IMG/VR virus record: IMGVR_UViG_3300025869_002060
Span: 164,349-228,348 of that record
Direction: 5' to 3' (one strand)
DNA length: 64,000 nucleotides
Below, in pieces: positions 1 through 64,000 of this stretch. Position numbers and translations under genes: made by a program. The notes under the pieces are model-generated. The model ran no database searches. It had not been told where the DNA came from and worked only from the letters and a program-made list of their open reading frames with translations. The stretch's first letter is position 1. The number at the start of each line of letters is the position of its first letter.

Positions 1-32
1 ATCCACCAACAACATACAAGTAGGAGGCTACT

Positions 33-368
33 ATGAAGAAAACACTTGCCACAGTTGCATTAGTTGGCACCTTGATGATATCAAGTACTGCTCAAGCTGG
101 AGATAGAAACAACTGGATTGCTCCATTTGTAATTGGAACTATTATTGGCAACATACTGCACAATAATCAAGGACATACTACAACTTATGTTCAACCACAT
201 GTTACATATGTACAGCCGCCAGTGATACACGAAGTTAGGCCAGTTAGAAGACATGTACGTTGTGAGCGACACTGGGAAACTAGATATGATAGTTACGGTC
301 ATCCTTACCAAAGTTGGTATAAGGTTTGCACTCGTAACCACCGCAGACACAGTCATAGATACGATTAA
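33..368 (+). CDS. Small exported His/Arg-rich hypothetical protein
   Basis: GGAGG RBS; N-terminal signal-peptide-like MKKTLATVALVGTLMISSTAQA; basic His-rich C-terminus. Confidence 0.7.
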   Translation: MKKTLATVALVGTLMISSTAQAGDRNNWIAPFVIGTIIGNILHNNQGHTTTYVQPHVTYVQPPVIHEVRPVRRHVRCERHWETRYDSYGHPYQSWYKVCTRNHRRHSHRYD

Positions 369-382
369 AAGGACTGCAATAA

Positions 383-700
383 ATGTATCGACCATTGCCA
401 GACGGACTAACTATCCGTGATTCAAATGTACAAGGTCTTGGACTCTTTGCTACACAAGACTTTGTTGAAGATACGGTTTTTGGTATTGTACATATCAAAA
501 ACAAAAACTTTCCTCATGGTTATATAAGGACCGCATTAGGTGCTTTCTATAACCATTCCGAGGAACCTAATTGCAAAACTGTAAAAGGATTCTGGCATCA
601 AGTTCCTGTTGTATACCTTATGAGTACTAGCCCTATTCATGCCAATGACGAACTTACTGCAAAATATACTTTATACAACGATTTTAACGACATACCGTAA
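383..700 (+). CDS. Minimal SET-domain protein (putative lysine methyltransferase)
   Basis: SET motifs GLGLFA, YNHSEEPNC, ELTAKY. Confidence 0.85.
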   Translation: MYRPLPDGLTIRDSNVQGLGLFATQDFVEDTVFGIVHIKNKNFPHGYIRTALGAFYNHSEEPNCKTVKGFWHQVPVVYLMSTSPIHANDELTAKYTLYNDFNDIP

Positions 701-787
701 AAAATATTATTTTGGTTATCTAAATTGTAGACCTAAATAGGTTTATATGCTATAGTATATAAACAATCAACTTAAAGGTTTAGATGC

Positions 788-1417
788 ATGGACGACGAAG
801 CACTTATTAAATCTGTCAGGGTTACTGATAGGTCTGACAGCGATTTTATGGTGGGTAGAGAGATTGAACATACTCCAGCCTACAATATGCAAACTTTGTT
901 TTTGCCTAAAATATATCCAGTTAAATTTATTATGTCGGTTAAACCAAAACATTGTACACACCTTTACTTTGGTGCAAACAAAGGTTTTCCAGAAACTGTT
1001 GACTCTAAAGAGTTCAAGATATGGGAACTGACTGTACTTGCTTTTCTTAAGAAAGGCTTCTGGTGTACACTAGATTTTCAACCACACCATTGGAACTTGG
1101 TTATGAATTCCAAACTTATCAACGAACCGCGTTTTATTCCGTTGGTGTCTTTGGAAGTACCCGGAATTGAACGTGCAAATTATAATACTTGTATCAAACT
1201 TGACGACACAGGTATTGAAGCAACCAATGGTGGTGTATGGGTGCATGAACTTCACAACTTACGTACACGTGAAACATTTACACGTTGGGACGAATACCGA
1301 GGTGATAAGCATCATAAATTTTTAACTCAAGGTGTTAATGATCGTAAACGTGTTTATGGATTATGCATGGAAGACGATGTAATTAAAAACAAATCTACAA
1401 AGGAAGATGAACAATGA
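788..1417 (+). CDS. Hypothetical protein heading the 7-deazaguanine-associated cluster
   Basis: 209-aa ORF whose TGA overlaps the ATG of the QueD-like gene (ATGA coupling); no family recognised. Confidence 0.75.
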   Translation: MDDEALIKSVRVTDRSDSDFMVGREIEHTPAYNMQTLFLPKIYPVKFIMSVKPKHCTHLYFGANKGFPETVDSKEFKIWELTVLAFLKKGFWCTLDFQPHHWNLVMNSKLINEPRFIPLVSLEVPGIERANYNTCIKLDDTGIEATNGGVWVHELHNLRTRETFTRWDEYRGDKHHKFLTQGVNDRKRVYGLCMEDDVIKNKSTKEDEQ

Positions 1418-1848
1418 GCGCCAATGATAACATAGTCAGCTTAACTGGAAAAGGTATGGATAAGTCCAGCGAAGTTATTGGATTAGCAAAAAGAATGATT
1501 TGGGTTACTTTTACCAAAGAAGGTATGCATTGTTATCCTGCCGCGGCAACTGATCCTAACCTTGCCACTGGTGATGAATATGATGTAAGTTTTCTTGCTC
1601 ACCCACACAGACATATCTTTCATTTTCGTGTAGCTATTGAAGTATTTCATGACGATAGAGATATTGAATTCATTCAGTTTAAACGTTGGTTAATGAAACT
1701 GTTTGAAGGCGAACTAAACGTAGACTATAAGTCATGTGAGATGATTGCAGATGACTTATACAGAGAAATTGCAACCATTTATCCAGGACGTGATGTTACT
1801 ATTCATGTGTCTGAAGATGGTGAAAATGGTTGCGAAATTCAGTATTAG
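1414..1848 (+). CDS. QueD/PTPS-like T-fold protein (second QueD paralog)
   Basis: His-rich HPHRHIFHFRV metal-binding stretch, DRDIEF, SCEMIA and VSEDGENG motifs resemble QueD/PTPS T-fold enzymes. Confidence 0.7.
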   Translation: MSANDNIVSLTGKGMDKSSEVIGLAKRMIWVTFTKEGMHCYPAAATDPNLATGDEYDVSFLAHPHRHIFHFRVAIEVFHDDRDIEFIQFKRWLMKLFEGELNVDYKSCEMIADDLYREIATIYPGRDVTIHVSEDGENGCEIQY

Positions 1849-1852
1849 ACAC

Positions 1853-1881
1853 TTGACAAACTTGCTAGAACATATTACAAT
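1853..1881 (+). promoter_or_regulatory. Sigma70-type promoter
   Basis: TTGACA-17nt-TACAAT. Confidence 0.7.
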
Positions 1882-1925
1882 AATGAACTTCAACTTACTT
1901 ACACTCCAAAAGAAGGAACAAAACA

Positions 1926-2165
1926 ATGAAGTCCGAAGTCACAGCAATATTCGACGATCTCGATCAATACCGTCAGTTTTGTGTGCAGTTTGGGAGGCCC
2001 TATAATGAACGGGATCTCTACAATAAGTCCAACAATCACTATGTTGATTTTTTGGCATTCAAGGAAGGCAAACGAATTCGTAACCACTGGAATAGCCAGT
2101 CCAAGAAGAAGCGACCGTTTGTGAAAAAGAGCAATTATAAAATGGCCAAGAGGAAACATGCGTAA
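1926..2165 (+). CDS. Hypothetical basic protein
   Basis: 79-aa ORF downstream of a promoter, overlapping the next start. Confidence 0.7.
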   Translation: MKSEVTAIFDDLDQYRQFCVQFGRPYNERDLYNKSNNHYVDFLAFKEGKRIRNHWNSQSKKKRPFVKKSNYKMAKRKHA

Positions 2166-3339
2166 ATTATTCTATATGGGTTTAGAACCCTACGAAGGTC
2201 GATACACTTTACAACTTCAAGATTGGAGCACTGAAGTGTTCGACCGCCGGGGGATTGACTATGTTGTCGTTCCCGGAACTACAATAGATGACACTAAAGC
2301 AATTAGTGTTGGGCAAGTACTAGATGCACATGGTCGTTCATACTTTGGTATGAGTCAGTTGATGAACCTGGTACAGATGATGCGAAATGGAGAATGTACT
2401 GGTGAAGATGTTGTATTCTTTGAAGACATGTTTCAGCCTGGTATGGAATCATTACCTTATATCATGTGTCAGATACCAGAAGAGCAACGACCTAAGATTT
2501 TTCTACGTTGTTTAGCCCAGGCAATTGACCCAGATGACTTTGTTCATGTATGGGGTATGAGCAAGTGGATGTCATTGTACGAACAGATGTGCAACGAAAT
2601 TCCTAATGTTCATATTCTAGCAACCAATGAAGAGATGGTTGCACACATGAAGATTGCAAACTGGACTGCTCCAATTTATAACATCTCAGGTTTGAGTTTT
2701 GGTAAAGCAGAAGTTCAAAGACGTATTGATAACAAAATTAAACCGTGGACAGAACGTAGCGACAGAGTAGTATTTGCGGCTCGCTTTGACCAAGAGAAGC
2801 AACCAGACTTCTTTATGGATGTTATTGAAATGGTCAAAGAGAAAAGGCCTGATGTTGAGTTTGCAGTACTAAGTGGTGGTCCATTGCGTAGTAATAATGA
2901 AAAGTATTTGGATCGAGCACTTGCAATGCAGGCTGAAGGTAAACTTACAATACTGAAATACTTGCAAAAGAATGATTACTACTATACAGTAAATGATAGC
3001 AAAGTATTGTTTAATTGTGCATTGCAAGACTGGGTAAGCAATACTGTAAGTGAAGCAGATGCATTGGGTTGTAACGTGGTGTATCCTGCTTACAGAAGTT
3101 TTCCTGAAACGTTTGCAAATGATTATACACGTCTGTATACTCCGTGGAGCAAAGAAGATGCAGTAAGTAAAATCATGCAAGGTCTTTTGGAACCAAGTCC
3201 TAATATGGGTAAAATCAGTAACTGGACTGATGGTACTATTGATCGTATGATTGATATTATGGAAGGCAGTTACAAACACAATACTTGGTTACGAAGTGGT
3301 AACAGGTATCGTGATCATGTAGCGGAAGGGAAATACTAA
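2158..3339 (+). CDS. GT-B fold glycosyltransferase (GT4-like)
   Basis: C-terminal domain motifs VFAARFDQEKQP and NCALQDWVSNTVSEADALGCNVVYP. Confidence 0.8.
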   Translation: MRKLFYMGLEPYEGRYTLQLQDWSTEVFDRRGIDYVVVPGTTIDDTKAISVGQVLDAHGRSYFGMSQLMNLVQMMRNGECTGEDVVFFEDMFQPGMESLPYIMCQIPEEQRPKIFLRCLAQAIDPDDFVHVWGMSKWMSLYEQMCNEIPNVHILATNEEMVAHMKIANWTAPIYNISGLSFGKAEVQRRIDNKIKPWTERSDRVVFAARFDQEKQPDFFMDVIEMVKEKRPDVEFAVLSGGPLRSNNEKYLDRALAMQAEGKLTILKYLQKNDYYYTVNDSKVLFNCALQDWVSNTVSEADALGCNVVYPAYRSFPETFANDYTRLYTPWSKEDAVSKIMQGLLEPSPNMGKISNWTDGTIDRMIDIMEGSYKHNTWLRSGNRYRDHVAEGKY

Positions 3340-3340
3340 G

Positions 3341-4339
3341 ATGCCTGAAAACACCGTATTAATTACCGGCAGTGATGGCTACGTTGGTAGCCATGTTGCT
3401 AAAGCATTTAAAGATATCAGTTGGTATGTGTGCGGTTTAGATCGCACTGGTGCAAATGAAAATGCACGTTCATACTGTAACGAGTTTTTACGTGCTGATT
3501 ACGGTGAGAGTAAGGTCGTTGGAAAGTATATTGAAACTATCAAACCAGATGTTATTGTACATTGTGCTGGTACTAGTCTAGTAGGTCCAAGTGTTACAGA
3601 TCCGCATGCCTACTATCAGAACAATGTACTTGGTACAATCAATTTATTAGACAATATAATTAACGTACAAAAAGATAATTTACCTGTTGTGCTTTTTAGT
3701 AGTTCAGCAAGTGTTTATGGCAATCCCGAACAACTTCCAATCACAGAAGATAGCAAGATCAATCCTGTAAACCCATATGGTAATACAAAGTCAATAATTG
3801 AAACCATGCTCAAAGACTATGCTAGTGCATACGGATTGAACAGTGTATCATTTCGTTTCTTTAATGCCGCTGGTGCCAGTGAAGATCTTGGTCAAGTGTT
3901 TGGTGCTACTCATATTATTGCTCGCATACTTGAAGCCAAGTTACGCCAACGACAGTTTACTTTGTATGGTACAGATTATAAAACTGAAGATGGTACTTGT
4001 GTTAGAGATTATGTACACGTAAAAGATATTGCTCAGGCACACCTAAACGCCGTTACAAAATACACAGCCGTTGGTGCCAATGCATTTAATCTTGGCACTA
4101 GCAAAGGATTCAGTAACCAAGAGATTATTGATGCGGTGGTAGAACAAATTGGCGAATTCGAAGTAGAAAAAGGACCACGCAGAGAAGGTGATCCAGATAT
4201 GCTAATAGCCAGCAGTGATAAAGCAAAAACACAACTAGGTTGGGATCCAGTAAATAGTAACTTAGACACAATTATCAATGACGTATGGGCTTGGTATAAC
4301 GTACTACTAGAGAAACAAAAAGAGCAAGAACAGGCATGA
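3341..4339 (+). CDS. galE: UDP-glucose 4-epimerase
   Basis: TGSDGYVGSH Rossmann motif, FSSSASVYG, YGNTK (YxxxK), FRFFNAAGA, GTCVRDYVHV. Confidence 0.9.
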   Translation: MPENTVLITGSDGYVGSHVAKAFKDISWYVCGLDRTGANENARSYCNEFLRADYGESKVVGKYIETIKPDVIVHCAGTSLVGPSVTDPHAYYQNNVLGTINLLDNIINVQKDNLPVVLFSSSASVYGNPEQLPITEDSKINPVNPYGNTKSIIETMLKDYASAYGLNSVSFRFFNAAGASEDLGQVFGATHIIARILEAKLRQRQFTLYGTDYKTEDGTCVRDYVHVKDIAQAHLNAVTKYTAVGANAFNLGTSKGFSNQEIIDAVVEQIGEFEVEKGPRREGDPDMLIASSDKAKTQLGWDPVNSNLDTIINDVWAWYNVLLEKQKEQEQA

Positions 4340-4929
4340 GTTTTAGTCATATACAGGAGTTTGAGGAGCAATTAGCACTATATACTGGTGCCAAGTGGGC
4401 CGTAATGACAGACACCTGTACCAATGCATTAGAACTATGTTTTAGGTACGATGAAGTTAAAGAATGCCAGTTTAGTGCATATACCTACCTAAGCATTTAT
4501 CAGTTATTACATAGATTGGATATCTCTTATACACTTACAGAAGAAGTATGGAGAGGCCAATATCATTTTGAAAATACCCGTATTTGGGATAGTGCAAGAT
4601 TACTTAAAAAGAATATGTATCAACCAGGACAATTACAATGTTTAAGTTTTGGTTATGACAAACCCTTATATCTCGGTTGGGGTGGTGCGATCCTAACCGA
4701 CGACCCGGCGTTCTACAAACATACGATTCAGCAACGTTATGACGGGCGGAACCTCTCAGTTACTCCATGGGAAACAGAAATACTTCCACGTATTGCATTC
4801 CATATGAGACCTACCCCTGAGATTGCACTAGATGGACTAGAACGATTAAGGACCGGAGATATAAGTAAACTTCCACCAAAGGCCGCTGACGAATTATATC
4901 CAAATGGAAAAGATATAAAATGGAAATAA
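4336..4929 (+). CDS. Truncated DegT/DnrJ-like PLP-dependent protein
   Basis: FEEQLALYTGAKWAV, CTNAL, WDSA, SFGYDKPL (PLP lysine) and GGAILTDD; 197 aa versus about 370-400 aa for typical DegT proteins. Confidence 0.75.
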   Translation: MSFSHIQEFEEQLALYTGAKWAVMTDTCTNALELCFRYDEVKECQFSAYTYLSIYQLLHRLDISYTLTEEVWRGQYHFENTRIWDSARLLKKNMYQPGQLQCLSFGYDKPLYLGWGGAILTDDPAFYKHTIQQRYDGRNLSVTPWETEILPRIAFHMRPTPEIALDGLERLRTGDISKLPPKAADELYPNGKDIKWK

Positions 4930-4945
4930 AACCTAATATTACTAC

Positions 4946-4974
4946 TTGACAATAACTCTAAATAAAGGTATAAT
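4946..4974 (+). promoter_or_regulatory. Consensus sigma70 promoter upstream of the folE unit
   Basis: TTGACA-17nt-TATAAT. Confidence 0.85.
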
Positions 4975-4980
4975 AAGAAG

Positions 4981-5187
4981 ATGATAGACATTTATGCATT
5001 AATTATAGTATGTTCAATTGGACAACCATGTTACGAAGTAAGAGATAGAGTAGAAGAGTATACTACCATATCCGAATGTAAAAGTTCTATCGGACGATTA
5101 AAAAGGTTATATAATAGTACGATGGTTACCTGTCATAGAGGTAACATCTTAAGAGACAATCACGGACAACTACCAAAGTCCGCATAA
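4981..5187 (+). CDS. Small Cys-containing hypothetical protein
   Basis: 68-aa ORF with hydrophobic N-terminus and 4 Cys; ATG only 6 nt after the -10 box. Confidence 0.6.
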   Translation: MIDIYALIIVCSIGQPCYEVRDRVEEYTTISECKSSIGRLKRLYNSTMVTCHRGNILRDNHGQLPKSA

Positions 5188-5225
5188 TAAATGGCAATCC
5201 TCTGCCTTAACATCGGAGATTTTAA

Positions 5226-5924
5226 ATGAGTGAACTAATATCTAAAATTATCACAGATCGTGTAAAAGAATCAGGCGACCGCTACTGGGCTGGTGATAAT
5301 ATTTCTAAACATATCCATAACGAATACGAAAAACAAGATTTAATTAATGAAATTGCAGTAGCATTTGAAGATGTTCTTGATGCATTGGTTATTGATAGAT
5401 TCAATGACCCTAACAGTATGGATACTGCAAGACGTCTTGCTAAAATGTATATTAATGAAGTTATGAGTGGCAGGTACGACCCAATGCCTAAGGCAACAGC
5501 CTTTCCTAATCATGTAGATGATGGATACAAAGGTATGTTGGTTGTACGTTCAGAACTTAAAAGTATGTGTTCGCATCATCATCAACCAGTAAGCGGTGTT
5601 GCATACATTGGTATTATTGCCGCAGAAACACTAATTGGTCTTAGCAAGTATACACGTATTGCTCAATGGTGTGCAAGGCGAGGTACACTACAAGAAGAAC
5701 TTAATAATGTTATTGCTAACGAGATTCAAAAAGCAACAGGTAGTCCTAACATAGGTGTTTACGTTCAGGCCACTCATGGTTGTTGCGAAAACAGAGGCAT
5801 TATGGCACATAGTAGTTTAACACAAACAACTGTACTTAGAGGTGCATTTAGTGATGATCCAGGCACTAAGAAAGAGTTTATGGATAACATTAAACTGCAA
5901 CAAGAGTTTGCTTGTGGAAAATAA
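5226..5924 (+). CDS. folE: GTP cyclohydrolase I
   Basis: TARRLAKMY, SMCSHHHQP, GLSKYTRI, LQEEL, HGCCENRG; GGAG RBS. Confidence 0.95.
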   Translation: MSELISKIITDRVKESGDRYWAGDNISKHIHNEYEKQDLINEIAVAFEDVLDALVIDRFNDPNSMDTARRLAKMYINEVMSGRYDPMPKATAFPNHVDDGYKGMLVVRSELKSMCSHHHQPVSGVAYIGIIAAETLIGLSKYTRIAQWCARRGTLQEELNNVIANEIQKATGSPNIGVYVQATHGCCENRGIMAHSSLTQTTVLRGAFSDDPGTKKEFMDNIKLQQEFACGK

Positions 5925-6385
5925 AGAGCACAGTTTTTGGTGCTAGAAAGGAAGTTATGTTTTTAAAGTTACTTGATCGATTAGGTCGAAAAAGAATTGT
6001 TTACGATAGGTTGGATGACGAGCCTTATCTTGAACGTTACTATGTGTTTATTAAAGAAAGAAAACACTTTCCTTTCAATATTTTCCTACACAAATTTCTT
6101 AAAAGCGATCCAGATGATTTACACGATCATCCTTGGGGATATGCTACACTTATTCTTAAAGGTGGATATTGGGAGCATACCCCCGACGGAAAGTTTTGGA
6201 GAGGTCCCGGACATTTTAGAATGTGCAAGTCCAACAATACACACAGAATTGAACTAGACCCTGATGTTCAAGCCTGGACATTGTTTATGCCCGGACCACA
6301 AAGGAAAGACTGGGGATTTATCAAAGACGGTAAATGGATTCAACACGAAAAATATCTTTCATCTAGAAAAATGTTAAAGGAATGA
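5912..6385 (+). CDS. Cupin-fold protein
   Basis: LHDHPW...ILKGGYWE and later HRIEL cupin metal motifs. Confidence 0.7.
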   Translation: MWKIKSTVFGARKEVMFLKLLDRLGRKRIVYDRLDDEPYLERYYVFIKERKHFPFNIFLHKFLKSDPDDLHDHPWGYATLILKGGYWEHTPDGKFWRGPGHFRMCKSNNTHRIELDPDVQAWTLFMPGPQRKDWGFIKDGKWIQHEKYLSSRKMLKE

Positions 6386-6906
6386 CAATGAATAAACTCT
6401 ATATTGACGATACTCAGATTAAAAATGCATGTCATTCCATTGTAACAAAAATGTATAGAGATAACTTTAAACCTAAATACATTGTAGGAATTACACGCGG
6501 CGGGCTAGTTCCAGCTTTATACCTAAGTCATATGACTGGTATTACAATGCATACACTAGATGTTCGTTTACGTGATGGTGATGAACAAGAATCAAATCTA
6601 TGGATGGCCGAAGATGCATTTGGTTATCCTAATCAAGACAGTGGCGGACAAGGAAAAAATATTTTAATTGTAGATGATATAAATGACACTGGTGCAACGT
6701 TCAACTGGATTAAACAAGATTGGCCCTCAGGGTGCTTACCTAACGATCTTCGTTGGAATGAAGTATGGCATAACAATGTACGTTTTGCAAGTATTATTGA
6801 CAATATGGGTAGCAACTTCAAGGTTGACTATTCAGAAATTGAGATTAATAAATCCGAGGAGGATGTGTGGGTAGTATTTCCGTGGGAAGAACCTTTAAGG
6901 GTCTAG
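6382..6906 (+). CDS. Type I phosphoribosyltransferase (xanthine/guanine PRT-like)
   Basis: VGITRGGLVPA, PRPP-binding ILIVDDINDTGAT, C-terminal WVVFPWE. Confidence 0.9.
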   Translation: MTMNKLYIDDTQIKNACHSIVTKMYRDNFKPKYIVGITRGGLVPALYLSHMTGITMHTLDVRLRDGDEQESNLWMAEDAFGYPNQDSGGQGKNILIVDDINDTGATFNWIKQDWPSGCLPNDLRWNEVWHNNVRFASIIDNMGSNFKVDYSEIEINKSEEDVWVVFPWEEPLRV

Positions 6907-7109
6907 AAGGAAAATACAATGTGCATTATAACTTTGATGTGCGAGCAACTACCGATGGTGGAATTCCAGGTACGACAATTAACTGGTGTAAAGAAAATAT
7001 AACTAACGAATGGGGTTGGTACTTTGATCAAGACAATAAAGATATCGGGTACTGTACTTTTATTGATGAAAAAGACGCAATTTATTTTGCATTAAGGTAC
7101 TCAAAATAA
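6867..7109 (+). CDS. Hypothetical protein
   Basis: 80-aa ORF; W...W...F.DEKDA.YFAL pattern resembles 24101..24397. Confidence 0.6.
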   Translation: MGSISVGRTFKGLEGKYNVHYNFDVRATTDGGIPGTTINWCKENITNEWGWYFDQDNKDIGYCTFIDEKDAIYFALRYSK

Positions 7110-7678
7110 TGCTTGGATTTTATCCAAATTTTAAAATCACATGCAATGTAGATTGGACTGAACTGTCATTACGTGTCACTGACACGGCTATAAATTATGT
7201 TCACACAAACAAATACAAAGAAAATATATTATACGAAAGTGTAAACAGTATCGTAGCAAGTCTACCTACAGGTGGTTGGATAAGCAAGAGTGGTCCAAGT
7301 TTTGATTTCTTTGTAATGGGCGGAATACCCGAAACCGAAATATTAGATAATTGGTTTAAAAAACAATTTCCAAATTTAACATTTACCCCAGCAACAATTT
7401 GTTGGAGTAGTAAAAATGTTCCGTTGCACAGAGACAACATAAAGAACGGACAATCAAGTTTAGTATATCCTATATCAAATAATAGTGGATACGGAACTGT
7501 ATATAGCAACGATGCCAAGTTCACTTATGGTACCGAAAAACATAAACCTGTTGTAATCAATATAACTGTTGATCACGAGGTAGTAATTACTGAACCAAGA
7601 GTCTGGTTCAGTATTCATATGCAAGAACCAATTAAAATGGTTAAAGAAGTACTTGACAATTATGCAAATAACGTATAG
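7109..7678 (+). CDS. Putative 2OG-Fe(II) oxygenase-like protein
   Basis: PLHRD (HxD) plus distal His (VDHEV) in a beta-rich fold pattern. Confidence 0.5.
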   Translation: MLGFYPNFKITCNVDWTELSLRVTDTAINYVHTNKYKENILYESVNSIVASLPTGGWISKSGPSFDFFVMGGIPETEILDNWFKKQFPNLTFTPATICWSSKNVPLHRDNIKNGQSSLVYPISNNSGYGTVYSNDAKFTYGTEKHKPVVINITVDHEVVITEPRVWFSIHMQEPIKMVKEVLDNYANNV

Positions 7679-7706
7679 TATTAAATATTATAAAGGTGAT
7701 TTCTAA

Positions 7707-8198
7707 ATGACATACTACAGTACAAAAACATACGGACACAACATAGGACTAAGTGCAGTGTTCCGTCAACCAAATGCAGATCACTCACATTGCCATTTGT
7801 TACATGGTTATAGTTTGCAGTTTAAATTTACATTTGGTTGTTCTGAATTAGATAAAAAAAACTGGGCCGTTGACTTTGGTGGATTAAAACCACTCAAAGC
7901 ATGGCTTGAAGATAGCTTTGATCATAAGACAGCAATTGATATTGCTGATCCTCATAAACAAGAATTTTATGATTTGCAGGACAAAGACTTATGTGAAGTA
8001 AGAGAATTTGACGGGGTTGGTGCAGAGAAGTTTGCAGAACATGCATGGCGCTTTGCAGACAAACTCGTCAAAGAAATGACAAATGGACGTTGTTGGTGTG
8101 AGAGTTGTGAGTGTGCAGAACACGGGGCAAATTCTGCTATTTATTCTCCGTATGTCGTACAAAAAACCTCGTTCAAGGAGAACCATAATGAACAATAA
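7707..8198 (+). CDS. queD: 6-carboxy-5,6,7,8-tetrahydropterin synthase
   Basis: HCHLLHGY, WAVDFGGLK, FDHK, AEKFAEH, CAEHGANSA motifs. Confidence 0.9.
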   Translation: MTYYSTKTYGHNIGLSAVFRQPNADHSHCHLLHGYSLQFKFTFGCSELDKKNWAVDFGGLKPLKAWLEDSFDHKTAIDIADPHKQEFYDLQDKDLCEVREFDGVGAEKFAEHAWRFADKLVKEMTNGRCWCESCECAEHGANSAIYSPYVVQKTSFKENHNEQ

Positions 8199-8394
8199 AC
8201 TACTATTGGCATTGCAGGCAAGGTATCAAGCACAAAAGGCAGAAGGCCTTGCTAATATCGATGTCTACATGCAAAATCCAGCAGGTATTGGCGAGCATCC
8301 AGACATCACTGGTGCTATTGCTGAACAAATTGCTAAGATTGCAGAAGCAGACGATGGTTTGCTTGTGTTAGAAGAAAACTTCAGTGACAAGTAA
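8188..8394 (+). CDS. Small hypothetical phage protein
   Basis: GGAG RBS before ATG 8188 (the track start at 8083 is too far upstream); NPAGIGEHPDI motif. Confidence 0.75.
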   Translation: MNNKLLLALQARYQAQKAEGLANIDVYMQNPAGIGEHPDITGAIAEQIAKIAEADDGLLVLEENFSDK

Positions 8395-8512
8395 TACTGA
8401 CAAACAGTGGATATGCCCGGTTTGTGGGCATATCCATTATGGCGAAACTCACCCTGAGGTTGATTGCCCTATCTGTGCATTGCCTGGTGAAGAATACATT
8501 GAACAAGAATAG
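8384..8512 (+). CDS. Rubredoxin-like / zinc-ribbon micro-protein (42 aa, not in ORF track)
   Basis: Manual translation from GTG: MTSNTDKQWICPVCGHIHYGETHPEVDCPICALPGEEYIEQE; two CxxC knuckles. Confidence 0.8.
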   Translation: MTSNTDKQWICPVCGHIHYGETHPEVDCPICALPGEEYIEQE

Positions 8513-8523
8513 AAAGGCACACT

Positions 8524-9396
8524 ATGAACTGGCGTTATAGCGAAGAATTTTATAGTATACAAGGTGAAGGCAAATTTGTAGGAGTACCTAGTGTATTTTT
8601 ACGTATGTTTGGTTGCAACTTTCGTTGTAAGAACTTTGGTAGATCCAAAGACGAAACCTTTGCTAAAAACGAACCAAATCCTGAAGTGCAAGAAGTTATT
8701 GATAATATTGATCAATACGAGAATTTTGGAGATTTACCAATTGTGCATACTGGTTGCGATACGTATGCAAGTATCTATCCGCAGTTTAAACGTTTTATGA
8801 AAAATCTTAACACTGACGAGGTAGCTGAACGTTTACTAGCATTAACACCAAATGGTTCATGGACCATGCCCAATGGGCAAGATATTCATCTAATTATAAC
8901 TGGCGGAGAGCCATTGCTTGGTTGGCAAAAAAATTATGTTGAATTATTTAATCATCCGAAAATGAAAGATTTAAAAAATGTTACAATCGAAACAAATGGT
9001 ACTCAAGCTCTTAGACCGGAGTTTGTTGACTTTATCACACATCAAGAAAGAATATGTATTACTTTCTCGTGTAGCCCAAAGTTATCCGTTTCGGGAGAGT
9101 CTTGGAGTGATGCTATTAACCCTGACATTGTTAGCACTTACTATAATCTTCCTAATAGTGATTTGTATCTTAAGTTTGTGGTTAACGATGATGTGGATGT
9201 GGACGAAGTTAGCAGAGCTACTGAAGAGTATCGTGCGGCCGGGGTTGAGTGTCCAGTATATACTATGCCGCTTGGCGGACGGTATGACGAGTATAAAGCA
9301 ACGACTAAAAGGGTCGCAGAACTCGCAATGCAAAAAGGGTGGAGATATACACCCAGACTACACGTTGATATCTTCGGAAATGCATGGGGCACGTAA
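8524..9396 (+). CDS. queE: 7-carboxy-7-deazaguanine synthase (radical SAM)
   Basis: EFYSIQGEG, FLRMFGCNFRC...GCDT, ITGGEPLL, IETNGT, SPKL, PRLHVDIFG. Confidence 0.92.
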   Translation: MNWRYSEEFYSIQGEGKFVGVPSVFLRMFGCNFRCKNFGRSKDETFAKNEPNPEVQEVIDNIDQYENFGDLPIVHTGCDTYASIYPQFKRFMKNLNTDEVAERLLALTPNGSWTMPNGQDIHLIITGGEPLLGWQKNYVELFNHPKMKDLKNVTIETNGTQALRPEFVDFITHQERICITFSCSPKLSVSGESWSDAINPDIVSTYYNLPNSDLYLKFVVNDDVDVDEVSRATEEYRAAGVECPVYTMPLGGRYDEYKATTKRVAELAMQKGWRYTPRLHVDIFGNAWGT

Positions 9397-9469
9397 GAAA
9401 GAAACGCCATTAGAAAAGGCTATGAAAGCACCCATTGACATTGACAAACTGAGGAACCGAGGATTTTGA
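9380..9469 (+). CDS. Possible 29-aa micro-ORF
   Basis: MHGARKKETPLEKAMKAPIDIDKLRNRGF bridges the queE end and the next start with overlaps at both ends. Confidence 0.35.
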   Translation: MHGARKKETPLEKAMKAPIDIDKLRNRGF

Positions 9470-10137
9470 CCAAAGTAGTACACACCCAAATAGTATGTGG
9501 AATGCCACACCTACTATCAAATTTTGATTTGAACCTAAATCATCTTAGCAAAGAACTTGGAGACATACACTGGCATTTTATGTATGATCGTCCCGGTGAT
9601 GCAACAGTAAAAGGTGAGCGTGTTTATCAAAGTTTTCTACGTCTTGATTTTGACATTGTAGATACATTTAAAGAAGATGATGTACTTCATATTGTTACAA
9701 CAGGAGAACAAGTTGACGATGCTATCTTTAAGACTGTACATACATTTGGTAAAAATAAAATTACCTTGTACAGTATTGGGATAATTATTGATAAGGGTTC
9801 ACTTGTTAAAGCTATAACTGCAAAAAATAGAGACTTAGAGTTTTGGGCCAATCACAGAAATTTTAAACGTGTTACACGTTCAAAAGAAATATTAGCCTCA
9901 TTTAATACGTATCCTAGTATTGATTTTAATTGTGCTGGAATACTATATTGTGCAAACTATGTTAGGTACATATACCAGTTTGCAGATATACTAAAGAAAC
10001 AAGTTACTGTTAAAAATATGTACTTCTTTGGTAACATTAAACCATATCAAGTACTTGATATTGTTCAGGACGAACACGGCATACATATTATTAGTGAAGA
10101 CCGATTAATAGCAACTTGTATATGCGAACTAGAATAG
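9466..10137 (+). CDS. Double-hotdog protein resembling the Pnap_2097/LnmK-related biosynthetic family
   Basis: GMPHL...LSKELGDIHW, ERVYQSFL, DFNCAGILY, YFFGNI motifs recalled from that family. Confidence 0.55.
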   Translation: MTKVVHTQIVCGMPHLLSNFDLNLNHLSKELGDIHWHFMYDRPGDATVKGERVYQSFLRLDFDIVDTFKEDDVLHIVTTGEQVDDAIFKTVHTFGKNKITLYSIGIIIDKGSLVKAITAKNRDLEFWANHRNFKRVTRSKEILASFNTYPSIDFNCAGILYCANYVRYIYQFADILKKQVTVKNMYFFGNIKPYQVLDIVQDEHGIHIISEDRLIATCICELE

Positions 10138-10147
10138 GAGTAGAAAT

Positions 10148-10489
10148 ATGAATTCATTTTTTGATAAGTTTAAGAAGAAACCTGCTACAGCCACTCCTCC
10201 AAAGCAGAAGCCTAAGAAGACTCCAAAGGAAATTGCTACCGAAGCAGGTGAACCATGGGTTGAAGTTATCTCAATGGATATTGATCCGGATGATGTTGGC
10301 AACGGGGCATTTGAATTAGACTGGAATGATAAATTTATTGTTAATTTAGTCAGAGCAGGATACCAGGTCAAACCAGGCGAAGCCGAAGAATTAATTGTAG
10401 ATCGTTGGTTTCAATCTGTTTGTCGCAATGTTGTTATGGAAAACTATGAACAAGAACAAGCAGATCCTGATATTCGAAATCAGAAGTAA
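10148..10489 (+). CDS. Hypothetical protein
   Basis: GGAG RBS; 113 aa. Confidence 0.75.
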   Translation: MNSFFDKFKKKPATATPPKQKPKKTPKEIATEAGEPWVEVISMDIDPDDVGNGAFELDWNDKFIVNLVRAGYQVKPGEAEELIVDRWFQSVCRNVVMENYEQEQADPDIRNQK

Positions 10490-11217
10490 TGTCAAAGATA
10501 CTATACATTAACGGCGACAGTCATGCGGCCGGCGCTGAAGCAGTGGTTTCATTTGCATTTGCAGAAGATGATCCACATAACTATCCTCCGCCTAATCGTA
10601 AACCACACCCAGAAAACGAAATAGCAAGTTTTGGCAACGTATTAGCAGATCAATTGGGCATGACTCCTTACAATGATAGCGAGAGTGCTAGTAGCAATGA
10701 TCGTATTGTACGTACTACCCGGAAATGGCTTGAAGAAACATCAGAAAAACCTGGACTAGTATTAATTGGATGGAGTACTTGGGAAAGAGAAGAATGGTTC
10801 CATGATAATGAATATTTTCAGGTAAATTGTAGTGGAGTTGACCTGGTCCCACGAGATTTGCGAGATAAATACAAGCAGTGGATTATAACACAATCAAAAA
10901 AAGAACGTGAACTAGAATATAAATGGCATGATGAAATACATCAGTTCCATTTAGAATTATCAAGAAAGAACATAAATCACCTATTCTTTAATACATATCA
11001 GTATTTCTTTAACACTGTGTCGTTTAGTCGTGAAAAACTAAATTGGGACAACTGTTATATCAACCCATACGAACAAGACGGAACATATTACTATTACCTA
11101 AAGAAACAGGGTTATAGTACAGTAAACAAAAATAGTTATCATTACCCAAAATTAGCACATCGTGCTTGGGCAGACTATTTAAGACAATATCTCCAAAGAG
11201 GCGGAAATCACATTTAA
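10489..11217 (+). CDS. SGNH/GDSL-like protein
   Basis: Block I INGDSH; C-terminal HYPKLAH. Confidence 0.6.
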   Translation: MSKILYINGDSHAAGAEAVVSFAFAEDDPHNYPPPNRKPHPENEIASFGNVLADQLGMTPYNDSESASSNDRIVRTTRKWLEETSEKPGLVLIGWSTWEREEWFHDNEYFQVNCSGVDLVPRDLRDKYKQWIITQSKKERELEYKWHDEIHQFHLELSRKNINHLFFNTYQYFFNTVSFSREKLNWDNCYINPYEQDGTYYYYLKKQGYSTVNKNSYHYPKLAHRAWADYLRQYLQRGGNHI

Positions 11218-11222
11218 ATTGG

Positions 11223-11251
11223 TTGACTTAATCAAAAATATGTATTATACT
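11223..11251 (+). promoter_or_regulatory. Sigma70-type promoter
   Basis: (GG)TTGACT-17nt-TATACT. Confidence 0.75.
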
Positions 11252-11285
11252 ATATAAAATTTGAATATTATAATAGGATATACAC

Positions 11286-12275
11286 ATGAAGTATCTGTTA
11301 GTTGACACCGCAAATACGTTCTTTCGTGCCCGGCATGCGGCATTTAGAGGATCTGATACTTGGACTCGATTAGGTTTTGCAATGCATGTTACCTTAGCCG
11401 GACTCAACAAAGTTTGGCGTGATCAACAAGGTGAACATATTGTATTCTGTCTTGAAGGACGCAGTTGGCGTAAAGACTTTTATGATCCGTATAAGAAAAA
11501 TAGGGCAGTGGCTCGTGCCGCCCTTACAGAAGCAGAGCTAGAAGAAGATAAAGTATTCTGGGAGGCATTTGACGACTTTAAAGACTTTGTGTCAGAAAAA
11601 ACCAATTGTACTGTTATGCAACACCCCCAACTAGAGGCAGACGATCTTATTGCAGGTTGGATACAAAGTCACCCAGACGATGAACATATTATTGTTAGTA
11701 GCGACAGTGATTTTTACCAGCTACTATCAAGTAACGTAAAACAGTACAATGGCATAACCGACGAGTTGCATACACTCGAAGGTATCTTTGATAAGAAAGG
11801 TAACAGAGTATTGGATAAAAAGACTAAAGAACCTAAAGTAATTCCAGACCCTGAATGGTTATTGTTTGAAAAATGTATGCGAGGTGACTCTAGTGATAAT
11901 GTATTCAGTGCATATCCTGGGGTACGTAAGAAAGGTACTAAGAACAAAGTTGGTCTACTAGAAGCATATGCTGATAGAAAGACTAAAGGATATAATTGGA
12001 ATAACCTAATGTTACAACGTTGGGTTGACCATAACGAAATTGAGCACCGTGTGCTTGATGACTACGAACGTAATGTAACATTGGTTGATCTTTCTGCTCA
12101 ACCAGATGACGTTAAACAAATTATTGCTACTACTATTGCAGAAAATAGTGTAACAAAAAACATCTCACAAATAGGAACTAAGTTTCTTAAATTTTGCGGC
12201 AAGTATGAACTTAACCGCATGAGTGAAAATGCTCAGCAGTTTGCTGAGATACTATCATCGGAGTATAAAGAATGA
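11286..12275 (+). CDS. rnh: 5'-3' exonuclease / T4 RNase H-like flap nuclease
   Basis: LVDTAN, SWRKDFYDPYKKNR, EADDLIA, SSDSDFYQL, GDSSDNV. Confidence 0.88.
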   Translation: MKYLLVDTANTFFRARHAAFRGSDTWTRLGFAMHVTLAGLNKVWRDQQGEHIVFCLEGRSWRKDFYDPYKKNRAVARAALTEAELEEDKVFWEAFDDFKDFVSEKTNCTVMQHPQLEADDLIAGWIQSHPDDEHIIVSSDSDFYQLLSSNVKQYNGITDELHTLEGIFDKKGNRVLDKKTKEPKVIPDPEWLLFEKCMRGDSSDNVFSAYPGVRKKGTKNKVGLLEAYADRKTKGYNWNNLMLQRWVDHNEIEHRVLDDYERNVTLVDLSAQPDDVKQIIATTIAENSVTKNISQIGTKFLKFCGKYELNRMSENAQQFAEILSSEYKE

Positions 12276-12760
12276 CACAAAAAACAGCCACTCCAGTTCT
12301 AAAAAATAAATTTTGGATTGTAGAAGATAACGGTAAAAAGATTGCCACTATTCAAGCCGTTGAAGGCGGCGGGTTTACGTATGTTAAAGGAGCAACATAC
12401 AGAGAACGATTCCCGGCACTCAAAGATATTGAAGTGAAATATAACGTTAGTATCAGCGACGAAAACAATGAATCAGCTAAAACTAAAGACAATTCATTGT
12501 ACGGATATCCAGTTGGAGATACAAAAACTTTTAACGAAAGTTACAATGCTCAAACTAAAATGCCGGTATTTACTAAAACTCCAGCAAGTAAAAGTCAATA
12601 TTGTGCAGGGTTTTATTGTATTGAACTTGACAACGATCAATGGATCAGTCACTTCTGTCCCAAGCTAATTACGGTCAGAAGGTATGCATATATGGGTCCA
12701 TTTAAAAACGAAAATGAAATGTTGGAAGCATGGAAAACAGCCTACCCACACCTAAGTTAA
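12272..12760 (+). CDS. Hypothetical protein
   Basis: 162-aa ORF coupled to the exonuclease gene. Confidence 0.75.
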   Translation: MTQKTATPVLKNKFWIVEDNGKKIATIQAVEGGGFTYVKGATYRERFPALKDIEVKYNVSISDENNESAKTKDNSLYGYPVGDTKTFNESYNAQTKMPVFTKTPASKSQYCAGFYCIELDNDQWISHFCPKLITVRRYAYMGPFKNENEMLEAWKTAYPHLS

Positions 12761-12987
12761 CTCGTAACTTACAAACTTTAAGTGACCGTGTGCAAGTTGC
12801 ACAACAGACAGGTAAACGAGAAGTTGTATTGGATATAAAACTTGCTAGTGGTGTGGTAAGTGAAATTGTTAAACTATTATCGCTTAATATTGAATTACAC
12901 CAGCAGTATTTAGAAAACCAACTTATTCAAGTTGAGCTTGATGCCGGAAATTACATTTTAGATCCTAACGAAAAAATAGATAAATAA
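12730..12987 (+). CDS. Hypothetical protein
   Basis: 85-aa ORF in the same run. Confidence 0.6.
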   Translation: MENSLPTPKLTRNLQTLSDRVQVAQQTGKREVVLDIKLASGVVSEIVKLLSLNIELHQQYLENQLIQVELDAGNYILDPNEKIDK

Positions 12988-13039
12988 AAGTAGCATATAA
13001 TAGAGGTATGCGGTTAACTCAATAAAAGCGATTTAAACT

Positions 13040-13327
13040 ATGTCAAGACCTAAGCCAAATATCATCATAGAGCATGTAAATAAACAATCATTTAAAAGTG
13101 ATCAGGTACTCGCCAGTGAAGGAATTTGGGCAGTGTATTATGAAGGCAAACCGATCAATCTTAAAACTCATAATATTCTTATTAGTTATCCTGGACCAAA
13201 ATACAAAAAGGTTTCATTTAGCAATCCAGGACATGCAATTAATTTAGCAAAGAAACTAAACGAGTTATTTAACAATGACGGTTTTACAGTAGTACTGTTG
13301 AAAAAAGGTGAAACAATTTACCCCTAA
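13040..13327 (+). CDS. Hypothetical protein (MSRPKP...)
   Basis: 95 aa; preceded by ATAAATA late-promoter-like motif at 12980-12986. Confidence 0.8.
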   Translation: MSRPKPNIIIEHVNKQSFKSDQVLASEGIWAVYYEGKPINLKTHNILISYPGPKYKKVSFSNPGHAINLAKKLNELFNNDGFTVVLLKKGETIYP

Positions 13328-13694
13328 ACGTTACAGTCAATCACAAGTGGCTAAGATTATATTAACTTTGCCAGATTTGCCTCCTGAATTAAATTCCCTA
13401 CCAAAACTAAATTTAACAATTTGGAAGAATCCTCTCAATAAAGAGAGTTTACACCTTAGTCATCAAGGTTGGTTGCTTGCCAACAAACTAAAAATGACCA
13501 TGTACAAATTTGAGCTTCCCAGTGCCTTTACTCCCAAACAACTACTAGAGCTAGAGAGATATCTCGCTGGACCTTACCATGTATATCATAAAGGATTGCG
13601 TCTAGCAGTTCTCGATGAGTCAGATTCTGTGATGTTAAATCTTCAAAAAGACAATATTCCAGGATATTTAGACAATTTATCTAAATATTCGTAA
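13308..13694 (+). CDS. Hypothetical protein
   Basis: 128-aa ORF overlapping the previous stop. Confidence 0.7.
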   Translation: MKQFTPKRYSQSQVAKIILTLPDLPPELNSLPKLNLTIWKNPLNKESLHLSHQGWLLANKLKMTMYKFELPSAFTPKQLLELERYLAGPYHVYHKGLRLAVLDESDSVMLNLQKDNIPGYLDNLSKYS

Positions 13695-13702
13695 TTTTTT
13701 GG

Positions 13703-13731
13703 TTGACTTTTTGGGTATCTTATAGTACTAT
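13703..13731 (+). promoter_or_regulatory. Sigma70-type promoter
   Basis: (GG)TTGACT-17nt-TACTAT. Confidence 0.7.
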
Positions 13732-13831
13732 AAACTTATAACAGTAGAGAACTAGGACGACTACTGGTATTAAATAATAGTTAGAGACACACACTACGAA
13801 AGTTTACAATAAAAATACAGGAGGTTGTAAC

Positions 13832-14626
13832 TTGAAAAAACTAACATTTATTGCCTTGGTAGGTATTCTTGGATTTGTTTCTATTAACATCTCTGGGATT
13901 AATGTGAAATCTGATCAAGCTGGACTTAATCTCAATGAAGCAAAAGCACAACAACATAATATTGGCACAGACGAACTTGTTTCTGATCAAGAAATTGCAT
14001 CAGAACATAATTGCACAGACGATGGATGTGCAGAGTTTGATGCCCAATCCAAAATTGTTGACGCAACCATATCAACAAAGAATCAGATCGAAAATGAACT
14101 ACCGGCAATCATTTATTTAACTGGTACTTCCGAACATCAATCAATGGAAGATTTAAGTGATGCAATTAATGATGAAATTAAATGCATGGCAGAAAATATT
14201 TATTGGGAAGCCCGGAATCAATCCAAACTAGGAATGATTGCAGTTGGTCGTGTTGTAGTAAATCGTGTACGTAGCAAAAACTACCCTGACACAGTATGCG
14301 GAGTAATACTGCAAGGACCAACAAGAGAGAGCTGGAAAACTCGTCAACACAAACATCTTAAAGACAGTGAAAGACGTTATTACCCAGTACGTAATAGGTG
14401 CCAATTTAGTTGGTATTGTGATGGAAAAAATGACGAAGTTCGTCGCAATGAAGGGGACATATTTACTCAAGCATGGCATATTGCCAGTGCTATTGTCCTA
14501 GACAACAGATGGGATGGTTTTATTGGTGGTGCAACTCACTATCATGCAGACTATGTAACACCATCTTGGAGACATGAACTTGTAGTTGTTAGCAAGATTG
14601 ACAACCACATTTTTTATAGACCGTAG
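13832..14626 (+). CDS. SleB/Hydrolase_2-family cell wall hydrolase
   Basis: Signal/TM N-terminus; CMAENIYWEAR, VVVNRV, TVCGVI, CQFSWYCDG, GATHYHADYVTPSW; GGAGG RBS before TTG. Confidence 0.9.
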   Translation: MKKLTFIALVGILGFVSINISGINVKSDQAGLNLNEAKAQQHNIGTDELVSDQEIASEHNCTDDGCAEFDAQSKIVDATISTKNQIENELPAIIYLTGTSEHQSMEDLSDAINDEIKCMAENIYWEARNQSKLGMIAVGRVVVNRVRSKNYPDTVCGVILQGPTRESWKTRQHKHLKDSERRYYPVRNRCQFSWYCDGKNDEVRRNEGDIFTQAWHIASAIVLDNRWDGFIGGATHYHADYVTPSWRHELVVVSKIDNHIFYRP

Positions 14627-14655
14627 TTGACAAAAGAATAAAAGTTTGCTATAGT
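14627..14655 (+). promoter_or_regulatory. Sigma70-type promoter with extended -10
   Basis: TTGACA-17nt-TATAGT, TG at -15/-14. Confidence 0.8.
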
Positions 14656-14732
14656 GTAAAAATTATAGCAAACTTTATCCTTGCTAAAGGCATTGTGCTG
14701 ATAGCAGTTTTATTGTAAAATGGAGAAACACT

Positions 14733-15758
14733 ATGAGACTTACTCGTAAACTTACCGATGTCATTGAAGAAGTTCGTATTATATTACAAACAGACTTTGA
14801 CATAACCACAGAAAAACTTAAAGCCTTAAGAGAACGTGTAGAAAAGAATGGTCACGATTATCCTATAGGAACAAACTTTATTCCGTTTAGTGAACAATGG
14901 CTTGACTATGAAGTTCAACGTGCCGCTATTCCTCAACATATTCTTAACATCATGCGAAACTACGATCCACGACTTTGTGGGCCGGCTAGTGCATGTCAAA
15001 TTGAAGGTCAAGATATAACAACCATATATGATGGACAACAAAGAAGTATTGCAACTGCCTTACTAGGATATCAAGCAGGACCTTGTAATGTTGTACGTAC
15101 CGATGATGTTGCATTTCCAAGTTATGCATTTGAGATGTTAAACGAAACTGGAGTTAAACGATTAACACCAGGAGATCTTCATCGTAATGCTTTGACTCGT
15201 TACCGGTTAGGATCACGAGAAGAAAAGAATGTTCGTGCAAGGAGTTTACAAGATCAATTTGATGATTGTGAAATTGACTTAGAAGATAAGAATACCCGAA
15301 AAGGAAATAATCGAGGTGAACACGATTACTTCTTTAGTCATTTCAATTATGCATACAAGGCAATTGATCTTGACTCAACAGGCAATGTACTCTTTAATAT
15401 ATTAAACAGTATTAAAGATGTATTTCCGTTACAAGAAGAAATTGATCAAGGTGTTTTTATTGGACTATATGAGATTGCACGTCTTGATAAAAGACAAGAG
15501 CTACCTGAAGATTGGATGAATACAGTTCTTAGGTCTGCTAAAAAACTATTTCCTTCAAGTGCAATAGTTCACAGTAAAGGTAGAATGCAATGGGGACATA
15601 TTAACCCTGGTGCTTCATGGAGTGCTCCAAGTGCAATGGCTAACTTTCTAAGAGAGATTTATTTGCTCAATGAAAGCGATTTAAACTTGCCTTATCACGG
15701 AGAAGGTGCTATAATGCAGGTTGCTACTAACCCTGAGCCTTCTTTAATTAGGAATTGA
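14733..15758 (+). CDS. ParB/Srx-superfamily protein (DGQQR type)
   Basis: LDYEVQR...YDGQQR...AFEMLNETG...LTPGDLHR. Confidence 0.65.
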   Translation: MRLTRKLTDVIEEVRIILQTDFDITTEKLKALRERVEKNGHDYPIGTNFIPFSEQWLDYEVQRAAIPQHILNIMRNYDPRLCGPASACQIEGQDITTIYDGQQRSIATALLGYQAGPCNVVRTDDVAFPSYAFEMLNETGVKRLTPGDLHRNALTRYRLGSREEKNVRARSLQDQFDDCEIDLEDKNTRKGNNRGEHDYFFSHFNYAYKAIDLDSTGNVLFNILNSIKDVFPLQEEIDQGVFIGLYEIARLDKRQELPEDWMNTVLRSAKKLFPSSAIVHSKGRMQWGHINPGASWSAPSAMANFLREIYLLNESDLNLPYHGEGAIMQVATNPEPSLIRN

Positions 15759-15759
15759 A

Positions 15760-16044
15760 ATGGAACCTAACCTTTACAAATTTACTAAGGTATTACCAAA
15801 AGCATACGATAAAGTATTGCGAGAGGCTGTATGGAGCGAAGACGAATCTGAGTTATACGATTTGTGTTATCATTATCATAACAAAGATTCAGAACGCGAT
15901 GTACAAATGGCGGCTGAACGTTTATATGATCTAATGATGGATGTTGCTAGTGTACGTCAACTTGATATGAGTCTTAATGTAGTAGAAATACTTGAAGAAG
16001 TTCGTGAAGATCTAAGGAAGGAATATCCTCAAGATGGATCTTAA
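15760..16044 (+). CDS. Acidic hypothetical protein
   Basis: 94-aa ORF between two coupled genes. Confidence 0.7.
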   Translation: MEPNLYKFTKVLPKAYDKVLREAVWSEDESELYDLCYHYHNKDSERDVQMAAERLYDLMMDVASVRQLDMSLNVVEILEEVREDLRKEYPQDGS

Positions 16045-16591
16045 AGAAAGAATAAGCAAGTTTAGGCAACCCAAGTTTGCTAATCGTAAACGTAATAAAG
16101 AGTCCTACGTAAACATTGCCAAGTATGCATATGCCAATTTAGATAGGTTGTGCAAGGAATATAATAGTACTGTAAACAATGAAGATACTGTTAAACTAAT
16201 ACGAACAGATGTCGATCAAGTACTACGAAGGTTTCACAAGTACTGTATTAAAGAACGTATTGGATCTCATTATATTGAAATAGGAGTAGACATCGATGAT
16301 GCCGAATTTGAACATATGGTTCCTAATACCGTTACTTTGGATTTGCTTTTACACAATGTTATAACTGTGACAGATGCATGTAACATGCCAACTTGTACAT
16401 TAAGCAAAGAACGACATAATTCTCTTAGAGAAAAAGGTTGGGGTAGCAAGACACCAGACATATACGAGTTTTGGAAACGTTACGAATATTGTTTTGAAGT
16501 TGATGGACAGTTTACAACGTGGGACGGAATTCCAGTTGATGTTAATCAGACTTTGCTAAAGCATCTTCAAACAGAGTCTTCATGGATTTAG
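16034..16591 (+). CDS. Putative His-Me finger (HNH-like) nuclease
   Basis: FEHMVP (EHxxP) followed by PTCTLSKERHNSL. Confidence 0.5.
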   Translation: MDLKERISKFRQPKFANRKRNKESYVNIAKYAYANLDRLCKEYNSTVNNEDTVKLIRTDVDQVLRRFHKYCIKERIGSHYIEIGVDIDDAEFEHMVPNTVTLDLLLHNVITVTDACNMPTCTLSKERHNSLREKGWGSKTPDIYEFWKRYEYCFEVDGQFTTWDGIPVDVNQTLLKHLQTESSWI

Positions 16592-17552
16592 TATCCTGCC
16601 AGTCAGTGTTCATCATAACGTCATAATTGTGATCTAATATCTGTTGAGGCACTTCCGGGTCATGTGTCAGATTGTCTATTAGAGATGCTATACGATCTAC
16701 CCGAGAATACAAATTGGTAATTTTATCATATCCTTCGTCAATGATTCCATCGAATGTTTTAAATCCAAGATAATGTAATACTTGTAAACTAAAAGGATTG
16801 CCAACAATAATAAATGGCATCTTGGCCATTATAGGTTTAGCAATTTTTTCAGTGAAAAATACAAACTCGCTTTGATAATTTGTTTCTGCAACAATACACC
16901 AATTGGTTTTCTTATAAACATCAATTGGAACCACCTGACTTAAACTAACCTGTTCGCCATCATATTCGATATTGTCAATTGTATAACTAACTGGCTGTGG
17001 TTTTCCTTCCCATATAAATTGCGAGTTATCAAGAACTGCTTCATCAATTGTATGTTCTGATTGTATATATGTACTGAGTACCTGTTTATTCTTGTATATA
17101 CATTTGTATATCAAGTCACGGTGCTGTTTTTTACGACCCAACAGGGCATTAAAGTGTACAAGATTATCACCTATAGGAGTTTTATTGTGCAGTTCTTCTA
17201 GTATATGGAGGCGTTTCTTGTAGAAGTGTGTCGTTGTAGCAAACCAATCCATATACGGGTATTGATTTGCTTTTATATTGTGTATGCGACCACTAAGATA
17301 CACATGAGCCTTCTTGGGTAACGTGGATAACCAATCAACTGTAGGAGGATGTAGTTCAGTGCTGAACACTATAACATCTTTTGCTTTTTTAATTAACTTG
17401 TTGGCAGTTTCTACCCATGTAACGTCCCAAGGATAAGGTGTATGTAATAATAACACCGCACCCTTAGGATCGTTAGTTTGTGTAAATGGAATGTTTGCTT
17501 TAGACAGAATATGATTAAAAAAGTAAAAATCTCGATCTAAGCAATATATCAT
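16542..17552 (-). CDS. Glycosyltransferase-like protein with GT10-type motif
   Basis: IVAETN...FFTEKIAKPIMAKMPFIIVG...GFKTFDGIIDEGYD. Confidence 0.55.
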   Translation of the reverse strand: MIYCLDRDFYFFNHILSKANIPFTQTNDPKGAVLLLHTPYPWDVTWVETANKLIKKAKDVIVFSTELHPPTVDWLSTLPKKAHVYLSGRIHNIKANQYPYMDWFATTTHFYKKRLHILEELHNKTPIGDNLVHFNALLGRKKQHRDLIYKCIYKNKQVLSTYIQSEHTIDEAVLDNSQFIWEGKPQPVSYTIDNIEYDGEQVSLSQVVPIDVYKKTNWCIVAETNYQSEFVFFTEKIAKPIMAKMPFIIVGNPFSLQVLHYLGFKTFDGIIDEGYDKITNLYSRVDRIASLIDNLTHDPEVPQQILDHNYDVMMNTDWQDTKSMKTLFEDALAKSD

Positions 17553-17815
17553 TTTTTAGTAAGTTTAAGAACTTGATCTACTAGGTCAGATTTCTTAAGT
17601 CTTCTGTCTAGTTCATGATCCCATTCTTTACGAGCTAGGTCTTCAAGTTGAACTTTTGTAAGTTTGGTCAACGAAGCCTTTGTATGTTTAACTGCCTTCG
17701 AAGCTTTCTTTTCCATTAACGAAAATGAGCCTTCTGCACCAACTACTGTGGCAACTTCTTCGGCCTGCTTCTTTATCTTTGAAGGGCTAAACCAACTCAT
17801 AATTGATTTAAACAT
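17549..17815 (-). CDS. Small basic protein with C-terminal helix-extension-helix-like motif
   Basis: LTKLTKVQLEDLARKE...RRLKKSDLV; GGAG RBS. Confidence 0.7.
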   Translation of the reverse strand: MFKSIMSWFSPSKIKKQAEEVATVVGAEGSFSLMEKKASKAVKHTKASLTKLTKVQLEDLARKEWDHELDRRLKKSDLVDQVLKLTKK

Positions 17816-17842
17816 GTTTAGTCTCCTTTAAGGTTACGATTG

Positions 17843-17850
17843 TATTTATA
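17843..17850 (-). promoter_or_regulatory. T4-type late promoter
   Basis: Exact TATAAATA on the minus strand upstream of 17815. Confidence 0.7.
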
Positions 17851-17872
17851 AGGTAGTTAGAGCTAATCGTAG

Positions 17873-17898
17873 AAAAAGGTGCCCTGGAGCACCTTTTT
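17873..17898. terminator. Rho-independent terminator (bidirectional form) after dctP
   Basis: AAAAAGGTGC-cctgga-GCACCTTTTT perfect 10-bp inverted repeat. Confidence 0.85.
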
Positions 17899-17923
17899 CA
17901 ATTTTAAGATATTGAAACTTAAA

Positions 17924-18892
17924 TTAAGCTTCTTTAATCTTGTTAACTAGTCCGTCTGCGAACATATGATCTAGTGTGTCGTATACACTTTCAGTTTTTG
18001 CACGGAAGTCTTCCATGTCAGCTTGTGAAAGATAAACAACGTCAACATTGTCTGACTCAAGGCGTGCCTTGTTCTTTTCAATGTCTAGTAGAGCTTCGCG
18101 ACGCTCTTCTAAAGCGGCTTCTTGTGCGGCTTCTAGGAAAGCTTCTTTTAGCTCTGCATCAAATGATGCCCAAAGATCCTTATTAATTAACACTGTGGTT
18201 AAGAATAAGCTATGCTCTGTATTAATAACAGCCTTTGCAGTTTTGCTTGGCTGAATTGTTTGCTCAGAACCATATAAACGTGGGTATGTGCTTTCGCCAG
18301 CTACGATACGACCATCTCCGATAGCCGCTCCGATTTCTTCAATTAGAAGATCGCCAACAACGTCACAACCTAAGACTTTGAAAGTTTCTTTGGAAACTTC
18401 AGAGCCGGTACGTACTTTTTCTCCAGCTAGTTCAGAAAGGTTTTCAATTTTCTTACTAGAAGGTAGTACGCGGAAACCACCGGAGTAGGTAAAGCATAAT
18501 GGCTGAGCATTGGTTTTGGATGCAAAGCCGTCACGTAGATTGTCACCAATCTCGCCATCTAGTACGCGAGCAACATGATCGTGATCATTAAACAAGAAAG
18601 GCATGTCTAATGCTAGTAGATCTTTGTGGTACTGGCTACCTAGTGTAGTGGTATAAAGCTGAGTCATTTCTAGCTGACCTTCTTCAAGGTGCTTCATTAA
18701 CTCATAGCGATATTGTGTGTTAACTTGGTCAATATTATGATATTTCTTGGCATACTCGTCGCATGATAGAATTTCAATATTAATTGCGCCATCTGTCTTT
18801 TCACTGATTACTCTAGCGAAACGATTAGCGGCACGAATGAATATCTCAATTGGTTCATGTGCTAGTACCCAACGAAGTGTTCTTTTTTCCAT
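17924..18892 (-). CDS. dctP: TRAP transporter substrate-binding protein-like
   Basis: LDMPFLFNDHDH, YSGGFRVL, LAGEKVRT, NTEHSLF; GGGAG RBS supports start at ATG 18892 (MEKRTLRW). Confidence 0.85.
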   Translation of the reverse strand: MEKRTLRWVLAHEPIEIFIRAANRFARVISEKTDGAINIEILSCDEYAKKYHNIDQVNTQYRYELMKHLEEGQLEMTQLYTTTLGSQYHKDLLALDMPFLFNDHDHVARVLDGEIGDNLRDGFASKTNAQPLCFTYSGGFRVLPSSKKIENLSELAGEKVRTGSEVSKETFKVLGCDVVGDLLIEEIGAAIGDGRIVAGESTYPRLYGSEQTIQPSKTAKAVINTEHSLFLTTVLINKDLWASFDAELKEAFLEAAQEAALEERREALLDIEKNKARLESDNVDVVYLSQADMEDFRAKTESVYDTLDHMFADGLVNKIKEA

Positions 18893-19144
18893 TTTAAATA
18901 TTCTCCCGGGAATGTTAAAGATAAGCAATGTAATAACTCGATTTGGTACCATTGCTATTACTGTGCTTAGTAATATTATTTATGCTAGAAGCAGATTTAG
19001 ATACTTTTTAACTAGTATATTAAAAGGCCTTGTAATGATGGGGATCTGCTCTTTCAACTACATTTATTTATGGATAAAATATCAAAAAAATGTAATTTTT
19101 TTAGGTTTTCAATGATTTCAATAGGTTAGCACCCCATAAAAAGG

Positions 19145-19173
19145 TTGACCTTTTGGGAAAGATGCCGTATACT
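19145..19173 (+). promoter_or_regulatory. Early sigma70-type promoter
   Basis: (GG)TTGACC-17nt-TATACT. Confidence 0.75.
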
Positions 19174-19203
19174 GTATACATAATAAGGAATTAGGAGCAA
19201 GAC

Positions 19204-19548
19204 ATGAAATACCAAATTCACCAAGTGCAACTTACAGACGCTGAAGTAGATAAGATCAACGCCGAAGGGCACGATGCGGTAGAGCGTCATGCAATGAAGT
19301 TGAAGATGTCCTTTAGCGAAGATGCTGGTGGAATTGCTAGCCGCATGTATGGTCAGGGCTTTTATGATCACGTTGCTAACATTACTGCTGATAGCCTCGA
19401 GGGTGTGTTCCATACAGGTAACATGGGTCCTGAGGAGAACATCGAGCGTTTGGCGCAGATGAGCAGTGTTAGCGTTGGTGACTTAGTTATTGCTGAGAAC
19501 GGTGATAAGCATGTAGTTGCTAGTTTTGGTTTTAAGGAGGTATTCTAA
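19204..19548 (+). CDS. Early hypothetical protein
   Basis: GGAG RBS; SSVSVGDLV motif near the C-terminus. Confidence 0.8.
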   Translation: MKYQIHQVQLTDAEVDKINAEGHDAVERHAMKLKMSFSEDAGGIASRMYGQGFYDHVANITADSLEGVFHTGNMGPEENIERLAQMSSVSVGDLVIAENGDKHVVASFGFKEVF

Positions 19549-19549
19549 A

Positions 19550-19723
19550 ATGACTGTATACGAGCTGATTGATTTTCTTCAGGGTGCCAATCCCTTGGCC
19601 GAAGTATTCATTGAGACGTACTCATGCGGTGAAACGTTTCGTGAACCTCTAACTGGCGAATGGTTGGAATTTCACGATATTGATGACAAACGAGCTGTTG
19701 TAATTGACGCGGCCATCAACTAA
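19550..19723 (+). CDS. Early hypothetical protein
   Basis: GGAGG RBS before ATG 19550. Confidence 0.7.
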   Translation: MTVYELIDFLQGANPLAEVFIETYSCGETFREPLTGEWLEFHDIDDKRAVVIDAAIN

Positions 19724-19752
19724 CATCAACGAACACAAATAGAGGATTTGAC

Positions 19753-19908
19753 ATGTATTATTATAATGTTTATGCTGGCACCAAACATATTAATTTAGTT
19801 CGTGCAATTAGCGAACAAGATGCTATTAATCAGGTGTACATGAAGTTTGGTGGTGCTAGTAGATACACAGGATATAGTGCCGATAATTTTGTTGCAATCC
19901 GAGCATAA
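19753..19908 (+). CDS. 51-aa early hypothetical protein (not in ORF track)
   Basis: AGAGG RBS; MYYYNVYAGTKHINLVRAISEQDAINQVYMKFGGASRYTGYSADNFVAIRA. Confidence 0.7.
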   Translation: MYYYNVYAGTKHINLVRAISEQDAINQVYMKFGGASRYTGYSADNFVAIRA

Positions 19909-19913
19909 AAAGG

Positions 19914-19943
19914 TTGACCCTAAGGACCTTTTAGTGTTATAAT
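19914..19943 (+). promoter_or_regulatory. Early sigma70-type promoter
   Basis: (GG)TTGACC-18nt-TATAAT with TGn extension. Confidence 0.75.
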
Positions 19944-19978
19944 AAGTTATAGTTAAACAACTTGAGGTAATTATTAAA

Positions 19979-20227
19979 ATGTCTACATACACCACACAAC
20001 AACAACTTTTTCTGTTCCTAGGCGAGATTACCATTAACCCTAACGTTCCTGCAAGTGTGCAAGAGGACGCCCTAGCGTTACAAGCAAAAATGGGAGATTA
20101 TGCTAGTATGCAACTGCCTTACCACCCCAGCGAGGAGGAATTTGTAGCAGTTTATACTAACACAGCAAAAAAGCACCCCTGTGCTACTCTTAATCCCAAG
20201 CAATACATGTACACACACAAGGATTAA
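19979..20227 (+). CDS. Early hypothetical protein
   Basis: GAGG RBS; 82 aa. Confidence 0.7.
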   Translation: MSTYTTQQQLFLFLGEITINPNVPASVQEDALALQAKMGDYASMQLPYHPSEEEFVAVYTNTAKKHPCATLNPKQYMYTHKD

Positions 20228-20274
20228 AATCCACTTGTTGACTAAATTAATTTGATATTTTGGCAAGAAAATGG

Positions 20275-20303
20275 TTGACATATTACATTTTATCGTGTAC
20301 TAT
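20275..20303 (+). promoter_or_regulatory. Early sigma70-type promoter
   Basis: (GG)TTGACA-17nt-TACTAT. Confidence 0.75.
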
Positions 20304-20356
20304 GTATATATAAGCTAAAAAATTAGCTATTAACAGATAGAAAGGCCCGTGACGCT

Positions 20357-21466
20357 ATGACTACTATTACTACTGAAAGAACTGTTACTGTACGAGACGC
20401 AAAGACTCGTTTACTTCGTTGCTTTAAAAAACAACGTCCTGTATTTTTATGGGGACCTCCGGGTGTTGGCAAATCTGAGGTTGTTAATGACCTTACTACC
20501 GAACTTGGTGGGTTTATGATTGATCTTCGTTTAGGTCAAATGGATCCTACAGATATTCGAGGTATTCCATACTTCAACAAAGAACTTGGTGTAATGGATT
20601 GGGCACCGCCAATTGATCTTCCTACTGAAGAGATGGCCGCTGAGTACCCAATGGTTACTTTGTTCTTAGACGAAATGAACAGTGCCGCACCGGCTGTACA
20701 AGCCGCTGGTTATCAGCTAATTCTTAACAGACGAATTGGCAAGTACAAATTGCCCGACAACGTTGTGATTGTTGCCGCAGGTAACCGTGAAAGTGATAAA
20801 GGTGTTACTTACAGAATGCCTAGCCCACTTGCTAATCGTTTTGTACACCTTGAAGTCCGTCCAGAATTTGAAAGCTGGTTGGAGTGGGCAGTAAACAAGA
20901 AGATCCACAAAGATGTGGTTGGTTACTTGTCTTTTGCTAAATCAGACTTGTTTGATTTTGATCCTAAGAGCCCAAGCAGAGCTTTTGCTACACCACGTAC
21001 CTGGACTTTTATGTCAGATCTTCTTGAAGACGAAGATATTGGTGTTGACGAACTTGCTGACTTAGCATCTGGTACTATTGGTGAAGGGCTCGCTATTAGG
21101 TTCATGGCTCACCGTAAGGTTGCTAAAGATATGCCTAACCCAGAAGATATTCTTTCTGGCAAGGTTAAAACAATGAAGGTTACTGAAGTTTCAGCAATGT
21201 ATGCTTTGGTTACTGGAATGTGCTACGAACTGCAAGAGCAGTTTAAGAAGCCTGAGACCAAAACAGATATGACTGAGTGGCACAAAATGGCTGATAACTT
21301 CCTTCGCTTTATGATGGACAACTTCACTACTGAGTTGGTTGTTATGGGTGCAAAGGTTTCGTTGGCTACTTACAACCTTCCGTTAATTCCTGGAAAGCTC
21401 AAGAACTTTAACGAGTTCCACGAAAGTTATGGCAAGTACATAACGAATGCGAGTGCCAAAAACTAA
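20357..21466 (+). CDS. MoxR-like AAA+ ATPase
   Basis: Walker A GPPGVGKS, Walker B LFLDEMN, VAAGNR, PLANRF. Confidence 0.9.
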   Translation: MTTITTERTVTVRDAKTRLLRCFKKQRPVFLWGPPGVGKSEVVNDLTTELGGFMIDLRLGQMDPTDIRGIPYFNKELGVMDWAPPIDLPTEEMAAEYPMVTLFLDEMNSAAPAVQAAGYQLILNRRIGKYKLPDNVVIVAAGNRESDKGVTYRMPSPLANRFVHLEVRPEFESWLEWAVNKKIHKDVVGYLSFAKSDLFDFDPKSPSRAFATPRTWTFMSDLLEDEDIGVDELADLASGTIGEGLAIRFMAHRKVAKDMPNPEDILSGKVKTMKVTEVSAMYALVTGMCYELQEQFKKPETKTDMTEWHKMADNFLRFMMDNFTTELVVMGAKVSLATYNLPLIPGKLKNFNEFHESYGKYITNASAKN

Positions 21467-21550
21467 CTGAATCGCTGTCACGGGCGGTATGGGGGCAGGT
21501 TTTATCCGTAAGACCCCCACTTTATTACCGTTGATATCGACACTTTTTGG

Positions 21551-21579
21551 TTGACATTTGGTAAAAGATGTTATATAAT
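21551..21579 (+). promoter_or_regulatory. Consensus sigma70 promoter
   Basis: (GG)TTGACA-17nt-TATAAT. Confidence 0.88.
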
Positions 21580-21610
21580 GTATATAACAATTAGGAATTA
21601 GGAGTTTTTT

Positions 21611-22882
21611 ATGTCTCAGGCAAGTTCAACATTAGCAGAAAAATCTAAAGAAAAAACTGTTACAGATCCTGTTGCAGATAATAAAGCCAGAGAGATGCTG
21701 ATTACTGCTCGTGTTGGTTTGTTGCTTAAGGCACCATTCTTTGGTAACATTGCTACTAGAATGGATTTGATTAATGCAGACGATTGGTGCCCGACAGCGG
21801 CAACAGATGGCCGTCGTTTTTATTATAATTCCGCTTTTGTTAATTCACTTCCGTTGCGTCAGCTAGAGTTCTTAGTAGGACACGAAGTATTACATGCGGT
21901 ATATGATCACTGTGGTAGACGTATTGACCGTGATCCTAAGATATGGAATATTGCCGCTGACTATTGTGTGAACTCAGATCTATTAGAACAAAAAGTTGGT
22001 GAACGTATTACTGTGGTGCCAATTTTGTTTGCTCACAAATACGTTGGTTGGGCATGTGAAGGTGTATATGATGACCTTATTGAAAACTCATCTGAAGAGC
22101 AACTAAGCGAATTACTTCAGCAGGTACTTGACGAACACCTTGATGGTGATGATGGTATGGGTTCTGAAACTGATTCAAAGGATGGCAAAGGTCGTCCTAC
22201 AATGTCAGATGCTGAACGTAGACAGATACGTGATGACATTAAAGAGGCTGTTCTTAATGCGGCTGAAACTGTAGATGCTGGTGATTTGCCTAGTGGTGTT
22301 AAACGACTTATTCAAAATATGACTAAGCCAGTTATCCGTTGGCAGGATCTCATTGAGCAACAGATACAGAGTGTTATCCGCAATGATTTTTCATTCTCGA
22401 GAATCAGCCGTAAGGGTTGGCACAACGATGCAATTATGCCAGGTATGATTCCTGGAGAGCAGATTGATGTTTGTATTGCTTTTGATATGAGTGGGTCAAT
22501 TGGAGTAGAAGATGCGAGTGCCTTCCTAAGTGAGGTACAAGGTATTATGGAACAGTACACAGAATACAATATTCGTATTTGGAGTTTTGATACTGCCGTA
22601 TACAATGAGCAGATGTTTACAAGCGACAATATGAGAGATATTACTGAATATGAGCCACAAGGTGGTGGTGGTACCGACTTTATGTGTAACTGGGAATATA
22701 TGAAAGAACAAGGGATTGAACCCAAAAAATTCATTATGTTTACAGATGGTATGCCATGGGATAGTTGGGGTGATGAACACTATTGTGATACAGTATTCAT
22801 TATCAAAGGCAACGAAGATGTACAACCACCATTTGGTATTTGGGCTAGTTACGAAAAAGAAGTTAGTAAACAAGCGGCATAA
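21611..22882 (+). CDS. Zincin metallopeptidase-VWA domain protein (DUF2201-like)
   Basis: TAATDG, HEVLH (HExxH), WNIAADY; MIDAS DMSGS; GGGGTDF. Confidence 0.88.
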   Translation: MSQASSTLAEKSKEKTVTDPVADNKAREMLITARVGLLLKAPFFGNIATRMDLINADDWCPTAATDGRRFYYNSAFVNSLPLRQLEFLVGHEVLHAVYDHCGRRIDRDPKIWNIAADYCVNSDLLEQKVGERITVVPILFAHKYVGWACEGVYDDLIENSSEEQLSELLQQVLDEHLDGDDGMGSETDSKDGKGRPTMSDAERRQIRDDIKEAVLNAAETVDAGDLPSGVKRLIQNMTKPVIRWQDLIEQQIQSVIRNDFSFSRISRKGWHNDAIMPGMIPGEQIDVCIAFDMSGSIGVEDASAFLSEVQGIMEQYTEYNIRIWSFDTAVYNEQMFTSDNMRDITEYEPQGGGGTDFMCNWEYMKEQGIEPKKFIMFTDGMPWDSWGDEHYCDTVFIIKGNEDVQPPFGIWASYEKEVSKQAA

Positions 22883-22887
22883 AACGG

Positions 22888-22916
22888 TTGACTTTTCTTA
22901 AGAACTATCGTATACT
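22888..22916 (+). promoter_or_regulatory. Sigma70-type promoter
   Basis: (GG)TTGACT-17nt-TATACT. Confidence 0.75.
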
Positions 22917-22945
22917 ACAAGTATAATAAGGAATTGGAGAAGCTC

Positions 22946-23803
22946 GTGATTACGAAAACCTTAAAATTAATTGCAGTAGCTGGTTTACTAGCTGGAACTT
23001 CAGCATGTAATTCAGCTACACTTAGTACCGTTTATGAAGGTACTCACAAGGACCTTAGTTATAAGAGTTCACAGGCATATGGAATTGGAAACAGGATTTT
23101 CAAGCCTGCTAATTTTAACGGTGGAGCAGTATTGTTTCTTCCTAGTTGTACTGGTGTACAACATTTTAATTCAACAGACATTAAACGTAACTGGATTGAT
23201 CCGTTATTGGAGCAAGGTTACGTAGTTGCCGTTACTGATTACAACGAAGGTCGTAGTGCAAGCCGTCCTTGGAACTGTGGTAAGAATAAACATCTATCAC
23301 ATGATCGTTTAGTACGTGATGTATACAACGGTGTGCAGGCTCTTGCTGAAGTGCCAGGTGTAAACAAAAATCAAATCTTTACCATTGGAACCAGCCTAGG
23401 TGGACAGATTGGTGCCGCGGCAATTGATGGTCATGTTATTGACAAAGCCGAAAAGCAGGGTCTTGCTACTCCAAGAGCTCATGTAAGTTTGTATGCAGGT
23501 TGTGCTTACCCAAGCCAAACTTATCTTGATAGCAGTATTAAACGTCCGGTACTTTGGATGTCTGGAAGTGATGACGTTGAAGTTGGCGAAGGATGTAGCA
23601 GTTGGTTATATAGTAGTATCACAAAGAAGTTGCCTGAGAGCAAGTTTATTGAGTATGATGCAACTCACTGTTGGGATTGCCAACAACTAAATGGTTTTAG
23701 CAAAAACACTTACTACGGACATCAAGTTTATACATACAACGAAGATGTAACTGCAAAAAGCCAAGACGAAACTTTTAAATTTATTGATAGGTTTATGAAA
23801 TGA
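22946..23803 (+). CDS. Exported alpha/beta hydrolase (dienelactone hydrolase-like), probable lipoprotein
   Basis: Signal with ...GTSAC; nucleophile elbow GTSLGG; DDVEV; ATHCWD; GGAG RBS before GTG 22946. Confidence 0.75.
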   Translation: MITKTLKLIAVAGLLAGTSACNSATLSTVYEGTHKDLSYKSSQAYGIGNRIFKPANFNGGAVLFLPSCTGVQHFNSTDIKRNWIDPLLEQGYVVAVTDYNEGRSASRPWNCGKNKHLSHDRLVRDVYNGVQALAEVPGVNKNQIFTIGTSLGGQIGAAAIDGHVIDKAEKQGLATPRAHVSLYAGCAYPSQTYLDSSIKRPVLWMSGSDDVEVGEGCSSWLYSSITKKLPESKFIEYDATHCWDCQQLNGFSKNTYYGHQVYTYNEDVTAKSQDETFKFIDRFMK

Positions 23804-24114
23804 CAGCAATGGATCCAGAAACAACAAAAGAAGAAATTGATATTGGCCCCAAGTGGGCCAATATTCCTGAAGATTTAGAGAGTGCCATCGAACGAATTAA
23901 AAGACTTGAATGGGTACTTTCTGATCTAAGTCGTAGTGTTGAAATTGCAATAGCAATGGACAGGCCCGAGTTAATGAATGAGTTCATAGTTACTGCAAAC
24001 AAAGAACTTGAAACTAAAATTGATCAGATTCACAATGACGATCAACAGCCTATTAAAATTGTTCGTGTAGTAGACGACGTCAGTGATAAGGAAGAAAAAG
24101 ATGCTAAAGTTTAA
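23800..24114 (+). CDS. Hypothetical coiled-coil protein
   Basis: 104-aa ORF, ATGA-coupled. Confidence 0.7.
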   Translation: MTAMDPETTKEEIDIGPKWANIPEDLESAIERIKRLEWVLSDLSRSVEIAIAMDRPELMNEFIVTANKELETKIDQIHNDDQQPIKIVRVVDDVSDKEEKDAKV

Positions 24115-24397
24115 TGAGCCAAATGCTATTGAAGTACAAGGTCTCAGACGTTTATATCATCTTCCACCGCATTTTGACAGTGTAACATTCAATCTTTATG
24201 TACATGAAAAAGATGTTACAGATTGGATTTATGAAAACTTAAATAGTCGTTTCTATGTTGGACCTTTTGCACAAAAAGATATGCAAAATATTGGATCAAG
24301 AGAGATGACACATATAGCAGGATTTGAAGAAAATAGCGAAGCCAGTTACTTTGCTTTATTGATGGATACGTTCAATAGTTCAAAAATTACGTACTAA
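24101..24397 (+). CDS. Hypothetical protein
   Basis: Start refined to MLKFNE; resembles 6867..7109 in its C-terminal F.E..EA.YFAL pattern. Confidence 0.7.
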   Translation: MLKFNEPNAIEVQGLRRLYHLPPHFDSVTFNLYVHEKDVTDWIYENLNSRFYVGPFAQKDMQNIGSREMTHIAGFEENSEASYFALLMDTFNSSKITY

Positions 24398-24475
24398 CCG
24401 AAATAATATTTGGATACAGTACAAATACACGTTAAATAACAGAGTAGTTTATTCAATTAAAGGAGACTAAAAACT

Positions 24476-24832
24476 ATGAGTGATGAAGTAGAAAACGAAG
24501 TAGTTGAAGCACCAGAGCCAGTAAGTACTGAGCCAACTCCCCCAGGCGACACACCAAGTGCCGCAGGATTAGGCGTTAGTGACTTATTGTTAATGTTGCA
24601 AACTATCCAAGTTATTGCCAGACGCGGTGGTTTTCGTGCCGATGAAATGGCAAATGTAGGCGGACTTCATGACCGTTTACTTAACTTTCTGGAAACTAGC
24701 GGAGCAATCACCAGAGAAGCTCCTAAGACAGAAAGTACACAATCAGAAGGTTCTATCTCAGACGCACCAGCAGAAGGCGATAATATCGCTAGTGAATTAA
24801 GTGGTGACGATGAGGAGCCAGCAGGAGAATAA
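24476..24832 (+). CDS. Acidic hypothetical protein
   Basis: AAGGAG RBS; TTAAATA motif upstream at 24432. Confidence 0.75.
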   Translation: MSDEVENEVVEAPEPVSTEPTPPGDTPSAAGLGVSDLLLMLQTIQVIARRGGFRADEMANVGGLHDRLLNFLETSGAITREAPKTESTQSEGSISDAPAEGDNIASELSGDDEEPAGE

Positions 24833-24834
24833 AA

Positions 24835-25527
24835 ATGGCAGGTTTTACAAAACACGTAGCTCAGCATAATCAACGTAAATGTGTAGTCGCATTTAGACAA
24901 GTACCAGATGAAGCACATATGGCTCTCGTTGTATATACTGATGATTTACCAGCACAAGTACACGATGAATTAATTAAAGCAGTTGATAGCGAGCCGGCTC
25001 AAGCCACTCCAGATCTAGCTGATGTACTTCATCGTACAACTATGTCGGACAATAGAAATTTACTAGATGTTCTACACAACGAACATCGTATTAAAAAGGT
25101 ACCAACTAATCAGGTATTGTTGACTCCTAATGTTTCAACCAAGCAAAGATTAGATGAGGTTAATACATTACTAGCAGATATTAAAGCTGGTAATGAAGCC
25201 GCACAAAAGGCCAAAGCACTAGATGAAAATCAAGGTATGGCCGCTAATCATGCAAGGGCTTATAATAGAGGAAGAGATGTTGGTGAACCGCCAGCACCTA
25301 TGGAGACAGTTGCACCGCCAGTAATTAATGCACCGGATGGTGGAGTATTATCCAATGAGGCAATCGCAACTAATTTACTGGAACAAGCCAAAGCTCATGA
25401 AACCAATGCAAAGGGATTAATGGCTGAAGCAAAGCGATTAAAAGAAGAAGCTAAAGGGCTCAATCCAAATGTCAAAAGTACCACAACCCGCAAAAAGACG
25501 ACGAGGACCAAAAAGCAAACGGCTTAA
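24835..25527 (+). CDS. Hypothetical protein
   Basis: GGAG RBS; 230 aa with coiled-coil and basic tail. Confidence 0.75.
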   Translation: MAGFTKHVAQHNQRKCVVAFRQVPDEAHMALVVYTDDLPAQVHDELIKAVDSEPAQATPDLADVLHRTTMSDNRNLLDVLHNEHRIKKVPTNQVLLTPNVSTKQRLDEVNTLLADIKAGNEAAQKAKALDENQGMAANHARAYNRGRDVGEPPAPMETVAPPVINAPDGGVLSNEAIATNLLEQAKAHETNAKGLMAEAKRLKEEAKGLNPNVKSTTTRKKTTRTKKQTA

Positions 25528-25825
25528 GATTACCAAGAAAGACAAGTGGGAACGAATACTAAACGATGTTGATAAAGCTCAAGTTCCAATCACTTGTTTG
25601 GAGTCGTTAGACGTTAATCTTAAAGACGGGTCTGTAGTAAGAATTGATATTCAGGAATTGCTTGACGAAGGTCAGCTACACCCTGATGAAATTGAGCTAC
25701 AAATTAATACTCGTTTATCCGATATGGAAGATATTATACGAGATGTAGATTTTTATATTAATCTCGACTCAGTTGCAAATAGTGTGCAACCATTAACAGA
25801 TAAAATATTAAAGGATCTTACATGA
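25469..25825 (+). CDS. Hypothetical protein
   Basis: 118 aa, basic N-terminus and acidic body. Confidence 0.7.
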   Translation: MSKVPQPAKRRRGPKSKRLKITKKDKWERILNDVDKAQVPITCLESLDVNLKDGSVVRIDIQELLDEGQLHPDEIELQINTRLSDMEDIIRDVDFYINLDSVANSVQPLTDKILKDLT

Positions 25826-26328
25826 TATCAGCATTACTAGCAGTAGATTCAAGAGGAGGAATGGGATATAAAGGCACATTGCCTTGGTATGTTCCAGAAG
25901 ACTTGCAAAAGTTTAAAGACCTCACTATGAATAATGTTGTAGTAATGGGAAGAAAGACTTGGGACGATAAGAAGATGCCCAAGCCATTGGTAAACCGAAC
26001 TTGTTACGTAGTAACTTCTCGCCCTGATACACTAGGTGATCATGCTTTACCAATTAACGGAACTAACCTTGAGAAGTCCATATTAGATTTAGAATTCAAA
26101 CATCAAGATAAAAAAATATATGTTATTGGTGGACCTAAAATAATCATGCAGGTTCATAATATATTAGATCAAATACACATCACTCAAATTCAAGGTCAAT
26201 TTAAAACTGATGTTAGAATCAATGTTGACAATTTAGTAACTCGTGATTTTATTCCAAGAAGCAGTTCATCAGGGCCAGACCAAAAAGCGACATTTATACG
26301 TTATGAAAAATTATTTAAACGCCATTAA
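25822..26328 (+). CDS. folA: Dihydrofolate reductase
   Basis: GMGYKGTLPW..PEDLQKFK, VVMGRKTW, PLVNR, VIGG. Confidence 0.93.
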   Translation: MISALLAVDSRGGMGYKGTLPWYVPEDLQKFKDLTMNNVVVMGRKTWDDKKMPKPLVNRTCYVVTSRPDTLGDHALPINGTNLEKSILDLEFKHQDKKIYVIGGPKIIMQVHNILDQIHITQIQGQFKTDVRINVDNLVTRDFIPRSSSSGPDQKATFIRYEKLFKRH

Positions 26329-27133
26329 AGAAGTACTAATAAACGGACAAGAACGCAGAGATCGCACCGGCGTTGGTACCATTGGTTTATTTGGTATGCA
26401 ACAACGTTATGATCTAAACAAAGGTTTCCCAGCAGTAACTACAAAGAAACTTGCATGGAAAAGTGTAGTTAGCGAGTTGCTCTGGTTCTTAGAAGGCAGT
26501 GGCGACGAACGTAGACTAGCCGAAATATTACACAAAACAAGAGATGAAAACAAGAAAACTATCTGGTCTCCTAATGCAGAAGCAGACTACTGGTTACCTA
26601 ATGCGGAATACAAAGGCGACCTTGGTAGAGTGTATGGTGTACAATGGCGTGAATGGGGAACAGATCAAATTGAAAAACTAATTGAAGGTATTAAACAAGA
26701 TCCATTTTCACGTAGACATATACTAAGTGCATGGAATGTAGGCGAGCTAGATCTAATGGCATTACCACCATGTCATATTATGGCTCAGTTTTATGTTAGC
26801 ACAGACAACAAATTAAGTTGTCAAATGTACCAACGAAGTTGCGACATGTTTCTTGGAGTACCATTTAACATTGCAAGTTATAGTCTACTCACACATATGA
26901 TTGCCCAAGTATGCAATCTAAAAGTAGGCGAGTTTGTGCATACATTAGGCGATGCACATATATATCTTAACCATGTCAATCAAGTTAAAGAACAACTTGC
27001 AAGAGAACCGTTGCCTTTACCTACACTTTGGCTAAATCCAGAAAAAAGACATATTGATCATTTTACAATGGATGATATACGTTTGCAGAATTATCAAAGT
27101 CACGAAACAATTAAAGCGGAGATGGCAGTATGA
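26303..27133 (+). CDS. thyA: Thymidylate synthase
   Basis: DRTGVGT, TTKKL, ELLWFL, ALPPCH, YQRSCDMFLGVPFN, DAHIYLNH; start refined to MKNYLN. Confidence 0.95.
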   Translation: MKNYLNAIKEVLINGQERRDRTGVGTIGLFGMQQRYDLNKGFPAVTTKKLAWKSVVSELLWFLEGSGDERRLAEILHKTRDENKKTIWSPNAEADYWLPNAEYKGDLGRVYGVQWREWGTDQIEKLIEGIKQDPFSRRHILSAWNVGELDLMALPPCHIMAQFYVSTDNKLSCQMYQRSCDMFLGVPFNIASYSLLTHMIAQVCNLKVGEFVHTLGDAHIYLNHVNQVKEQLAREPLPLPTLWLNPEKRHIDHFTMDDIRLQNYQSHETIKAEMAV

Positions 27134-28137
27134 CCAGAGCATTAGTAACAGGCGGATTAGGACTTATTGGTCATAATATAGTACAAGAACTTGTTAGTCA
27201 AAATATCCCTACAGCCATTGTTGACAACCTAACAAATTATAACAATGCAATTAGTATGAAAGAATTAGGATATCTATTTGGTGAAAGACTTAAACTAGTA
27301 CACGACCTGCCACCTAATCTTGTTAGTTTAAATTACCTACACAAAGACATTGAAACAAACGATTTTGAATCTTGTTTTAACTTTGTAAAACCAACAGTTT
27401 TGTATCATTTGGCTTGTCCTCCTAGACAAAAGATTGTTGGACTAAGTCCACAGTTCTGCGGTAATACAATGATTGGCGGATTGCTTAATACTTTAAAACA
27501 CTGTGTCAAATACAATGTAGAAAGAATTGTTTATATTAGTTCTAGTATGGTATATGGAGACTTTGAAGATAATGTTACTGAAGATGCAGTACTAAATCCA
27601 CAAGGTGAATACGGTATTTTAAAACTTGCTGGTGAACAATTGGTCAAAGACTATCACAGAAAGTATGGACTAAATTATACTATCATTAGACCAAGTGCAG
27701 TTTATGGTCCGCTTGATTTAAGTGATAGAGTTATTAGTAAGTTTCTGTTAACTGCAATGGGAGGCGGAGAGCTTACTGTCAATGGTGAACACGAAACACT
27801 TGATTTTACATATGTTGGTGATGCCGCACAAGGTATTACGAGTGCCGGATTAAGCGAAGAAGCAGAAAATAAAACCTATAACATTACCAAGAGCCACAGT
27901 AAGACTTTATTAGCGGCCGCTGAACTAGCAGTTGAGATTGCTGGAAAAGGTACTATTAAGATCAATGAAAAAGATGATGATTTTCCAAGTCGTGGAGCAT
28001 TAGACATTACCGCGGCAAAACAAGACTTTGGGTTTGATCCCCAAGTTGATATTGAAGAAGGATTTGGCTTATATCATGAGTGGCTTTCAAATTCCGTTTA
28101 CTGGAACAAAGCGGCAATATCAAAGTTTGCGAAGTGA
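27130..28137 (+). CDS. NAD-dependent NDP-sugar epimerase/dehydratase
   Basis: TGGLGLIG, ISSSMVYG, YGILK (YxxxK), RPSAVYGP, LDFTYVGD. Confidence 0.9.
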   Translation: MTRALVTGGLGLIGHNIVQELVSQNIPTAIVDNLTNYNNAISMKELGYLFGERLKLVHDLPPNLVSLNYLHKDIETNDFESCFNFVKPTVLYHLACPPRQKIVGLSPQFCGNTMIGGLLNTLKHCVKYNVERIVYISSSMVYGDFEDNVTEDAVLNPQGEYGILKLAGEQLVKDYHRKYGLNYTIIRPSAVYGPLDLSDRVISKFLLTAMGGGELTVNGEHETLDFTYVGDAAQGITSAGLSEEAENKTYNITKSHSKTLLAAAELAVEIAGKGTIKINEKDDDFPSRGALDITAAKQDFGFDPQVDIEEGFGLYHEWLSNSVYWNKAAISKFAK

Positions 28138-29239
28138 GCTTCTTGATACTGCTGATAAAGTTTGGTCTACAGGACAACACCTAAACGGATACTACACAGA
28201 GACTTTTGAAAGTGTAATTGCTGAACGATGCAATCGCAAATATGCTATTGCTGTTAACAGCGGAACACAGGCGTTGATATTCGCTATTAGATCTCTCAAG
28301 CTACCCTTTCGTAGCAAGATAGCAATACCAGGTTTAAGTTTTGTTGCAACTCTTAACAGTATAATTGAAACTGGTTATATCCCACATTTAATTGATGTTG
28401 ACAAAGATGGTCTAATAGATCTGACAACCGATGAAGATATTGAAAAAACCTATGATGCTTTGGTATATGTTAACCTATATGGTAACATGGTTGATTATAG
28501 TAAAATTAAATTAATTACAGAATTTTTTGGACAAATTACAAAGTTACCTGTTATTGAAGATGCCGCTCAGAGTTTTGGATCCACGTTTCAAGGTAAACCA
28601 AGTGGTAGCTTTGGAGACATTAGTATATTAAGTTTTGATCCAATGAAAAACTTTAACAGTTATGGCAGTGGCGGAATGGTATTAACTGATGACATGGCTA
28701 TTGCATCAAGTGTTAGAGACCTTGCTACCAATGGCAAAGAAAATAACTATTCTCACAGTGGAACCAACAGTCGTATGAGCGAACTGGATTGTGCTTGTAT
28801 GTTAGTGAAGTTGGGCCACTTTGATAAATGGCAAGCACGCCGAAAGAAGATTGCAACTTACTGGAATGATGAATTTAACAATCATATTAGAACACTTGTT
28901 GTACATGATGATGTTGAATCAAGTTATCACAAATATCCAATATTTGTTAATCCAAATGTAACCAGTAGAAATAGATTAAAGTATAACCTACAAGAGTTAG
29001 GAATTGCAACAAAAGTACACTACGATAAAGCTCTTGGCAACTATCAATCCTTTATTGAATGTGCTTATAGTATTTACGATGCCGACCTTAGAGCCGGAAT
29101 AGAACACCAAGCCACACAAACCAACATGGCTGTAACTATAGCAAATAACCAATTGAGTTTACCTATATATCCTGAACTAACTGATGCTGAAGTTGAATTT
29201 ATTGCAGAACAAGTTAAAGATAATGCATCCAAGTACTAG
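28076..29239 (+). CDS. DegT/DnrJ/EryC1/StrS NDP-sugar aminotransferase
   Basis: AVNSGTQAL, EDAAQSFG, SFDPMKNF..YGSGG, NSRMSEL, LSLPIYP; start refined to MSGFQIP. Confidence 0.92.
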   Translation: MSGFQIPFTGTKRQYQSLRSELLDTADKVWSTGQHLNGYYTETFESVIAERCNRKYAIAVNSGTQALIFAIRSLKLPFRSKIAIPGLSFVATLNSIIETGYIPHLIDVDKDGLIDLTTDEDIEKTYDALVYVNLYGNMVDYSKIKLITEFFGQITKLPVIEDAAQSFGSTFQGKPSGSFGDISILSFDPMKNFNSYGSGGMVLTDDMAIASSVRDLATNGKENNYSHSGTNSRMSELDCACMLVKLGHFDKWQARRKKIATYWNDEFNNHIRTLVVHDDVESSYHKYPIFVNPNVTSRNRLKYNLQELGIATKVHYDKALGNYQSFIECAYSIYDADLRAGIEHQATQTNMAVTIANNQLSLPIYPELTDAEVEFIAEQVKDNASKY

Positions 29240-30014
29240 AAAACTTGATAAGTTTCTTTACAGTAACAAAGTACATGCTTCAGCATTTGAAAAAGGCTTG
29301 AACGGAGATATCCGTGACTTTAGAGGCCAAACCCTTGACTGGCTTCCAACGGATACCGAAAAGCTATACCTAACAAATATTAAAAAGTTTCCTGAGTTTT
29401 TTGCAGACAAGGAATGGACACAACCAGGAAATATTACATATCATATCAATGCACACGGGTTTCGTGGAGAGTTCTATACTGAGCCAGATATAGTAGCACT
29501 AGGATGTAGTAACACTATGGGCATTGGGTTACCCGAGGATAAGATATGGTGCTACCAACTTGGTCAAAAATTAAATATGACTGTAACCAATTTAGGAGTT
29601 GGCGGAATTGGTACAGACAGTATATATAATATTGTTAAGTCAATGATATTATCAAAGATAGTAAAACCTAAATTTGTTGCAATGCTTGTGCCACCAATTG
29701 GAAGACTTGAAATACGTACAAATCATCATGATGTTCAACAAGTGAACACTGCGTCAGATAGTGCTACATTAATAGGTAAACATTGGTGGCTTAATGATGA
29801 GAATAGCACACTGTTTGATGAAAGAAATATTATGGCAATTTACTTTCTACTAGAAAGTTTAAATATTCCAATTATACACTTAAACAGTAATCAACTCCTG
29901 CACCGGCAACACCCCAAGGGAGATCTTGCAAGAGACATGATGCATCCTGGTCCTGTATCACACAACGGACTATCTCAACTTATGGCAAACCTAGTAGAAG
30001 CAAAACTAACTTGA
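29223..30014 (+). CDS. SGNH-like protein
   Basis: ALGCSNT (block I), NLGVGG (block II), RDMMHPG (DxxH). Confidence 0.65.
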   Translation: MHPSTRKLDKFLYSNKVHASAFEKGLNGDIRDFRGQTLDWLPTDTEKLYLTNIKKFPEFFADKEWTQPGNITYHINAHGFRGEFYTEPDIVALGCSNTMGIGLPEDKIWCYQLGQKLNMTVTNLGVGGIGTDSIYNIVKSMILSKIVKPKFVAMLVPPIGRLEIRTNHHDVQQVNTASDSATLIGKHWWLNDENSTLFDERNIMAIYFLLESLNIPIIHLNSNQLLHRQHPKGDLARDMMHPGPVSHNGLSQLMANLVEAKLT

Positions 30015-32657
30015 CTCAAACTTTTCTTTGAGCCACGCCCAATCAAAACTCTTTTGTAGCTCTATAGGATCACCATCTACTTCTTCATAATATCTAAGTG
30101 CATCACTTGCACCTTGTATACTATAAACACCATTCAAACTATCTCGACCTTTTGTTAGCCAAGAAGTAAGTCTAGCTTCATTTTCAATACTAGGGTTTAT
30201 GTCATCAAACTGTTTCAGTTTCAATACTTCACGAAATGCTGTACGCCAAGTCATCCACGGGTCTGTATTGTAATGAGCAGTGCCGCTAAGAACTGGTACA
30301 ACTTCATGTGGAGCACTCAGTGTAAAGTCCAGTCCTGGTTGGTTTGTGGCTAGTGTAAGACGCTTATTATAAGCTATAACCCCCATGTGTCCGTATTCTA
30401 ATCCGTTTACTGGATTACGTGCATTAAAAATATAGTGCTTTGCTTGTTGGAAATAGTCTGGTTGCCAAGTAAAATCAAAGTCTCGTTCTACTTCAATTTT
30501 AGCAAACACTGCAAAGAACCATTCAGTGTTTGATGCATGGGCCGCGGCTTGGTATGCTTTTACACGACCATCAATACCTTCAATGTGATGTATTGTATTC
30601 TTATGTTCTAATGCTCCTGCTGGATCTTTTGTAATTGCTACATCTATTAGATGTGTGTACCAACGATTTGCTTCAGTCTCGCCGTTACTGATAAAACATA
30701 TATCCAATGGTCGTGGTATAAAATCAGAACGTCCCGGAGACTTTTTATTAATATAAGGAAAGTCATATACCTGTTCAATTTGACGTTTACTAATATCACG
30801 AGGTATAACAGCCAAGCTATTGTCGCTGGTTAAACTTACAACCTCACGGTCTTTTTGCCTCCACAAACATATAGCACCATATACTTCGGAAGTGTAACGT
30901 ATTGATGCCCCCATGTTAGGTAATAGATTATCTTGTTTCTGAAAAACGGCATATGGAAAATTGGACCAAACATAATTGTTAATTGTATCAACCATGTTAT
31001 CAGTGGTGTATTCAACAACAGGCATTGGCCATCTTTTTAGTTCTTGTTCTAATGTATAATTAATAACGTTGAACCAATCCAGTATTTCTAAATCATACAT
31101 CTGAGTTTTAAAACTCTCAACGTGTATATAAAAAGTATCTCCTCGTTTTTGTCCGTTACTAGGAAATACGTGTATCATTTCGTTTTGCCAAGGCTCAGGT
31201 TGCCAACTAAAATCAAAACGAGCATAGTCACAAATACTGTTGATGATCCAAATGTATTCATGTCCTTCGTGGTTGTTAATAATTCTTTTGAATGTATCCA
31301 GATAGTTGTCAACAAAACGTGTAACAGTTATATTATTGTGTTGACTTTGCAGTTTGTCAAGTTGAACTTGACTTTGTTCATTACCCCAATCAACATATAC
31401 AATAGCATGTAGATCATCAGGTACAGTAACAGATTGTTCTTTAACAAAATTTAAATTTGGAAACTCCGTTATGGAGTTGGCCCATTGACTTGATCGTTGA
31501 AATTCAAACTTGTTAATTAAAAAAGTATCACTCCATTTTTGCCATTGGCTACCAAACACATGAGTCATATAACTTTGCCAACTCTCAGGACGCCAATCAA
31601 AATCAAATTCATCATATACATTTTCGCTACTAATAATCCAAAATCTATTGGTACTACTACGACTAACACATCTGCGTACTGTTTCCAACATTGAGTTGGC
31701 GTAGCGAATCTTTTGCATTCCAGGGTACTTTTCTAGTAGTTTTTCGTACCTTGCCTTAGCTAAACTATTGTTTTTATCTACGTAAAATACATCTATTTCT
31801 TTGAAGGTGCCAATGTCGTGTCCTGGAAAATAATCCATCAATTTAACTTCTGTAGCACCTTCAACAGTGTACATCAATCCGCTTGATTGTATATCACCAA
31901 TTGGAAAATGGTATATGTACGGAGGATCAAGTACATTGGGTTTCCATGTAAAGTCAACTGTTGATTCATCAACATCGTCGGGTATTGTCCAACATTCTTT
32001 GCTTTCGTCTTGCGTACTTATAAAGTCTGCAATTTTAATTTGTTCACCCATTCCGTATGTAATGCCACCTGCACTTTGCCACTTAGTAGGAAAATGGTAT
32101 GTGTATTCTGGATCTAATATGTTAGGATGCCAACTGGTATCAATTGACATGTCATTGGGAATATGCCAATTATCTAATACTGGAAATGCTGTTGCTATTT
32201 GTGCATCAACTAACTTAACTCCAGCAGTGCCAGAATACACAGGACCTCCTGCACTTTGGTGTTGTGTAGGAAAGTAATAACTGTAGTCAGGTTCATGTGG
32301 ATCAGGATGCCAACTATAATCAAAATTTTCTGTATATTCAGTATTAATAAATTTTGATTTGTCTGACAAACGTGTTACAGTTTGATCTGTGCAGAAATGG
32401 TATTGCATTTCTTGTATACGTTTACTCACAAGATATACTTCGCCATCACGTTGCCATTGGCTGGCCCAACAATGTACATACTTTTCCATCCAAGGCTCTG
32501 GAACCACATGAAAGTTAAAGTTTGAGTAGTCATTACCGCCATATAAATAGAAACAATACCTAGTACGACTTAGTTTGATAGCTTCAGTTAAACTTGAAGC
32601 AGGCTTCTCAAACTCAAATAAACCAGGCTTAGGGCCAAAGTAAAAAACATCAAACAT
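30006..32657 (-). CDS. Large repeat-containing protein with C-terminal GT-A-like domain
   Basis: Seven copies of an (F/V/I)DxxWxP...H/Y.F motif; C-terminal DICFISNGE...AWRTAFRE-like domain paralogous to 47138..48070. Confidence 0.65.
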   Translation of the reverse strand: MFDVFYFGPKPGLFEFEKPASSLTEAIKLSRTRYCFYLYGGNDYSNFNFHVVPEPWMEKYVHCWASQWQRDGEVYLVSKRIQEMQYHFCTDQTVTRLSDKSKFINTEYTENFDYSWHPDPHEPDYSYYFPTQHQSAGGPVYSGTAGVKLVDAQIATAFPVLDNWHIPNDMSIDTSWHPNILDPEYTYHFPTKWQSAGGITYGMGEQIKIADFISTQDESKECWTIPDDVDESTVDFTWKPNVLDPPYIYHFPIGDIQSSGLMYTVEGATEVKLMDYFPGHDIGTFKEIDVFYVDKNNSLAKARYEKLLEKYPGMQKIRYANSMLETVRRCVSRSSTNRFWIISSENVYDEFDFDWRPESWQSYMTHVFGSQWQKWSDTFLINKFEFQRSSQWANSITEFPNLNFVKEQSVTVPDDLHAIVYVDWGNEQSQVQLDKLQSQHNNITVTRFVDNYLDTFKRIINNHEGHEYIWIINSICDYARFDFSWQPEPWQNEMIHVFPSNGQKRGDTFYIHVESFKTQMYDLEILDWFNVINYTLEQELKRWPMPVVEYTTDNMVDTINNYVWSNFPYAVFQKQDNLLPNMGASIRYTSEVYGAICLWRQKDREVVSLTSDNSLAVIPRDISKRQIEQVYDFPYINKKSPGRSDFIPRPLDICFISNGETEANRWYTHLIDVAITKDPAGALEHKNTIHHIEGIDGRVKAYQAAAHASNTEWFFAVFAKIEVERDFDFTWQPDYFQQAKHYIFNARNPVNGLEYGHMGVIAYNKRLTLATNQPGLDFTLSAPHEVVPVLSGTAHYNTDPWMTWRTAFREVLKLKQFDDINPSIENEARLTSWLTKGRDSLNGVYSIQGASDALRYYEEVDGDPIELQKSFDWAWLKEKFESS

Positions 32658-33738
32658 GTATAATATTCACTCTCATTATGAAAACATCTTCGCGTTAGCA
32701 AACCAACATTGGCCCGAAGGTGTTGTGTTAGTATATCCGTTTCCTTTTGGTTCTAGCACTGTTGAAAGCCTCGAATGGTTAAACAGTGGCGACGATGGCC
32801 CTGTATTGTTTTGCTATGATCAAGAACCTCTTATTCCAGGTTACAATGATCCGTTATTTGATTACGTTAGAGACTCATGGCCTAATAGACGTATAATATT
32901 ACTTAACACTGAATACCACAGTGAGTCAAAAAACTATTTCAACGACAAGTACGGCTTTGAAGATTGCTATTACTTTTATCATGTATTTGCCGCACATGAT
33001 TGGTTCCGCGGTTATCAATACTGTCCAGATATTATAGCACCAGTTGATCGAAAAGTCAAGAAGAAATTTATTACATTTAACCGAATTACAGGTAATGCTA
33101 GAAGTTATCGTAGTTTGCACGTTGCTGATTTAAAACGCAACAATCTATTACAACACGGAAATATCAGTTATAGTGTTGATTGTCCAGAACACGGAAACAA
33201 CATTAAACAACTTGATTGGGCAGAAGATACTTACAAGTATGATTTTACCTGGGCTAAAAACGAACTAAAAGATTTAGAAGAGTTACGTATTGATACAGAA
33301 TCATTGAGTCATATACCAAACGGAAGTATGGTACTTAGTGCAGTTAAACAATGCATGGAAAGTTTCTTGTTTGTTGTTACAGAGACTGAATTTTGGACTA
33401 ACAAATGTCACTTAACAGAAAAGATATTCAAACCTATAATCAGCGAAATGCCATTTGTATTACTTGGTCCTCCGGGTAACTTGTTATACTTTAGAAGTCA
33501 CGGATTTAAAACGTTCAATGACTGGTGGGACGAAAGTTACGATAATATAGTTGACCCTGTTGATCGTTTGTTGGCTGTTAATAAAGTTATTAAAGATATC
33601 TGTGCAATGCCACATAGTGAATTAGAATCTATGCTTAAAGATATGGCTCCTGCACTAAAGTCTAATAGACAAAAGTTTGAAAGTCAATGTTTTCTTAATT
33701 CTATGTGGGACGAATTAAAACACAATCTATTTAAGTAA
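32656..33738 (+). CDS. Glycosyltransferase-like protein with GT10-type motif
   Basis: FVVTETE...LTEKIFKPI..EMPFVLLG...GFKTF..WWDESYD; paralog of 16542..17552. Confidence 0.55.
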   Translation: MYNIHSHYENIFALANQHWPEGVVLVYPFPFGSSTVESLEWLNSGDDGPVLFCYDQEPLIPGYNDPLFDYVRDSWPNRRIILLNTEYHSESKNYFNDKYGFEDCYYFYHVFAAHDWFRGYQYCPDIIAPVDRKVKKKFITFNRITGNARSYRSLHVADLKRNNLLQHGNISYSVDCPEHGNNIKQLDWAEDTYKYDFTWAKNELKDLEELRIDTESLSHIPNGSMVLSAVKQCMESFLFVVTETEFWTNKCHLTEKIFKPIISEMPFVLLGPPGNLLYFRSHGFKTFNDWWDESYDNIVDPVDRLLAVNKVIKDICAMPHSELESMLKDMAPALKSNRQKFESQCFLNSMWDELKHNLFK

Positions 33739-34224
33739 CTTCTTTGCTTTCTTTGTAGCCATATCCCATTTTAGTTTACTACATCGATCTTTGAATGTAA
33801 TACCCATTAAATGATCAAACTCATGCAAGTAGCACCTGGCAGTATAACCAGTTAATGTTTCTGTTTGCAACTCAAGTTTTTCATTATAAAACTCAGCAAT
33901 AACAGTTTTAGGTCTGGCAATCTTAACAAACACCATTGGAAAACTTAAACAACCTTCATAGTCTACTACAACCTCATCATCAGTTGTTTCGTCAATACGT
34001 ATTGTTGGATTGATACACAATGTACTATTTTCTTTGCTGTCGCCAATAACAAACAAACGGTGATCAATTCCAACTTGATTAGCACTTAAACCCATGCCTT
34101 CATGTTGTACCATCAAGTCTACCATTTCGTTTTTCATTTGCCCAGGATCAAATCCTGGGTTATCAATATCCACTGCGGTTACTGCTTTCGCTAACCAAGG
34201 ATCTGGTGCTAGTATTAATTCCAT
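33727..34224 (-). CDS. def: Peptide deformylase
   Basis: GMGLSANQVG, EGCLS, HEFDH; start refined to MELILAP. Confidence 0.95.
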   Translation of the reverse strand: MELILAPDPWLAKAVTAVDIDNPGFDPGQMKNEMVDLMVQHEGMGLSANQVGIDHRLFVIGDSKENSTLCINPTIRIDETTDDEVVVDYEGCLSFPMVFVKIARPKTVIAEFYNEKLELQTETLTGYTARCYLHEFDHLMGITFKDRCSKLKWDMATKKAKKLLK

Positions 34225-34643
34225 TATTGCCTTCCTGCCCAAAAGTCTCTGTTAAAATGTTGCTTTTCAGCAATCGTTGTTTTAGTTTCAAGTGGTTCAA
34301 GATCTTTATCAATATGTATACGTTCAACATCATAACCAATTGTACGTCCGTAGAAAACATTAGTAATATTTGGAACTTGAATTATTTCAATCATTTTAGG
34401 ATAATCAACTTTGAGATCATCTTCGATTGTTTTTTTAATTTGTTCAAATGTGTAAGGATCTTTCTTGTGTGGTGCTCGCACCATTATAACAACTTGTTGA
34501 GCTTTGCTTGTTCTATACATTTCTGGAGTTTCGATTCTACCTTTATAGATCATAGAATCAAGTATAGCACGATGTCCTGGATCCCAAGGTTGAAATCTTC
34601 CTAAGAATTGAGCAGTGGGTCTACTCCAATCTTCAATACTCAT
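34224..34643 (-). CDS. Cytidyltransferase-like (HxGH superfamily) protein
   Basis: FLGRFQPWDPGH; IIQVPNITNVFYGRTIGY. Confidence 0.65.
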   Translation of the reverse strand: MSIEDWSRPTAQFLGRFQPWDPGHRAILDSMIYKGRIETPEMYRTSKAQQVVIMVRAPHKKDPYTFEQIKKTIEDDLKVDYPKMIEIIQVPNITNVFYGRTIGYDVERIHIDKDLEPLETKTTIAEKQHFNRDFWAGRQ

Positions 34644-34655
34644 TTTATTGTCCTC

Positions 34656-36140
34656 TTAACTGCAAACATCTATGCCGTATTGATCTTCAAAACGATCAGC
34701 ATCAGCTCTAGTGTTTACTATTGGTTCACCTCTGATATTTAAACTGGTGTTTAGTAACATTGGGCATCCAGTTAGTATAAACCATTTTTCTAACATCTCT
34801 CTAATATGTTTAAACTCTGGCTCTTTACCTACAGTTTGTACTCTGCTTGAATTGTCAACATGACATATAGCAGGAAACTTTTTTGGAGATTTACATATTC
34901 CAACACTTTGCATATACGGACTATGAACCCAAGCCTTGGGCAAATCAAAATATGCTTGTGCTTGTTCTTCTAATATCATTGGAGCAAACGGCCTAAACTT
35001 TTGTCTACGTTTAATTTCGTTTACTCTATCTTTAATATCATCTCCTCTTGGATCTGCTAGTAAACTTCTATTGCCTAATGCTCGTGGTCCAAACTCTGCA
35101 CGACCACTTGCTACACCTACAATTTGTTTTTCTAATAATAGATCAAGTAATTGGTCCACTGGATATTCACCCGGGATATCACAGCCCAAAAACGGACCTT
35201 GCCAGTTAAGTTTCTTTTTATAACTCAATGCCGCCGCACCTAAACTGCTACCTGCATCACCTGGGTTAGGCATAATCCAAATATTATCAAAACTATCAAT
35301 TTTACTATTAGCGACACAATTGAGAGCAACACCACCCATTAATACCAAGTTGTTGCTGTAAAAACTATGCCTTGCTCTATTGCATAAACGAGTTACCAAG
35401 TGTTCAGTTATAGCTTGTACACTAGCCGCAAGATCAATATCCAATGCTCCTGGCAAATAATCTTCGTCAATACCAGCATGACAATTTTGTCTAAATGTAA
35501 AGTCTCGTGAGTTTAGAATAAAGTCGTTGTATATTGTATCAAAATGTTTATTCTCACCCCAAGCGGCCATGCCCATAAAAATATACTCTTCGTCCATTGG
35601 CTTTAAACCAACATGTTTTGTCATTGCACTATAGAATAATCCCAAACTATGAGGATAACCTTGCTTCCATATTTGACGGTATCGTGCAATGCCTTGGTTA
35701 TCATACATTGCTCGCCATATACTAGCGGTTGTAAATTCGCCAATGGCATCTATTACAACTACTGTAGCAACATCATATGGTGATGTTTGAAACCCTGCGG
35801 CCGCATGTGATAAGTGATGATCATACTTATGAATTTTAGTGTTACACTGAAAAGGAACGCCTTGATTCTTTAATACATGCCTTACTGTAATGTTTGACCA
35901 ATCAATTTTTTGGCCTGCATAACACTGTCTTACTTGTTTCTTAATTGGATCTTCGTAGTATGCAATAGTATCAATATCGTCAAAATCAACTTCGCTCAAC
36001 AGCTCACGACATAAGTCTTTATCATTTTTATTTCTACTATATCTTTCGCTATGACTTGCAAATGAAATATTTCCTTGTTCGTCTACAACGCTTACTGCCG
36101 CATCATGAAATCCAGCTGATATTCCTAATATACTCATCAA
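34656..36140 (-). CDS. Carbamoyltransferase (NodU/CmcH/TobZ family)
   Basis: GISAGFHDAA, HHLSHAA, VIDAIGE, GGVALNC, GDAGSSLG, EFGPRALGNRS, FRPFAP, LLNTSLN. Confidence 0.95.
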   Translation of the reverse strand: MMSILGISAGFHDAAVSVVDEQGNISFASHSERYSRNKNDKDLCRELLSEVDFDDIDTIAYYEDPIKKQVRQCYAGQKIDWSNITVRHVLKNQGVPFQCNTKIHKYDHHLSHAAAGFQTSPYDVATVVVIDAIGEFTTASIWRAMYDNQGIARYRQIWKQGYPHSLGLFYSAMTKHVGLKPMDEEYIFMGMAAWGENKHFDTIYNDFILNSRDFTFRQNCHAGIDEDYLPGALDIDLAASVQAITEHLVTRLCNRARHSFYSNNLVLMGGVALNCVANSKIDSFDNIWIMPNPGDAGSSLGAAALSYKKKLNWQGPFLGCDIPGEYPVDQLLDLLLEKQIVGVASGRAEFGPRALGNRSLLADPRGDDIKDRVNEIKRRQKFRPFAPMILEEQAQAYFDLPKAWVHSPYMQSVGICKSPKKFPAICHVDNSSRVQTVGKEPEFKHIREMLEKWFILTGCPMLLNTSLNIRGEPIVNTRADADRFEDQYGIDVCS

Positions 36141-36759
36141 TAACCTTTGCTATTCTTTTGTGTCCAAGTTCTAAAGGATGACCTCCAGGACCTTTAACAC
36201 AATTTCCTTGCCATTCTAGTATGCCGTCTTTAGGCCAACCAACAAAGAATCTTTTATCAATTTCTCTAAACTGAGCTTCAAGAAGTTGATAGTATTCGTC
36301 ATAGTAACCTTGTAAACCAGCTACATTATACATTAGATAACGTTGATTACGATTTAGTAAAAATCCTTGCAATGCAATTATCTGATTAAACTGTTTTCGA
36401 AATCCCCAAGCGATATCATAACTATACTTATAATAGTCTGTTATCCAGTCTGGTTCTTTTTGTGTTCGAGCACGAATTGACATGAACTGCGAAGGTTCTG
36501 TATTTGGTAAATCAAGTGCTTCAAAACGACTTTGTTCCGGCCAACTTATTAATACTAAATCAAATGTTTCGTTGATTAAAGTTTCAATTGTTGTTCTAAA
36601 AACATAATCAGAACTAGCACCGCAAAGTCCTAGATTAACTACTTCGTCAAAGCCCAATAAGTTTTTCATTAGATATGGGTAGGCATCAACTTCTCTATTA
36701 GGAAGTTCATCTCCATATGTAAAACTATCACCAACGGTTAATAATCTACGTTTACTCAT
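36103..36759 (-). CDS. SGNH-like protein
   Basis: VGDSFTYG, NLGLCGASSD, GGHPLELGH. Confidence 0.65.
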   Translation of the reverse strand: MSKRRLLTVGDSFTYGDELPNREVDAYPYLMKNLLGFDEVVNLGLCGASSDYVFRTTIETLINETFDLVLISWPEQSRFEALDLPNTEPSQFMSIRARTQKEPDWITDYYKYSYDIAWGFRKQFNQIIALQGFLLNRNQRYLMYNVAGLQGYYDEYYQLLEAQFREIDKRFFVGWPKDGILEWQGNCVKGPGGHPLELGHKRIAKVIDEYIRNISWIS

Positions 36760-36860
36760 TTATAGATAAACGGATCCCGTTTGCGTAATTCTTTAAGTTT
36801 TTTGCGATATGCAATCTCTAATTTCACACGGTTAATTAAACTCTTAAACCATTTGATCAT
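36756..36860 (-). CDS. 34-aa basic micro-protein (not in ORF track)
   Basis: MIKWFKSLINRVKLEIAYRKKLKELRKRDPFIYK; stop overlaps the next ATG (ATGA). Confidence 0.75.
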   Translation of the reverse strand: MIKWFKSLINRVKLEIAYRKKLKELRKRDPFIYK

Positions 36861-37626
36861 TGAAAAACTCCTGCATTAGGTTTGCGGCTGATTTATGTGC
36901 ATCTTCTAAGGGGTGTGTAGTGCCTACCTTGTATTTATTCTCTAGTGCCCACTGGTAAAAACCTCTAGGGTTCTGAGTTTCACCATTCTTTGTTCCTTCT
37001 GGAAACCAAAACCATTTGTTCATATCTATTAGATTGTACAAAGTTTTGATTGACACATCGGCATTTTCTATTGTATAATTGTATAATATACAGTTGTCAG
37101 CACAGGTAAACATGTAGGGAATACTATTAGATTTTAAGTAGTTTTGTAAGTACACTATTTCTTTTAGTGTGCTATATATTTCCCAGTATTCACTGCTACC
37201 AACATGTTTATAGAATGTTTGAGCAAAGCCAGCAACACCTGTCTCGTTTGCTCTTTTAATAGTATCTTGTTGAGCCGTTAGAATACCATCATCTTGGGTA
37301 TGGAACTCTTTTTCAATTGAAGATAAGTCACTTTCAATTGTCCACGAGTTAATTGAATACCAATGCCCTGTACGTTGTTTGGTATCGTAATTGAAACGAA
37401 ACTCATAGCGTCCTGGAAATGTCCAACTAACTATAGCAAACTTATCTTTTGTTAATGACTCTAATGCATTAATTGTTTGTCTAGCGATTGCTTCGTTGCT
37501 ATTGCCAGGTGTTGCTACATTTATATAATTGGTATATTGTTGACTAACCAACTTTGTAAAATTATTATCAGAGTGTTCTAGTTCACTTCCTGCAACAAAA
37601 CTATCACCCCCGGCTACTATAATCAT
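36844..37626 (-). CDS. SGNH-like protein
   Basis: AGGDSFVAG, NVATPGNSNE, TTHPLEDAH. Confidence 0.65.
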   Translation of the reverse strand: MIIVAGGDSFVAGSELEHSDNNFTKLVSQQYTNYINVATPGNSNEAIARQTINALESLTKDKFAIVSWTFPGRYEFRFNYDTKQRTGHWYSINSWTIESDLSSIEKEFHTQDDGILTAQQDTIKRANETGVAGFAQTFYKHVGSSEYWEIYSTLKEIVYLQNYLKSNSIPYMFTCADNCILYNYTIENADVSIKTLYNLIDMNKWFWFPEGTKNGETQNPRGFYQWALENKYKVGTTHPLEDAHKSAANLMQEFFNDQMV

Positions 37627-38677
37627 AACCTGGTTTTAACCTTTCAATTTGTACGTCATAATAATCCTTGTCTGTCCAGCAATAATCAAAATCACATGAA
37701 GCCTCAAGTGTTTCAATTTTTACAATGTCTAAGTGTTCGCCAATGATCTCCCACACTGTTTCAGGATTGTCTGTACCAAAACTACCTACTAGATCAACTT
37801 GTCCAACTGAATGATATCCATAGTTGTATTGTGTGTCATTGTGATTAAAACCATTACGCTCTAACCAATCTGCATATTCATCCATTCGTTGCTTGTGCCA
37901 CGGATATTCACCAGCATAGGTAATATCACGTGACCATTCAATGTCAAACTCGCCACTGTAGTAACGCAAATGAGTAATCTCTTCACACATTGCGTCTGTT
38001 AAATCAGGTGCGCCTTCATCAACGAACACTTCATATAATGTTTTTCCTACTTGAGTCCAGTGTTGGTAAACAGTACCAAAGGTACGATCATATCTTTCCT
38101 TGTTGAATGTCCGCTTATGCTCGTCGGGATAATCAAATCTAGGAGCATTTAAAAATGTTGTGATCTGAGACGGACGCATCCACTGCGGTGCCTCAATTTG
38201 TTTCTTCTGGCTCAGCATTAATGATTCTGCTTCGTGACACAAATTGTTTAACTGTCTAATAGCAAACTTAGTTTCGTGATTTGCTTTTTTATACCAGTCA
38301 CTCAATCCCCATGCACTACCTTGTAGTACTTCAAAATGATTATGCAATCTGTTCATAATATCCTGATTTGGGTTCATGCCATCTCTCAATGTTTTTGGTG
38401 TAAATATTTCTCTTATTATATACTCCTTGTTAAAAAAATCATTGATAGTATTTTTGACCCACTGTAACTCTTTACATATGAAGTTAATATCTCTAGCAGT
38501 ATTAGGAAAACCCAAGAATAAAAAGTTCTTTTCTAAGTAGGAATCATTTATTAATAATCCATTTAATGCACCTAGCCAGTTACGTCCCATTATAGTTTGC
38601 TCAACGTCAATATGAAAATCAACTGTTTTACTTTTGTTAACTGGATTTCTTAATACTACTTTAACTTCTCGTGTCAT
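37604..38677 (-). CDS. Hypothetical protein downstream of the radical SAM array
   Basis: About 357 aa, ATGA-coupled to radical SAM gene 38674; start refined to MTREVKV. Confidence 0.75.
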   Translation of the reverse strand: MTREVKVVLRNPVNKSKTVDFHIDVEQTIMGRNWLGALNGLLINDSYLEKNFLFLGFPNTARDINFICKELQWVKNTINDFFNKEYIIREIFTPKTLRDGMNPNQDIMNRLHNHFEVLQGSAWGLSDWYKKANHETKFAIRQLNNLCHEAESLMLSQKKQIEAPQWMRPSQITTFLNAPRFDYPDEHKRTFNKERYDRTFGTVYQHWTQVGKTLYEVFVDEGAPDLTDAMCEEITHLRYYSGEFDIEWSRDITYAGEYPWHKQRMDEYADWLERNGFNHNDTQYNYGYHSVGQVDLVGSFGTDNPETVWEIIGEHLDIVKIETLEASCDFDYCWTDKDYYDVQIERLKPGYDYSSRG

Positions 38678-39972
38678 ATTTCTAACCACCAATCTAATAT
38701 ATCATGCCGTGAAGATAGAATATCTGTCATCGTCAGATCTTGTGTTCTAATTTGTTCTAATTTTAATATACGTGCTTTGCCTTTTTGTAGTCCTGCTTCA
38801 TACTGATCTGGCCATTGTTCTGCAAATGTTGGTCTATTCTTTAGTTGTACTAGCACATCTTTTAACGCACCATCAACTGAAGGAATAAGTTCATCTAACC
38901 ATTTATCCAACAGGTTACGAGGCAATGCCAATGGCGACATTACAATGTCAGGACTAAAACTAAAGATTACTTTAGCAAGTATTCCTACACCTAATCTTTT
39001 TGCGAGTTCTTGTATTTTTTGGACTTCAAAGAGTCCTGGTAAGGTAAGAGTGAAGTCAATACGAATTTGGCGCGAGTGGTTGCTGACCTCAACTCCTTTA
39101 TTGAAGTTTTCAAGCCACTGGTCAAAATTGAGACCTGTTCGAATATACTCTCCAATTCGTCCCGTGCCATCGAGGCTTGCACATATTTGCCAATCACGTA
39201 GCCTAGCCAAAATATCAGTATAAAGATTAGTGCCAGAATAACTAATCCTAGATAAGTTAGTGTTATATCTTGCATAAACATTTGGTCCATCTCCTAGCTC
39301 TATAATTCTCTTCATATACCTCCAATGCTGTTCATACATTAAAGGTTCGCCACCTACCCAGTAGACTTCTTCTACGCGGTGACTTTCAACTGCTTCAGCA
39401 AACTCCTGTTCTATCTGAGTTGACTGAAATTTTTCTATTTGTTTTTTGAGATTAGGTCGCATCCAGTTGTTCTTAGGATCTTCCCAATTTATCATATTAT
39501 GCTTACGTTGCTCGGCTTCCCAACTTGAACTGAGCATATCACCACACATACGACATTTGAAGTTGCATAGGTTTGAAAACCTATAATCCCAACTAACTGG
39601 CTTTAAACGGGTCGTACCATCAGGATCGGTGTGATCCCATATACTATCATATTTATGTCCAAATAGGTTATTAAAATAACTTCTGTAAACATCTGTGTTT
39701 AATAACTTGTTAGTACAAACTTCACATTCACTAAGTTCTTCACCAGACATCATTCTACGCCTAACACTTTTCATGTGTTCGCTGTTCCAGTGTTCGTCTA
39801 GTGTGGTAGGTTTATATTCACCTGTTCCTGAGTCTGTATCAATATACTGCTCAAAGTTCTGTGCTGGTTCTCTACTAGCACAACAAAGTCTGCGTTCTGT
39901 TTGCGGACTTAGGTAGGTATGTGTCCACGGAGCCATACACAAATTTTCAGGTTTTTTGTCTGGTTTTATCAT
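38674..39972 (-). CDS. Radical SAM protein with N-terminal SPASM/twitch-like domain (copy 1)
   Basis: CMAPW...CC...CEVC; CNFKCRMC; VGGEPL; YNTN. Confidence 0.9.
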   Translation of the reverse strand: MIKPDKKPENLCMAPWTHTYLSPQTERRLCCASREPAQNFEQYIDTDSGTGEYKPTTLDEHWNSEHMKSVRRRMMSGEELSECEVCTNKLLNTDVYRSYFNNLFGHKYDSIWDHTDPDGTTRLKPVSWDYRFSNLCNFKCRMCGDMLSSSWEAEQRKHNMINWEDPKNNWMRPNLKKQIEKFQSTQIEQEFAEAVESHRVEEVYWVGGEPLMYEQHWRYMKRIIELGDGPNVYARYNTNLSRISYSGTNLYTDILARLRDWQICASLDGTGRIGEYIRTGLNFDQWLENFNKGVEVSNHSRQIRIDFTLTLPGLFEVQKIQELAKRLGVGILAKVIFSFSPDIVMSPLALPRNLLDKWLDELIPSVDGALKDVLVQLKNRPTFAEQWPDQYEAGLQKGKARILKLEQIRTQDLTMTDILSSRHDILDWWLEI

Positions 39973-39973
39973 A

Positions 39974-40483
39974 TTAAAAATTTACATATAAAGATTTTCG
40001 AATAACATTGTTAGGAACTTTACCTTTCATGCCGTGTTGTATTGTGTGCGAATTTAATAACATTAGTCCAGTATTTACTTCATAGTCAACTTCGTACTTG
40101 ATATCATTTTCATACCAGTAAGTACCCATTGATTCACTGTTACTTTCTTCTCCTAAGTACAACATAATAATATTACAAACACTATTAGGATCATCAGTAT
40201 GCATTGCGTTTTCATAGCCAGCATGATCAAACCATATTTCAACACCACGCACCTTTTGCTTGTCAATATCAAGGCTAGAAAATCTACCTGCTATTTCATT
40301 GCGTACAATACTATCACGATCAATATCTAACCACCACAACTCTCTGTAGCCTCCAAGATGCCATGTTTCAGTAATAGGGTCAAATTGCGTTGTATGATTA
40401 AACAACTTATTTTTAACACCATTGGGGATATTGTGTTTTAACTTGTATCCGTTTGTGGATATTTGTTGTACCTCACGTATCAC
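39974..40483 (-). CDS. 2OG-Fe(II) oxygenase-like protein
   Basis: MHTD (HxD), IMLYL, TIQHGM, RKSLYVNF. Confidence 0.6.
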   Translation of the reverse strand: MIREVQQISTNGYKLKHNIPNGVKNKLFNHTTQFDPITETWHLGGYRELWWLDIDRDSIVRNEIAGRFSSLDIDKQKVRGVEIWFDHAGYENAMHTDDPNSVCNIIMLYLGEESNSESMGTYWYENDIKYEVDYEVNTGLMLLNSHTIQHGMKGKVPNNVIRKSLYVNF

Positions 40484-41696
40484 TGTAACCCATTGCCTTT
40501 GCTATTTGTGTATGTGTTTCTAAAAAGTTTTCTTTACGATATGTATCTGTTTGTTTCATTAATCTAACAAAGTCTTTACCATTACTGCTAGGTCCATTGT
40601 CAATAAACTTTATTAGTTTATCAATTTCATTTTTATCGTGTGGATGAAATTGATCTTGTTTTAAACGATTGGTTACTATTTGTTTTGCTTCTATTGTCAT
40701 TTCACCAATGTTTTGGTGGCGCGGATCATGTAACATATTAAAGTGATGATAATCAAAGTCCTGTGTACGCATCCAGTCACATAAATCTTTCAAGTAGTAG
40801 ACATTCTGAATATTTACAGTTAAACAAATCTGTAACTTAATATTGTTATTCTGATCACGCAAGTCTCTAAAACGTTTTATATTTTCGCATACTTCGTCCC
40901 AGCGAGCTCCAAAACGTTCGTACTCAAATCGTTTGCCTACGTTATCAATACTAAATGCAATCTCAACATACTTAAACTCTTTCCATAAATGTACAAACTC
41001 TTCTGGATATTGTGTGCCGTTGGTATTGTAATGTATTTCAATATCTTTTGCAAAGCCGCCGTCAACTGCTTGTTGTAGCAATTGAAAGTGTTCTTTGATC
41101 ATAAAAGGTTCACCACCTGTAAACTCAAAGTATTTTATGTTAGGCAGTAAGTCAATCATGTTCTCCCAAAATACTTCAGACTCACGAGGCCACTTGCCAT
41201 CTTTAAGCCACTTGTATGCAATATGATCCTTGGCATTTCTATTTTTGTATTTGCGTATATAATCAATTTCTTCTCTTGCCCATTTACTGCTTGACCAACT
41301 TCCACATATACGACATTTAAGATTACAAATGTTTCCAAGTTTTAGATCAATAAACCATAAACTGTCAGGATTGGTGTCAGAAAAATCTATCAACGGGCGT
41401 TCATGTTTGAAACGCACATCTGTGTTCATGCGTTTGCTTGTGCGTCCTGCATCTTCTTCATCCCAACAGCGACTACATGTTTTAGGTTTTTCTCCACGCA
41501 AAAACTGTTCACGTAAATCAACCATGTATTCGCTTTTATATATTTCTTCAAGTGTATTTTCTCGTAGTGCATACTTTGTACCATCTGGTTTTGTAATTTC
41601 GTCCATTGCTAAACAACAAGGTCGACTGGTACCCATTGGTGTTGTTTCCATACTAACCCAAGGTAACATACATATTGTCTTGGAATTATTATCCAC
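40473..41696 (-). CDS. Radical SAM protein with N-terminal SPASM/twitch-like domain (copy 2)
   Basis: CMLPW...CC...CSRC; CNLKCRIC; TGGEPF; YNTNG. Confidence 0.9.
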   Translation of the reverse strand: MDNNSKTICMLPWVSMETTPMGTSRPCCLAMDEITKPDGTKYALRENTLEEIYKSEYMVDLREQFLRGEKPKTCSRCWDEEDAGRTSKRMNTDVRFKHERPLIDFSDTNPDSLWFIDLKLGNICNLKCRICGSWSSSKWAREEIDYIRKYKNRNAKDHIAYKWLKDGKWPRESEVFWENMIDLLPNIKYFEFTGGEPFMIKEHFQLLQQAVDGGFAKDIEIHYNTNGTQYPEEFVHLWKEFKYVEIAFSIDNVGKRFEYERFGARWDEVCENIKRFRDLRDQNNNIKLQICLTVNIQNVYYLKDLCDWMRTQDFDYHHFNMLHDPRHQNIGEMTIEAKQIVTNRLKQDQFHPHDKNEIDKLIKFIDNGPSSNGKDFVRLMKQTDTYRKENFLETHTQIAKAMGYSDT

Positions 41697-43014
41697 GTGC
41701 CGACTCCAACTCCGGAAATGTTTTCCAAAAATCTTCGTTGCGTATGCGATCTAACTTTGTAATTTCTTCTTCAAACCTTGGCCATTCTTTTGATCCATCG
41801 TTGCTCATCATAAAGTTAATAGCACTTTCAAATCCTGTTGTTGCTCTACGTAACTTATCTTGTGGATCTAACCATTCAATGTGTTTGCGATATGCAGGTT
41901 CAATAACTTCTTTTTTAAACTTCTCTGGAAAAATATCAATACGATACCATTCAGGACTTTGACAAATATTAACATTAAAATCCTGTGGTTGAATAAACCC
42001 TTTTTCAACCCAGTCTTTGTGAAAGTCTAGTACATGTAAAACGTTTTGACTAGTGACTGTAGCACTAACATAAAAGTCAACATGTGGCACTTCAGCCATC
42101 ATACGTACTCTGTTTTCTTCAGTCTGTTTCCAATCTGCACCTTTGCGTATTAGCTCTGCTTGTGGACCCATGCCATCAAGACTAGCACCAACATTTACTG
42201 TTTTAAACTGTTTCCAATAATCAAATACATGCTTTTTCTTGTAACGCATTTCACTAAAGTTTGTATTGTATACCAAACGCACATCAGTCTTGCCTAGTTC
42301 AATTAAACGCTCAAGCAAGTAATAATGCTCCTTCATAATCAAAGGTTCACCACCTGCAAAATATACTTGTTCTAAATACGGAATATGTTCTTCCATTTGA
42401 TTCAGCATTCCGTCTTCATCGCCAGTTGTGTACTCTACTCTGGCCATGTCTCTTTTAAGCACATCAGGTACTCTTCCGTACAGTTTTACATGATCGTTGA
42501 ACCAGTTACTGCTAAAAATAGGACCACAAGAACGGCATTTAAAGTTACATAGGTTACTGAAGCGTATATCCCAATAACGCAACTTAAACTCAGGATGTTC
42601 GCCATCTTCTGTTGTTTGATTTACTTCTTCGATCAAATGTCCGTAGTTTCTATTAGCATCATTTCGCATACTAAAGAAACCGTTTTGTTCTTGTTCATAG
42701 CATTTAGTACATTCTTTACATGGCTTGTCTTCAAGCATGTTTTTACGCATTGTTTTATACGCATCTTGATTCCATACTTCACGCATTGTGTCTTTGCGTA
42801 AGTCTCCAATTGGATGCCAGTAATCACCTAAACAACAAGGATACACTCTACCATCTGGAAAGGCATGCATGTGAACCCAAGGCAACATACAAAAGTTATC
42901 CTCTTTGACAAGTCTGCTAAGTTGCTTGTCTGTTAAATCTTCAGGCTTGACAAAGTGCGGAGTTCTTTCGTTATAATCATATTTTTCATAAAAGTCTTTT
43001 TTACTTGAGTCCAT
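41689..43014 (-). CDS. Radical SAM protein with N-terminal SPASM/twitch-like domain (copy 3)
   Basis: CMLPW...CC...CTKC; CNFKCRSC; AGGEPL; YNTN. Confidence 0.9.
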   Translation of the reverse strand: MDSSKKDFYEKYDYNERTPHFVKPEDLTDKQLSRLVKEDNFCMLPWVHMHAFPDGRVYPCCLGDYWHPIGDLRKDTMREVWNQDAYKTMRKNMLEDKPCKECTKCYEQEQNGFFSMRNDANRNYGHLIEEVNQTTEDGEHPEFKLRYWDIRFSNLCNFKCRSCGPIFSSNWFNDHVKLYGRVPDVLKRDMARVEYTTGDEDGMLNQMEEHIPYLEQVYFAGGEPLIMKEHYYLLERLIELGKTDVRLVYNTNFSEMRYKKKHVFDYWKQFKTVNVGASLDGMGPQAELIRKGADWKQTEENRVRMMAEVPHVDFYVSATVTSQNVLHVLDFHKDWVEKGFIQPQDFNVNICQSPEWYRIDIFPEKFKKEVIEPAYRKHIEWLDPQDKLRRATTGFESAINFMMSNDGSKEWPRFEEEITKLDRIRNEDFWKTFPELESARG

Positions 43015-44356
43015 TGTACCACTCCGCTAAGGTTGGAAACGTAGCGGTAAAGTCTTTACCTCTGCGTTGGTCGTATTGTGAATAAAATTGTTTAAAATCG
43101 TTGTGAAGTTTAGGCATTTCAAATGTTTCTCTATGTGGAGTTTTAACAACATCTAAGTAATCAATTAAACGCTGTACATGATTAATTTCGTGTTCATGTA
43201 ACATTGCATGGTTACGAAAATTAGATAACCAATCTTGTAATCTTTGCTTGTGATGTTCCCTAATCTCGTCAGGTAACACAAGAGGTGATTGGAAACTTGG
43301 AAAGCGTAAAATATTGAGTGTAAAGTTTGGAAAGTCTCTGCCAAACTTTGATTTCCATTCTAGCATCCACGTTAAGAACTCAGGTAAACTTTCTAAGCAT
43401 AATGCATTAATGGTATTCATTACATGCAATCCTCGTAGTTTACCACTTCGTATCAGTAGCTCTACGTTTGCTGTCCATTGTTTCCATTCTAATCCATCAC
43501 GTATATATTCGGCTTGTAGACCCATACTCTCGTTGCTGGTATATAAGTCTAATTCAAGATGTTCTGCCGCATCAAGCAATTTCTCAACTTTTTCGCTTTC
43601 AAATCCCAAGTTGCTGTTAATAGCAATTCGAGTTTTTGACTTACCTTTGTTTTCTTTAAACCAATCAAACAGGTCCCATGTGTGACCGCTCATCAACGGC
43701 TCTCCGCCAGTGATACGTAATTCTTGTAATGTTTCGTGCAAGTCACTTTCCCACCATTTGAAAAATGCTTCAACGTATGGGTTGGTTTCGGAATACTTGT
43801 ACAAACTTGCTTCGTTGTGTTCATGTGTAAAGTGATTACGACCATCGCTTTCTAGACCGGCATATGCTCCATTCTTTTTAATATCTTTAACCCATGTAGT
43901 ACTGAACGCTGGGTTACAATAACTACATGCAAACTGACAAGTTCTATCAAAAGCAATTTCAAGTGTACGCAAGTTAACATCATCTTCCGGAGGTGTATTG
44001 TATGCATCTTGTAATAATTTGTCACTGTAGATTACACTTTTGTAAACTCTATCACTGATATTATCTCGTTTAATATCTTCAATCTTCCAGCAGTATTCGC
44101 AACCTTTGGGCCTTACACCTGTGAGCATATCAGCACGATCTTGTTTCTTTTGTGAACTGTTGTGCAATGCTCTTGGATTAAATTTAACTTCATCAACATC
44201 AACTTTGTGTGCTGGTGGATGATGACAACTTGTAGTCATACCACTGCCTAACCATATAGTAGCATTATACCATTTGGCTCCACAAAAACTTGCACTCTTT
44301 GGATCAAGAATTCTTTTTCTAAATTCTAAATCTGTTTCATTAACTAACTTAGGCAA
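43001..44356 (-). CDS. Radical SAM protein with N-terminal SPASM/twitch-like domain (copy 4, AKW subtype)
   Basis: CGAKW...SCHHP...CEYC; CQFACSYC; TGGEPL. Confidence 0.9.
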   Translation of the reverse strand: MPKLVNETDLEFRKRILDPKSASFCGAKWYNATIWLGSGMTTSCHHPPAHKVDVDEVKFNPRALHNSSQKKQDRADMLTGVRPKGCEYCWKIEDIKRDNISDRVYKSVIYSDKLLQDAYNTPPEDDVNLRTLEIAFDRTCQFACSYCNPAFSTTWVKDIKKNGAYAGLESDGRNHFTHEHNEASLYKYSETNPYVEAFFKWWESDLHETLQELRITGGEPLMSGHTWDLFDWFKENKGKSKTRIAINSNLGFESEKVEKLLDAAEHLELDLYTSNESMGLQAEYIRDGLEWKQWTANVELLIRSGKLRGLHVMNTINALCLESLPEFLTWMLEWKSKFGRDFPNFTLNILRFPSFQSPLVLPDEIREHHKQRLQDWLSNFRNHAMLHEHEINHVQRLIDYLDVVKTPHRETFEMPKLHNDFKQFYSQYDQRRGKDFTATFPTLAEWYNGLK

Positions 44357-45440
44357 AGTGTTCCTCCATTTCGGATATATAGTTTACTATCTTTGTGCCA
44401 CGATGTCTATCTCTAATAGTAATCATATCTAAAAATTCTTTCCAGTTTTCTTCATTGGAGTTATCCAATGTATTGATAATTCCTTCTAAACCATTTTGTG
44501 CTTCGTAGTCAACAGCACGAAGTCTATCTTGTGCAAGTTGAGCTAATTCTTTTGGCAAACATACAGGTGCCAGATAATGAGGCTTTGTTAATATATCAAA
44601 CTGTACAAAAAGCTCTTCCTGTTCAGCCCACTCTAATAATCTATCAATATATAATACATTTAAATTTTGTACGACTGTGTTTACAAAAATATTAGCATCG
44701 GGTATTTGACGCATCAACTCTATATTATTAGTTATAACATTCCATTTACTTGGATATCTTATGTAATGATTAAGTTCTGCATATCCGTCAATACTTAAAC
44801 ACATCTTAATGTCGTGTGCTGACAATACATCAACCCAACTTTGATCAAATTTAGTTCCATTTGTTGCAATCATTATTTCTTTACGTTGTGTCAATGATGA
44901 AAGAATATCGCGAACCCAAGGCAACATAAACGGTTCGCCTCCTCTTAGAATAAAACTATCACAGTGTTCCATTATTTCAAGTATCTTGTAATTGTCTTTT
45001 TCATTCCAATCGTATTTCTTCTGATCCCATACCTTGTCAAACAGTTTGTTTTCTTCAACTAAAAATTGACTACTAGATTGCGGATTACACATCAAGCATT
45101 TCAAGTTACATAAATTTGATAACTGTATTTCCCAATCCAGTGGCTGTTCTGTTTGTTCTGTTATGTCACTCCAACGTTCATTGCTGTACTGTCGAAAACT
45201 TTTTGATCCTTGCTCCTCTTGTTTATAACAACGAACACATTCATCACTGTGTTCATTGTTCTTTATACGCTTTCTTAGATCATTGAGATAATCGCTATTC
45301 CACCACTCGTCAACAGAGTGTGTTTTCATATTAAAATCTGTTGTAACAAAACTACGACAACAAGGCATAAAACGTCCTTGGGTGTCTACTAGACTATGCA
45401 TAAACGGACGCACACAAAATTTATCGTTATCTTTGAGCAT
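44349..45440 (-). CDS. Radical SAM protein with N-terminal SPASM/twitch-like domain (copy 5)
   Basis: CVRPF...CC...CVRC; CNLKCLMC; RGGEPF; ATNGT. Confidence 0.9.
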   Translation of the reverse strand: MLKDNDKFCVRPFMHSLVDTQGRFMPCCRSFVTTDFNMKTHSVDEWWNSDYLNDLRKRIKNNEHSDECVRCYKQEEQGSKSFRQYSNERWSDITEQTEQPLDWEIQLSNLCNLKCLMCNPQSSSQFLVEENKLFDKVWDQKKYDWNEKDNYKILEIMEHCDSFILRGGEPFMLPWVRDILSSLTQRKEIMIATNGTKFDQSWVDVLSAHDIKMCLSIDGYAELNHYIRYPSKWNVITNNIELMRQIPDANIFVNTVVQNLNVLYIDRLLEWAEQEELFVQFDILTKPHYLAPVCLPKELAQLAQDRLRAVDYEAQNGLEGIINTLDNSNEENWKEFLDMITIRDRHRGTKIVNYISEMEEHFA

Positions 45441-46833
45441 AATATCTACACTGTTTCCAAAACTCTTCCATCTCAGGAAATGTTGCTAAAAAGTTTGTGT
45501 CTCTGCGTTTATCGTGTTCAGTAAAGAACCTATAAAAGTCTGCACGATTGTTTTGCAAATATTGTTCAGGTAATTCATCTCCTTTACGCATCCACGCTAT
45601 ATCTCTACGCATACGCTGTACTTCATAATCTTTAAATCCGTGGAATGGATCGTCTTTGGTTTCTAAGTTTCGTTCCATCCAATTTGCAACTTCTTCTAAT
45701 TTTTCAGCATAAGGCCATGGCAATATCTGTAGACTTTGCCAAGTTGGTTGACGCAACAATGGTGTATCAAACCATATACGCTGATAAGTTGAACTAAACG
45801 CTTTACGTAAATCAAGTATCCATTCTAACTGCTTTTTAATTCCACTCACACTCAAGTTATTCATTGTAATAATAAATGTTAAACTATTACGCTCGGGCAC
45901 CTCTCCTAAATACCTATATACATTATGATGCATACGAGTCCATTGAAGTCCGTGCCTAATATATTCTGCTTGTTCTGGCACACCAGTGTCAAGGCTAACA
46001 TATTGCATAAAATGTTCTATTTGTGTTTTACATAACTTTTTTACGTAACCAATATACTTTTCAAACAGTTTATCTTCAACACTGAAGTTGCTTGTTACAT
46101 TTAGATGTAACTCTGGATTTGGTAATGCTAGTACATAATCAAACACACGATATGTATTGTTATCCATCAACGGTTCACCACCAGTCATACGGAAATGTTT
46201 TAGGTGTGGGTATAACGAGGGCCACCATTCCCAAAACGCATCAACATATGGATTTTCTTCTCTGTGTGGAATTGGTCTATTACGCCCAACAAAATGTTCA
46301 GGTGCATTATGCGGAACACTAGTAGGATATGCTCCTACTTTTTTAGTTTCCTTCATCCATGTGCTACTAAATTGTGGACTGCAATACGAACAGGCCAAGT
46401 TACATGCATTATTAAAATTAACTTCAACGTAACTAGGTTTCCAGTCTTCGTCACCAGTACTGTTTTTAATTGCTTCGTAATCACTGGCCGCCCAAGGTTC
46501 TCCACTGCGATAATGTCTATCGCTTAGGTTACCTGAATCCTCAATGTTCCAGCAATACTGACACTCTGGAGGACGTTCACCTTTGAGCATCATTTTACGC
46601 TGTTCTTTTTTGTGTTCTGTATTGTGCAATGCATTAGGATCGAGTTTTACTTTCTCGCGATCCATTTGATGCAACGGAGGATGATAGCAACTATTATTCA
46701 GCCCTGTTGGTAAATGAAAACTTACTTGTTTCCATTTTGCTAAACACAAGCCGTGGCCAAGATTATCTTTCATAAACTCGGCACTAGCCATAAACTTACT
46801 TTTATTACCTACGGATTCGTCACCCTTGTTCAT
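45427..46833 (-). CDS. Radical SAM protein with N-terminal SPASM/twitch-like domain (copy 6, AKW subtype)
   Basis: CLAKW...SCYHP...CQYC; CNLACSYC; TGGEPL. Confidence 0.9.
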   Translation of the reverse strand: MNKGDESVGNKSKFMASAEFMKDNLGHGLCLAKWKQVSFHLPTGLNNSCYHPPLHQMDREKVKLDPNALHNTEHKKEQRKMMLKGERPPECQYCWNIEDSGNLSDRHYRSGEPWAASDYEAIKNSTGDEDWKPSYVEVNFNNACNLACSYCSPQFSSTWMKETKKVGAYPTSVPHNAPEHFVGRNRPIPHREENPYVDAFWEWWPSLYPHLKHFRMTGGEPLMDNNTYRVFDYVLALPNPELHLNVTSNFSVEDKLFEKYIGYVKKLCKTQIEHFMQYVSLDTGVPEQAEYIRHGLQWTRMHHNVYRYLGEVPERNSLTFIITMNNLSVSGIKKQLEWILDLRKAFSSTYQRIWFDTPLLRQPTWQSLQILPWPYAEKLEEVANWMERNLETKDDPFHGFKDYEVQRMRRDIAWMRKGDELPEQYLQNNRADFYRFFTEHDKRRDTNFLATFPEMEEFWKQCRYYAQR

Positions 46834-47136
46834 TTACCATCCCATCATAAATCGAGTTTCTTCAGGTACCATTTCTATTGTAAACGGTGGATCAAATGTT
46901 GTGTTAACAATAACACTCAACACTTCTGGTGCATACCCTGCTTGTTGTATATCACTAACAATTTGATCTGCAAACGGACAGAATGCACTTGTTAATGTGT
47001 GCGTGATTGTAACTTCGTATTCGCTTTGATCTATCGCAATATCGTATATCAATCCTAAATCATATACATTACAACTTATTTCTGGATCAAAAACTTTACG
47101 TAAGTTTTCAATAACAATATCTTTATCTATTGCCAT
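46834..47136 (-). CDS. SufT/PaaD-like (DUF59) Fe-S assembly protein
   Basis: LRKVFDPEI..NVYDLGLIYDI; TLTSAFCP; FDPP. Confidence 0.9.
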   Translation of the reverse strand: MAIDKDIVIENLRKVFDPEISCNVYDLGLIYDIAIDQSEYEVTITHTLTSAFCPFADQIVSDIQQAGYAPEVLSVIVNTTFDPPFTIEMVPEETRFMMGW

Positions 47137-47137
47137 T

Positions 47138-48070
47138 TTACCAACCCTCTATTCTGCGAATAACATCAATTTCTTTTGTCATTAGCTCTAAGTTTTTATG
47201 ACCAGTTGCATAGTGATATTTAAAGAAAGCACTTTGTTCTGCATCAAGTTCAACAATATTTAATGCTAATCTATTATTAAGTAATTCTGTAATAGTTTCC
47301 ATGTCATTATGATTTCCTATTGCAGTAACTTCGAGGTATTCTTCATGTAAGTATGCAAGTTTATCAAAGTCTTGTACTTGAGTAAAATCCCAATCCGACA
47401 ACATTGTTTTGTATGTGCCGTACCGAGCTCCGTTGATTGCTTCTTCTCCGTGTTCAACATCACGACCAATTGTTTGCCAAATCTGCAAGTGATCTAGATT
47501 ACGTTTCTTTGCGTTATCATCGAACTCTTGCAGACTTGGCTTGCGTCCACGATCTAAGCACATTTTAACACCTTCGCGAAAACCAGCCCTCCAGGCATGA
47601 TATTGACTTCCGTTAGGATATGTAGTGCTATAGCAGTTGTGCATAGGGTAGTAAGTTTCCTCGAAACAAAACTCTACAGCCGTTTCGTGACTCCCGTCAC
47701 TTGCTTCGTGGGTTCGCATATTGTTAACAAAGCCTTTGCTCCAGACACTCATGCCACCATTACCATACATTAATCCATTAATGTGGTTACGTGCTTTCCA
47801 TCTAAAAGCAGAGTCTTCGCCAGGCGTTTCAATTTGTAAATTAAAAAACTCTGGATCTGGAATATTATCGCCATCAATTAAAACAAAAAAGTTAGTGTCA
47901 CTTGCATCAGCACACGCCTTATGAGCCGCATCTGATCCTTTAACGTTATCTACTCGTTTTGCCCATGGAACAATATTCTGTATTTGTAGCCAGAATTCTT
48001 CTTTCTGAGGTTCGTCATAACTTAAATAGATGCAGTCTAAATCTGCAACATCAGTGATTTTCAAATCCAT
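47138..48070 (-). CDS. GT-A fold glycosyltransferase-like protein
   Basis: DCIYLSYDEP, KGSDAAHKAC, FVLIDGDN (DxD), AWRAGFREGVK. Confidence 0.7.
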   Translation of the reverse strand: MDLKITDVADLDCIYLSYDEPQKEEFWLQIQNIVPWAKRVDNVKGSDAAHKACADASDTNFFVLIDGDNIPDPEFFNLQIETPGEDSAFRWKARNHINGLMYGNGGMSVWSKGFVNNMRTHEASDGSHETAVEFCFEETYYPMHNCYSTTYPNGSQYHAWRAGFREGVKMCLDRGRKPSLQEFDDNAKKRNLDHLQIWQTIGRDVEHGEEAINGARYGTYKTMLSDWDFTQVQDFDKLAYLHEEYLEVTAIGNHNDMETITELLNNRLALNIVELDAEQSAFFKYHYATGHKNLELMTKEIDVIRRIEGW

Positions 48071-48338
48071 AGTATTGCCCTTCTCCGGAGTTAATTAATA
48101 TACCAGCATGATTCTTAGCAGACTTATACGAACTGATTTTACATTTTTGTAATAACATTTGATCAGGATTATCTGTTGCACGAGTAAGTTTTCCATTGAC
48201 TACTCTTAGGCGTGTATACTCAGGTCTATCGTACATTGCTTTATTGATACGAATAAATCTACCAGGAACCTCTTCATTGACTGTTATCCTAATAGGCATT
48301 CCTGCCTCATCATAGTATAACCTGTAGATAAAATCCAT
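48051..48338 (-). CDS. Hypothetical protein
   Basis: Start refined to MDFIYRLYY (TAATG overlap with the upstream micro-ORF). Confidence 0.7.
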   Translation of the reverse strand: MDFIYRLYYDEAGMPIRITVNEEVPGRFIRINKAMYDRPEYTRLRVVNGKLTRATDNPDQMLLQKCKISSYKSAKNHAGILINSGEGQYYGFENH

Positions 48339-48463
48339 TATTTTAAAATCCATAGCAGAGTTAATCCCACTGTAAGGAATGCAAGTAAATGCCATATCTT
48401 AAGTTTAGGATACACAACGTGGCCTTTGTTTTCGTCTTGTAAATCATCCCATATGTTTTTCAT
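48338..48463 (-). CDS. 41-aa membrane micro-protein (not in ORF track)
   Basis: MKNIWDDLQDENKGHVVYPKLKIWHLLAFLTVGLTLLWILK; C-terminal TM helix; fills the gap between two genes. Confidence 0.65.
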   Translation of the reverse strand: MKNIWDDLQDENKGHVVYPKLKIWHLLAFLTVGLTLLWILK

Positions 48464-49298
48464 AGTCTTGTATTAACTCCTTAACTTTAAATTTTTTATC
48501 ATGATAATGTACTGGTTGAAGTTGTTGTACGTTATTAATACGCAATTCATTTAATTCATTTTCAACCAGCACACTATCAAATATTTGTGTACTCTCAGCC
48601 CAACCTTGTATACCCGGTTTCATATGTGCAAATGTAAAGAAATCTAAGCTAGGAACATAAGGCTCAATTTCTAACATTGCTGATACAATACTGTAAACAA
48701 CATCAGTTGTAGGATTTTCATCACGTATATTAGTAAGTGCAAAATCACGCACTTCAGTCCAGTTACGATATACGTCACGAGCTAGGGTAAAAAACTCTGT
48801 TGCTTCGCGACTGTACCGGAAATACATCATACCATTATATACATCAGGTAAATTATTATCACTGAATAACTTACGATAGCGATTGCCTGTGTATAAACGT
48901 TGTTGCAGATCTACTACTCCATGACTTAAAACTACATTTCTTAATCTAAGTGCTGGCCACCAATGGGAGATATTCCTTGGAAACAGCAAATCAGATTCAA
49001 GTTTGATGGTCTCTTTAAACGGCGTTAACCAGAATGATTGCCATTCGTTGGCCAACTTCCATTCATCATTTTCAGCTTCATCAATTTCTAGGGTAATAAC
49101 GTAGTCGAACGCACGGCGTTGAGTGTCTGTTATTTGAGACTTAGTAAACTCGTCAACTATGACAGCATATAGACTGTCGGGCTGAGTTACCTTTATATTT
49201 AGCGCCTGAAGGTAGGCCAGCTCTAAATAATCCACATCATTTGTGTTCTGTGCAATAGTTAGAAATCCTCTTTGAGCACAATGTGGTTGTTTACGCAT
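48444..49298 (-). CDS. GT-A glycosyltransferase-like protein (GT8-like)
   Basis: GFLTIA, YLELAYLQALNIK, TPFKETIKLESDLLF, VYNGMMYF. Confidence 0.65.
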   Translation of the reverse strand: MRKQPHCAQRGFLTIAQNTNDVDYLELAYLQALNIKVTQPDSLYAVIVDEFTKSQITDTQRRAFDYVITLEIDEAENDEWKLANEWQSFWLTPFKETIKLESDLLFPRNISHWWPALRLRNVVLSHGVVDLQQRLYTGNRYRKLFSDNNLPDVYNGMMYFRYSREATEFFTLARDVYRNWTEVRDFALTNIRDENPTTDVVYSIVSAMLEIEPYVPSLDFFTFAHMKPGIQGWAESTQIFDSVLVENELNELRINNVQQLQPVHYHDKKFKVKELIQDYEKHMG

Positions 49299-50037
49299 TT
49301 AATACCTCTTCAAACTCTATACTTTGTAGATATTGTTTGTCGTGGAAATGCAAAGATATGTATGGTAAAACATATGCTCCGTCGTCTGTAATAACTTTGA
49401 TCCAATCGTCTATAATAATTTGGTTAACTTTGCCTTGAATAGTTTGTATACTCCACGGTATTTTAGTAGAAGTATCTTCAACATAACCATTTACTAACCT
49501 ATCTGCAATAGTAAAAGCGGCATCATTGCGAAAATTACTTGTCTGTAATTTATACAATGCACGATAATAAGGATAGTTGTTTTGTATCATTTTAGCAAAC
49601 TCAAATAAATCCTTTGACTTCTGTGTCTTATTAAATACAATTACTGTAGCCCATAACATAGGACCAATCGATAACTGTCCAAGAGTATCAACCAAGTTTT
49701 CTTTGTTAACATAAGTGTTCTTGTCTACTATAGCATAATCTTGTACAGTGTCAAGTACTTTGAGTAAATTACTATCAAATATTAGATAATCGCCGTCAAC
49801 TAATATAGTTTGATCATATGGAGATAAGTCGTATGCTTCACACCTTCCGGTATTTTGCCATTCGACTATTTCATTGTCCACTCTTCTTTTATTACTTGAC
49901 TTTGTACCACTTACAATAGTTGTTGGCAATCCAAGATACTTTTTAATTAGTTTAGCATTAATTTTTGCAATCTTTATATAATCAATTTCTTTTGTATTAG
50001 TTGCAAATATTAATACACCTTTAGACTTTTCTGACAC
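49291..50037 (-). CDS. GT-A glycosyltransferase-like protein (GT8-like)
   Basis: YDLSPYDQTILVDGDYL (DxD), WATVIVFNK, FRND. Confidence 0.7.
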   Translation of the reverse strand: MSEKSKGVLIFATNTKEIDYIKIAKINAKLIKKYLGLPTTIVSGTKSSNKRRVDNEIVEWQNTGRCEAYDLSPYDQTILVDGDYLIFDSNLLKVLDTVQDYAIVDKNTYVNKENLVDTLGQLSIGPMLWATVIVFNKTQKSKDLFEFAKMIQNNYPYYRALYKLQTSNFRNDAAFTIADRLVNGYVEDTSTKIPWSIQTIQGKVNQIIIDDWIKVITDDGAYVLPYISLHFHDKQYLQSIEFEEVLNA

Positions 50038-50326
50038 GTTTTAGTTCCTGGTGTTGAGTATGCCAATCATTCATTACTGCTTGGTAACGTTGATTGGCTA
50101 ACTCTAATAATTCATAACGTTTAATAGCAATAGGATTATTATACGTATCTTCGAGGAACATGTCTTCGTCGTTCCAGGTTGACAAAAAAGAAATTAGTTC
50201 AGGTGTGATATAAAACAGTCCACCATTATAGGTTACATGTAACTCTGTAACCATTTTTTCTCTAAGTGCTTTTTTATTTGTTTGGAATTTAGTAGCTGAC
50301 TTAACACGTTCTACTATATCAGTCAT
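50021..50326 (-). CDS. Hypothetical protein
   Basis: 101-aa ORF directly after ACP in the same run. Confidence 0.75.
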   Translation of the reverse strand: MTDIVERVKSATKFQTNKKALREKMVTELHVTYNGGLFYITPELISFLSTWNDEDMFLEDTYNNPIAIKRYELLELANQRYQAVMNDWHTQHQELKRVRKV

Positions 50327-50327
50327 A

Positions 50328-50582
50328 TTATTTTCCTTGAACTTTTCTTACATTCTCTATAAAGGTAATTGCATCCTCTACGGTATGAAAATTTTCAGCA
50401 TCGCTATCATCTATTTCAATCTGAAATTCTTCTTCAAATGCCATAGCCAACTCAATGGTATCCAGGCTATCGGCCCCCAGATCATCAACAAAGTCTGAAT
50501 TTAAATATATATTTTGTTCTTCAACACCTAGGTGTTCTTCTAAGATATTGATTATTCTAGGTAAAGTGTCTTCGTAAACCAT
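50328..50582 (-). CDS. acpP: Acyl carrier protein
   Basis: DDLGADSLDTIELAMAFEEEF phosphopantetheine-attachment motif; acidic 84 aa; GGAG RBS. Confidence 0.93.
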   Translation of the reverse strand: MVYEDTLPRIINILEEHLGVEEQNIYLNSDFVDDLGADSLDTIELAMAFEEEFQIEIDDSDAENFHTVEDAITFIENVRKVQGK

Positions 50583-50610
50583 GTAATACTCCTAAACGAA
50601 AGTTGCTAGT

Positions 50611-50639
50611 AGTATATAACAAAAAACCCACTCTGTCAA
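50611..50639 (-). promoter_or_regulatory. Sigma70-type promoter for the ACP-led transcript
   Basis: Minus strand TTGACA-17nt-TATACT. Confidence 0.8.
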
Positions 50640-50658
50640 GTGGGTTTTTCTTTTTTTG
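50621..50658. terminator. Rho-independent terminator ending the virion-gene block
   Basis: AAAAACCCACT-ctgtca-AGTGGGTTTTT inverted repeat with U-tracts on both strands. Confidence 0.85.
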
Positions 50659-50678
50659 GTTTAATTAGTGGAAATTTA

Positions 50679-51602
50679 TTAACCTGGAGTAATGGATCCC
50701 CATGTATTTGCTAAATTAGTTGTTTCTGGTGGGCGAACAGTAAGAGAAGTAACAACATTTACACTAACCGCATCATCAAATCCATCAGCGGCTGTATCAG
50801 TTAATTCTACAGTCAATGTTACAATCTGACCAACGTCTGCGTTAGAACCTTGTACACCATTTGTATGGATTTTAACTTGTACATCGTTGTTGTTATAGTC
50901 TGCTGTACCTGTGGCACCGAATAGTCTTAGAATTGATGCGGCGCTTGTGCCTGCATTCCAATATCCTAATGCTGTATTAGATGAGTTTAATGTACCACCT
51001 GTTCCTGTACGACTGTTAGTTTGACCGCCAATGACAATAGTTCCAATGTGGCCTAGTAATGTAACCCAGTCACCACTTTTTGATGTACTGTTTTGATTAG
51101 TTGATGAAAAGTTCCAAATTAGTTTACCACCTGCGTTAAAGAAATAACGTGCTTGGTCCGCACTAGCGAATGTTGCTGTACGTGTAAAACTTTGTGTTCC
51201 AGTATTAGTTGTATAGTTGTATGTTGAACTGCCTGTTGCAGTTGCATCAGATCCGTTTGAATTTGCATCTAAACGATTGTTCATTCCGTCTGTAATCTTA
51301 GAACTTAGTGTGCTTAGGAAAGCAATGTTACTTCCTGCTGTCGGAGCACTAATTCCTGATCCAGATCCTGCTTGGTGTGTTAGGATAGAATCAAGTCTAG
51401 CAATCAATGTAGCCCATTGCGTTGCTGTTACGGTTTCAACTCCAACTGTTGATAGTGTTGATGTTTGGCCGTATCCTTTGTTTCCTGTTCCGACACCCCA
51501 AACTGTGTTAATGTTCGCAGTTGTATGCGTTACAGACGCACCACCTTGTGCGAATGTATTGTAATCAACCGCTTGGATTAATCCACCTTGGCTATATGTC
51601 AT
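50679..51602 (-). CDS. Thr/Gly/Ser-rich putative virion protein
   Basis: Composition and position in the structural block. Confidence 0.65.
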   Translation of the reverse strand: MTYSQGGLIQAVDYNTFAQGGASVTHTTANINTVWGVGTGNKGYGQTSTLSTVGVETVTATQWATLIARLDSILTHQAGSGSGISAPTAGSNIAFLSTLSSKITDGMNNRLDANSNGSDATATGSSTYNYTTNTGTQSFTRTATFASADQARYFFNAGGKLIWNFSSTNQNSTSKSGDWVTLLGHIGTIVIGGQTNSRTGTGGTLNSSNTALGYWNAGTSAASILRLFGATGTADYNNNDVQVKIHTNGVQGSNADVGQIVTLTVELTDTAADGFDDAVSVNVVTSLTVRPPETTNLANTWGSITPG

Positions 51603-51620
51603 TTTGTTTTTACCCTATAA

Positions 51621-53165
51621 TTATGATGTTAATTTAACAATGGCTTCGACTTGGCCTTCCTCGTCTGTCCATTTATCTTCTAAAGAACGTCCGATGACGT
51701 TCCAAGGGGTAATTTCATCTTTAGTAGCGGATCTAGCACGGCCATCACCTGCACTCACTAATCTGTCACCCTTATTGACTGTTCCAACTACTGTTACCGG
51801 AACTCTTCCACTAACTGCAATCGCTGGATGCGTTTCATCGTCTCCGGCACCACTATTCATTAAGTATGCCGCTCTACTACTTACCACGCCAAAGACATCG
51901 TCTGATAAATCATTGGCCACTTTGGTAATTTCTTCTGCTCCACCTAGTGCAACAACTGTTCCAGGAGCATAACTGCCATCACTGGCAAAACGCTCCGCCA
52001 AGTCAGCGTATTGTGCTTGGGTTGAAGTTCCATTAAATGTGGAAGCATAAATTGTGTTAAATTTGTGTGTAGCATTACCTAAACTAAATGAGTTTCCTGT
52101 TGAAACTCTAATACTACCTGTAATTTCATTTGTACCGTCATGTTTTAGTAATGACGCTAACTGTGTTTGAATATCTGAAATGCTACTACCTGAACCAGCA
52201 ATAGCGTTTGTTAATGTAGTAATTTCACCATCAACATAACCTTTAGTCGCAATACCATTTGTAGTTGTTGGAACACCAACTGGAACTTCTGCACGGCCTG
52301 CGCCTGTTAATGAAAGTACTTTGGTGTTAACGTTGCTTGATTTAACATAAAAATCAAGATCATTTCCGTTTGTTACACTAGTAACGTTACTAGCACCCGA
52401 TGTAACAGTTAAACTCATATCGTTACTTGAACCAATGTTTAGTCCGCTGTTATTCTGAATTGATTGTGCGGCTGTAAATGCTGTGGTTCCTGCTAGTGTA
52501 GCATATGCTGTTGCCGCAACACCGTTAAGTGAAGTAGCGTTATCTGCATCGCCCCAATATTTAAGTCCTGAAATTGCTGTACTTAAATTAAAGCCTGGTT
52601 TGATTGTAGTGAAACCTGGAGCAGAACCTGCTGTTAATGGAGTAAACTCTGCATCTCTACTTAGTATACTAGTTAATTGGTTATTAACGAAGAACTTAAC
52701 AACAACGTGAGTAGCGTTACTAACTGTGTTATCAGCAATAATATCTGCTACTGCACCTGTTTGTCCTGATGTTGCTGTAAATGCTGGGCCAATTGTTACA
52801 AAGCTAGTTCCGGAGTAAACTTTAAGCTGAGTATTTGTGGTATCCCACCATAAATCGCCAACAACTGGATCAGCTGGGGCGGATGAACTACTAATTGAAC
52901 TCGAAATAACTTTCCAAGCACTTCCTGTGAACACTTTAAGTAGTTTGTTAGCACTATCATACCAAAGTTGTCCAGTAAGTGGATCATCTGGGGCGGCAGA
53001 GTTTGAAAAGTTCTCTAATATTTTGACAAAGTTCTGGTTAAGGAAAGCACCGTAACCTGAATAGTTTTTTCCGATTAGTACAAGACTTGTGGTTGTTTCG
53101 TCAGTCAACCCGTCTGCTAAGTTAATTAGCGTAGTACCATCTGTTTTGGTAATTGTATATGGCAT
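51621..53165 (-). CDS. Fibre/baseplate-appendage-like protein with C-terminal autoprocessing-chaperone-like domain
   Basis: N-terminal Y.I..TDG...G(K/R)NY.GYG..LN.NF..LLENF; C-terminal YADLAERF...AVSGRVPV..GD.L. Confidence 0.7.
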   Translation of the reverse strand: MPYTITKTDGTTLINLADGLTDETTTSLVLIGKNYSGYGAFLNQNFVKILENFSNSAAPDDPLTGQLWYDSANKLLKVFTGSAWKVISSSISSSSAPADPVVGDLWWDTTNTQLKVYSGTSFVTIGPAFTATSGQTGAVADIIADNTVSNATHVVVKFFVNNQLTSILSRDAEFTPLTAGSAPGFTTIKPGFNLSTAISGLKYWGDADNATSLNGVAATAYATLAGTTAFTAAQSIQNNSGLNIGSSNDMSLTVTSGASNVTSVTNGNDLDFYVKSSNVNTKVLSLTGAGRAEVPVGVPTTTNGIATKGYVDGEITTLTNAIAGSGSSISDIQTQLASLLKHDGTNEITGSIRVSTGNSFSLGNATHKFNTIYASTFNGTSTQAQYADLAERFASDGSYAPGTVVALGGAEEITKVANDLSDDVFGVVSSRAAYLMNSGAGDDETHPAIAVSGRVPVTVVGTVNKGDRLVSAGDGRARSATKDEITPWNVIGRSLEDKWTDEEGQVEAIVKLTS

Positions 53166-53226
53166 TTACATGTTCTCCGTACAAGTATATTTCACTTTAT
53201 ATGTTTTATTTATCAACATCGTAGTC

Positions 53227-54756
53227 TTACTGATCAACGACAAACCAAAAATCTCCATCAACTCCAGTAGCACTATCTGGCGTTTCTGTGGAAACAAATT
53301 TCTTAGATCCATGCCATTTTTCATCATTGATAATTGCCTGCGTAACAAACTCTGTATTTGCAATCTGCTGATCGCTTTGGTTTGCTGTTGCAGTAGGCGT
53401 TAATGGTTGACCTGCAAGTTGAGGTGATGCAAGAGGTGCTTTTGGTGTGATTTGAGCTATTACCTCAGATCTTACTTCGTTGTCTCTATTTTGTGCCCAG
53501 TTTTGTATTTCTGCTATAACTTGAGCTTTGATTGCTTGAACATAAGCCGTTGTTGCTAACTTTTGACTGTTATCAGTTAGGTTTGGTGTTGCGGCTTGTG
53601 GTGTCCCAATGAACACTGGGGCATTCAATGGTGCTTTAGTATTCAATACTGTATTGATTGTTGATATATCTGCTGTATGACCTGATATAGTAGTTTCAGC
53701 TGAAATCAATCGAGTATTAATTCTACTAATAGTATTGTTTAATTCATCTTTAGCAGTGTTAATTGCTGTTGTATAATCTGCTGTAATATCACTTCTAACA
53801 CTTGTAACATATCCTCTATGAGCAACTCCTTGCTCAGTTGAAGGTTGTGTACCAGCAAAACTTGGACCCACTTGGATTTCTCCTGTGTTTCCTTGAATAG
53901 TCATTGCTCTAGTTCGTGTTCCATTAAAATTAATAAAGAATTCAAAATCAGCATTTAATTGTTCGTTATCAAAACTTATGCTTTTAATATTTTGATCAGT
54001 GTATATTCTACCGTGTGTAGTTCCACCAGATGCAATCTTTAATCCTTGAGATCCATTGATTGTTACATTGGCATTGATTGTGCTATCTTGATTCTTTCTA
54101 ACATATTCAGTTGCTAGTTGATTTCCCAATTTGGTTGAATCTTCGCTTATGCCGTGGAAATGAAAGTTTGGTGTTGATTTGTTAATATTAATTCCGTTTT
54201 TAATAGTATCAAATCCAACTAGTGCTGGTTGAGGAACAAATTCAGCATCTTGGTTAATAATTGCGGCAATAGTGCCGCCTGTAACTATTTTAAGAACAAC
54301 GTGTGGAATAGTATTGTTGTCAGGTACAATAAAAGGTATACATCCTGACTCGCCCCAGTTCTTTTCATAATCTGGACCAATAACTTTAAAGCCTGATCCG
54401 CTGTATACTTTTAATTGATCTTTACCTGTGTCCCACCAAAAATCACCAACTGCTGGGTTTGCTGGTGTTTCAAGTGATATACTTTCAGATGCCAATGGCT
54501 TCCAACCTGCAGATGATCCTTTAAATACATAAAGTATCTTGTGTGCGGTATTATACCAAACTTGCCCAGTAACTGGTCCAACTGGAGCACTAGGGGAAGC
54601 AAAGTTTTCAGCTAATTTGTATGTATTTTCGTTTAAGACTTTACCATAACCTGCAAAGTTACGCCCTGCAAGAATAACAGGTGCGTCATTAACTGTGGTA
54701 GTTGTACCATCAGCTAGTGTAGTAAATAAGTCTCCGTTACTCTTGTAAATATCCAT
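53227..54756 (-). CDS. Tail-fibre-like protein
   Basis: Same N-terminal module; coiled coil; two APL.SP...G.P..PT...Q.A.T.(F/Y)V fibre repeats. Confidence 0.75.
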   Translation of the reverse strand: MDIYKSNGDLFTTLADGTTTTVNDAPVILAGRNFAGYGKVLNENTYKLAENFASPSAPVGPVTGQVWYNTAHKILYVFKGSSAGWKPLASESISLETPANPAVGDFWWDTGKDQLKVYSGSGFKVIGPDYEKNWGESGCIPFIVPDNNTIPHVVLKIVTGGTIAAIINQDAEFVPQPALVGFDTIKNGININKSTPNFHFHGISEDSTKLGNQLATEYVRKNQDSTINANVTINGSQGLKIASGGTTHGRIYTDQNIKSISFDNEQLNADFEFFINFNGTRTRAMTIQGNTGEIQVGPSFAGTQPSTEQGVAHRGYVTSVRSDITADYTTAINTAKDELNNTISRINTRLISAETTISGHTADISTINTVLNTKAPLNAPVFIGTPQAATPNLTDNSQKLATTAYVQAIKAQVIAEIQNWAQNRDNEVRSEVIAQITPKAPLASPQLAGQPLTPTATANQSDQQIANTEFVTQAIINDEKWHGSKKFVSTETPDSATGVDGDFWFVVDQ

Positions 54757-54780
54757 TGATGCTCTCTATCTTTGTAGTAT

Positions 54781-54966
54781 TTATGTTATCTTATGAGACT
54801 TTGCTTGTGCAAGCCTAGGCATGCCTTCAAATAATTCAGGACCAAGAATTTTAATTAATGTAGTTGCATGTTCTTCGCGTACTGCTTCTCTGATATGTTC
54901 TTTTTCTACTTCTGATAGTGCATCATACCTACTTTTAACAGCTATTTTATATTCGTCGAATGTCAT
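54781..54966 (-). CDS. Small hypothetical protein
   Basis: GGAG RBS before MTFDEY; ATAAATA upstream at 55012-55018. Confidence 0.65.
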   Translation of the reverse strand: MTFDEYKIAVKSRYDALSEVEKEHIREAVREEHATTLIKILGPELFEGMPRLAQAKSHKIT

Positions 54967-55031
54967 TGATTGATCTCCTATGTGATTGTACACAGTTCTC
55001 TTAATATAAACTATTTATGGTCTTTTATTCA

Positions 55032-56147
55032 TCAAAAATCCATGCCGCTGAAGTCACCATCACCAGTGTTTGGATTGTTTGGTTCACGTACTGGCGGCGG
55101 TGGGGGTGGTGGGGGTGGATCAACATATTGAGCACTTGCAGGAGCATGGCCAAAAATACCATCGTTGGGTACAAAAGTTAAATCTGGTTCTTCACCGTAG
55201 TTGTTAACTATATTCCAAGATCCAGTGGCAAAATGATCGCCTTGTGTTTTTAAATAAGCTGATTGTATCTTTTTCCAATCTCCATTAATTTTTTGATGTG
55301 CAGTAACAATTTCTTGCCACTCACCTGATCTTTTGACGTGTCCAATCTTTCCAATTGTAAATTCTATTTCAGCATAACCGTTGGCACCAAGTTCGTAATT
55401 AGTAAGTCCACCTTGACCGTATCTAAATGTTCCATCATCAAATTTGACTGGTGTACGACCAATTCCAAGTTCAGCGAACCCTCCACCGGTGGCACTTAAT
55501 ATGTATCCGCCGGAACTTCCACCGCCTCCACCAGAGACATTATCTGCACCAAAGTGTCCGCCGCGTCCAGAGTTTGGGCCGCCACCACCGCCTCCGCCTC
55601 CGGCGCCATTGCCAATCATTTCCTGTCCTTGTTGACCGGGGCCAAATGCGTAATCACCAGGTGTTGTGGTTCCATGGCCGCCTGCGTGTCCAACACTTGC
55701 ACCTCCACCACCACCGCCGCCTCCTGCGGCGGCAAGAACTAGGTTATTAACTAATACTAAACTTGCACCTCCGCCGGCGCCACCTCTACCCATAGAATTA
55801 TTAGAGTTTTTGTGCCCGTGCCAGCCGCCAGCACCTCCAGATGTTTTAAAACCGTTTTCTTCGTATAAGGACTTACCACCTAGTGCTAAGTTACTTCCAG
55901 GATGGGAGCCAGATTGTCCGCCGCCTGCACCTACAGCAACTGTCATAGTTATATGTTTTTTTAGATAAAATAAATTGGTTCTTATATGAACTCCAGCCGC
56001 ACCACTTCCACCTGCTTGACCAGTACTATTGGCACCGGCCCCGCCGCCGCCTCCCCATAATCGTACTTTTGCATATGCTTCTATTCCTTCAGGAAGAGTA
56101 ATAGTGTAAACACCTGGATGCGGAAAAGTAATTAATTTTCTAGACAC
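55032..56147 (-). CDS. Glycine-rich putative tail/receptor-binding protein
   Basis: Many GGGGG tracts, WGGGGGAG motif, C-terminal poly-Pro. Confidence 0.7.
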   Translation of the reverse strand: MSRKLITFPHPGVYTITLPEGIEAYAKVRLWGGGGGAGANSTGQAGGSGAAGVHIRTNLFYLKKHITMTVAVGAGGGQSGSHPGSNLALGGKSLYEENGFKTSGGAGGWHGHKNSNNSMGRGGAGGGASLVLVNNLVLAAAGGGGGGGGASVGHAGGHGTTTPGDYAFGPGQQGQEMIGNGAGGGGGGGGPNSGRGGHFGADNVSGGGGGSSGGYILSATGGGFAELGIGRTPVKFDDGTFRYGQGGLTNYELGANGYAEIEFTIGKIGHVKRSGEWQEIVTAHQKINGDWKKIQSAYLKTQGDHFATGSWNIVNNYGEEPDLTFVPNDGIFGHAPASAQYVDPPPPPPPPPVREPNNPNTGDGDFSGMDF

Positions 56148-56161
56148 TTAGTTGATCCTAT

Positions 56162-57970
56162 TTACGAATTTAGTCGAACAATAGCTTCAATTGTTCCAAA
56201 GGCCTCATCATCTTTATTTTCTAAACTGCGACCAATAACATTCAAGTTTGTTATTTCTTCTTTAGTCGCTCCTTTTGCAATGCCATTGCCGGCACTTATA
56301 AGTCTTTGACCTTTTTTAACTTTGCCTACTACTTTAACAGGAACTCTTCCGCTAACAGCTACAGCCGGGTGTGTTCCGTTTGTACCTGCACCGGCATTCA
56401 TTAAATGTGCTGGTTTAGTACTAATAACTCCAAATACTTCTTCACTGGCTTCTTCAACTGCCGCTGTAATTTCATTTACACCGCCTAACGCAACCACTGT
56501 GCCTGCATCATATAAACCATCTGCATGAAAACGTTCTGCAACGTCAGCGTATTGTGCAGTAGTGGAAGTTCCGTTGAATGTGCCAGCATAGACTGTACTA
56601 AAAGTCTTAGATGACGATCCAAGATCCAGTGTACCATCAGCAATAGGAACTATGTTACCAGTTAGTGCGGCCGTTCCAGCTAGTGGAATAGACGTGTTTC
56701 CAGTTAAGTCTGCGTAAGCACCAGTTGTGGCTACCGTAGCAAAGGCTGGCTGATTGATTAAATCTCCATAATCTCCTGTGGTAGCCACAGTAGCGAAAGA
56801 TGGTTTTCCAGTAATTTCTGTCCATGCATTTGATCCTGCTGGTCCTTCAGGTCCAACTGGTCCTTCAACTCCTTGAACTCCTTGTGGTCCAGTTGCTCCC
56901 TGAGCTCCTGTGGCTCCTTGTGATCCAGTAAGTCCAGTTGGTCCTTGTGGTCCTGCCGGTCCTTGTGGTCCAGTTGCTCCTGTGGGTCCTGCAACTCCTT
57001 GACTACCTGTTGGTCCAGCATCTCCTTGAGAGCCAGTGGGTCCTGCTGGTCCTTGTGGTCCGGTTGGTCCTGCAATTCCTTGCGGTCCTGTGGGTCCAGT
57101 TGGTCCTTGAATACTACCAACATTCTCCCAAGCTGTTCCATTCCATACATATAAACTACCACTGATTAAATATCCATCTCCAAGTGTACCTAATGCGGGT
57201 AAATCAACCTCAGCCGCTACGCTTCCAAGAATAGTAATACTAGTACCATCAGTACCTTCAGCACCAGTTGCACCTTGTGGTCCAGTAGCACCTTGTATTC
57301 CTTGTTCGCCTTGTATTCCTTGAATACCTCTAAGTCCTTGTACACCAGCTGATCCTGCTGGGCCTGCAACTCCTTGTGGTCCTTGGTCTCCAGTAGAGCC
57401 TTGCGGTCCAGCTGGGCCTGTAGGTCCTTGTACTTCACCAACATTAGTCCAACGCTCAGTGTCCCAAATATGTAAGTCACCGTCAATTAAGTATGCATCG
57501 CCTGCAACTTGTCCTGATGTAGGTAGCTGGGCTACATTGGTTAGTGTTCCTTTAATAAAGACACTTGCTAATCTAGATAAATCAGTTGGACCAATTAATG
57601 TCCAACTTGTACCATTCCACATATAAAATTCGTTTTGATCAGTGTTGAACCATTGGTCGCCAATATTAGTATTTAAAGGCCTGCCTAATTCACCTGCCAC
57701 TGTCAAGTTACTAATTGGTTTAAAAACACTACCGTTGTAATATTTCAAAGAACCAGTTGCTGTATCATACCAAAGTTGCCCTGTCATTGCTTGACTAGGT
57801 CTTGTTGAATTTGCAAAGTTCTCTAACAACTTAATAAAGTTTTCTTGTTGGATTTCGCCATAGCCGATATAATTTCGACCAACCAGCGACAATCCTGTAC
57901 TATTATCCAATGCACCATCGGGTAAGTTAATTAATATATCACCATTGGTTCTGTTTATAACGTATGACAT
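56162..57970 (-). CDS. Collagen-repeat fibre protein with C-terminal chaperone-like domain
   Basis: Shared N-terminal module, two G-X-Y runs, two FATVATTG.Y.DL repeats, YADVAERF C-terminal domain. Confidence 0.8.
   Translation of the reverse strand: MSYVINRTNGDILINLPDGALDNSTGLSLVGRNYIGYGEIQQENFIKLLENFANSTRPSQAMTGQLWYDTATGSLKYYNGSVFKPISNLTVAGELGRPLNTNIGDQWFNTDQNEFYMWNGTSWTLIGPTDLSRLASVFIKGTLTNVAQLPTSGQVAGDAYLIDGDLHIWDTERWTNVGEVQGPTGPAGPQGSTGDQGPQGVAGPAGSAGVQGLRGIQGIQGEQGIQGATGPQGATGAEGTDGTSITILGSVAAEVDLPALGTLGDGYLISGSLYVWNGTAWENVGSIQGPTGPTGPQGIAGPTGPQGPAGPTGSQGDAGPTGSQGVAGPTGATGPQGPAGPQGPTGLTGSQGATGAQGATGPQGVQGVEGPVGPEGPAGSNAWTEITGKPSFATVATTGDYGDLINQPAFATVATTGAYADLTGNTSIPLAGTAALTGNIVPIADGTLDLGSSSKTFSTVYAGTFNGTSTTAQYADVAERFHADGLYDAGTVVALGGVNEITAAVEEASEEVFGVISTKPAHLMNAGAGTNGTHPAVAVSGRVPVKVVGKVKKGQRLISAGNGIAKGATKEEITNLNVIGRSLENKDDEAFGTIEAIVRLNS
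56833..57427 (-). repeat. Collagen-like G-X-Y repeats (two segments)
   Basis: Segments at about 57245-57427 and 56833-57106, rich in GPT/GPQ/GAT, separated by a 40-aa globular spacer. Confidence 0.9.
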
Positions 57971-57983
57971 TTTATTCTATTCC

Positions 57984-58637
57984 TCAACTAATACTACTTA
58001 GATTTGTTAATGTTTGAATTCTAACAGTATAATCGATTTGGATAAGTCTATTCAATGACTTTTGCACGGGGTGAAACACAACGTGAGTAAGTAGTTTGCC
58101 TGTTGTTGTTAATCCGCTTGTACCATCTGTACTCCTGGCTCTTAGACCTAATTCATCAAACACATAATCTCCGTTTAAATCTTGTACGTTATCAAATGCA
58201 CTTTGATCACTTGGTTCACCATAATCAAGTAAGCATGTTACTAATATATCTGTATATGGCTGACCTGGTGTGTGTCTAATTTCCATTTTATTCCTTGTTG
58301 CATCAAGGTTGTTACTGTCTGTATCGTCTACAATTTTACTGTATGTTGGATTGTATAAACTACTGTTCTGTGCATTGGTGTTTGCAGGGTTGTATGTAAT
58401 AACACCAGTAGCATTAACAGTTGTGCCACCATTTCCAAAATGCATTTCGTAAACGTAATTACTATTTTTATTTGCTAAATTGAACGCTAGTGCTTCACTT
58501 ATGTTTTCATAATGAATTGCATTACGTTTATTAACAAATACTTCACCAGAATCTGGATCGTGTATTTTGATATGCCCTTGAAGATGGAAACCACCTTGTT
58601 CGTCGGGCACTCTAGTTGTTTTTGTATCATTTTTCAT
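57984..58637 (-). CDS. Putative baseplate/tail structural protein
   Basis: GHIKI.D...V.K.NAIH, FGNGG, VFDELGL, KSLNRLIQIDY; start refined to MKNDTK because an ATAAATA motif lies at 58673-58679. Confidence 0.7.
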   Translation of the reverse strand: MKNDTKTTRVPDEQGGFHLQGHIKIHDPDSGEVFVNKRNAIHYENISEALAFNLANKNSNYVYEMHFGNGGTTVNATGVITYNPANTNAQNSSLYNPTYSKIVDDTDSNNLDATRNKMEIRHTPGQPYTDILVTCLLDYGEPSDQSAFDNVQDLNGDYVFDELGLRARSTDGTSGLTTTGKLLTHVVFHPVQKSLNRLIQIDYTVRIQTLTNLSSIS

Positions 58638-58678
58638 ATTATCAGTATCCTGCTCTACTGTTGTATTATCATTATTTA

Positions 58679-61600
58679 TCATGGGTTATAAGCCGTTGCT
58701 TTGGATAAGAAAGTGGCTTGCTCAGATGCACCTCCACCCGACGAAATACTAATACTGTAATCGAATGGTGCATCACCTGGATCACTGTCTGCATCGTTTG
58801 GACTATCTGGGAAACTTTGGTTGAATGCATAACCAAATCCTGGACCAATGTAGTCAAAATCGCCAACTTCAATAAATCCAAATTCATTCAAACCATTCAT
58901 CCAGTCTGTGTGATCTGAATTGTCTGGTAATGATTGTAAGTATCCTAGATCGTCTGCTCTAGTACCGACTGCGATAGTAGCCGGTACACTAGTTCCTAGT
59001 ACACCTCTGCGTATTCTACCAACGGTATTATTAACAGTATCTTTTTCATAGTAGTATATGATTTCTCCCTGACAATACAGTACTCCTGGTTTTCCAAGTC
59101 CTGGGTCTGGGTCTGGAATTTTACTAACATCTTGTAGATGTAGTGTAGTATCCGACCAATCAAAGGGTTGTGTTAATACTGTTGAACGTGCTTCTGCAAT
59201 TCTATAATACTTACGTGAAGTTTCTGGAGCAAATTTAACCGGACATGTTCCTGTATTACTTTCAACATTGACCTGTTGCCATATAATTGGCATACTTAAT
59301 GGTGTACTACCTAACGTTTCTGAAATCTGTGTTAATCCTAACCAAAAAGCTGGTTGGTTGGCTGGAGTTGATCCAGCTACTGCCCAATTAAAGCCATTCC
59401 AGTAATAATAGTTTGATTGATCTGTAACAAAATGTACATCACTTTCAAGTTGGTCAGTTGATGGCAATGAAGCTATATCAGCAACTTCTGTTTTGTAATT
59501 AAATCCACGTCGTGATTTATAAAGTGTTCCATTGTATACAATGCTATCACCTTTTCTATAGACAGACTTGGGTACCCAAGTGTCAGCACTTGCAACTAGC
59601 CATGCATTGTCAGTATCTTTCCAGTAATAGTGTGTTGATTCTGCTGTTACGTAGTACAGATCAAAATCTATATTTGATGCTGACACCGGTAAGTCTGCTG
59701 TTTGTGCTACTGTGCCTTTATGATCTATTTTATGCCTGGTTACATATGTATGTCCATTATAGGTAGCGTATGCCGTTTTGTCATAATCAGCATCACTATT
59801 CCATGCAACCGGAGGCTTCCAAACAAATCTCCAACGTGCATTAGTATCTGGTGTTAATGTAAGTTTATTTTTAACATCTGCAATAGCAACATAATAAATT
59901 CCGTTGTATTTTACATAATCGCCTTTGTTGTATGTTATAGACGAAGTCCAATCGGTTGGACATAACTCTTGACTTCCAGTTAAATCATGCACAACTCTAT
60001 ATCCTAGTGGAGGTCCACTAACTATTGCACCTGTGTTATCTGTTACTCTTGTAAACACACTTAAAATTAATGTATCAAAATTAATTCCTGGAACTAATTC
60101 TTCTGGGGCATGCGAGCTATACTTGTCAACAAATGCTCCACCGTCAATGCTGATATCTTCAGCACGAGTACCCAAAGCAGTATCAAGATACGTACTTTGA
60201 ATGTATGAGTCAATAAAGTCTCCTGCAACATTTTCATCACTAAATTTTAACCCTGTGACTATTACACCTGGGTAGTTGATACCAATGATCAAGTTTGTAA
60301 GTAAATCTTCACCAGCTACTCCATCTTCATTGACATAGTACGCAACAATTCTATCAAGTGCGTTTCCATATTCATGACTTAGTTGTGTAAAAAATCTAAA
60401 ATCAAATATTGTACTTGCTGGTACATCTTGCGTGGCTTGGTAAATTTCGTTTTGGTAATAAACATAATCACCAGACACAACATCTAATGTAGATGTCCAT
60501 TTAACCAAGTTACTTCTATATGTTGTTCTATCAAATTTAATTGTAGTGTTTAGTCCTCTAACTTTGTTATTAACCATAACAGGATATGCTTTGCCACCTG
60601 TTCCGTTACCGTTAATGTTAATGATTGGACTAGAATTAAATGTGTATGTTCCACTGAATGTAATACTTGTAACTTTTCCTGTTGATGGATTAATCTTAGC
60701 AATTGGTTTAACACTAGACAATGCTCCAGTTACACCATCGTTAACTGTAACAACCGGAGGAACTGTATAGCCTTCTCCACCTTGTGCAACTTGAATACTT
60801 TCAAGTGTCAATGCTTTATTTGATACCCAATCCTGGTATTGTGTTTGCTCAAGTAATGTATTATCATTGATACCTTCTCCTGACGGACTACGGAAAGCAT
60901 CAATAGTTTCCTCGTAGTATGAAGGTAAATCAAAGTCTGACACGTTGCCAAAGAAAGTATCGTTACCAGCATAACTAATTAAATATTCACGTATCTTACT
61001 TCTATACGGTTTAACCTCATTGATATAATCAATGTAATAATTTTGATTGTCTTTAACATAACTTGGATACTGAGTTAATTCACGTAACTGATGGAAAACA
61101 GTTATGAAACTGGTTTTAAATATCCAGTCAGTATTTCTTTGTGTGTAAAGAATATAGTAAACCAATGTAAAGAATAACTTGTTAAACTCTTCACGTAGTT
61201 CACCAATGTAGATATCAAATCTAAGTGCATTAAAGATATTGCGTATTTCAACACTAGGATTAATATCAAATCTTTCACTGTCAAAGTTTTCAGTAGCAAA
61301 TCCTAATGTATACTTTGAACTATCATAAAGTTTATCTGTTATTTGAACTGTTCCGTTACCAAGACCAATTAATGTTAGATTATTAACGTCGTTGTAATTT
61401 ATAGTCCTGTATAGTGTAAATGTCCCAATTTGGTTGTATCTAACTTTAATAACACTTCCTGCTGGAACTAGACTTAGTTTTTTAACATCTGCTTCGTAAT
61501 CAACAGTATAGTCTGGCCTATTTGTTACTGACCAACCTTCAGCGTACCAATCAACATAATCCCAAAAGAAATTTGTATCATATGATTGTACTCTAGTTAA

Positions 61601-64000
61601 AACAAAATCATTTGCACTGTTCAATGTATATATTGACCAACGGTTTTCAATCGTACTATCAACCTTAACATATACTCTATGTCCTGCAGATAATGCTGTT
61701 AAATCAAGATATGCTAATTCATCATAAATGTCAACCACTGAATCAAATTCAGTTACTCCTGGTACAGGCTCAGAACTAAGTAGTCTAGTTAAAATCTTTT
61801 GTTGTCTAATAGGATGTTTTATTAATACAGCATTGGCTGAACCAACAAAGTTTTTTAGTGCTTCTTGTCTATTAATAATCATTGTCTGTCGAGGTCTAAC
61901 ATTGATGCCGTAACGATCCTGCTCAAGTAATCCAGAGTCTGGAACAACAAAACCTGATGAATCTTCACCTGCTAAACTATCAATTAATTTACTAATAATA
62001 CTTTCTGGAATATTACTATCAGGATTGCCTTCTTGTATCAATTCATATTCAGTGTGTACAGTATTAGAGTTGCGTATCTTATCGTAACGAATTTGTAAGA
62101 CTGTGTCTGTACCACTTAGTTTATCATTTACATTGTATAAACTTATTGCGTTTTCTGCAACCAATGCGGCATACGGAATACCTTGTAATTCAGGTTGCTC
62201 AATCATTTCTGCAATACCAACAATACTTCTAGTTTTGTTAATAGCACTATTTTTATTTGTTACCCAATAATAGTATTTTTCTTTAACAATTCCTGTGCTT
62301 TCGTCAACGGCAGTAGTAGTAACAAATGTTCCTTCGCCAGTATATTTTGGCACTCCGTCTGCATCAGTTAATGAAGTATATTCACTTGGCTTAACAGTAC
62401 TTTCAATCCATTCGCTAACACTTACTACACTTCCTGGGAATAATTTACCCCAGTTCTTAATACGATAAGTTAAGGAATCTTGTTCGTAGTCTACGTACCT
62501 AACCAAACTTAAATCCCACCAAGTTGTTCCAACTTGATCTTCACCCCAGTGCATGTTTTCGTCAACCTGTACGTCAACTCTGCTACTTGGGTTAGTTGTA
62601 TAAAAAGCAGGATCAGTTGCTGTTTTGTAATCAAGGTTTATTTCAGCTTGTCCTAGTACCTTTCCTTTAGCAGGATCAATATAATCAAAGTTTGAAATAA
62701 TTGAATTTGATTCTTTGCTATATATCAACATACGACTTAGTGTATCAATATCAACATGTGTACCTTCTTGCCTTGTACGTGACCAGATTCTGGTGTTATT
62801 AGTTTTGTATAACCAAGCAGTACCACCATTGGGCACAATATTGTCATCACCTGGATCGCCTACAATAATATATTGGTTTTTAAGATCAAGTCCCAGACCA
62901 AAGAAATCAAATCTACGATTCTTTATTAAGTCAAATTTCTGTGCAAATATTTGTAATCCTGTATTGGATACGTGAGTTTCTTTGTTTTCAAATAGTTCGT
63001 AAATGTATGCATTACTTCCAAAGATTTGATCAATAAATGCAGTACTGTTTCCATCAAATGTAGTAGTTGATTCTGTAGTATCTTCTGCTTTGTCAATTAT
63101 TAATGCTTGTAATGTTTTACTATTTCCGCTTCCAATTAGTAGCGTTTCATCTGAGTCGCCAACGCTGATACTTAATCCAAAGCTCTCACTACGTGCTCCG
63201 CCTGGCACTGCAATAGTTTGTTCGTATTCAAATTTACCAATATCTAAATCATCACATATTGTATGATCCATACCAGTAACAAATAGTTTGTTTCTTTTTA
63301 GTTTACTAGTGCTTTCAATAGTTAACAAACCATTGGCAATTGAACTGCTAATTCCTGGAATGCCGCTGGCATTAATCTGTTCACTCAATGTTTCAATTGA
63401 AGTGTCGTTTAGTGTAATTCTAAATCCATTAACGTACAAGTTGTCACCAGCAGTGAGTGATGGGTTTGCAACCTTAGCTGTTGCTTTACCAAGATATCTA
63501 TTTTTCTTTGTGTATCTGTAAACCTTACCACTATCATAAAAACTTGTTTTATATCCTGGTGCAGTAACATAAACACCTGCACCACTAGAGTCAACTGCAA
63601 TCTGCGATCCAAACAATGTATTAGCAATATTATCTTCGCTTGGAGCAGTAAGTTCTTGTACTTTGTCCCAATGTGTAGAACTAAATTTAATCTTTTGTCC
63701 TGATTCAACTGTTTCGGTTAAAATAATTTCTGACGTACTTGATAATGCATCTGTATAGCTTGTGCCATCAAGTAGTTCTTGTTCACCAACATAAACATTT
63801 GCCATGCTAGTAATATCAGGTGTTGGAGTATATGAAGTTGTGAGTGAATTAGATTTTTGGAATTCAACTCTTCGTTGATAGCAATATACTTTACCTGCGT
63901 CTGCTAAACCACCAACTGTTTCGCTTGGTGCTCCAACAAATAACTCTGACCCATCTTTGTTGCAATAAAGAAACTTGCCAAACTCTGCATCTGCATTAAT
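58679..64000 (-). CDS. Very large virion/baseplate-like protein, 5'-partial (>1770 aa)
   Basis: Reading frame stays open from ATG 63805 to the window edge (INADAEFGK...DGSELFVGAP); FG-GAP-like repeats and CBM5/12-like repeats. Confidence 0.8.
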   Translation of the reverse strand: MNADAEFGKFLYCNKDGSELFVGAPSETVGGLADAGKVYCYQRRVEFQKSNSLTTSYTPTPDITSMANVYVGEQELLDGTSYTDALSSTSEIILTETVESGQKIKFSSTHWDKVQELTAPSEDNIANTLFGSQIAVDSSGAGVYVTAPGYKTSFYDSGKVYRYTKKNRYLGKATAKVANPSLTAGDNLYVNGFRITLNDTSIETLSEQINASGIPGISSSIANGLLTIESTSKLKRNKLFVTGMDHTICDDLDIGKFEYEQTIAVPGGARSESFGLSISVGDSDETLLIGSGNSKTLQALIIDKAEDTTESTTTFDGNSTAFIDQIFGSNAYIYELFENKETHVSNTGLQIFAQKFDLIKNRRFDFFGLGLDLKNQYIIVGDPGDDNIVPNGGTAWLYKTNNTRIWSRTRQEGTHVDIDTLSRMLIYSKESNSIISNFDYIDPAKGKVLGQAEINLDYKTATDPAFYTTNPSSRVDVQVDENMHWGEDQVGTTWWDLSLVRYVDYEQDSLTYRIKNWGKLFPGSVVSVSEWIESTVKPSEYTSLTDADGVPKYTGEGTFVTTTAVDESTGIVKEKYYYWVTNKNSAINKTRSIVGIAEMIEQPELQGIPYAALVAENAISLYNVNDKLSGTDTVLQIRYDKIRNSNTVHTEYELIQEGNPDSNIPESIISKLIDSLAGEDSSGFVVPDSGLLEQDRYGINVRPRQTMIINRQEALKNFVGSANAVLIKHPIRQQKILTRLLSSEPVPGVTEFDSVVDIYDELAYLDLTALSAGHRVYVKVDSTIENRWSIYTLNSANDFVLTRVQSYDTNFFWDYVDWYAEGWSVTNRPDYTVDYEADVKKLSLVPAGSVIKVRYNQIGTFTLYRTINYNDVNNLTLIGLGNGTVQITDKLYDSSKYTLGFATENFDSERFDINPSVEIRNIFNALRFDIYIGELREEFNKLFFTLVYYILYTQRNTDWIFKTSFITVFHQLRELTQYPSYVKDNQNYYIDYINEVKPYRSKIREYLISYAGNDTFFGNVSDFDLPSYYEETIDAFRSPSGEGINDNTLLEQTQYQDWVSNKALTLESIQVAQGGEGYTVPPVVTVNDGVTGALSSVKPIAKINPSTGKVTSITFSGTYTFNSSPIININGNGTGGKAYPVMVNNKVRGLNTTIKFDRTTYRSNLVKWTSTLDVVSGDYVYYQNEIYQATQDVPASTIFDFRFFTQLSHEYGNALDRIVAYYVNEDGVAGEDLLTNLIIGINYPGVIVTGLKFSDENVAGDFIDSYIQSTYLDTALGTRAEDISIDGGAFVDKYSSHAPEELVPGINFDTLILSVFTRVTDNTGAIVSGPPLGYRVVHDLTGSQELCPTDWTSSITYNKGDYVKYNGIYYVAIADVKNKLTLTPDTNARWRFVWKPPVAWNSDADYDKTAYATYNGHTYVTRHKIDHKGTVAQTADLPVSASNIDFDLYYVTAESTHYYWKDTDNAWLVASADTWVPKSVYRKGDSIVYNGTLYKSRRGFNYKTEVADIASLPSTDQLESDVHFVTDQSNYYYWNGFNWAVAGSTPANQPAFWLGLTQISETLGSTPLSMPIIWQQVNVESNTGTCPVKFAPETSRKYYRIAEARSTVLTQPFDWSDTTLHLQDVSKIPDPDPGLGKPGVLYCQGEIIYYYEKDTVNNTVGRIRRGVLGTSVPATIAVGTRADDLGYLQSLPDNSDHTDWMNGLNEFGFIEVGDFDYIGPGFGYAFNQSFPDSPNDADSDPGDAPFDYSISISSGGGASEQATFLSKATAYNP

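What the first reader, a model, noticed from the sequence alone, without database searches (positions are those of the whole stretch)
38674..46833. Array of six radical SAM enzymes with the SPASM/twitch-like domain at the N-terminus
Seen: six paralogs in 8.2 kb, interrupted only by one oxygenase-like ORF. All have the order C..P(W/F)...G...CC...CxxC (copies 1, 2, 3, 5; copy 1 lacks the G) or C.AKW...SC.HP...CxxC (copies 4, 6), followed by CX3CX2C plus a shared S(S/T)x(W/F) and GGEP. Established: SPASM/twitch domains normally lie C-terminal to the barrel and act in peptide cross-linking or sugar oxidation/epimerisation. Inference: this is a permuted, expanded family with at least two subtypes performing sequential radical steps on a shared substrate, probably a glycan or virion protein. 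Maintaining six O2-sensitive enzymes implies strong selection.
Basis: partly seen in the sequence, partly recalled or inferred. Interest (0 to 1): 0.8.

Follow-up and report, generated by a model that had tools for sequence, protein, structure and literature searches.

The report
Phage array of N-terminal-twitch radical SAM enzymes
A marine jumbo phage carries six tandem genes for an already catalogued but functionally unstudied kind of iron-sulfur radical enzyme, set inside a sugar-chain-building gene island next to its tail fibres, so they most likely edit a glycan by radical chemistry.

Summary
Six same-strand, start/stop-overlapping ORFs (38674-46833) are paralogous radical SAM proteins, and each has a four-Cys auxiliary-cluster domain in front of the CX3CX2C core. 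One small ORF that looks like a 2OG-Fe(II) oxygenase interrupts them.

The "permuted family" is not new as a family. All six score 281-406 bits against NCBIfam NF033640 (N_Twi_rSAM, cut-off 170). I found no characterised member, no solved structure and no paper on it.

New evidence:
- The N-terminal domain aligns Cys-for-Cys with the C-terminal twitch domain of BtrN.
- Both subtypes keep four Cys ligands, so no His ligand is needed.
- Paralogs A, C, D, E and F are old orthogroups. They travel together in 260-364 kb marine phage contigs and in a Bacteriovoracaceae chromosome, under strong purifying selection.
- The array is co-conserved with GT8-like and GT-B-like glycosyltransferases and an O-carbamoyltransferase. 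SGNH-like genes and a DxD protein flank it in the closest relatives, and sugar dehydratase and aminotransferase genes lie nearby in this window.

Best reading: a multi-step radical glycan-tailoring cassette in the phage's host-recognition island. The substrate is inferred, not shown. Modification of a protein or tail fibre remains a serious rival.

The parts
45427..46833 (-). Paralog A: N_Twi_rSAM of the 'SC.HP' subtype, 468 aa.
   Evidence: NF033640 at 318.8 bits. Orthogroup A holds members from L001, L003, L009, L010 and L024. 79% amino-acid identity to the L001 orthologue, pN 0.157 against pS 0.81.
44349..45440 (-). Paralog B: N_Twi_rSAM of the 'CC' subtype, 363 aa. It is an accessory copy.
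   Evidence: NF033640 at 280.8 bits, with Pfam SPASM at residues 9-72 followed by Radical_SAM. Long branch in the tree, absent from L001 and L003. A rarer orthogroup, 529 hits at E<=1e-20. It sits at the same A-B-C position in the 338-kb contig L084.
43001..44356 (-). Paralog C: N_Twi_rSAM of the 'SC.HP' subtype, 451 aa.
   Evidence: NF033640 at 307 bits. Sister orthogroup to A with 100% support. The DNA encoding its N-terminal motif has several-fold higher depth in marine metagenomes than the rest of the stretch, probably because related phages share it.
41689..43014 (-). Paralog D: N_Twi_rSAM of the 'CC' subtype, 441 aa. It is the most typical member of the family.
   Evidence: NF033640 at 406.4 bits, with SPASM at residues 42-105. 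AlphaFold2 model with pLDDT 93.6 and pTM 0.91. More than 7,700 homologues at 90% clustering, the best at 72-86% identity.
40473..41696 (-). Paralog E: N_Twi_rSAM of the 'CC' subtype, 407 aa.
   Evidence: NF033640 at 351 bits. Orthogroup E in the tree.
39974..40483 (-). Small ORF of 169 aa that looks like a 2OG-Fe(II) oxygenase.
   Evidence: An HxD...H...R pattern is visible in the translation. Nearest Atlas clusters include PF13640 families. No Pfam, PHROG or PDB sequence hit. Present in L001 and L002 only.
38674..39972 (-). Paralog F: N_Twi_rSAM of the 'CC' subtype, 432 aa.
   Evidence: NF033640 at 299.3 bits. Orthogroup F includes a member from the Bacteriovoracaceae locus L024.
46834..47136 (-). 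Fe-S cluster assembly protein of the PaaD/SufT-like DUF59 type. It abuts the start codon of A.
   Evidence: PF01883 at E 4.4e-11. A homologue occurs in L009, but the ORF at this position in L001 is unrelated. paaD together with many rSAM genes was noted in a marine phage genome (PMC5332604).
37604..38692 (-). Conserved protein of unknown function directly downstream of F. The true start is probably the ATG at residue 6.
   Evidence: Orthologues lie at the same position in L001, L003, L009, L010 and L011. No family, PDB or Atlas lead.
36103..37626 (-). Two SGNH/GDSL-like genes (36844-37626 and 36103-36759). They are candidate sugar O-acyl esterases or transferases.
   Evidence: The 36103-36759 gene hits DUF6071 at 29 bits (curated cut-off 27) and Lipase_GDSL_2 at 22.8 bits, below its 32.9-bit cut-off. 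The 36844-37626 gene has no family hit; I call it SGNH-like from the G-D-S motif near its N-terminus in the translation. Both are conserved in L001 and L003, and the second also in Ralstonia phage RsoM2USA next to its rSAM.
34656..36140 (-). NodU/NolO/TobZ-type O-carbamoyltransferase.
   Evidence: Carbam_trans_N and Carbam_trans_C at E 5.5e-40 and 1e-49. Found within 10 kb of N_Twi_rSAM genes in 12 fetched loci, including phage contigs, a Ralstonia phage, Bdellovibrionia and Bacteroidota. Also adjacent to a family member in Marine virus AG-345-D19.
47138..48070 (-). Conserved 310-aa protein of unknown function with a D-G-D motif. It could be a GT-A-like enzyme.
   Evidence: 57-81% identical orthologues lie upstream of the array in L001, L003, L009, L010 and L011. 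No significant PDB sequence hit.
48444..50037 (-). Two paralogous GT8 (glycogenin-like) glycosyltransferase genes, 48444-49298 and 49291-50037.
   Evidence: A profile of both plus their orthologues hits glycogenin-1 at E 5.5e-5. GT8 is the commonest glycosyltransferase family in pelagimyophage host-recognition clusters (PMC7029224).
32656..33738 (+). GT-B-fold glycosyltransferase-like gene.
   Evidence: AlphaFold2 model with pLDDT 78. Foldseek hits VldE, WaaG, BshA and OtsA at E 1e-4 to 1e-3. Its paralogs are interspersed between the rSAM genes in L010 and L011.
27130..29239 (+). NDP-sugar epimerase/4,6-dehydratase gene plus a DegT-family sugar aminotransferase gene. This is a nearby module for making an amino-deoxy sugar.
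   Evidence: PF01370 at E 1.2e-36 and PF01041 at E 5.8e-74.

Best explanation
**Proposal.** The six genes encode working members of the N_Twi_rSAM family (NCBIfam NF033640).

**Architecture of each protein.**
- An N-terminal twitch domain, whose four Cys should hold one auxiliary [4Fe-4S] cluster.
- A partial TIM-barrel radical SAM core. Its CX3CX2C should hold the SAM-cleaving cluster and its GGEP should bind SAM.
- A helical C-terminal cap.

**The gene set.** The paralogs are not recent duplicates. A, C, D, E and F are old, separately conserved orthogroups inherited as a set, and B is an accessory copy. The whole set lies in one apparent operon inside a glycan-building island next to the tail-fibre genes of a marine jumbo phage distantly related to PA5oct-like phages.

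**Proposed mechanism (inferred).** Each enzyme reductively cleaves SAM to a 5'-deoxyadenosyl radical and abstracts a specific sugar C-H. The twitch cluster acts as electron acceptor or substrate anchor. The steps would be dehydrogenation, epimerisation or deoxygenation, of the kind known for the sugar-acting twitch enzymes.
- The paralogs would act at different positions or stages of one oligosaccharide. That oligosaccharide would be assembled by the neighbouring GT8, GT-B and DxD proteins and finished by O-carbamoylation and O-acylation or deacylation.
- The glycan would decorate either the virion (tail fibres) or the infected cell's envelope.
- The extra Cys of the 'CC' subtype, replaced by Tyr/His-His-Pro-Pro in the 'HP' subtype, is a candidate catalytic difference, for example an H-atom donor.

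**Shown:** family membership, motifs, twitch homology, a confident fold, orthogroup structure, purifying selection and gene context.
**Inferred:** cluster binding, SAM cleavage, sugar substrate, reaction types and the glycan's destination.
For: **Family and fold**
- All six exceed the NF033640 cut-off of 170 bits over their full length. SPASM/twitch precedes Radical_SAM in Pfam.
- The invariant residues are the four twitch Cys, CX3CX2C and GGEP.
- The family profile aligns to the BtrN twitch domain (residues 161-238) at E 1.9e-6. The family Cys sit on BtrN's C169, C187, C232 and C235; the identity of those four as cluster ligands is from my memory of Goldman et al. 2013.
- The AlphaFold2 model of D has pLDDT 93.6, with a beta-hairpin between the first two Cys.
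- Foldseek returns only radical SAM enzymes of the SPASM/twitch neighbourhood: GDGT-MAS, CteB, anSME, BlsE, MoaA, viperin and DesII.

**Conserved set**
- The tree gives starred orthogroups A, C, D, E and F, each holding the window, L001, L003, L009, L010 and the Bacteriovoracaceae locus L024.
- L024 lies next to obg and rplU, so it is chromosomal.
- pN is far below pS in every orthologue pair tested.

**Glycan context**
- GT8-like pair and GT-B-like gene with paralogs interleaved among the rSAM genes in L010 and L011.
- Carbamoyltransferase within 10 kb of family members in 12 fetched loci.
- SGNH-like genes, and sugar dehydratase plus DegT aminotransferase.
- In bacterial loci the commonest neighbours are PhyH dioxygenases and GT2. 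One family member is fused to GT2.

**Other**
- An Fe-S assembly gene abuts A.
- Error-free contigs of the region occur in two metatranscriptome runs.
- The phage is found in marine samples from at least ten studies.
Against: - No member of NF033640 has a known reaction, as far as I could find. The reaction types are borrowed from distant twitch enzymes.
- The radical SAM core's best PDB sequence match is a RiPP maturase: 8vpo, a cyclopropylglycine synthase, E 1.4e-9.
- Several family members are fused to TPR, Sel1 or ankyrin repeats. That fits protein substrates better than sugars.
- In the Bacteriovoracaceae array no clear sugar genes flank the set. Across 22 bacterial loci, glycosyltransferases are only 4 of 88 neighbours.
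- The sugar dehydratase and aminotransferase genes are 9 kb away on the other strand.
- Reads from the RNA libraries cannot be told from carried-over DNA.
Confidence: 0.5

Rival explanations
1. **Protein or peptide modification.** The enzymes install radical cross-links, epimerisations or oxidations in a protein. The target could be the adjacent tail-fibre or collagen-like proteins, or a small precursor peptide, as most SPASM/twitch enzymes do. The glycosyltransferases would then glycosylate the same protein, and the small 2OG oxygenase would hydroxylate it.
For: - Most characterised SPASM/twitch enzymes act on peptides or proteins (established knowledge; reviews listed).
- The radical SAM core is closest in sequence to a RiPP SPASM enzyme, 8vpo. 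Foldseek hits include CteB and anSME.
- Family members are fused to TPR (two), Sel1 and ankyrin repeats.
- The array lies 5-10 kb from tail-fibre genes, one of them collagen-like.
- The GT8 match is to glycogenin, which glycosylates a protein.
- Small variable ORFs of 64 and 44 aa follow F in L001 and L003.
Against: - Pfam and NCBIfam find no RiPP recognition element or other peptide-binding domain in any of the six.
- No conserved precursor-like small ORF exists; the window has none downstream of F.
- The co-conserved partners are carbohydrate-type enzymes.
- The cassette also occurs in a Bacteriovoracaceae chromosome without tail fibres.
Confidence: 0.25
2. **Small-molecule pathway.** The island makes a diffusible pseudo-oligosaccharide or aminoglycoside-like metabolite rather than a surface glycan. 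The twitch enzymes would act like BtrN on cyclitol or aminosugar intermediates.
For: - The enzyme classes match those of aminoglycoside pathways. There is a BtrN-like twitch domain, a DegT aminotransferase, a TobZ/NodU-family carbamoyltransferase, and a GT-B model whose top fold hit is the pseudo-glycosyltransferase VldE.
- A cyanomyovirus paper annotates a radical SAM, aminotransferase and amidinotransferase trio as 'antibiotic synthesis genes' (PMC12801897).
Against: - No 2-deoxy-scyllo-inosose synthase or other cyclitol-forming enzyme appeared among the window ORFs scanned.
- The VldE match is weak (E 1e-4, TM 0.35), and ordinary GT-B glycosyltransferases score about as well.
- The position beside the tail fibres fits a surface or virion role better.
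Confidence: 0.08
3. **Nucleic-acid or nucleotide modification.** The array hypermodifies phage DNA or a nucleotide pool to evade host defences.
For: - Phage DNA hypermodification pathways use radical SAM enzymes, aminotransferases, glycosyltransferases and carbamoyl chemistry (my own knowledge of the field).
- The same window carries GTP cyclohydrolase I, PTPS/QueD and a QueE-like radical SAM gene.
- Viperin-family models give weak hits to the core.
Against: - The 7-deazaguanine genes lie 30 kb away on the other strand, and none belongs to the N_Twi family.
- The phage keeps ordinary ThyA and DHFR.
- I saw no DNA-binding, transglycosylase or nucleotide-kinase partner co-conserved with the array.
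- The viperin hits are far below that model's cut-off (16-40 bits against 180).
Confidence: 0.05

Closest known systems
NCBIfam NF033640, N_Twi_rSAM ('twitch domain-containing radical SAM protein')
   Same: All six proteins match the model end to end at 281-406 bits, against a cut-off of 170. They share its architecture of an N-terminal twitch domain followed by the radical SAM core.
   Different: Nothing structural differs. The family is only a sequence-defined subfamily, and I found no assigned reaction, structure or paper. What is added here is the phage setting, the conserved multi-paralog set and its gene context.
BtrN (2-deoxy-scyllo-inosamine dehydrogenase of butirosin biosynthesis; PDB 4m7s/4m7t), the founding twitch enzyme
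   Same: The family's N-terminal domain aligns with BtrN residues 161-238 at E 1.9e-6, with the same spacing C-x17-C...CxxC and Gx4C. Both have one auxiliary cluster, and BtrN has a sugar-like substrate.
   Different: In BtrN the twitch domain follows the barrel; here it precedes it. The cores are only generically related. BtrN has about 250 residues, whereas these proteins carry an extra helical region of about 80 residues at the C-terminus. No orthology is implied.
SPASM-domain radical SAM maturases (anSME, CteB, PqqE, TvgB/8vpo)
   Same: Pfam's SPASM model hits four of the six. The cores are the nearest in sequence and fold.
   Different: There are only 4-5 Cys, enough for one cluster, not the 7-8 Cys that hold two. 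The domain is N-terminal. No RiPP recognition element was found.
Sugar-acting twitch-type or related radical SAM enzymes (BlsE, DesII; from my memory also HygY, SpeY, AprD4)
   Same: BlsE and DesII appear among the fold hits. These enzymes tailor sugars one C-H at a time and give the reaction repertoire proposed here.
   Different: Similarity is remote (TM about 0.3). None has an N-terminal twitch domain, and none occurs as a five- or six-paralog set.
Radical SAM cassettes in host-recognition clusters of marine myophages, and rSAM-rich phage genomes carrying paaD (PMC7029224; PMC5332604)
   Same: The ecological and genomic setting is the same: a hypervariable island with tail fibres, GT8 glycosyltransferases, radical SAM cassettes and a PaaD-like Fe-S factor.
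   Different: Those papers describe T4-like pelagimyophages and environmental genomes of 150-190 kb, and do not identify the family or its domain order. This window's hallmark genes are nearest to PA5oct-like jumbo phages, and related contigs are 260-364 kb.

Membership tests
NCBIfam NF033640 (N_Twi_rSAM) | Whole-protein HMM score above the curated cut-off of 170 bits. | tested here: met
   Scores are A 318.8, B 280.8, C 307.0, D 406.4, E 351.0 and F 299.3 bits, each covering nearly the whole 398-position profile.
NCBIfam NF033640 (N_Twi_rSAM) | Twitch-type Cys domain located N-terminal to the CX3CX2C core. | tested here: met
   The four invariant Cys lie 50-110 residues upstream of CX3CX2C in all six. 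Pfam SPASM precedes Radical_SAM.
Radical SAM superfamily | CX3CX2C cluster motif, a GGE-type SAM-binding motif and a partial (beta/alpha)6 barrel. | tested here: met
   CX3CX2C and GGEP are invariant. The AlphaFold2 model shows alternating strands and helices after the motif. Every fold hit with E<=0.001 is a radical SAM enzyme.
Radical SAM superfamily | Reductive cleavage of SAM to a 5'-deoxyadenosyl radical. | not testable with these tools
   This needs anaerobic biochemistry.
Twitch domain (Grell, Goldman and Drennan 2015) | Three or four Cys for a single auxiliary [4Fe-4S] cluster, with a beta-hairpin between the first two Cys followed by a helix. | tested here: met
   There are four invariant Cys, and 4-5 N-terminal Cys across 184 members. 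In the D model the hairpin E48-51/E56-58 lies between C42 and C60, and helices precede C102/C105. The domain aligns Cys-for-Cys to the BtrN twitch.
Twitch domain (Grell, Goldman and Drennan 2015) | Position C-terminal to the radical SAM barrel. | tested here: not met
   The domain is N-terminal in all six. This is the feature that sets NF033640 apart.
Twitch domain (Grell, Goldman and Drennan 2015) | The Cys actually bind an Fe-S cluster placed near the active site. | not testable with these tools
   The session did not expose model coordinates. It needs EPR or Moessbauer spectroscopy, or a structure.
SPASM domain (two auxiliary clusters) | Seven or eight conserved Cys: CX9-15GX4C, gap, CX2CX5CX3C, gap, C. 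| tested here: not met
   Only the CX9-15GX4C part and one CxxC are present, giving 4-5 Cys. The Pfam SPASM hits cover this shared part only.
RiPP radical SAM maturases | A RiPP recognition element, and a precursor peptide gene beside the enzyme. | tested here: inconclusive
   Pfam and NCBIfam find no recognition-element domain, and the RiPP maturase models score far below their cut-offs. No conserved small ORF is present. Such elements and short precursors are easy to miss.
BtrN-type sugar dehydrogenases | Orthology over the whole protein and a cyclitol or aminosugar substrate. | tested here: not met
   Only the twitch domain aligns significantly; the core segment scores 1-3 bits. The substrate cannot be tested here.

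The most novel reading that the evidence does not exclude
The conserved A-C-D-E(-F) set may be a previously undescribed multi-enzyme radical editing line for a complex glycan or glycoprotein. It would be shared between abundant marine jumbo phages and predatory Bdellovibrionota. The 'CC' and 'HP' subtypes would carry out two different, new radical reactions, for example epimerisation with a Cys H-atom donor and oxidation or rearrangement. The product, on the virion or on the infected cell's surface, would set host recognition or exclude rival phages.
Probability: 0.3. Interest if true: 0.75.

Novelty: new member of a known kind. Interest (0 to 1): 0.55.

Why it matters
- **An unexplored enzyme family.** N_Twi_rSAM is very large: 1,586 clusters at 50% identity with E<=1e-30 from one query, and the nearest ESM-Atlas clusters are almost all viral. 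Yet it has no known reaction and no structure.
- **A testable system.** This locus offers five or six distinct orthogroups in one operon, with candidate partner enzymes and an Fe-S assembly factor, in a phage found in seawater samples from many studies.
- **If the glycan reading is right,** marine phages would be using several oxygen-labile radical enzymes to build or edit a surface sugar structure tied to host recognition. The chemistry is probably new.
- **If the protein reading is right,** it would be a new type of virion protein maturation.
- **Either way,** the swapped domain order tests how freely the twitch module can be attached to the radical SAM barrel.

Tried and rejected
- **Near-identical DNA in cultured phages:** none. 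By tblastn only 5 phage records hold a relative of D, at 22-25% identity.
- **PDB by single sequence:** nothing for D or for the 169-aa ORF.
- **Foldseek with the D model:** only remote radical SAM hits (TM about 0.3), so no specific functional transfer is possible.
- **First genome scans:** the six-paralog alignment was too divergent to use, and patterns from D alone found nothing. A 60-sequence alignment then worked.
- **Conserved unknown neighbours:** the 362-aa and 310-aa proteins gave no lead from Pfam, PHROGs, PDB profiles or the Atlas.
- **Promoter and terminator scan:** counts are close to the shuffled expectation, so it does not define the operon. There is one strong hairpin at 50622-50649.
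- **His as a cluster ligand in the HP subtype:** rejected, because all four Cys are retained and the 'SC' Cys is in the same Gx4C register as BtrN C187.
- **Recent tandem duplication:** rejected, because the paralogs are 21-34% identical and fall in separate old orthogroups.
- **Full SPASM domain:** rejected on Cys count.
- **Fe-S assembly gene as a fixed part of the cassette:** rejected, because the ORF at that position in L001 is unrelated.
- **Expression:** metatranscriptome contigs cover the region, but DNA carry-over cannot be excluded, so I claim no transcription.
- **Literature:** the phrases 'N-terminal SPASM' and 'N-terminal twitch' returned no paper.

Full report
**1. What is there**

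Between 38674 and 46833 the minus strand carries six ORFs of 363-468 aa. I label them in transcription order:
- A, 45427-46833
- B, 44349-45440
- C, 43001-44356
- D, 41689-43014
- E, 40473-41696
- F, 38674-39972

A 169-aa ORF (39974-40483) lies between E and F. Consecutive genes overlap by 8-14 nt or abut, and the stop codon of a 100-aa upstream gene (46834-47136) touches the start codon of A. The arrangement looks like one translationally coupled operon. A consensus promoter and terminator scan was no better than shuffled sequence and does not delimit the operon.

The six proteins are 21-34% identical to one another. They share four N-terminal Cys, CX3CX2C, a Ser five residues later, and GGEP. 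F, E, D and B have C..P(W/F)...G...CC...CxxC, with the G missing in F. C and A have C.AKW...SC.HP...CxxC. An HMM built from the six finds no further copy in the 64-kb window.

**2. Family assignment**

Every one of the six matches NCBIfam NF033640, 'twitch domain-containing radical SAM protein' (short name N_Twi_rSAM). Scores are 281-406 bits over the full profile against a curated cut-off of 170. All other radical SAM models score far below their own cut-offs. Pfam places its SPASM model in front of Radical_SAM in B, D, E and F.

I found no paper that names it or uses the phrases 'N-terminal SPASM' or 'N-terminal twitch'. The RadicalSAM.org paper remarks that some members of the SPASM/twitch megacluster have their extra Cys N-terminal to the barrel, and that no structures exist for them (PMC9477430).

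**3. Is the N-terminal domain a twitch domain?**

I built a 65-sequence family profile and searched it against PDB sequences.
- Profile positions 7-81 matched BtrN residues 161-238 at E 1.9e-6.
- The family's Cys lie on BtrN's C169, C187, C232 and C235. That these four ligate BtrN's auxiliary cluster is from my memory of Goldman et al. 2013.
- The spacing is the same: C-x17-C with Gx4C, then CxxC.

In that register the first Cys of the 'CC' pair is the ligand. In A and C the 'SC' Cys occupies the same Gx4C register, after a one-residue insertion in the hairpin. The second Cys of 'CC' is therefore an extra, non-ligand residue. In the HP subtype Tyr/His-His-Pro-Pro replaces it. Both subtypes keep four Cys, so no His ligand is needed.

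Across 184 family members in the fetched loci, 148 are 'CC' (median five N-terminal Cys) and 26 are 'SC.HP' (median four). All have CX3CX2C. Four or five Cys fit one cluster, which is a twitch domain. A SPASM domain needs seven or eight.

The AlphaFold2 model of D is confident (pLDDT 93.6, pTM 0.91). It shows a beta-hairpin between C42 and C60, helices leading to C102/C105, a strand-helix barrel after C156, and a helical C-terminal region. The extra C-terminal part means this is a domain-order swap, and a strict circular permutation is not shown.

Foldseek against the PDB returned only remote radical SAM matches: GDGT-MAS, CteB, anSME, BlsE, MoaA, viperin and DesII, with TM about 0.3 and a best E of 9e-6. 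The best sequence match of the core is 8vpo at E 1.4e-9, which is a RiPP cyclopropylglycine synthase. No member of this family has a solved structure.

**4. How widespread, and in what organisms**

- D alone has more than 7,700 homologues among the 90%-identity clusters, the best at 72-86% identity on contigs up to 364 kb.
- In the exhaustive search of 50%-identity representatives, 1,586 clusters score E<=1e-30 and 6,262 score E<=1e-10. These include two-copy fusions.
- The nearest ESM-Atlas clusters are 93-100% viral.
- Only five cultured-phage records hold a relative. Vibrio phages K566 and K567 have 3-4 copies in about 7 kb. Vibrio phage QD01, Ralstonia phage RsoM2USA and a marine single-virus fragment also carry one or more.
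- The window's own DNA occurs nearly identically in marine and seawater metagenomes of at least ten studies from 2014 to 2024.
- Its hallmark genes are nearest to PA5oct-like jumbo phages: the MoxR-type ATPase at 51% identity and a virion protein at 28%.

A scan of one genome per prokaryotic species found 487 relatives, mostly in MAGs of Bdellovibrionota, Bacteroidota and Elusimicrobiota. Tandem arrays are common there too. The clearest bacterial case is a Bacteriovoracaceae contig with eight copies in 12 kb beside obg and rplU. Three 'bacterial' MAG contigs (L009, L010, L011) share the phage island's synteny and are probably phage contigs binned by mistake.

**5. The paralogs are an old, co-inherited set**

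A maximum-likelihood tree of 71 members gives well-supported orthogroups.
- A and C are sister groups (the HP subtype, 100% support). D, E and F each form their own group.
- Each group contains the window's copy together with copies from L001, L003, L009, L010 and the Bacteriovoracaceae array L024.
- B is a long branch.

Related phage contigs carry different combinations:
- A, C, D, E, the small oxygenase-like ORF and F (L001, 262 kb)
- A, C, D, E and F (L003, 364 kb)
- A, B, C, D and E followed by a 289-aa ORF (L084, 338 kb)

B has far fewer relatives than D, 529 at E<=1e-20. The conserved unit is therefore A-C-D-E, usually with F, and B is an accessory copy.

Between the window and L001 or L003, non-synonymous differences are 0.11-0.31 per site while synonymous sites are saturated at 0.68-0.87. 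Where it can be estimated, dN/dS is about 0.1. Each copy is kept by purifying selection, which argues for distinct roles for the copies and against redundancy among them.

**6. Gene context**

*Upstream on the same strand*
- A PaaD/SufT-like Fe-S assembly protein, PF01883 at E 4.4e-11.
- A highly conserved 310-aa protein with a D-G-D motif.
- Two paralogous proteins whose joint profile hits glycogenin (GT8) at E 5.5e-5.

*Downstream*
- A conserved 362-aa protein with no lead.
- Two SGNH/GDSL-like proteins and a NodU/TobZ-type carbamoyltransferase.

*On the opposite strand*
- At 32656-33738, a protein whose model matches GT-B glycosyltransferases (VldE, WaaG, BshA, OtsA; E 1e-4). Its paralogs sit between the rSAM genes in L010 and L011.
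- At 27130-29239, an NDP-sugar dehydratase/epimerase and a DegT aminotransferase.

*Recurring partners and fusions*
- Relatives add an APS kinase.
- The carbamoyltransferase recurs within 10 kb of family members in 12 fetched loci, spanning phages, Bdellovibrionia and Bacteroidota. It also sits next to the family member in Ralstonia phage RsoM2USA and in Marine virus AG-345-D19.
- Among 88 immediate neighbours in 22 bacterial loci, the commonest families are PhyH dioxygenase (5), GT2 (4) and other radical SAM (3).
- Family members are found fused to GT2 (one), TPR (two), Sel1 (one) and ankyrin repeats (one).

*Position in the genome*
- Tail-fibre genes, one of them collagen-like, and a large virion protein lie at 51.6-63.8 kb.
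- A marine T4-like genome with 12 radical SAM genes plus paaD has also been reported (PMC5332604).

**7. Most likely function**

Shown: these are intact, selected members of a two-cluster-type radical SAM family. They are organised as a conserved multi-paralog operon inside an island rich in carbohydrate enzymes.

Inferred: each enzyme cleaves SAM, abstracts a specific C-H, and uses the twitch cluster as an electron sink or substrate anchor. The substrate would be a sugar residue of an oligosaccharide made by the neighbouring glycosyltransferases and finished by carbamoylation and acyl editing. Different orthogroups would act at different positions or steps. The glycan would end up on the virion or on the infected cell's envelope. 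I put this at about 0.5.

The main rival, at about 0.25, is modification of a protein or peptide, such as the tail fibres. In its favour are the RiPP-like core, the TPR, Sel1 and ankyrin fusions and the glycogenin-like GT8. Against it are the lack of a recognition element or conserved precursor gene and the carbohydrate-type partners.

Two further rivals are weaker:
- An aminoglycoside-like soluble metabolite, about 0.08. The enzyme classes match, but no cyclitol synthase was seen.
- Nucleic-acid modification, about 0.05.

An O2-requiring oxygenase-like gene inside the operon, and the phage's occurrence in ordinary seawater samples, suggest the enzymes work in aerobic hosts. Many radical SAM enzymes do.

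**8. Expression**

Two metatranscriptome runs contain error-free contigs covering most of 40-46 kb, at depths similar to the paired metagenome. These are assembled contigs without strand information, and DNA carry-over is not excluded. I treat this as presence only.

**9. Verdict**

It needs three corrections: the family is already named, the domain is a twitch and not a SPASM, and no His ligand is required.
- Novelty: new members of a known but uncharacterised family, in a setting noted only in passing in the literature.
- Interest is moderate to good. The locus is a compact and widespread entry point to a very large family with no known chemistry.

Noticed in passing
window 788-9400 (+ strand): A likely 7-deazaguanine (preQ0-type) module. 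Pfam finds GTP cyclohydrolase I and PTPS/QueD among these ORFs. The 290-aa radical SAM at 8524-9396 weakly matches QueE structures (E 2.5e-5). The same stretch holds a GT1/GT4-like glycosyltransferase (2158-3339) and a second GDP-mannose-dehydratase-like gene. The batch scan did not say which ORF carries which family.
   Followed up: partly
window 20357-22882 (+): A MoxR-type AAA ATPase (51% identical to that of PA5oct-like jumbo phages) is followed by a 423-aa protein. PHROGs labels that protein 'HNH endonuclease' (phrog_1314). The Pfam batch scan reports DUF2201 metallopeptidase and VWA-like domains for one ORF in the batch that included it, which would fit a MoxR-VWA pair, so the PHROG name may be misleading.
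   Followed up: no
window 17924-18952 (-), 33727-34242 (-), 25822-27133 (+): Host-like auxiliary genes are present: a TRAP-transporter DctP solute-binding protein, peptide deformylase, DHFR and thymidylate synthase.
   Followed up: no
L024 6022-18045 (Bacteriovoracaceae MAG UBA6144): Eight N_Twi_rSAM genes lie in 12 kb beside obg and rplU. They include members of the same A, C, D, E and F orthogroups as the phage. The whole set is therefore shared between phages and predatory bacteria, and the direction of transfer is unknown.
   Followed up: partly
L059, L063, L067, L069, L080 (Elusimicrobia MAG MJ-2014_bin-0981): Many contigs of one MAG carry back-to-back stop-free frames of 2-3.4 kb, each containing an N_Twi_rSAM module scoring about 470 bits. 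These may be giant multidomain proteins or an unusual genetic code, and the bin may in fact be a phage.
   Followed up: no
L009, L010, L011 (MAGs labelled Legionellales and Haliscomenobacter): These contigs share the phage island's gene order: GT8 pair, DxD protein, A, C, D, E, F, the 362-aa unknown and the carbamoyltransferase. They are probably phage contigs binned into bacterial MAGs.
   Followed up: partly
window 44200-44400: Metagenome and metatranscriptome contig depth rises several-fold here (up to about ten-fold in one run), with many variant letters. The stretch encodes the N-terminal twitch motif of paralog C. Related phages in the same samples probably share this conserved segment.
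   Followed up: no
window 50611-50649: An 11-bp-stem hairpin with T-runs on both sides overlaps a near-consensus minus-strand promoter-like site (TTGACA-17-TATACT). It lies in the gap upstream of the GT8 genes and may mark the start of the island's transcription unit.
   Followed up: no
window 56162-57970 (-): A tail-fibre protein with collagen-like repeats lies 10 kb from the array. Together with the small 2OG-oxygenase-like ORF, this raises the possibility of collagen-type hydroxylation and glycosylation of fibres.
   Followed up: no
L001 14324-14518; L003 13804-13938: Small ORFs of 64 and 44 aa directly follow paralog F in two relatives. The window has none. I did not examine them as possible precursor peptides.
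   Followed up: no
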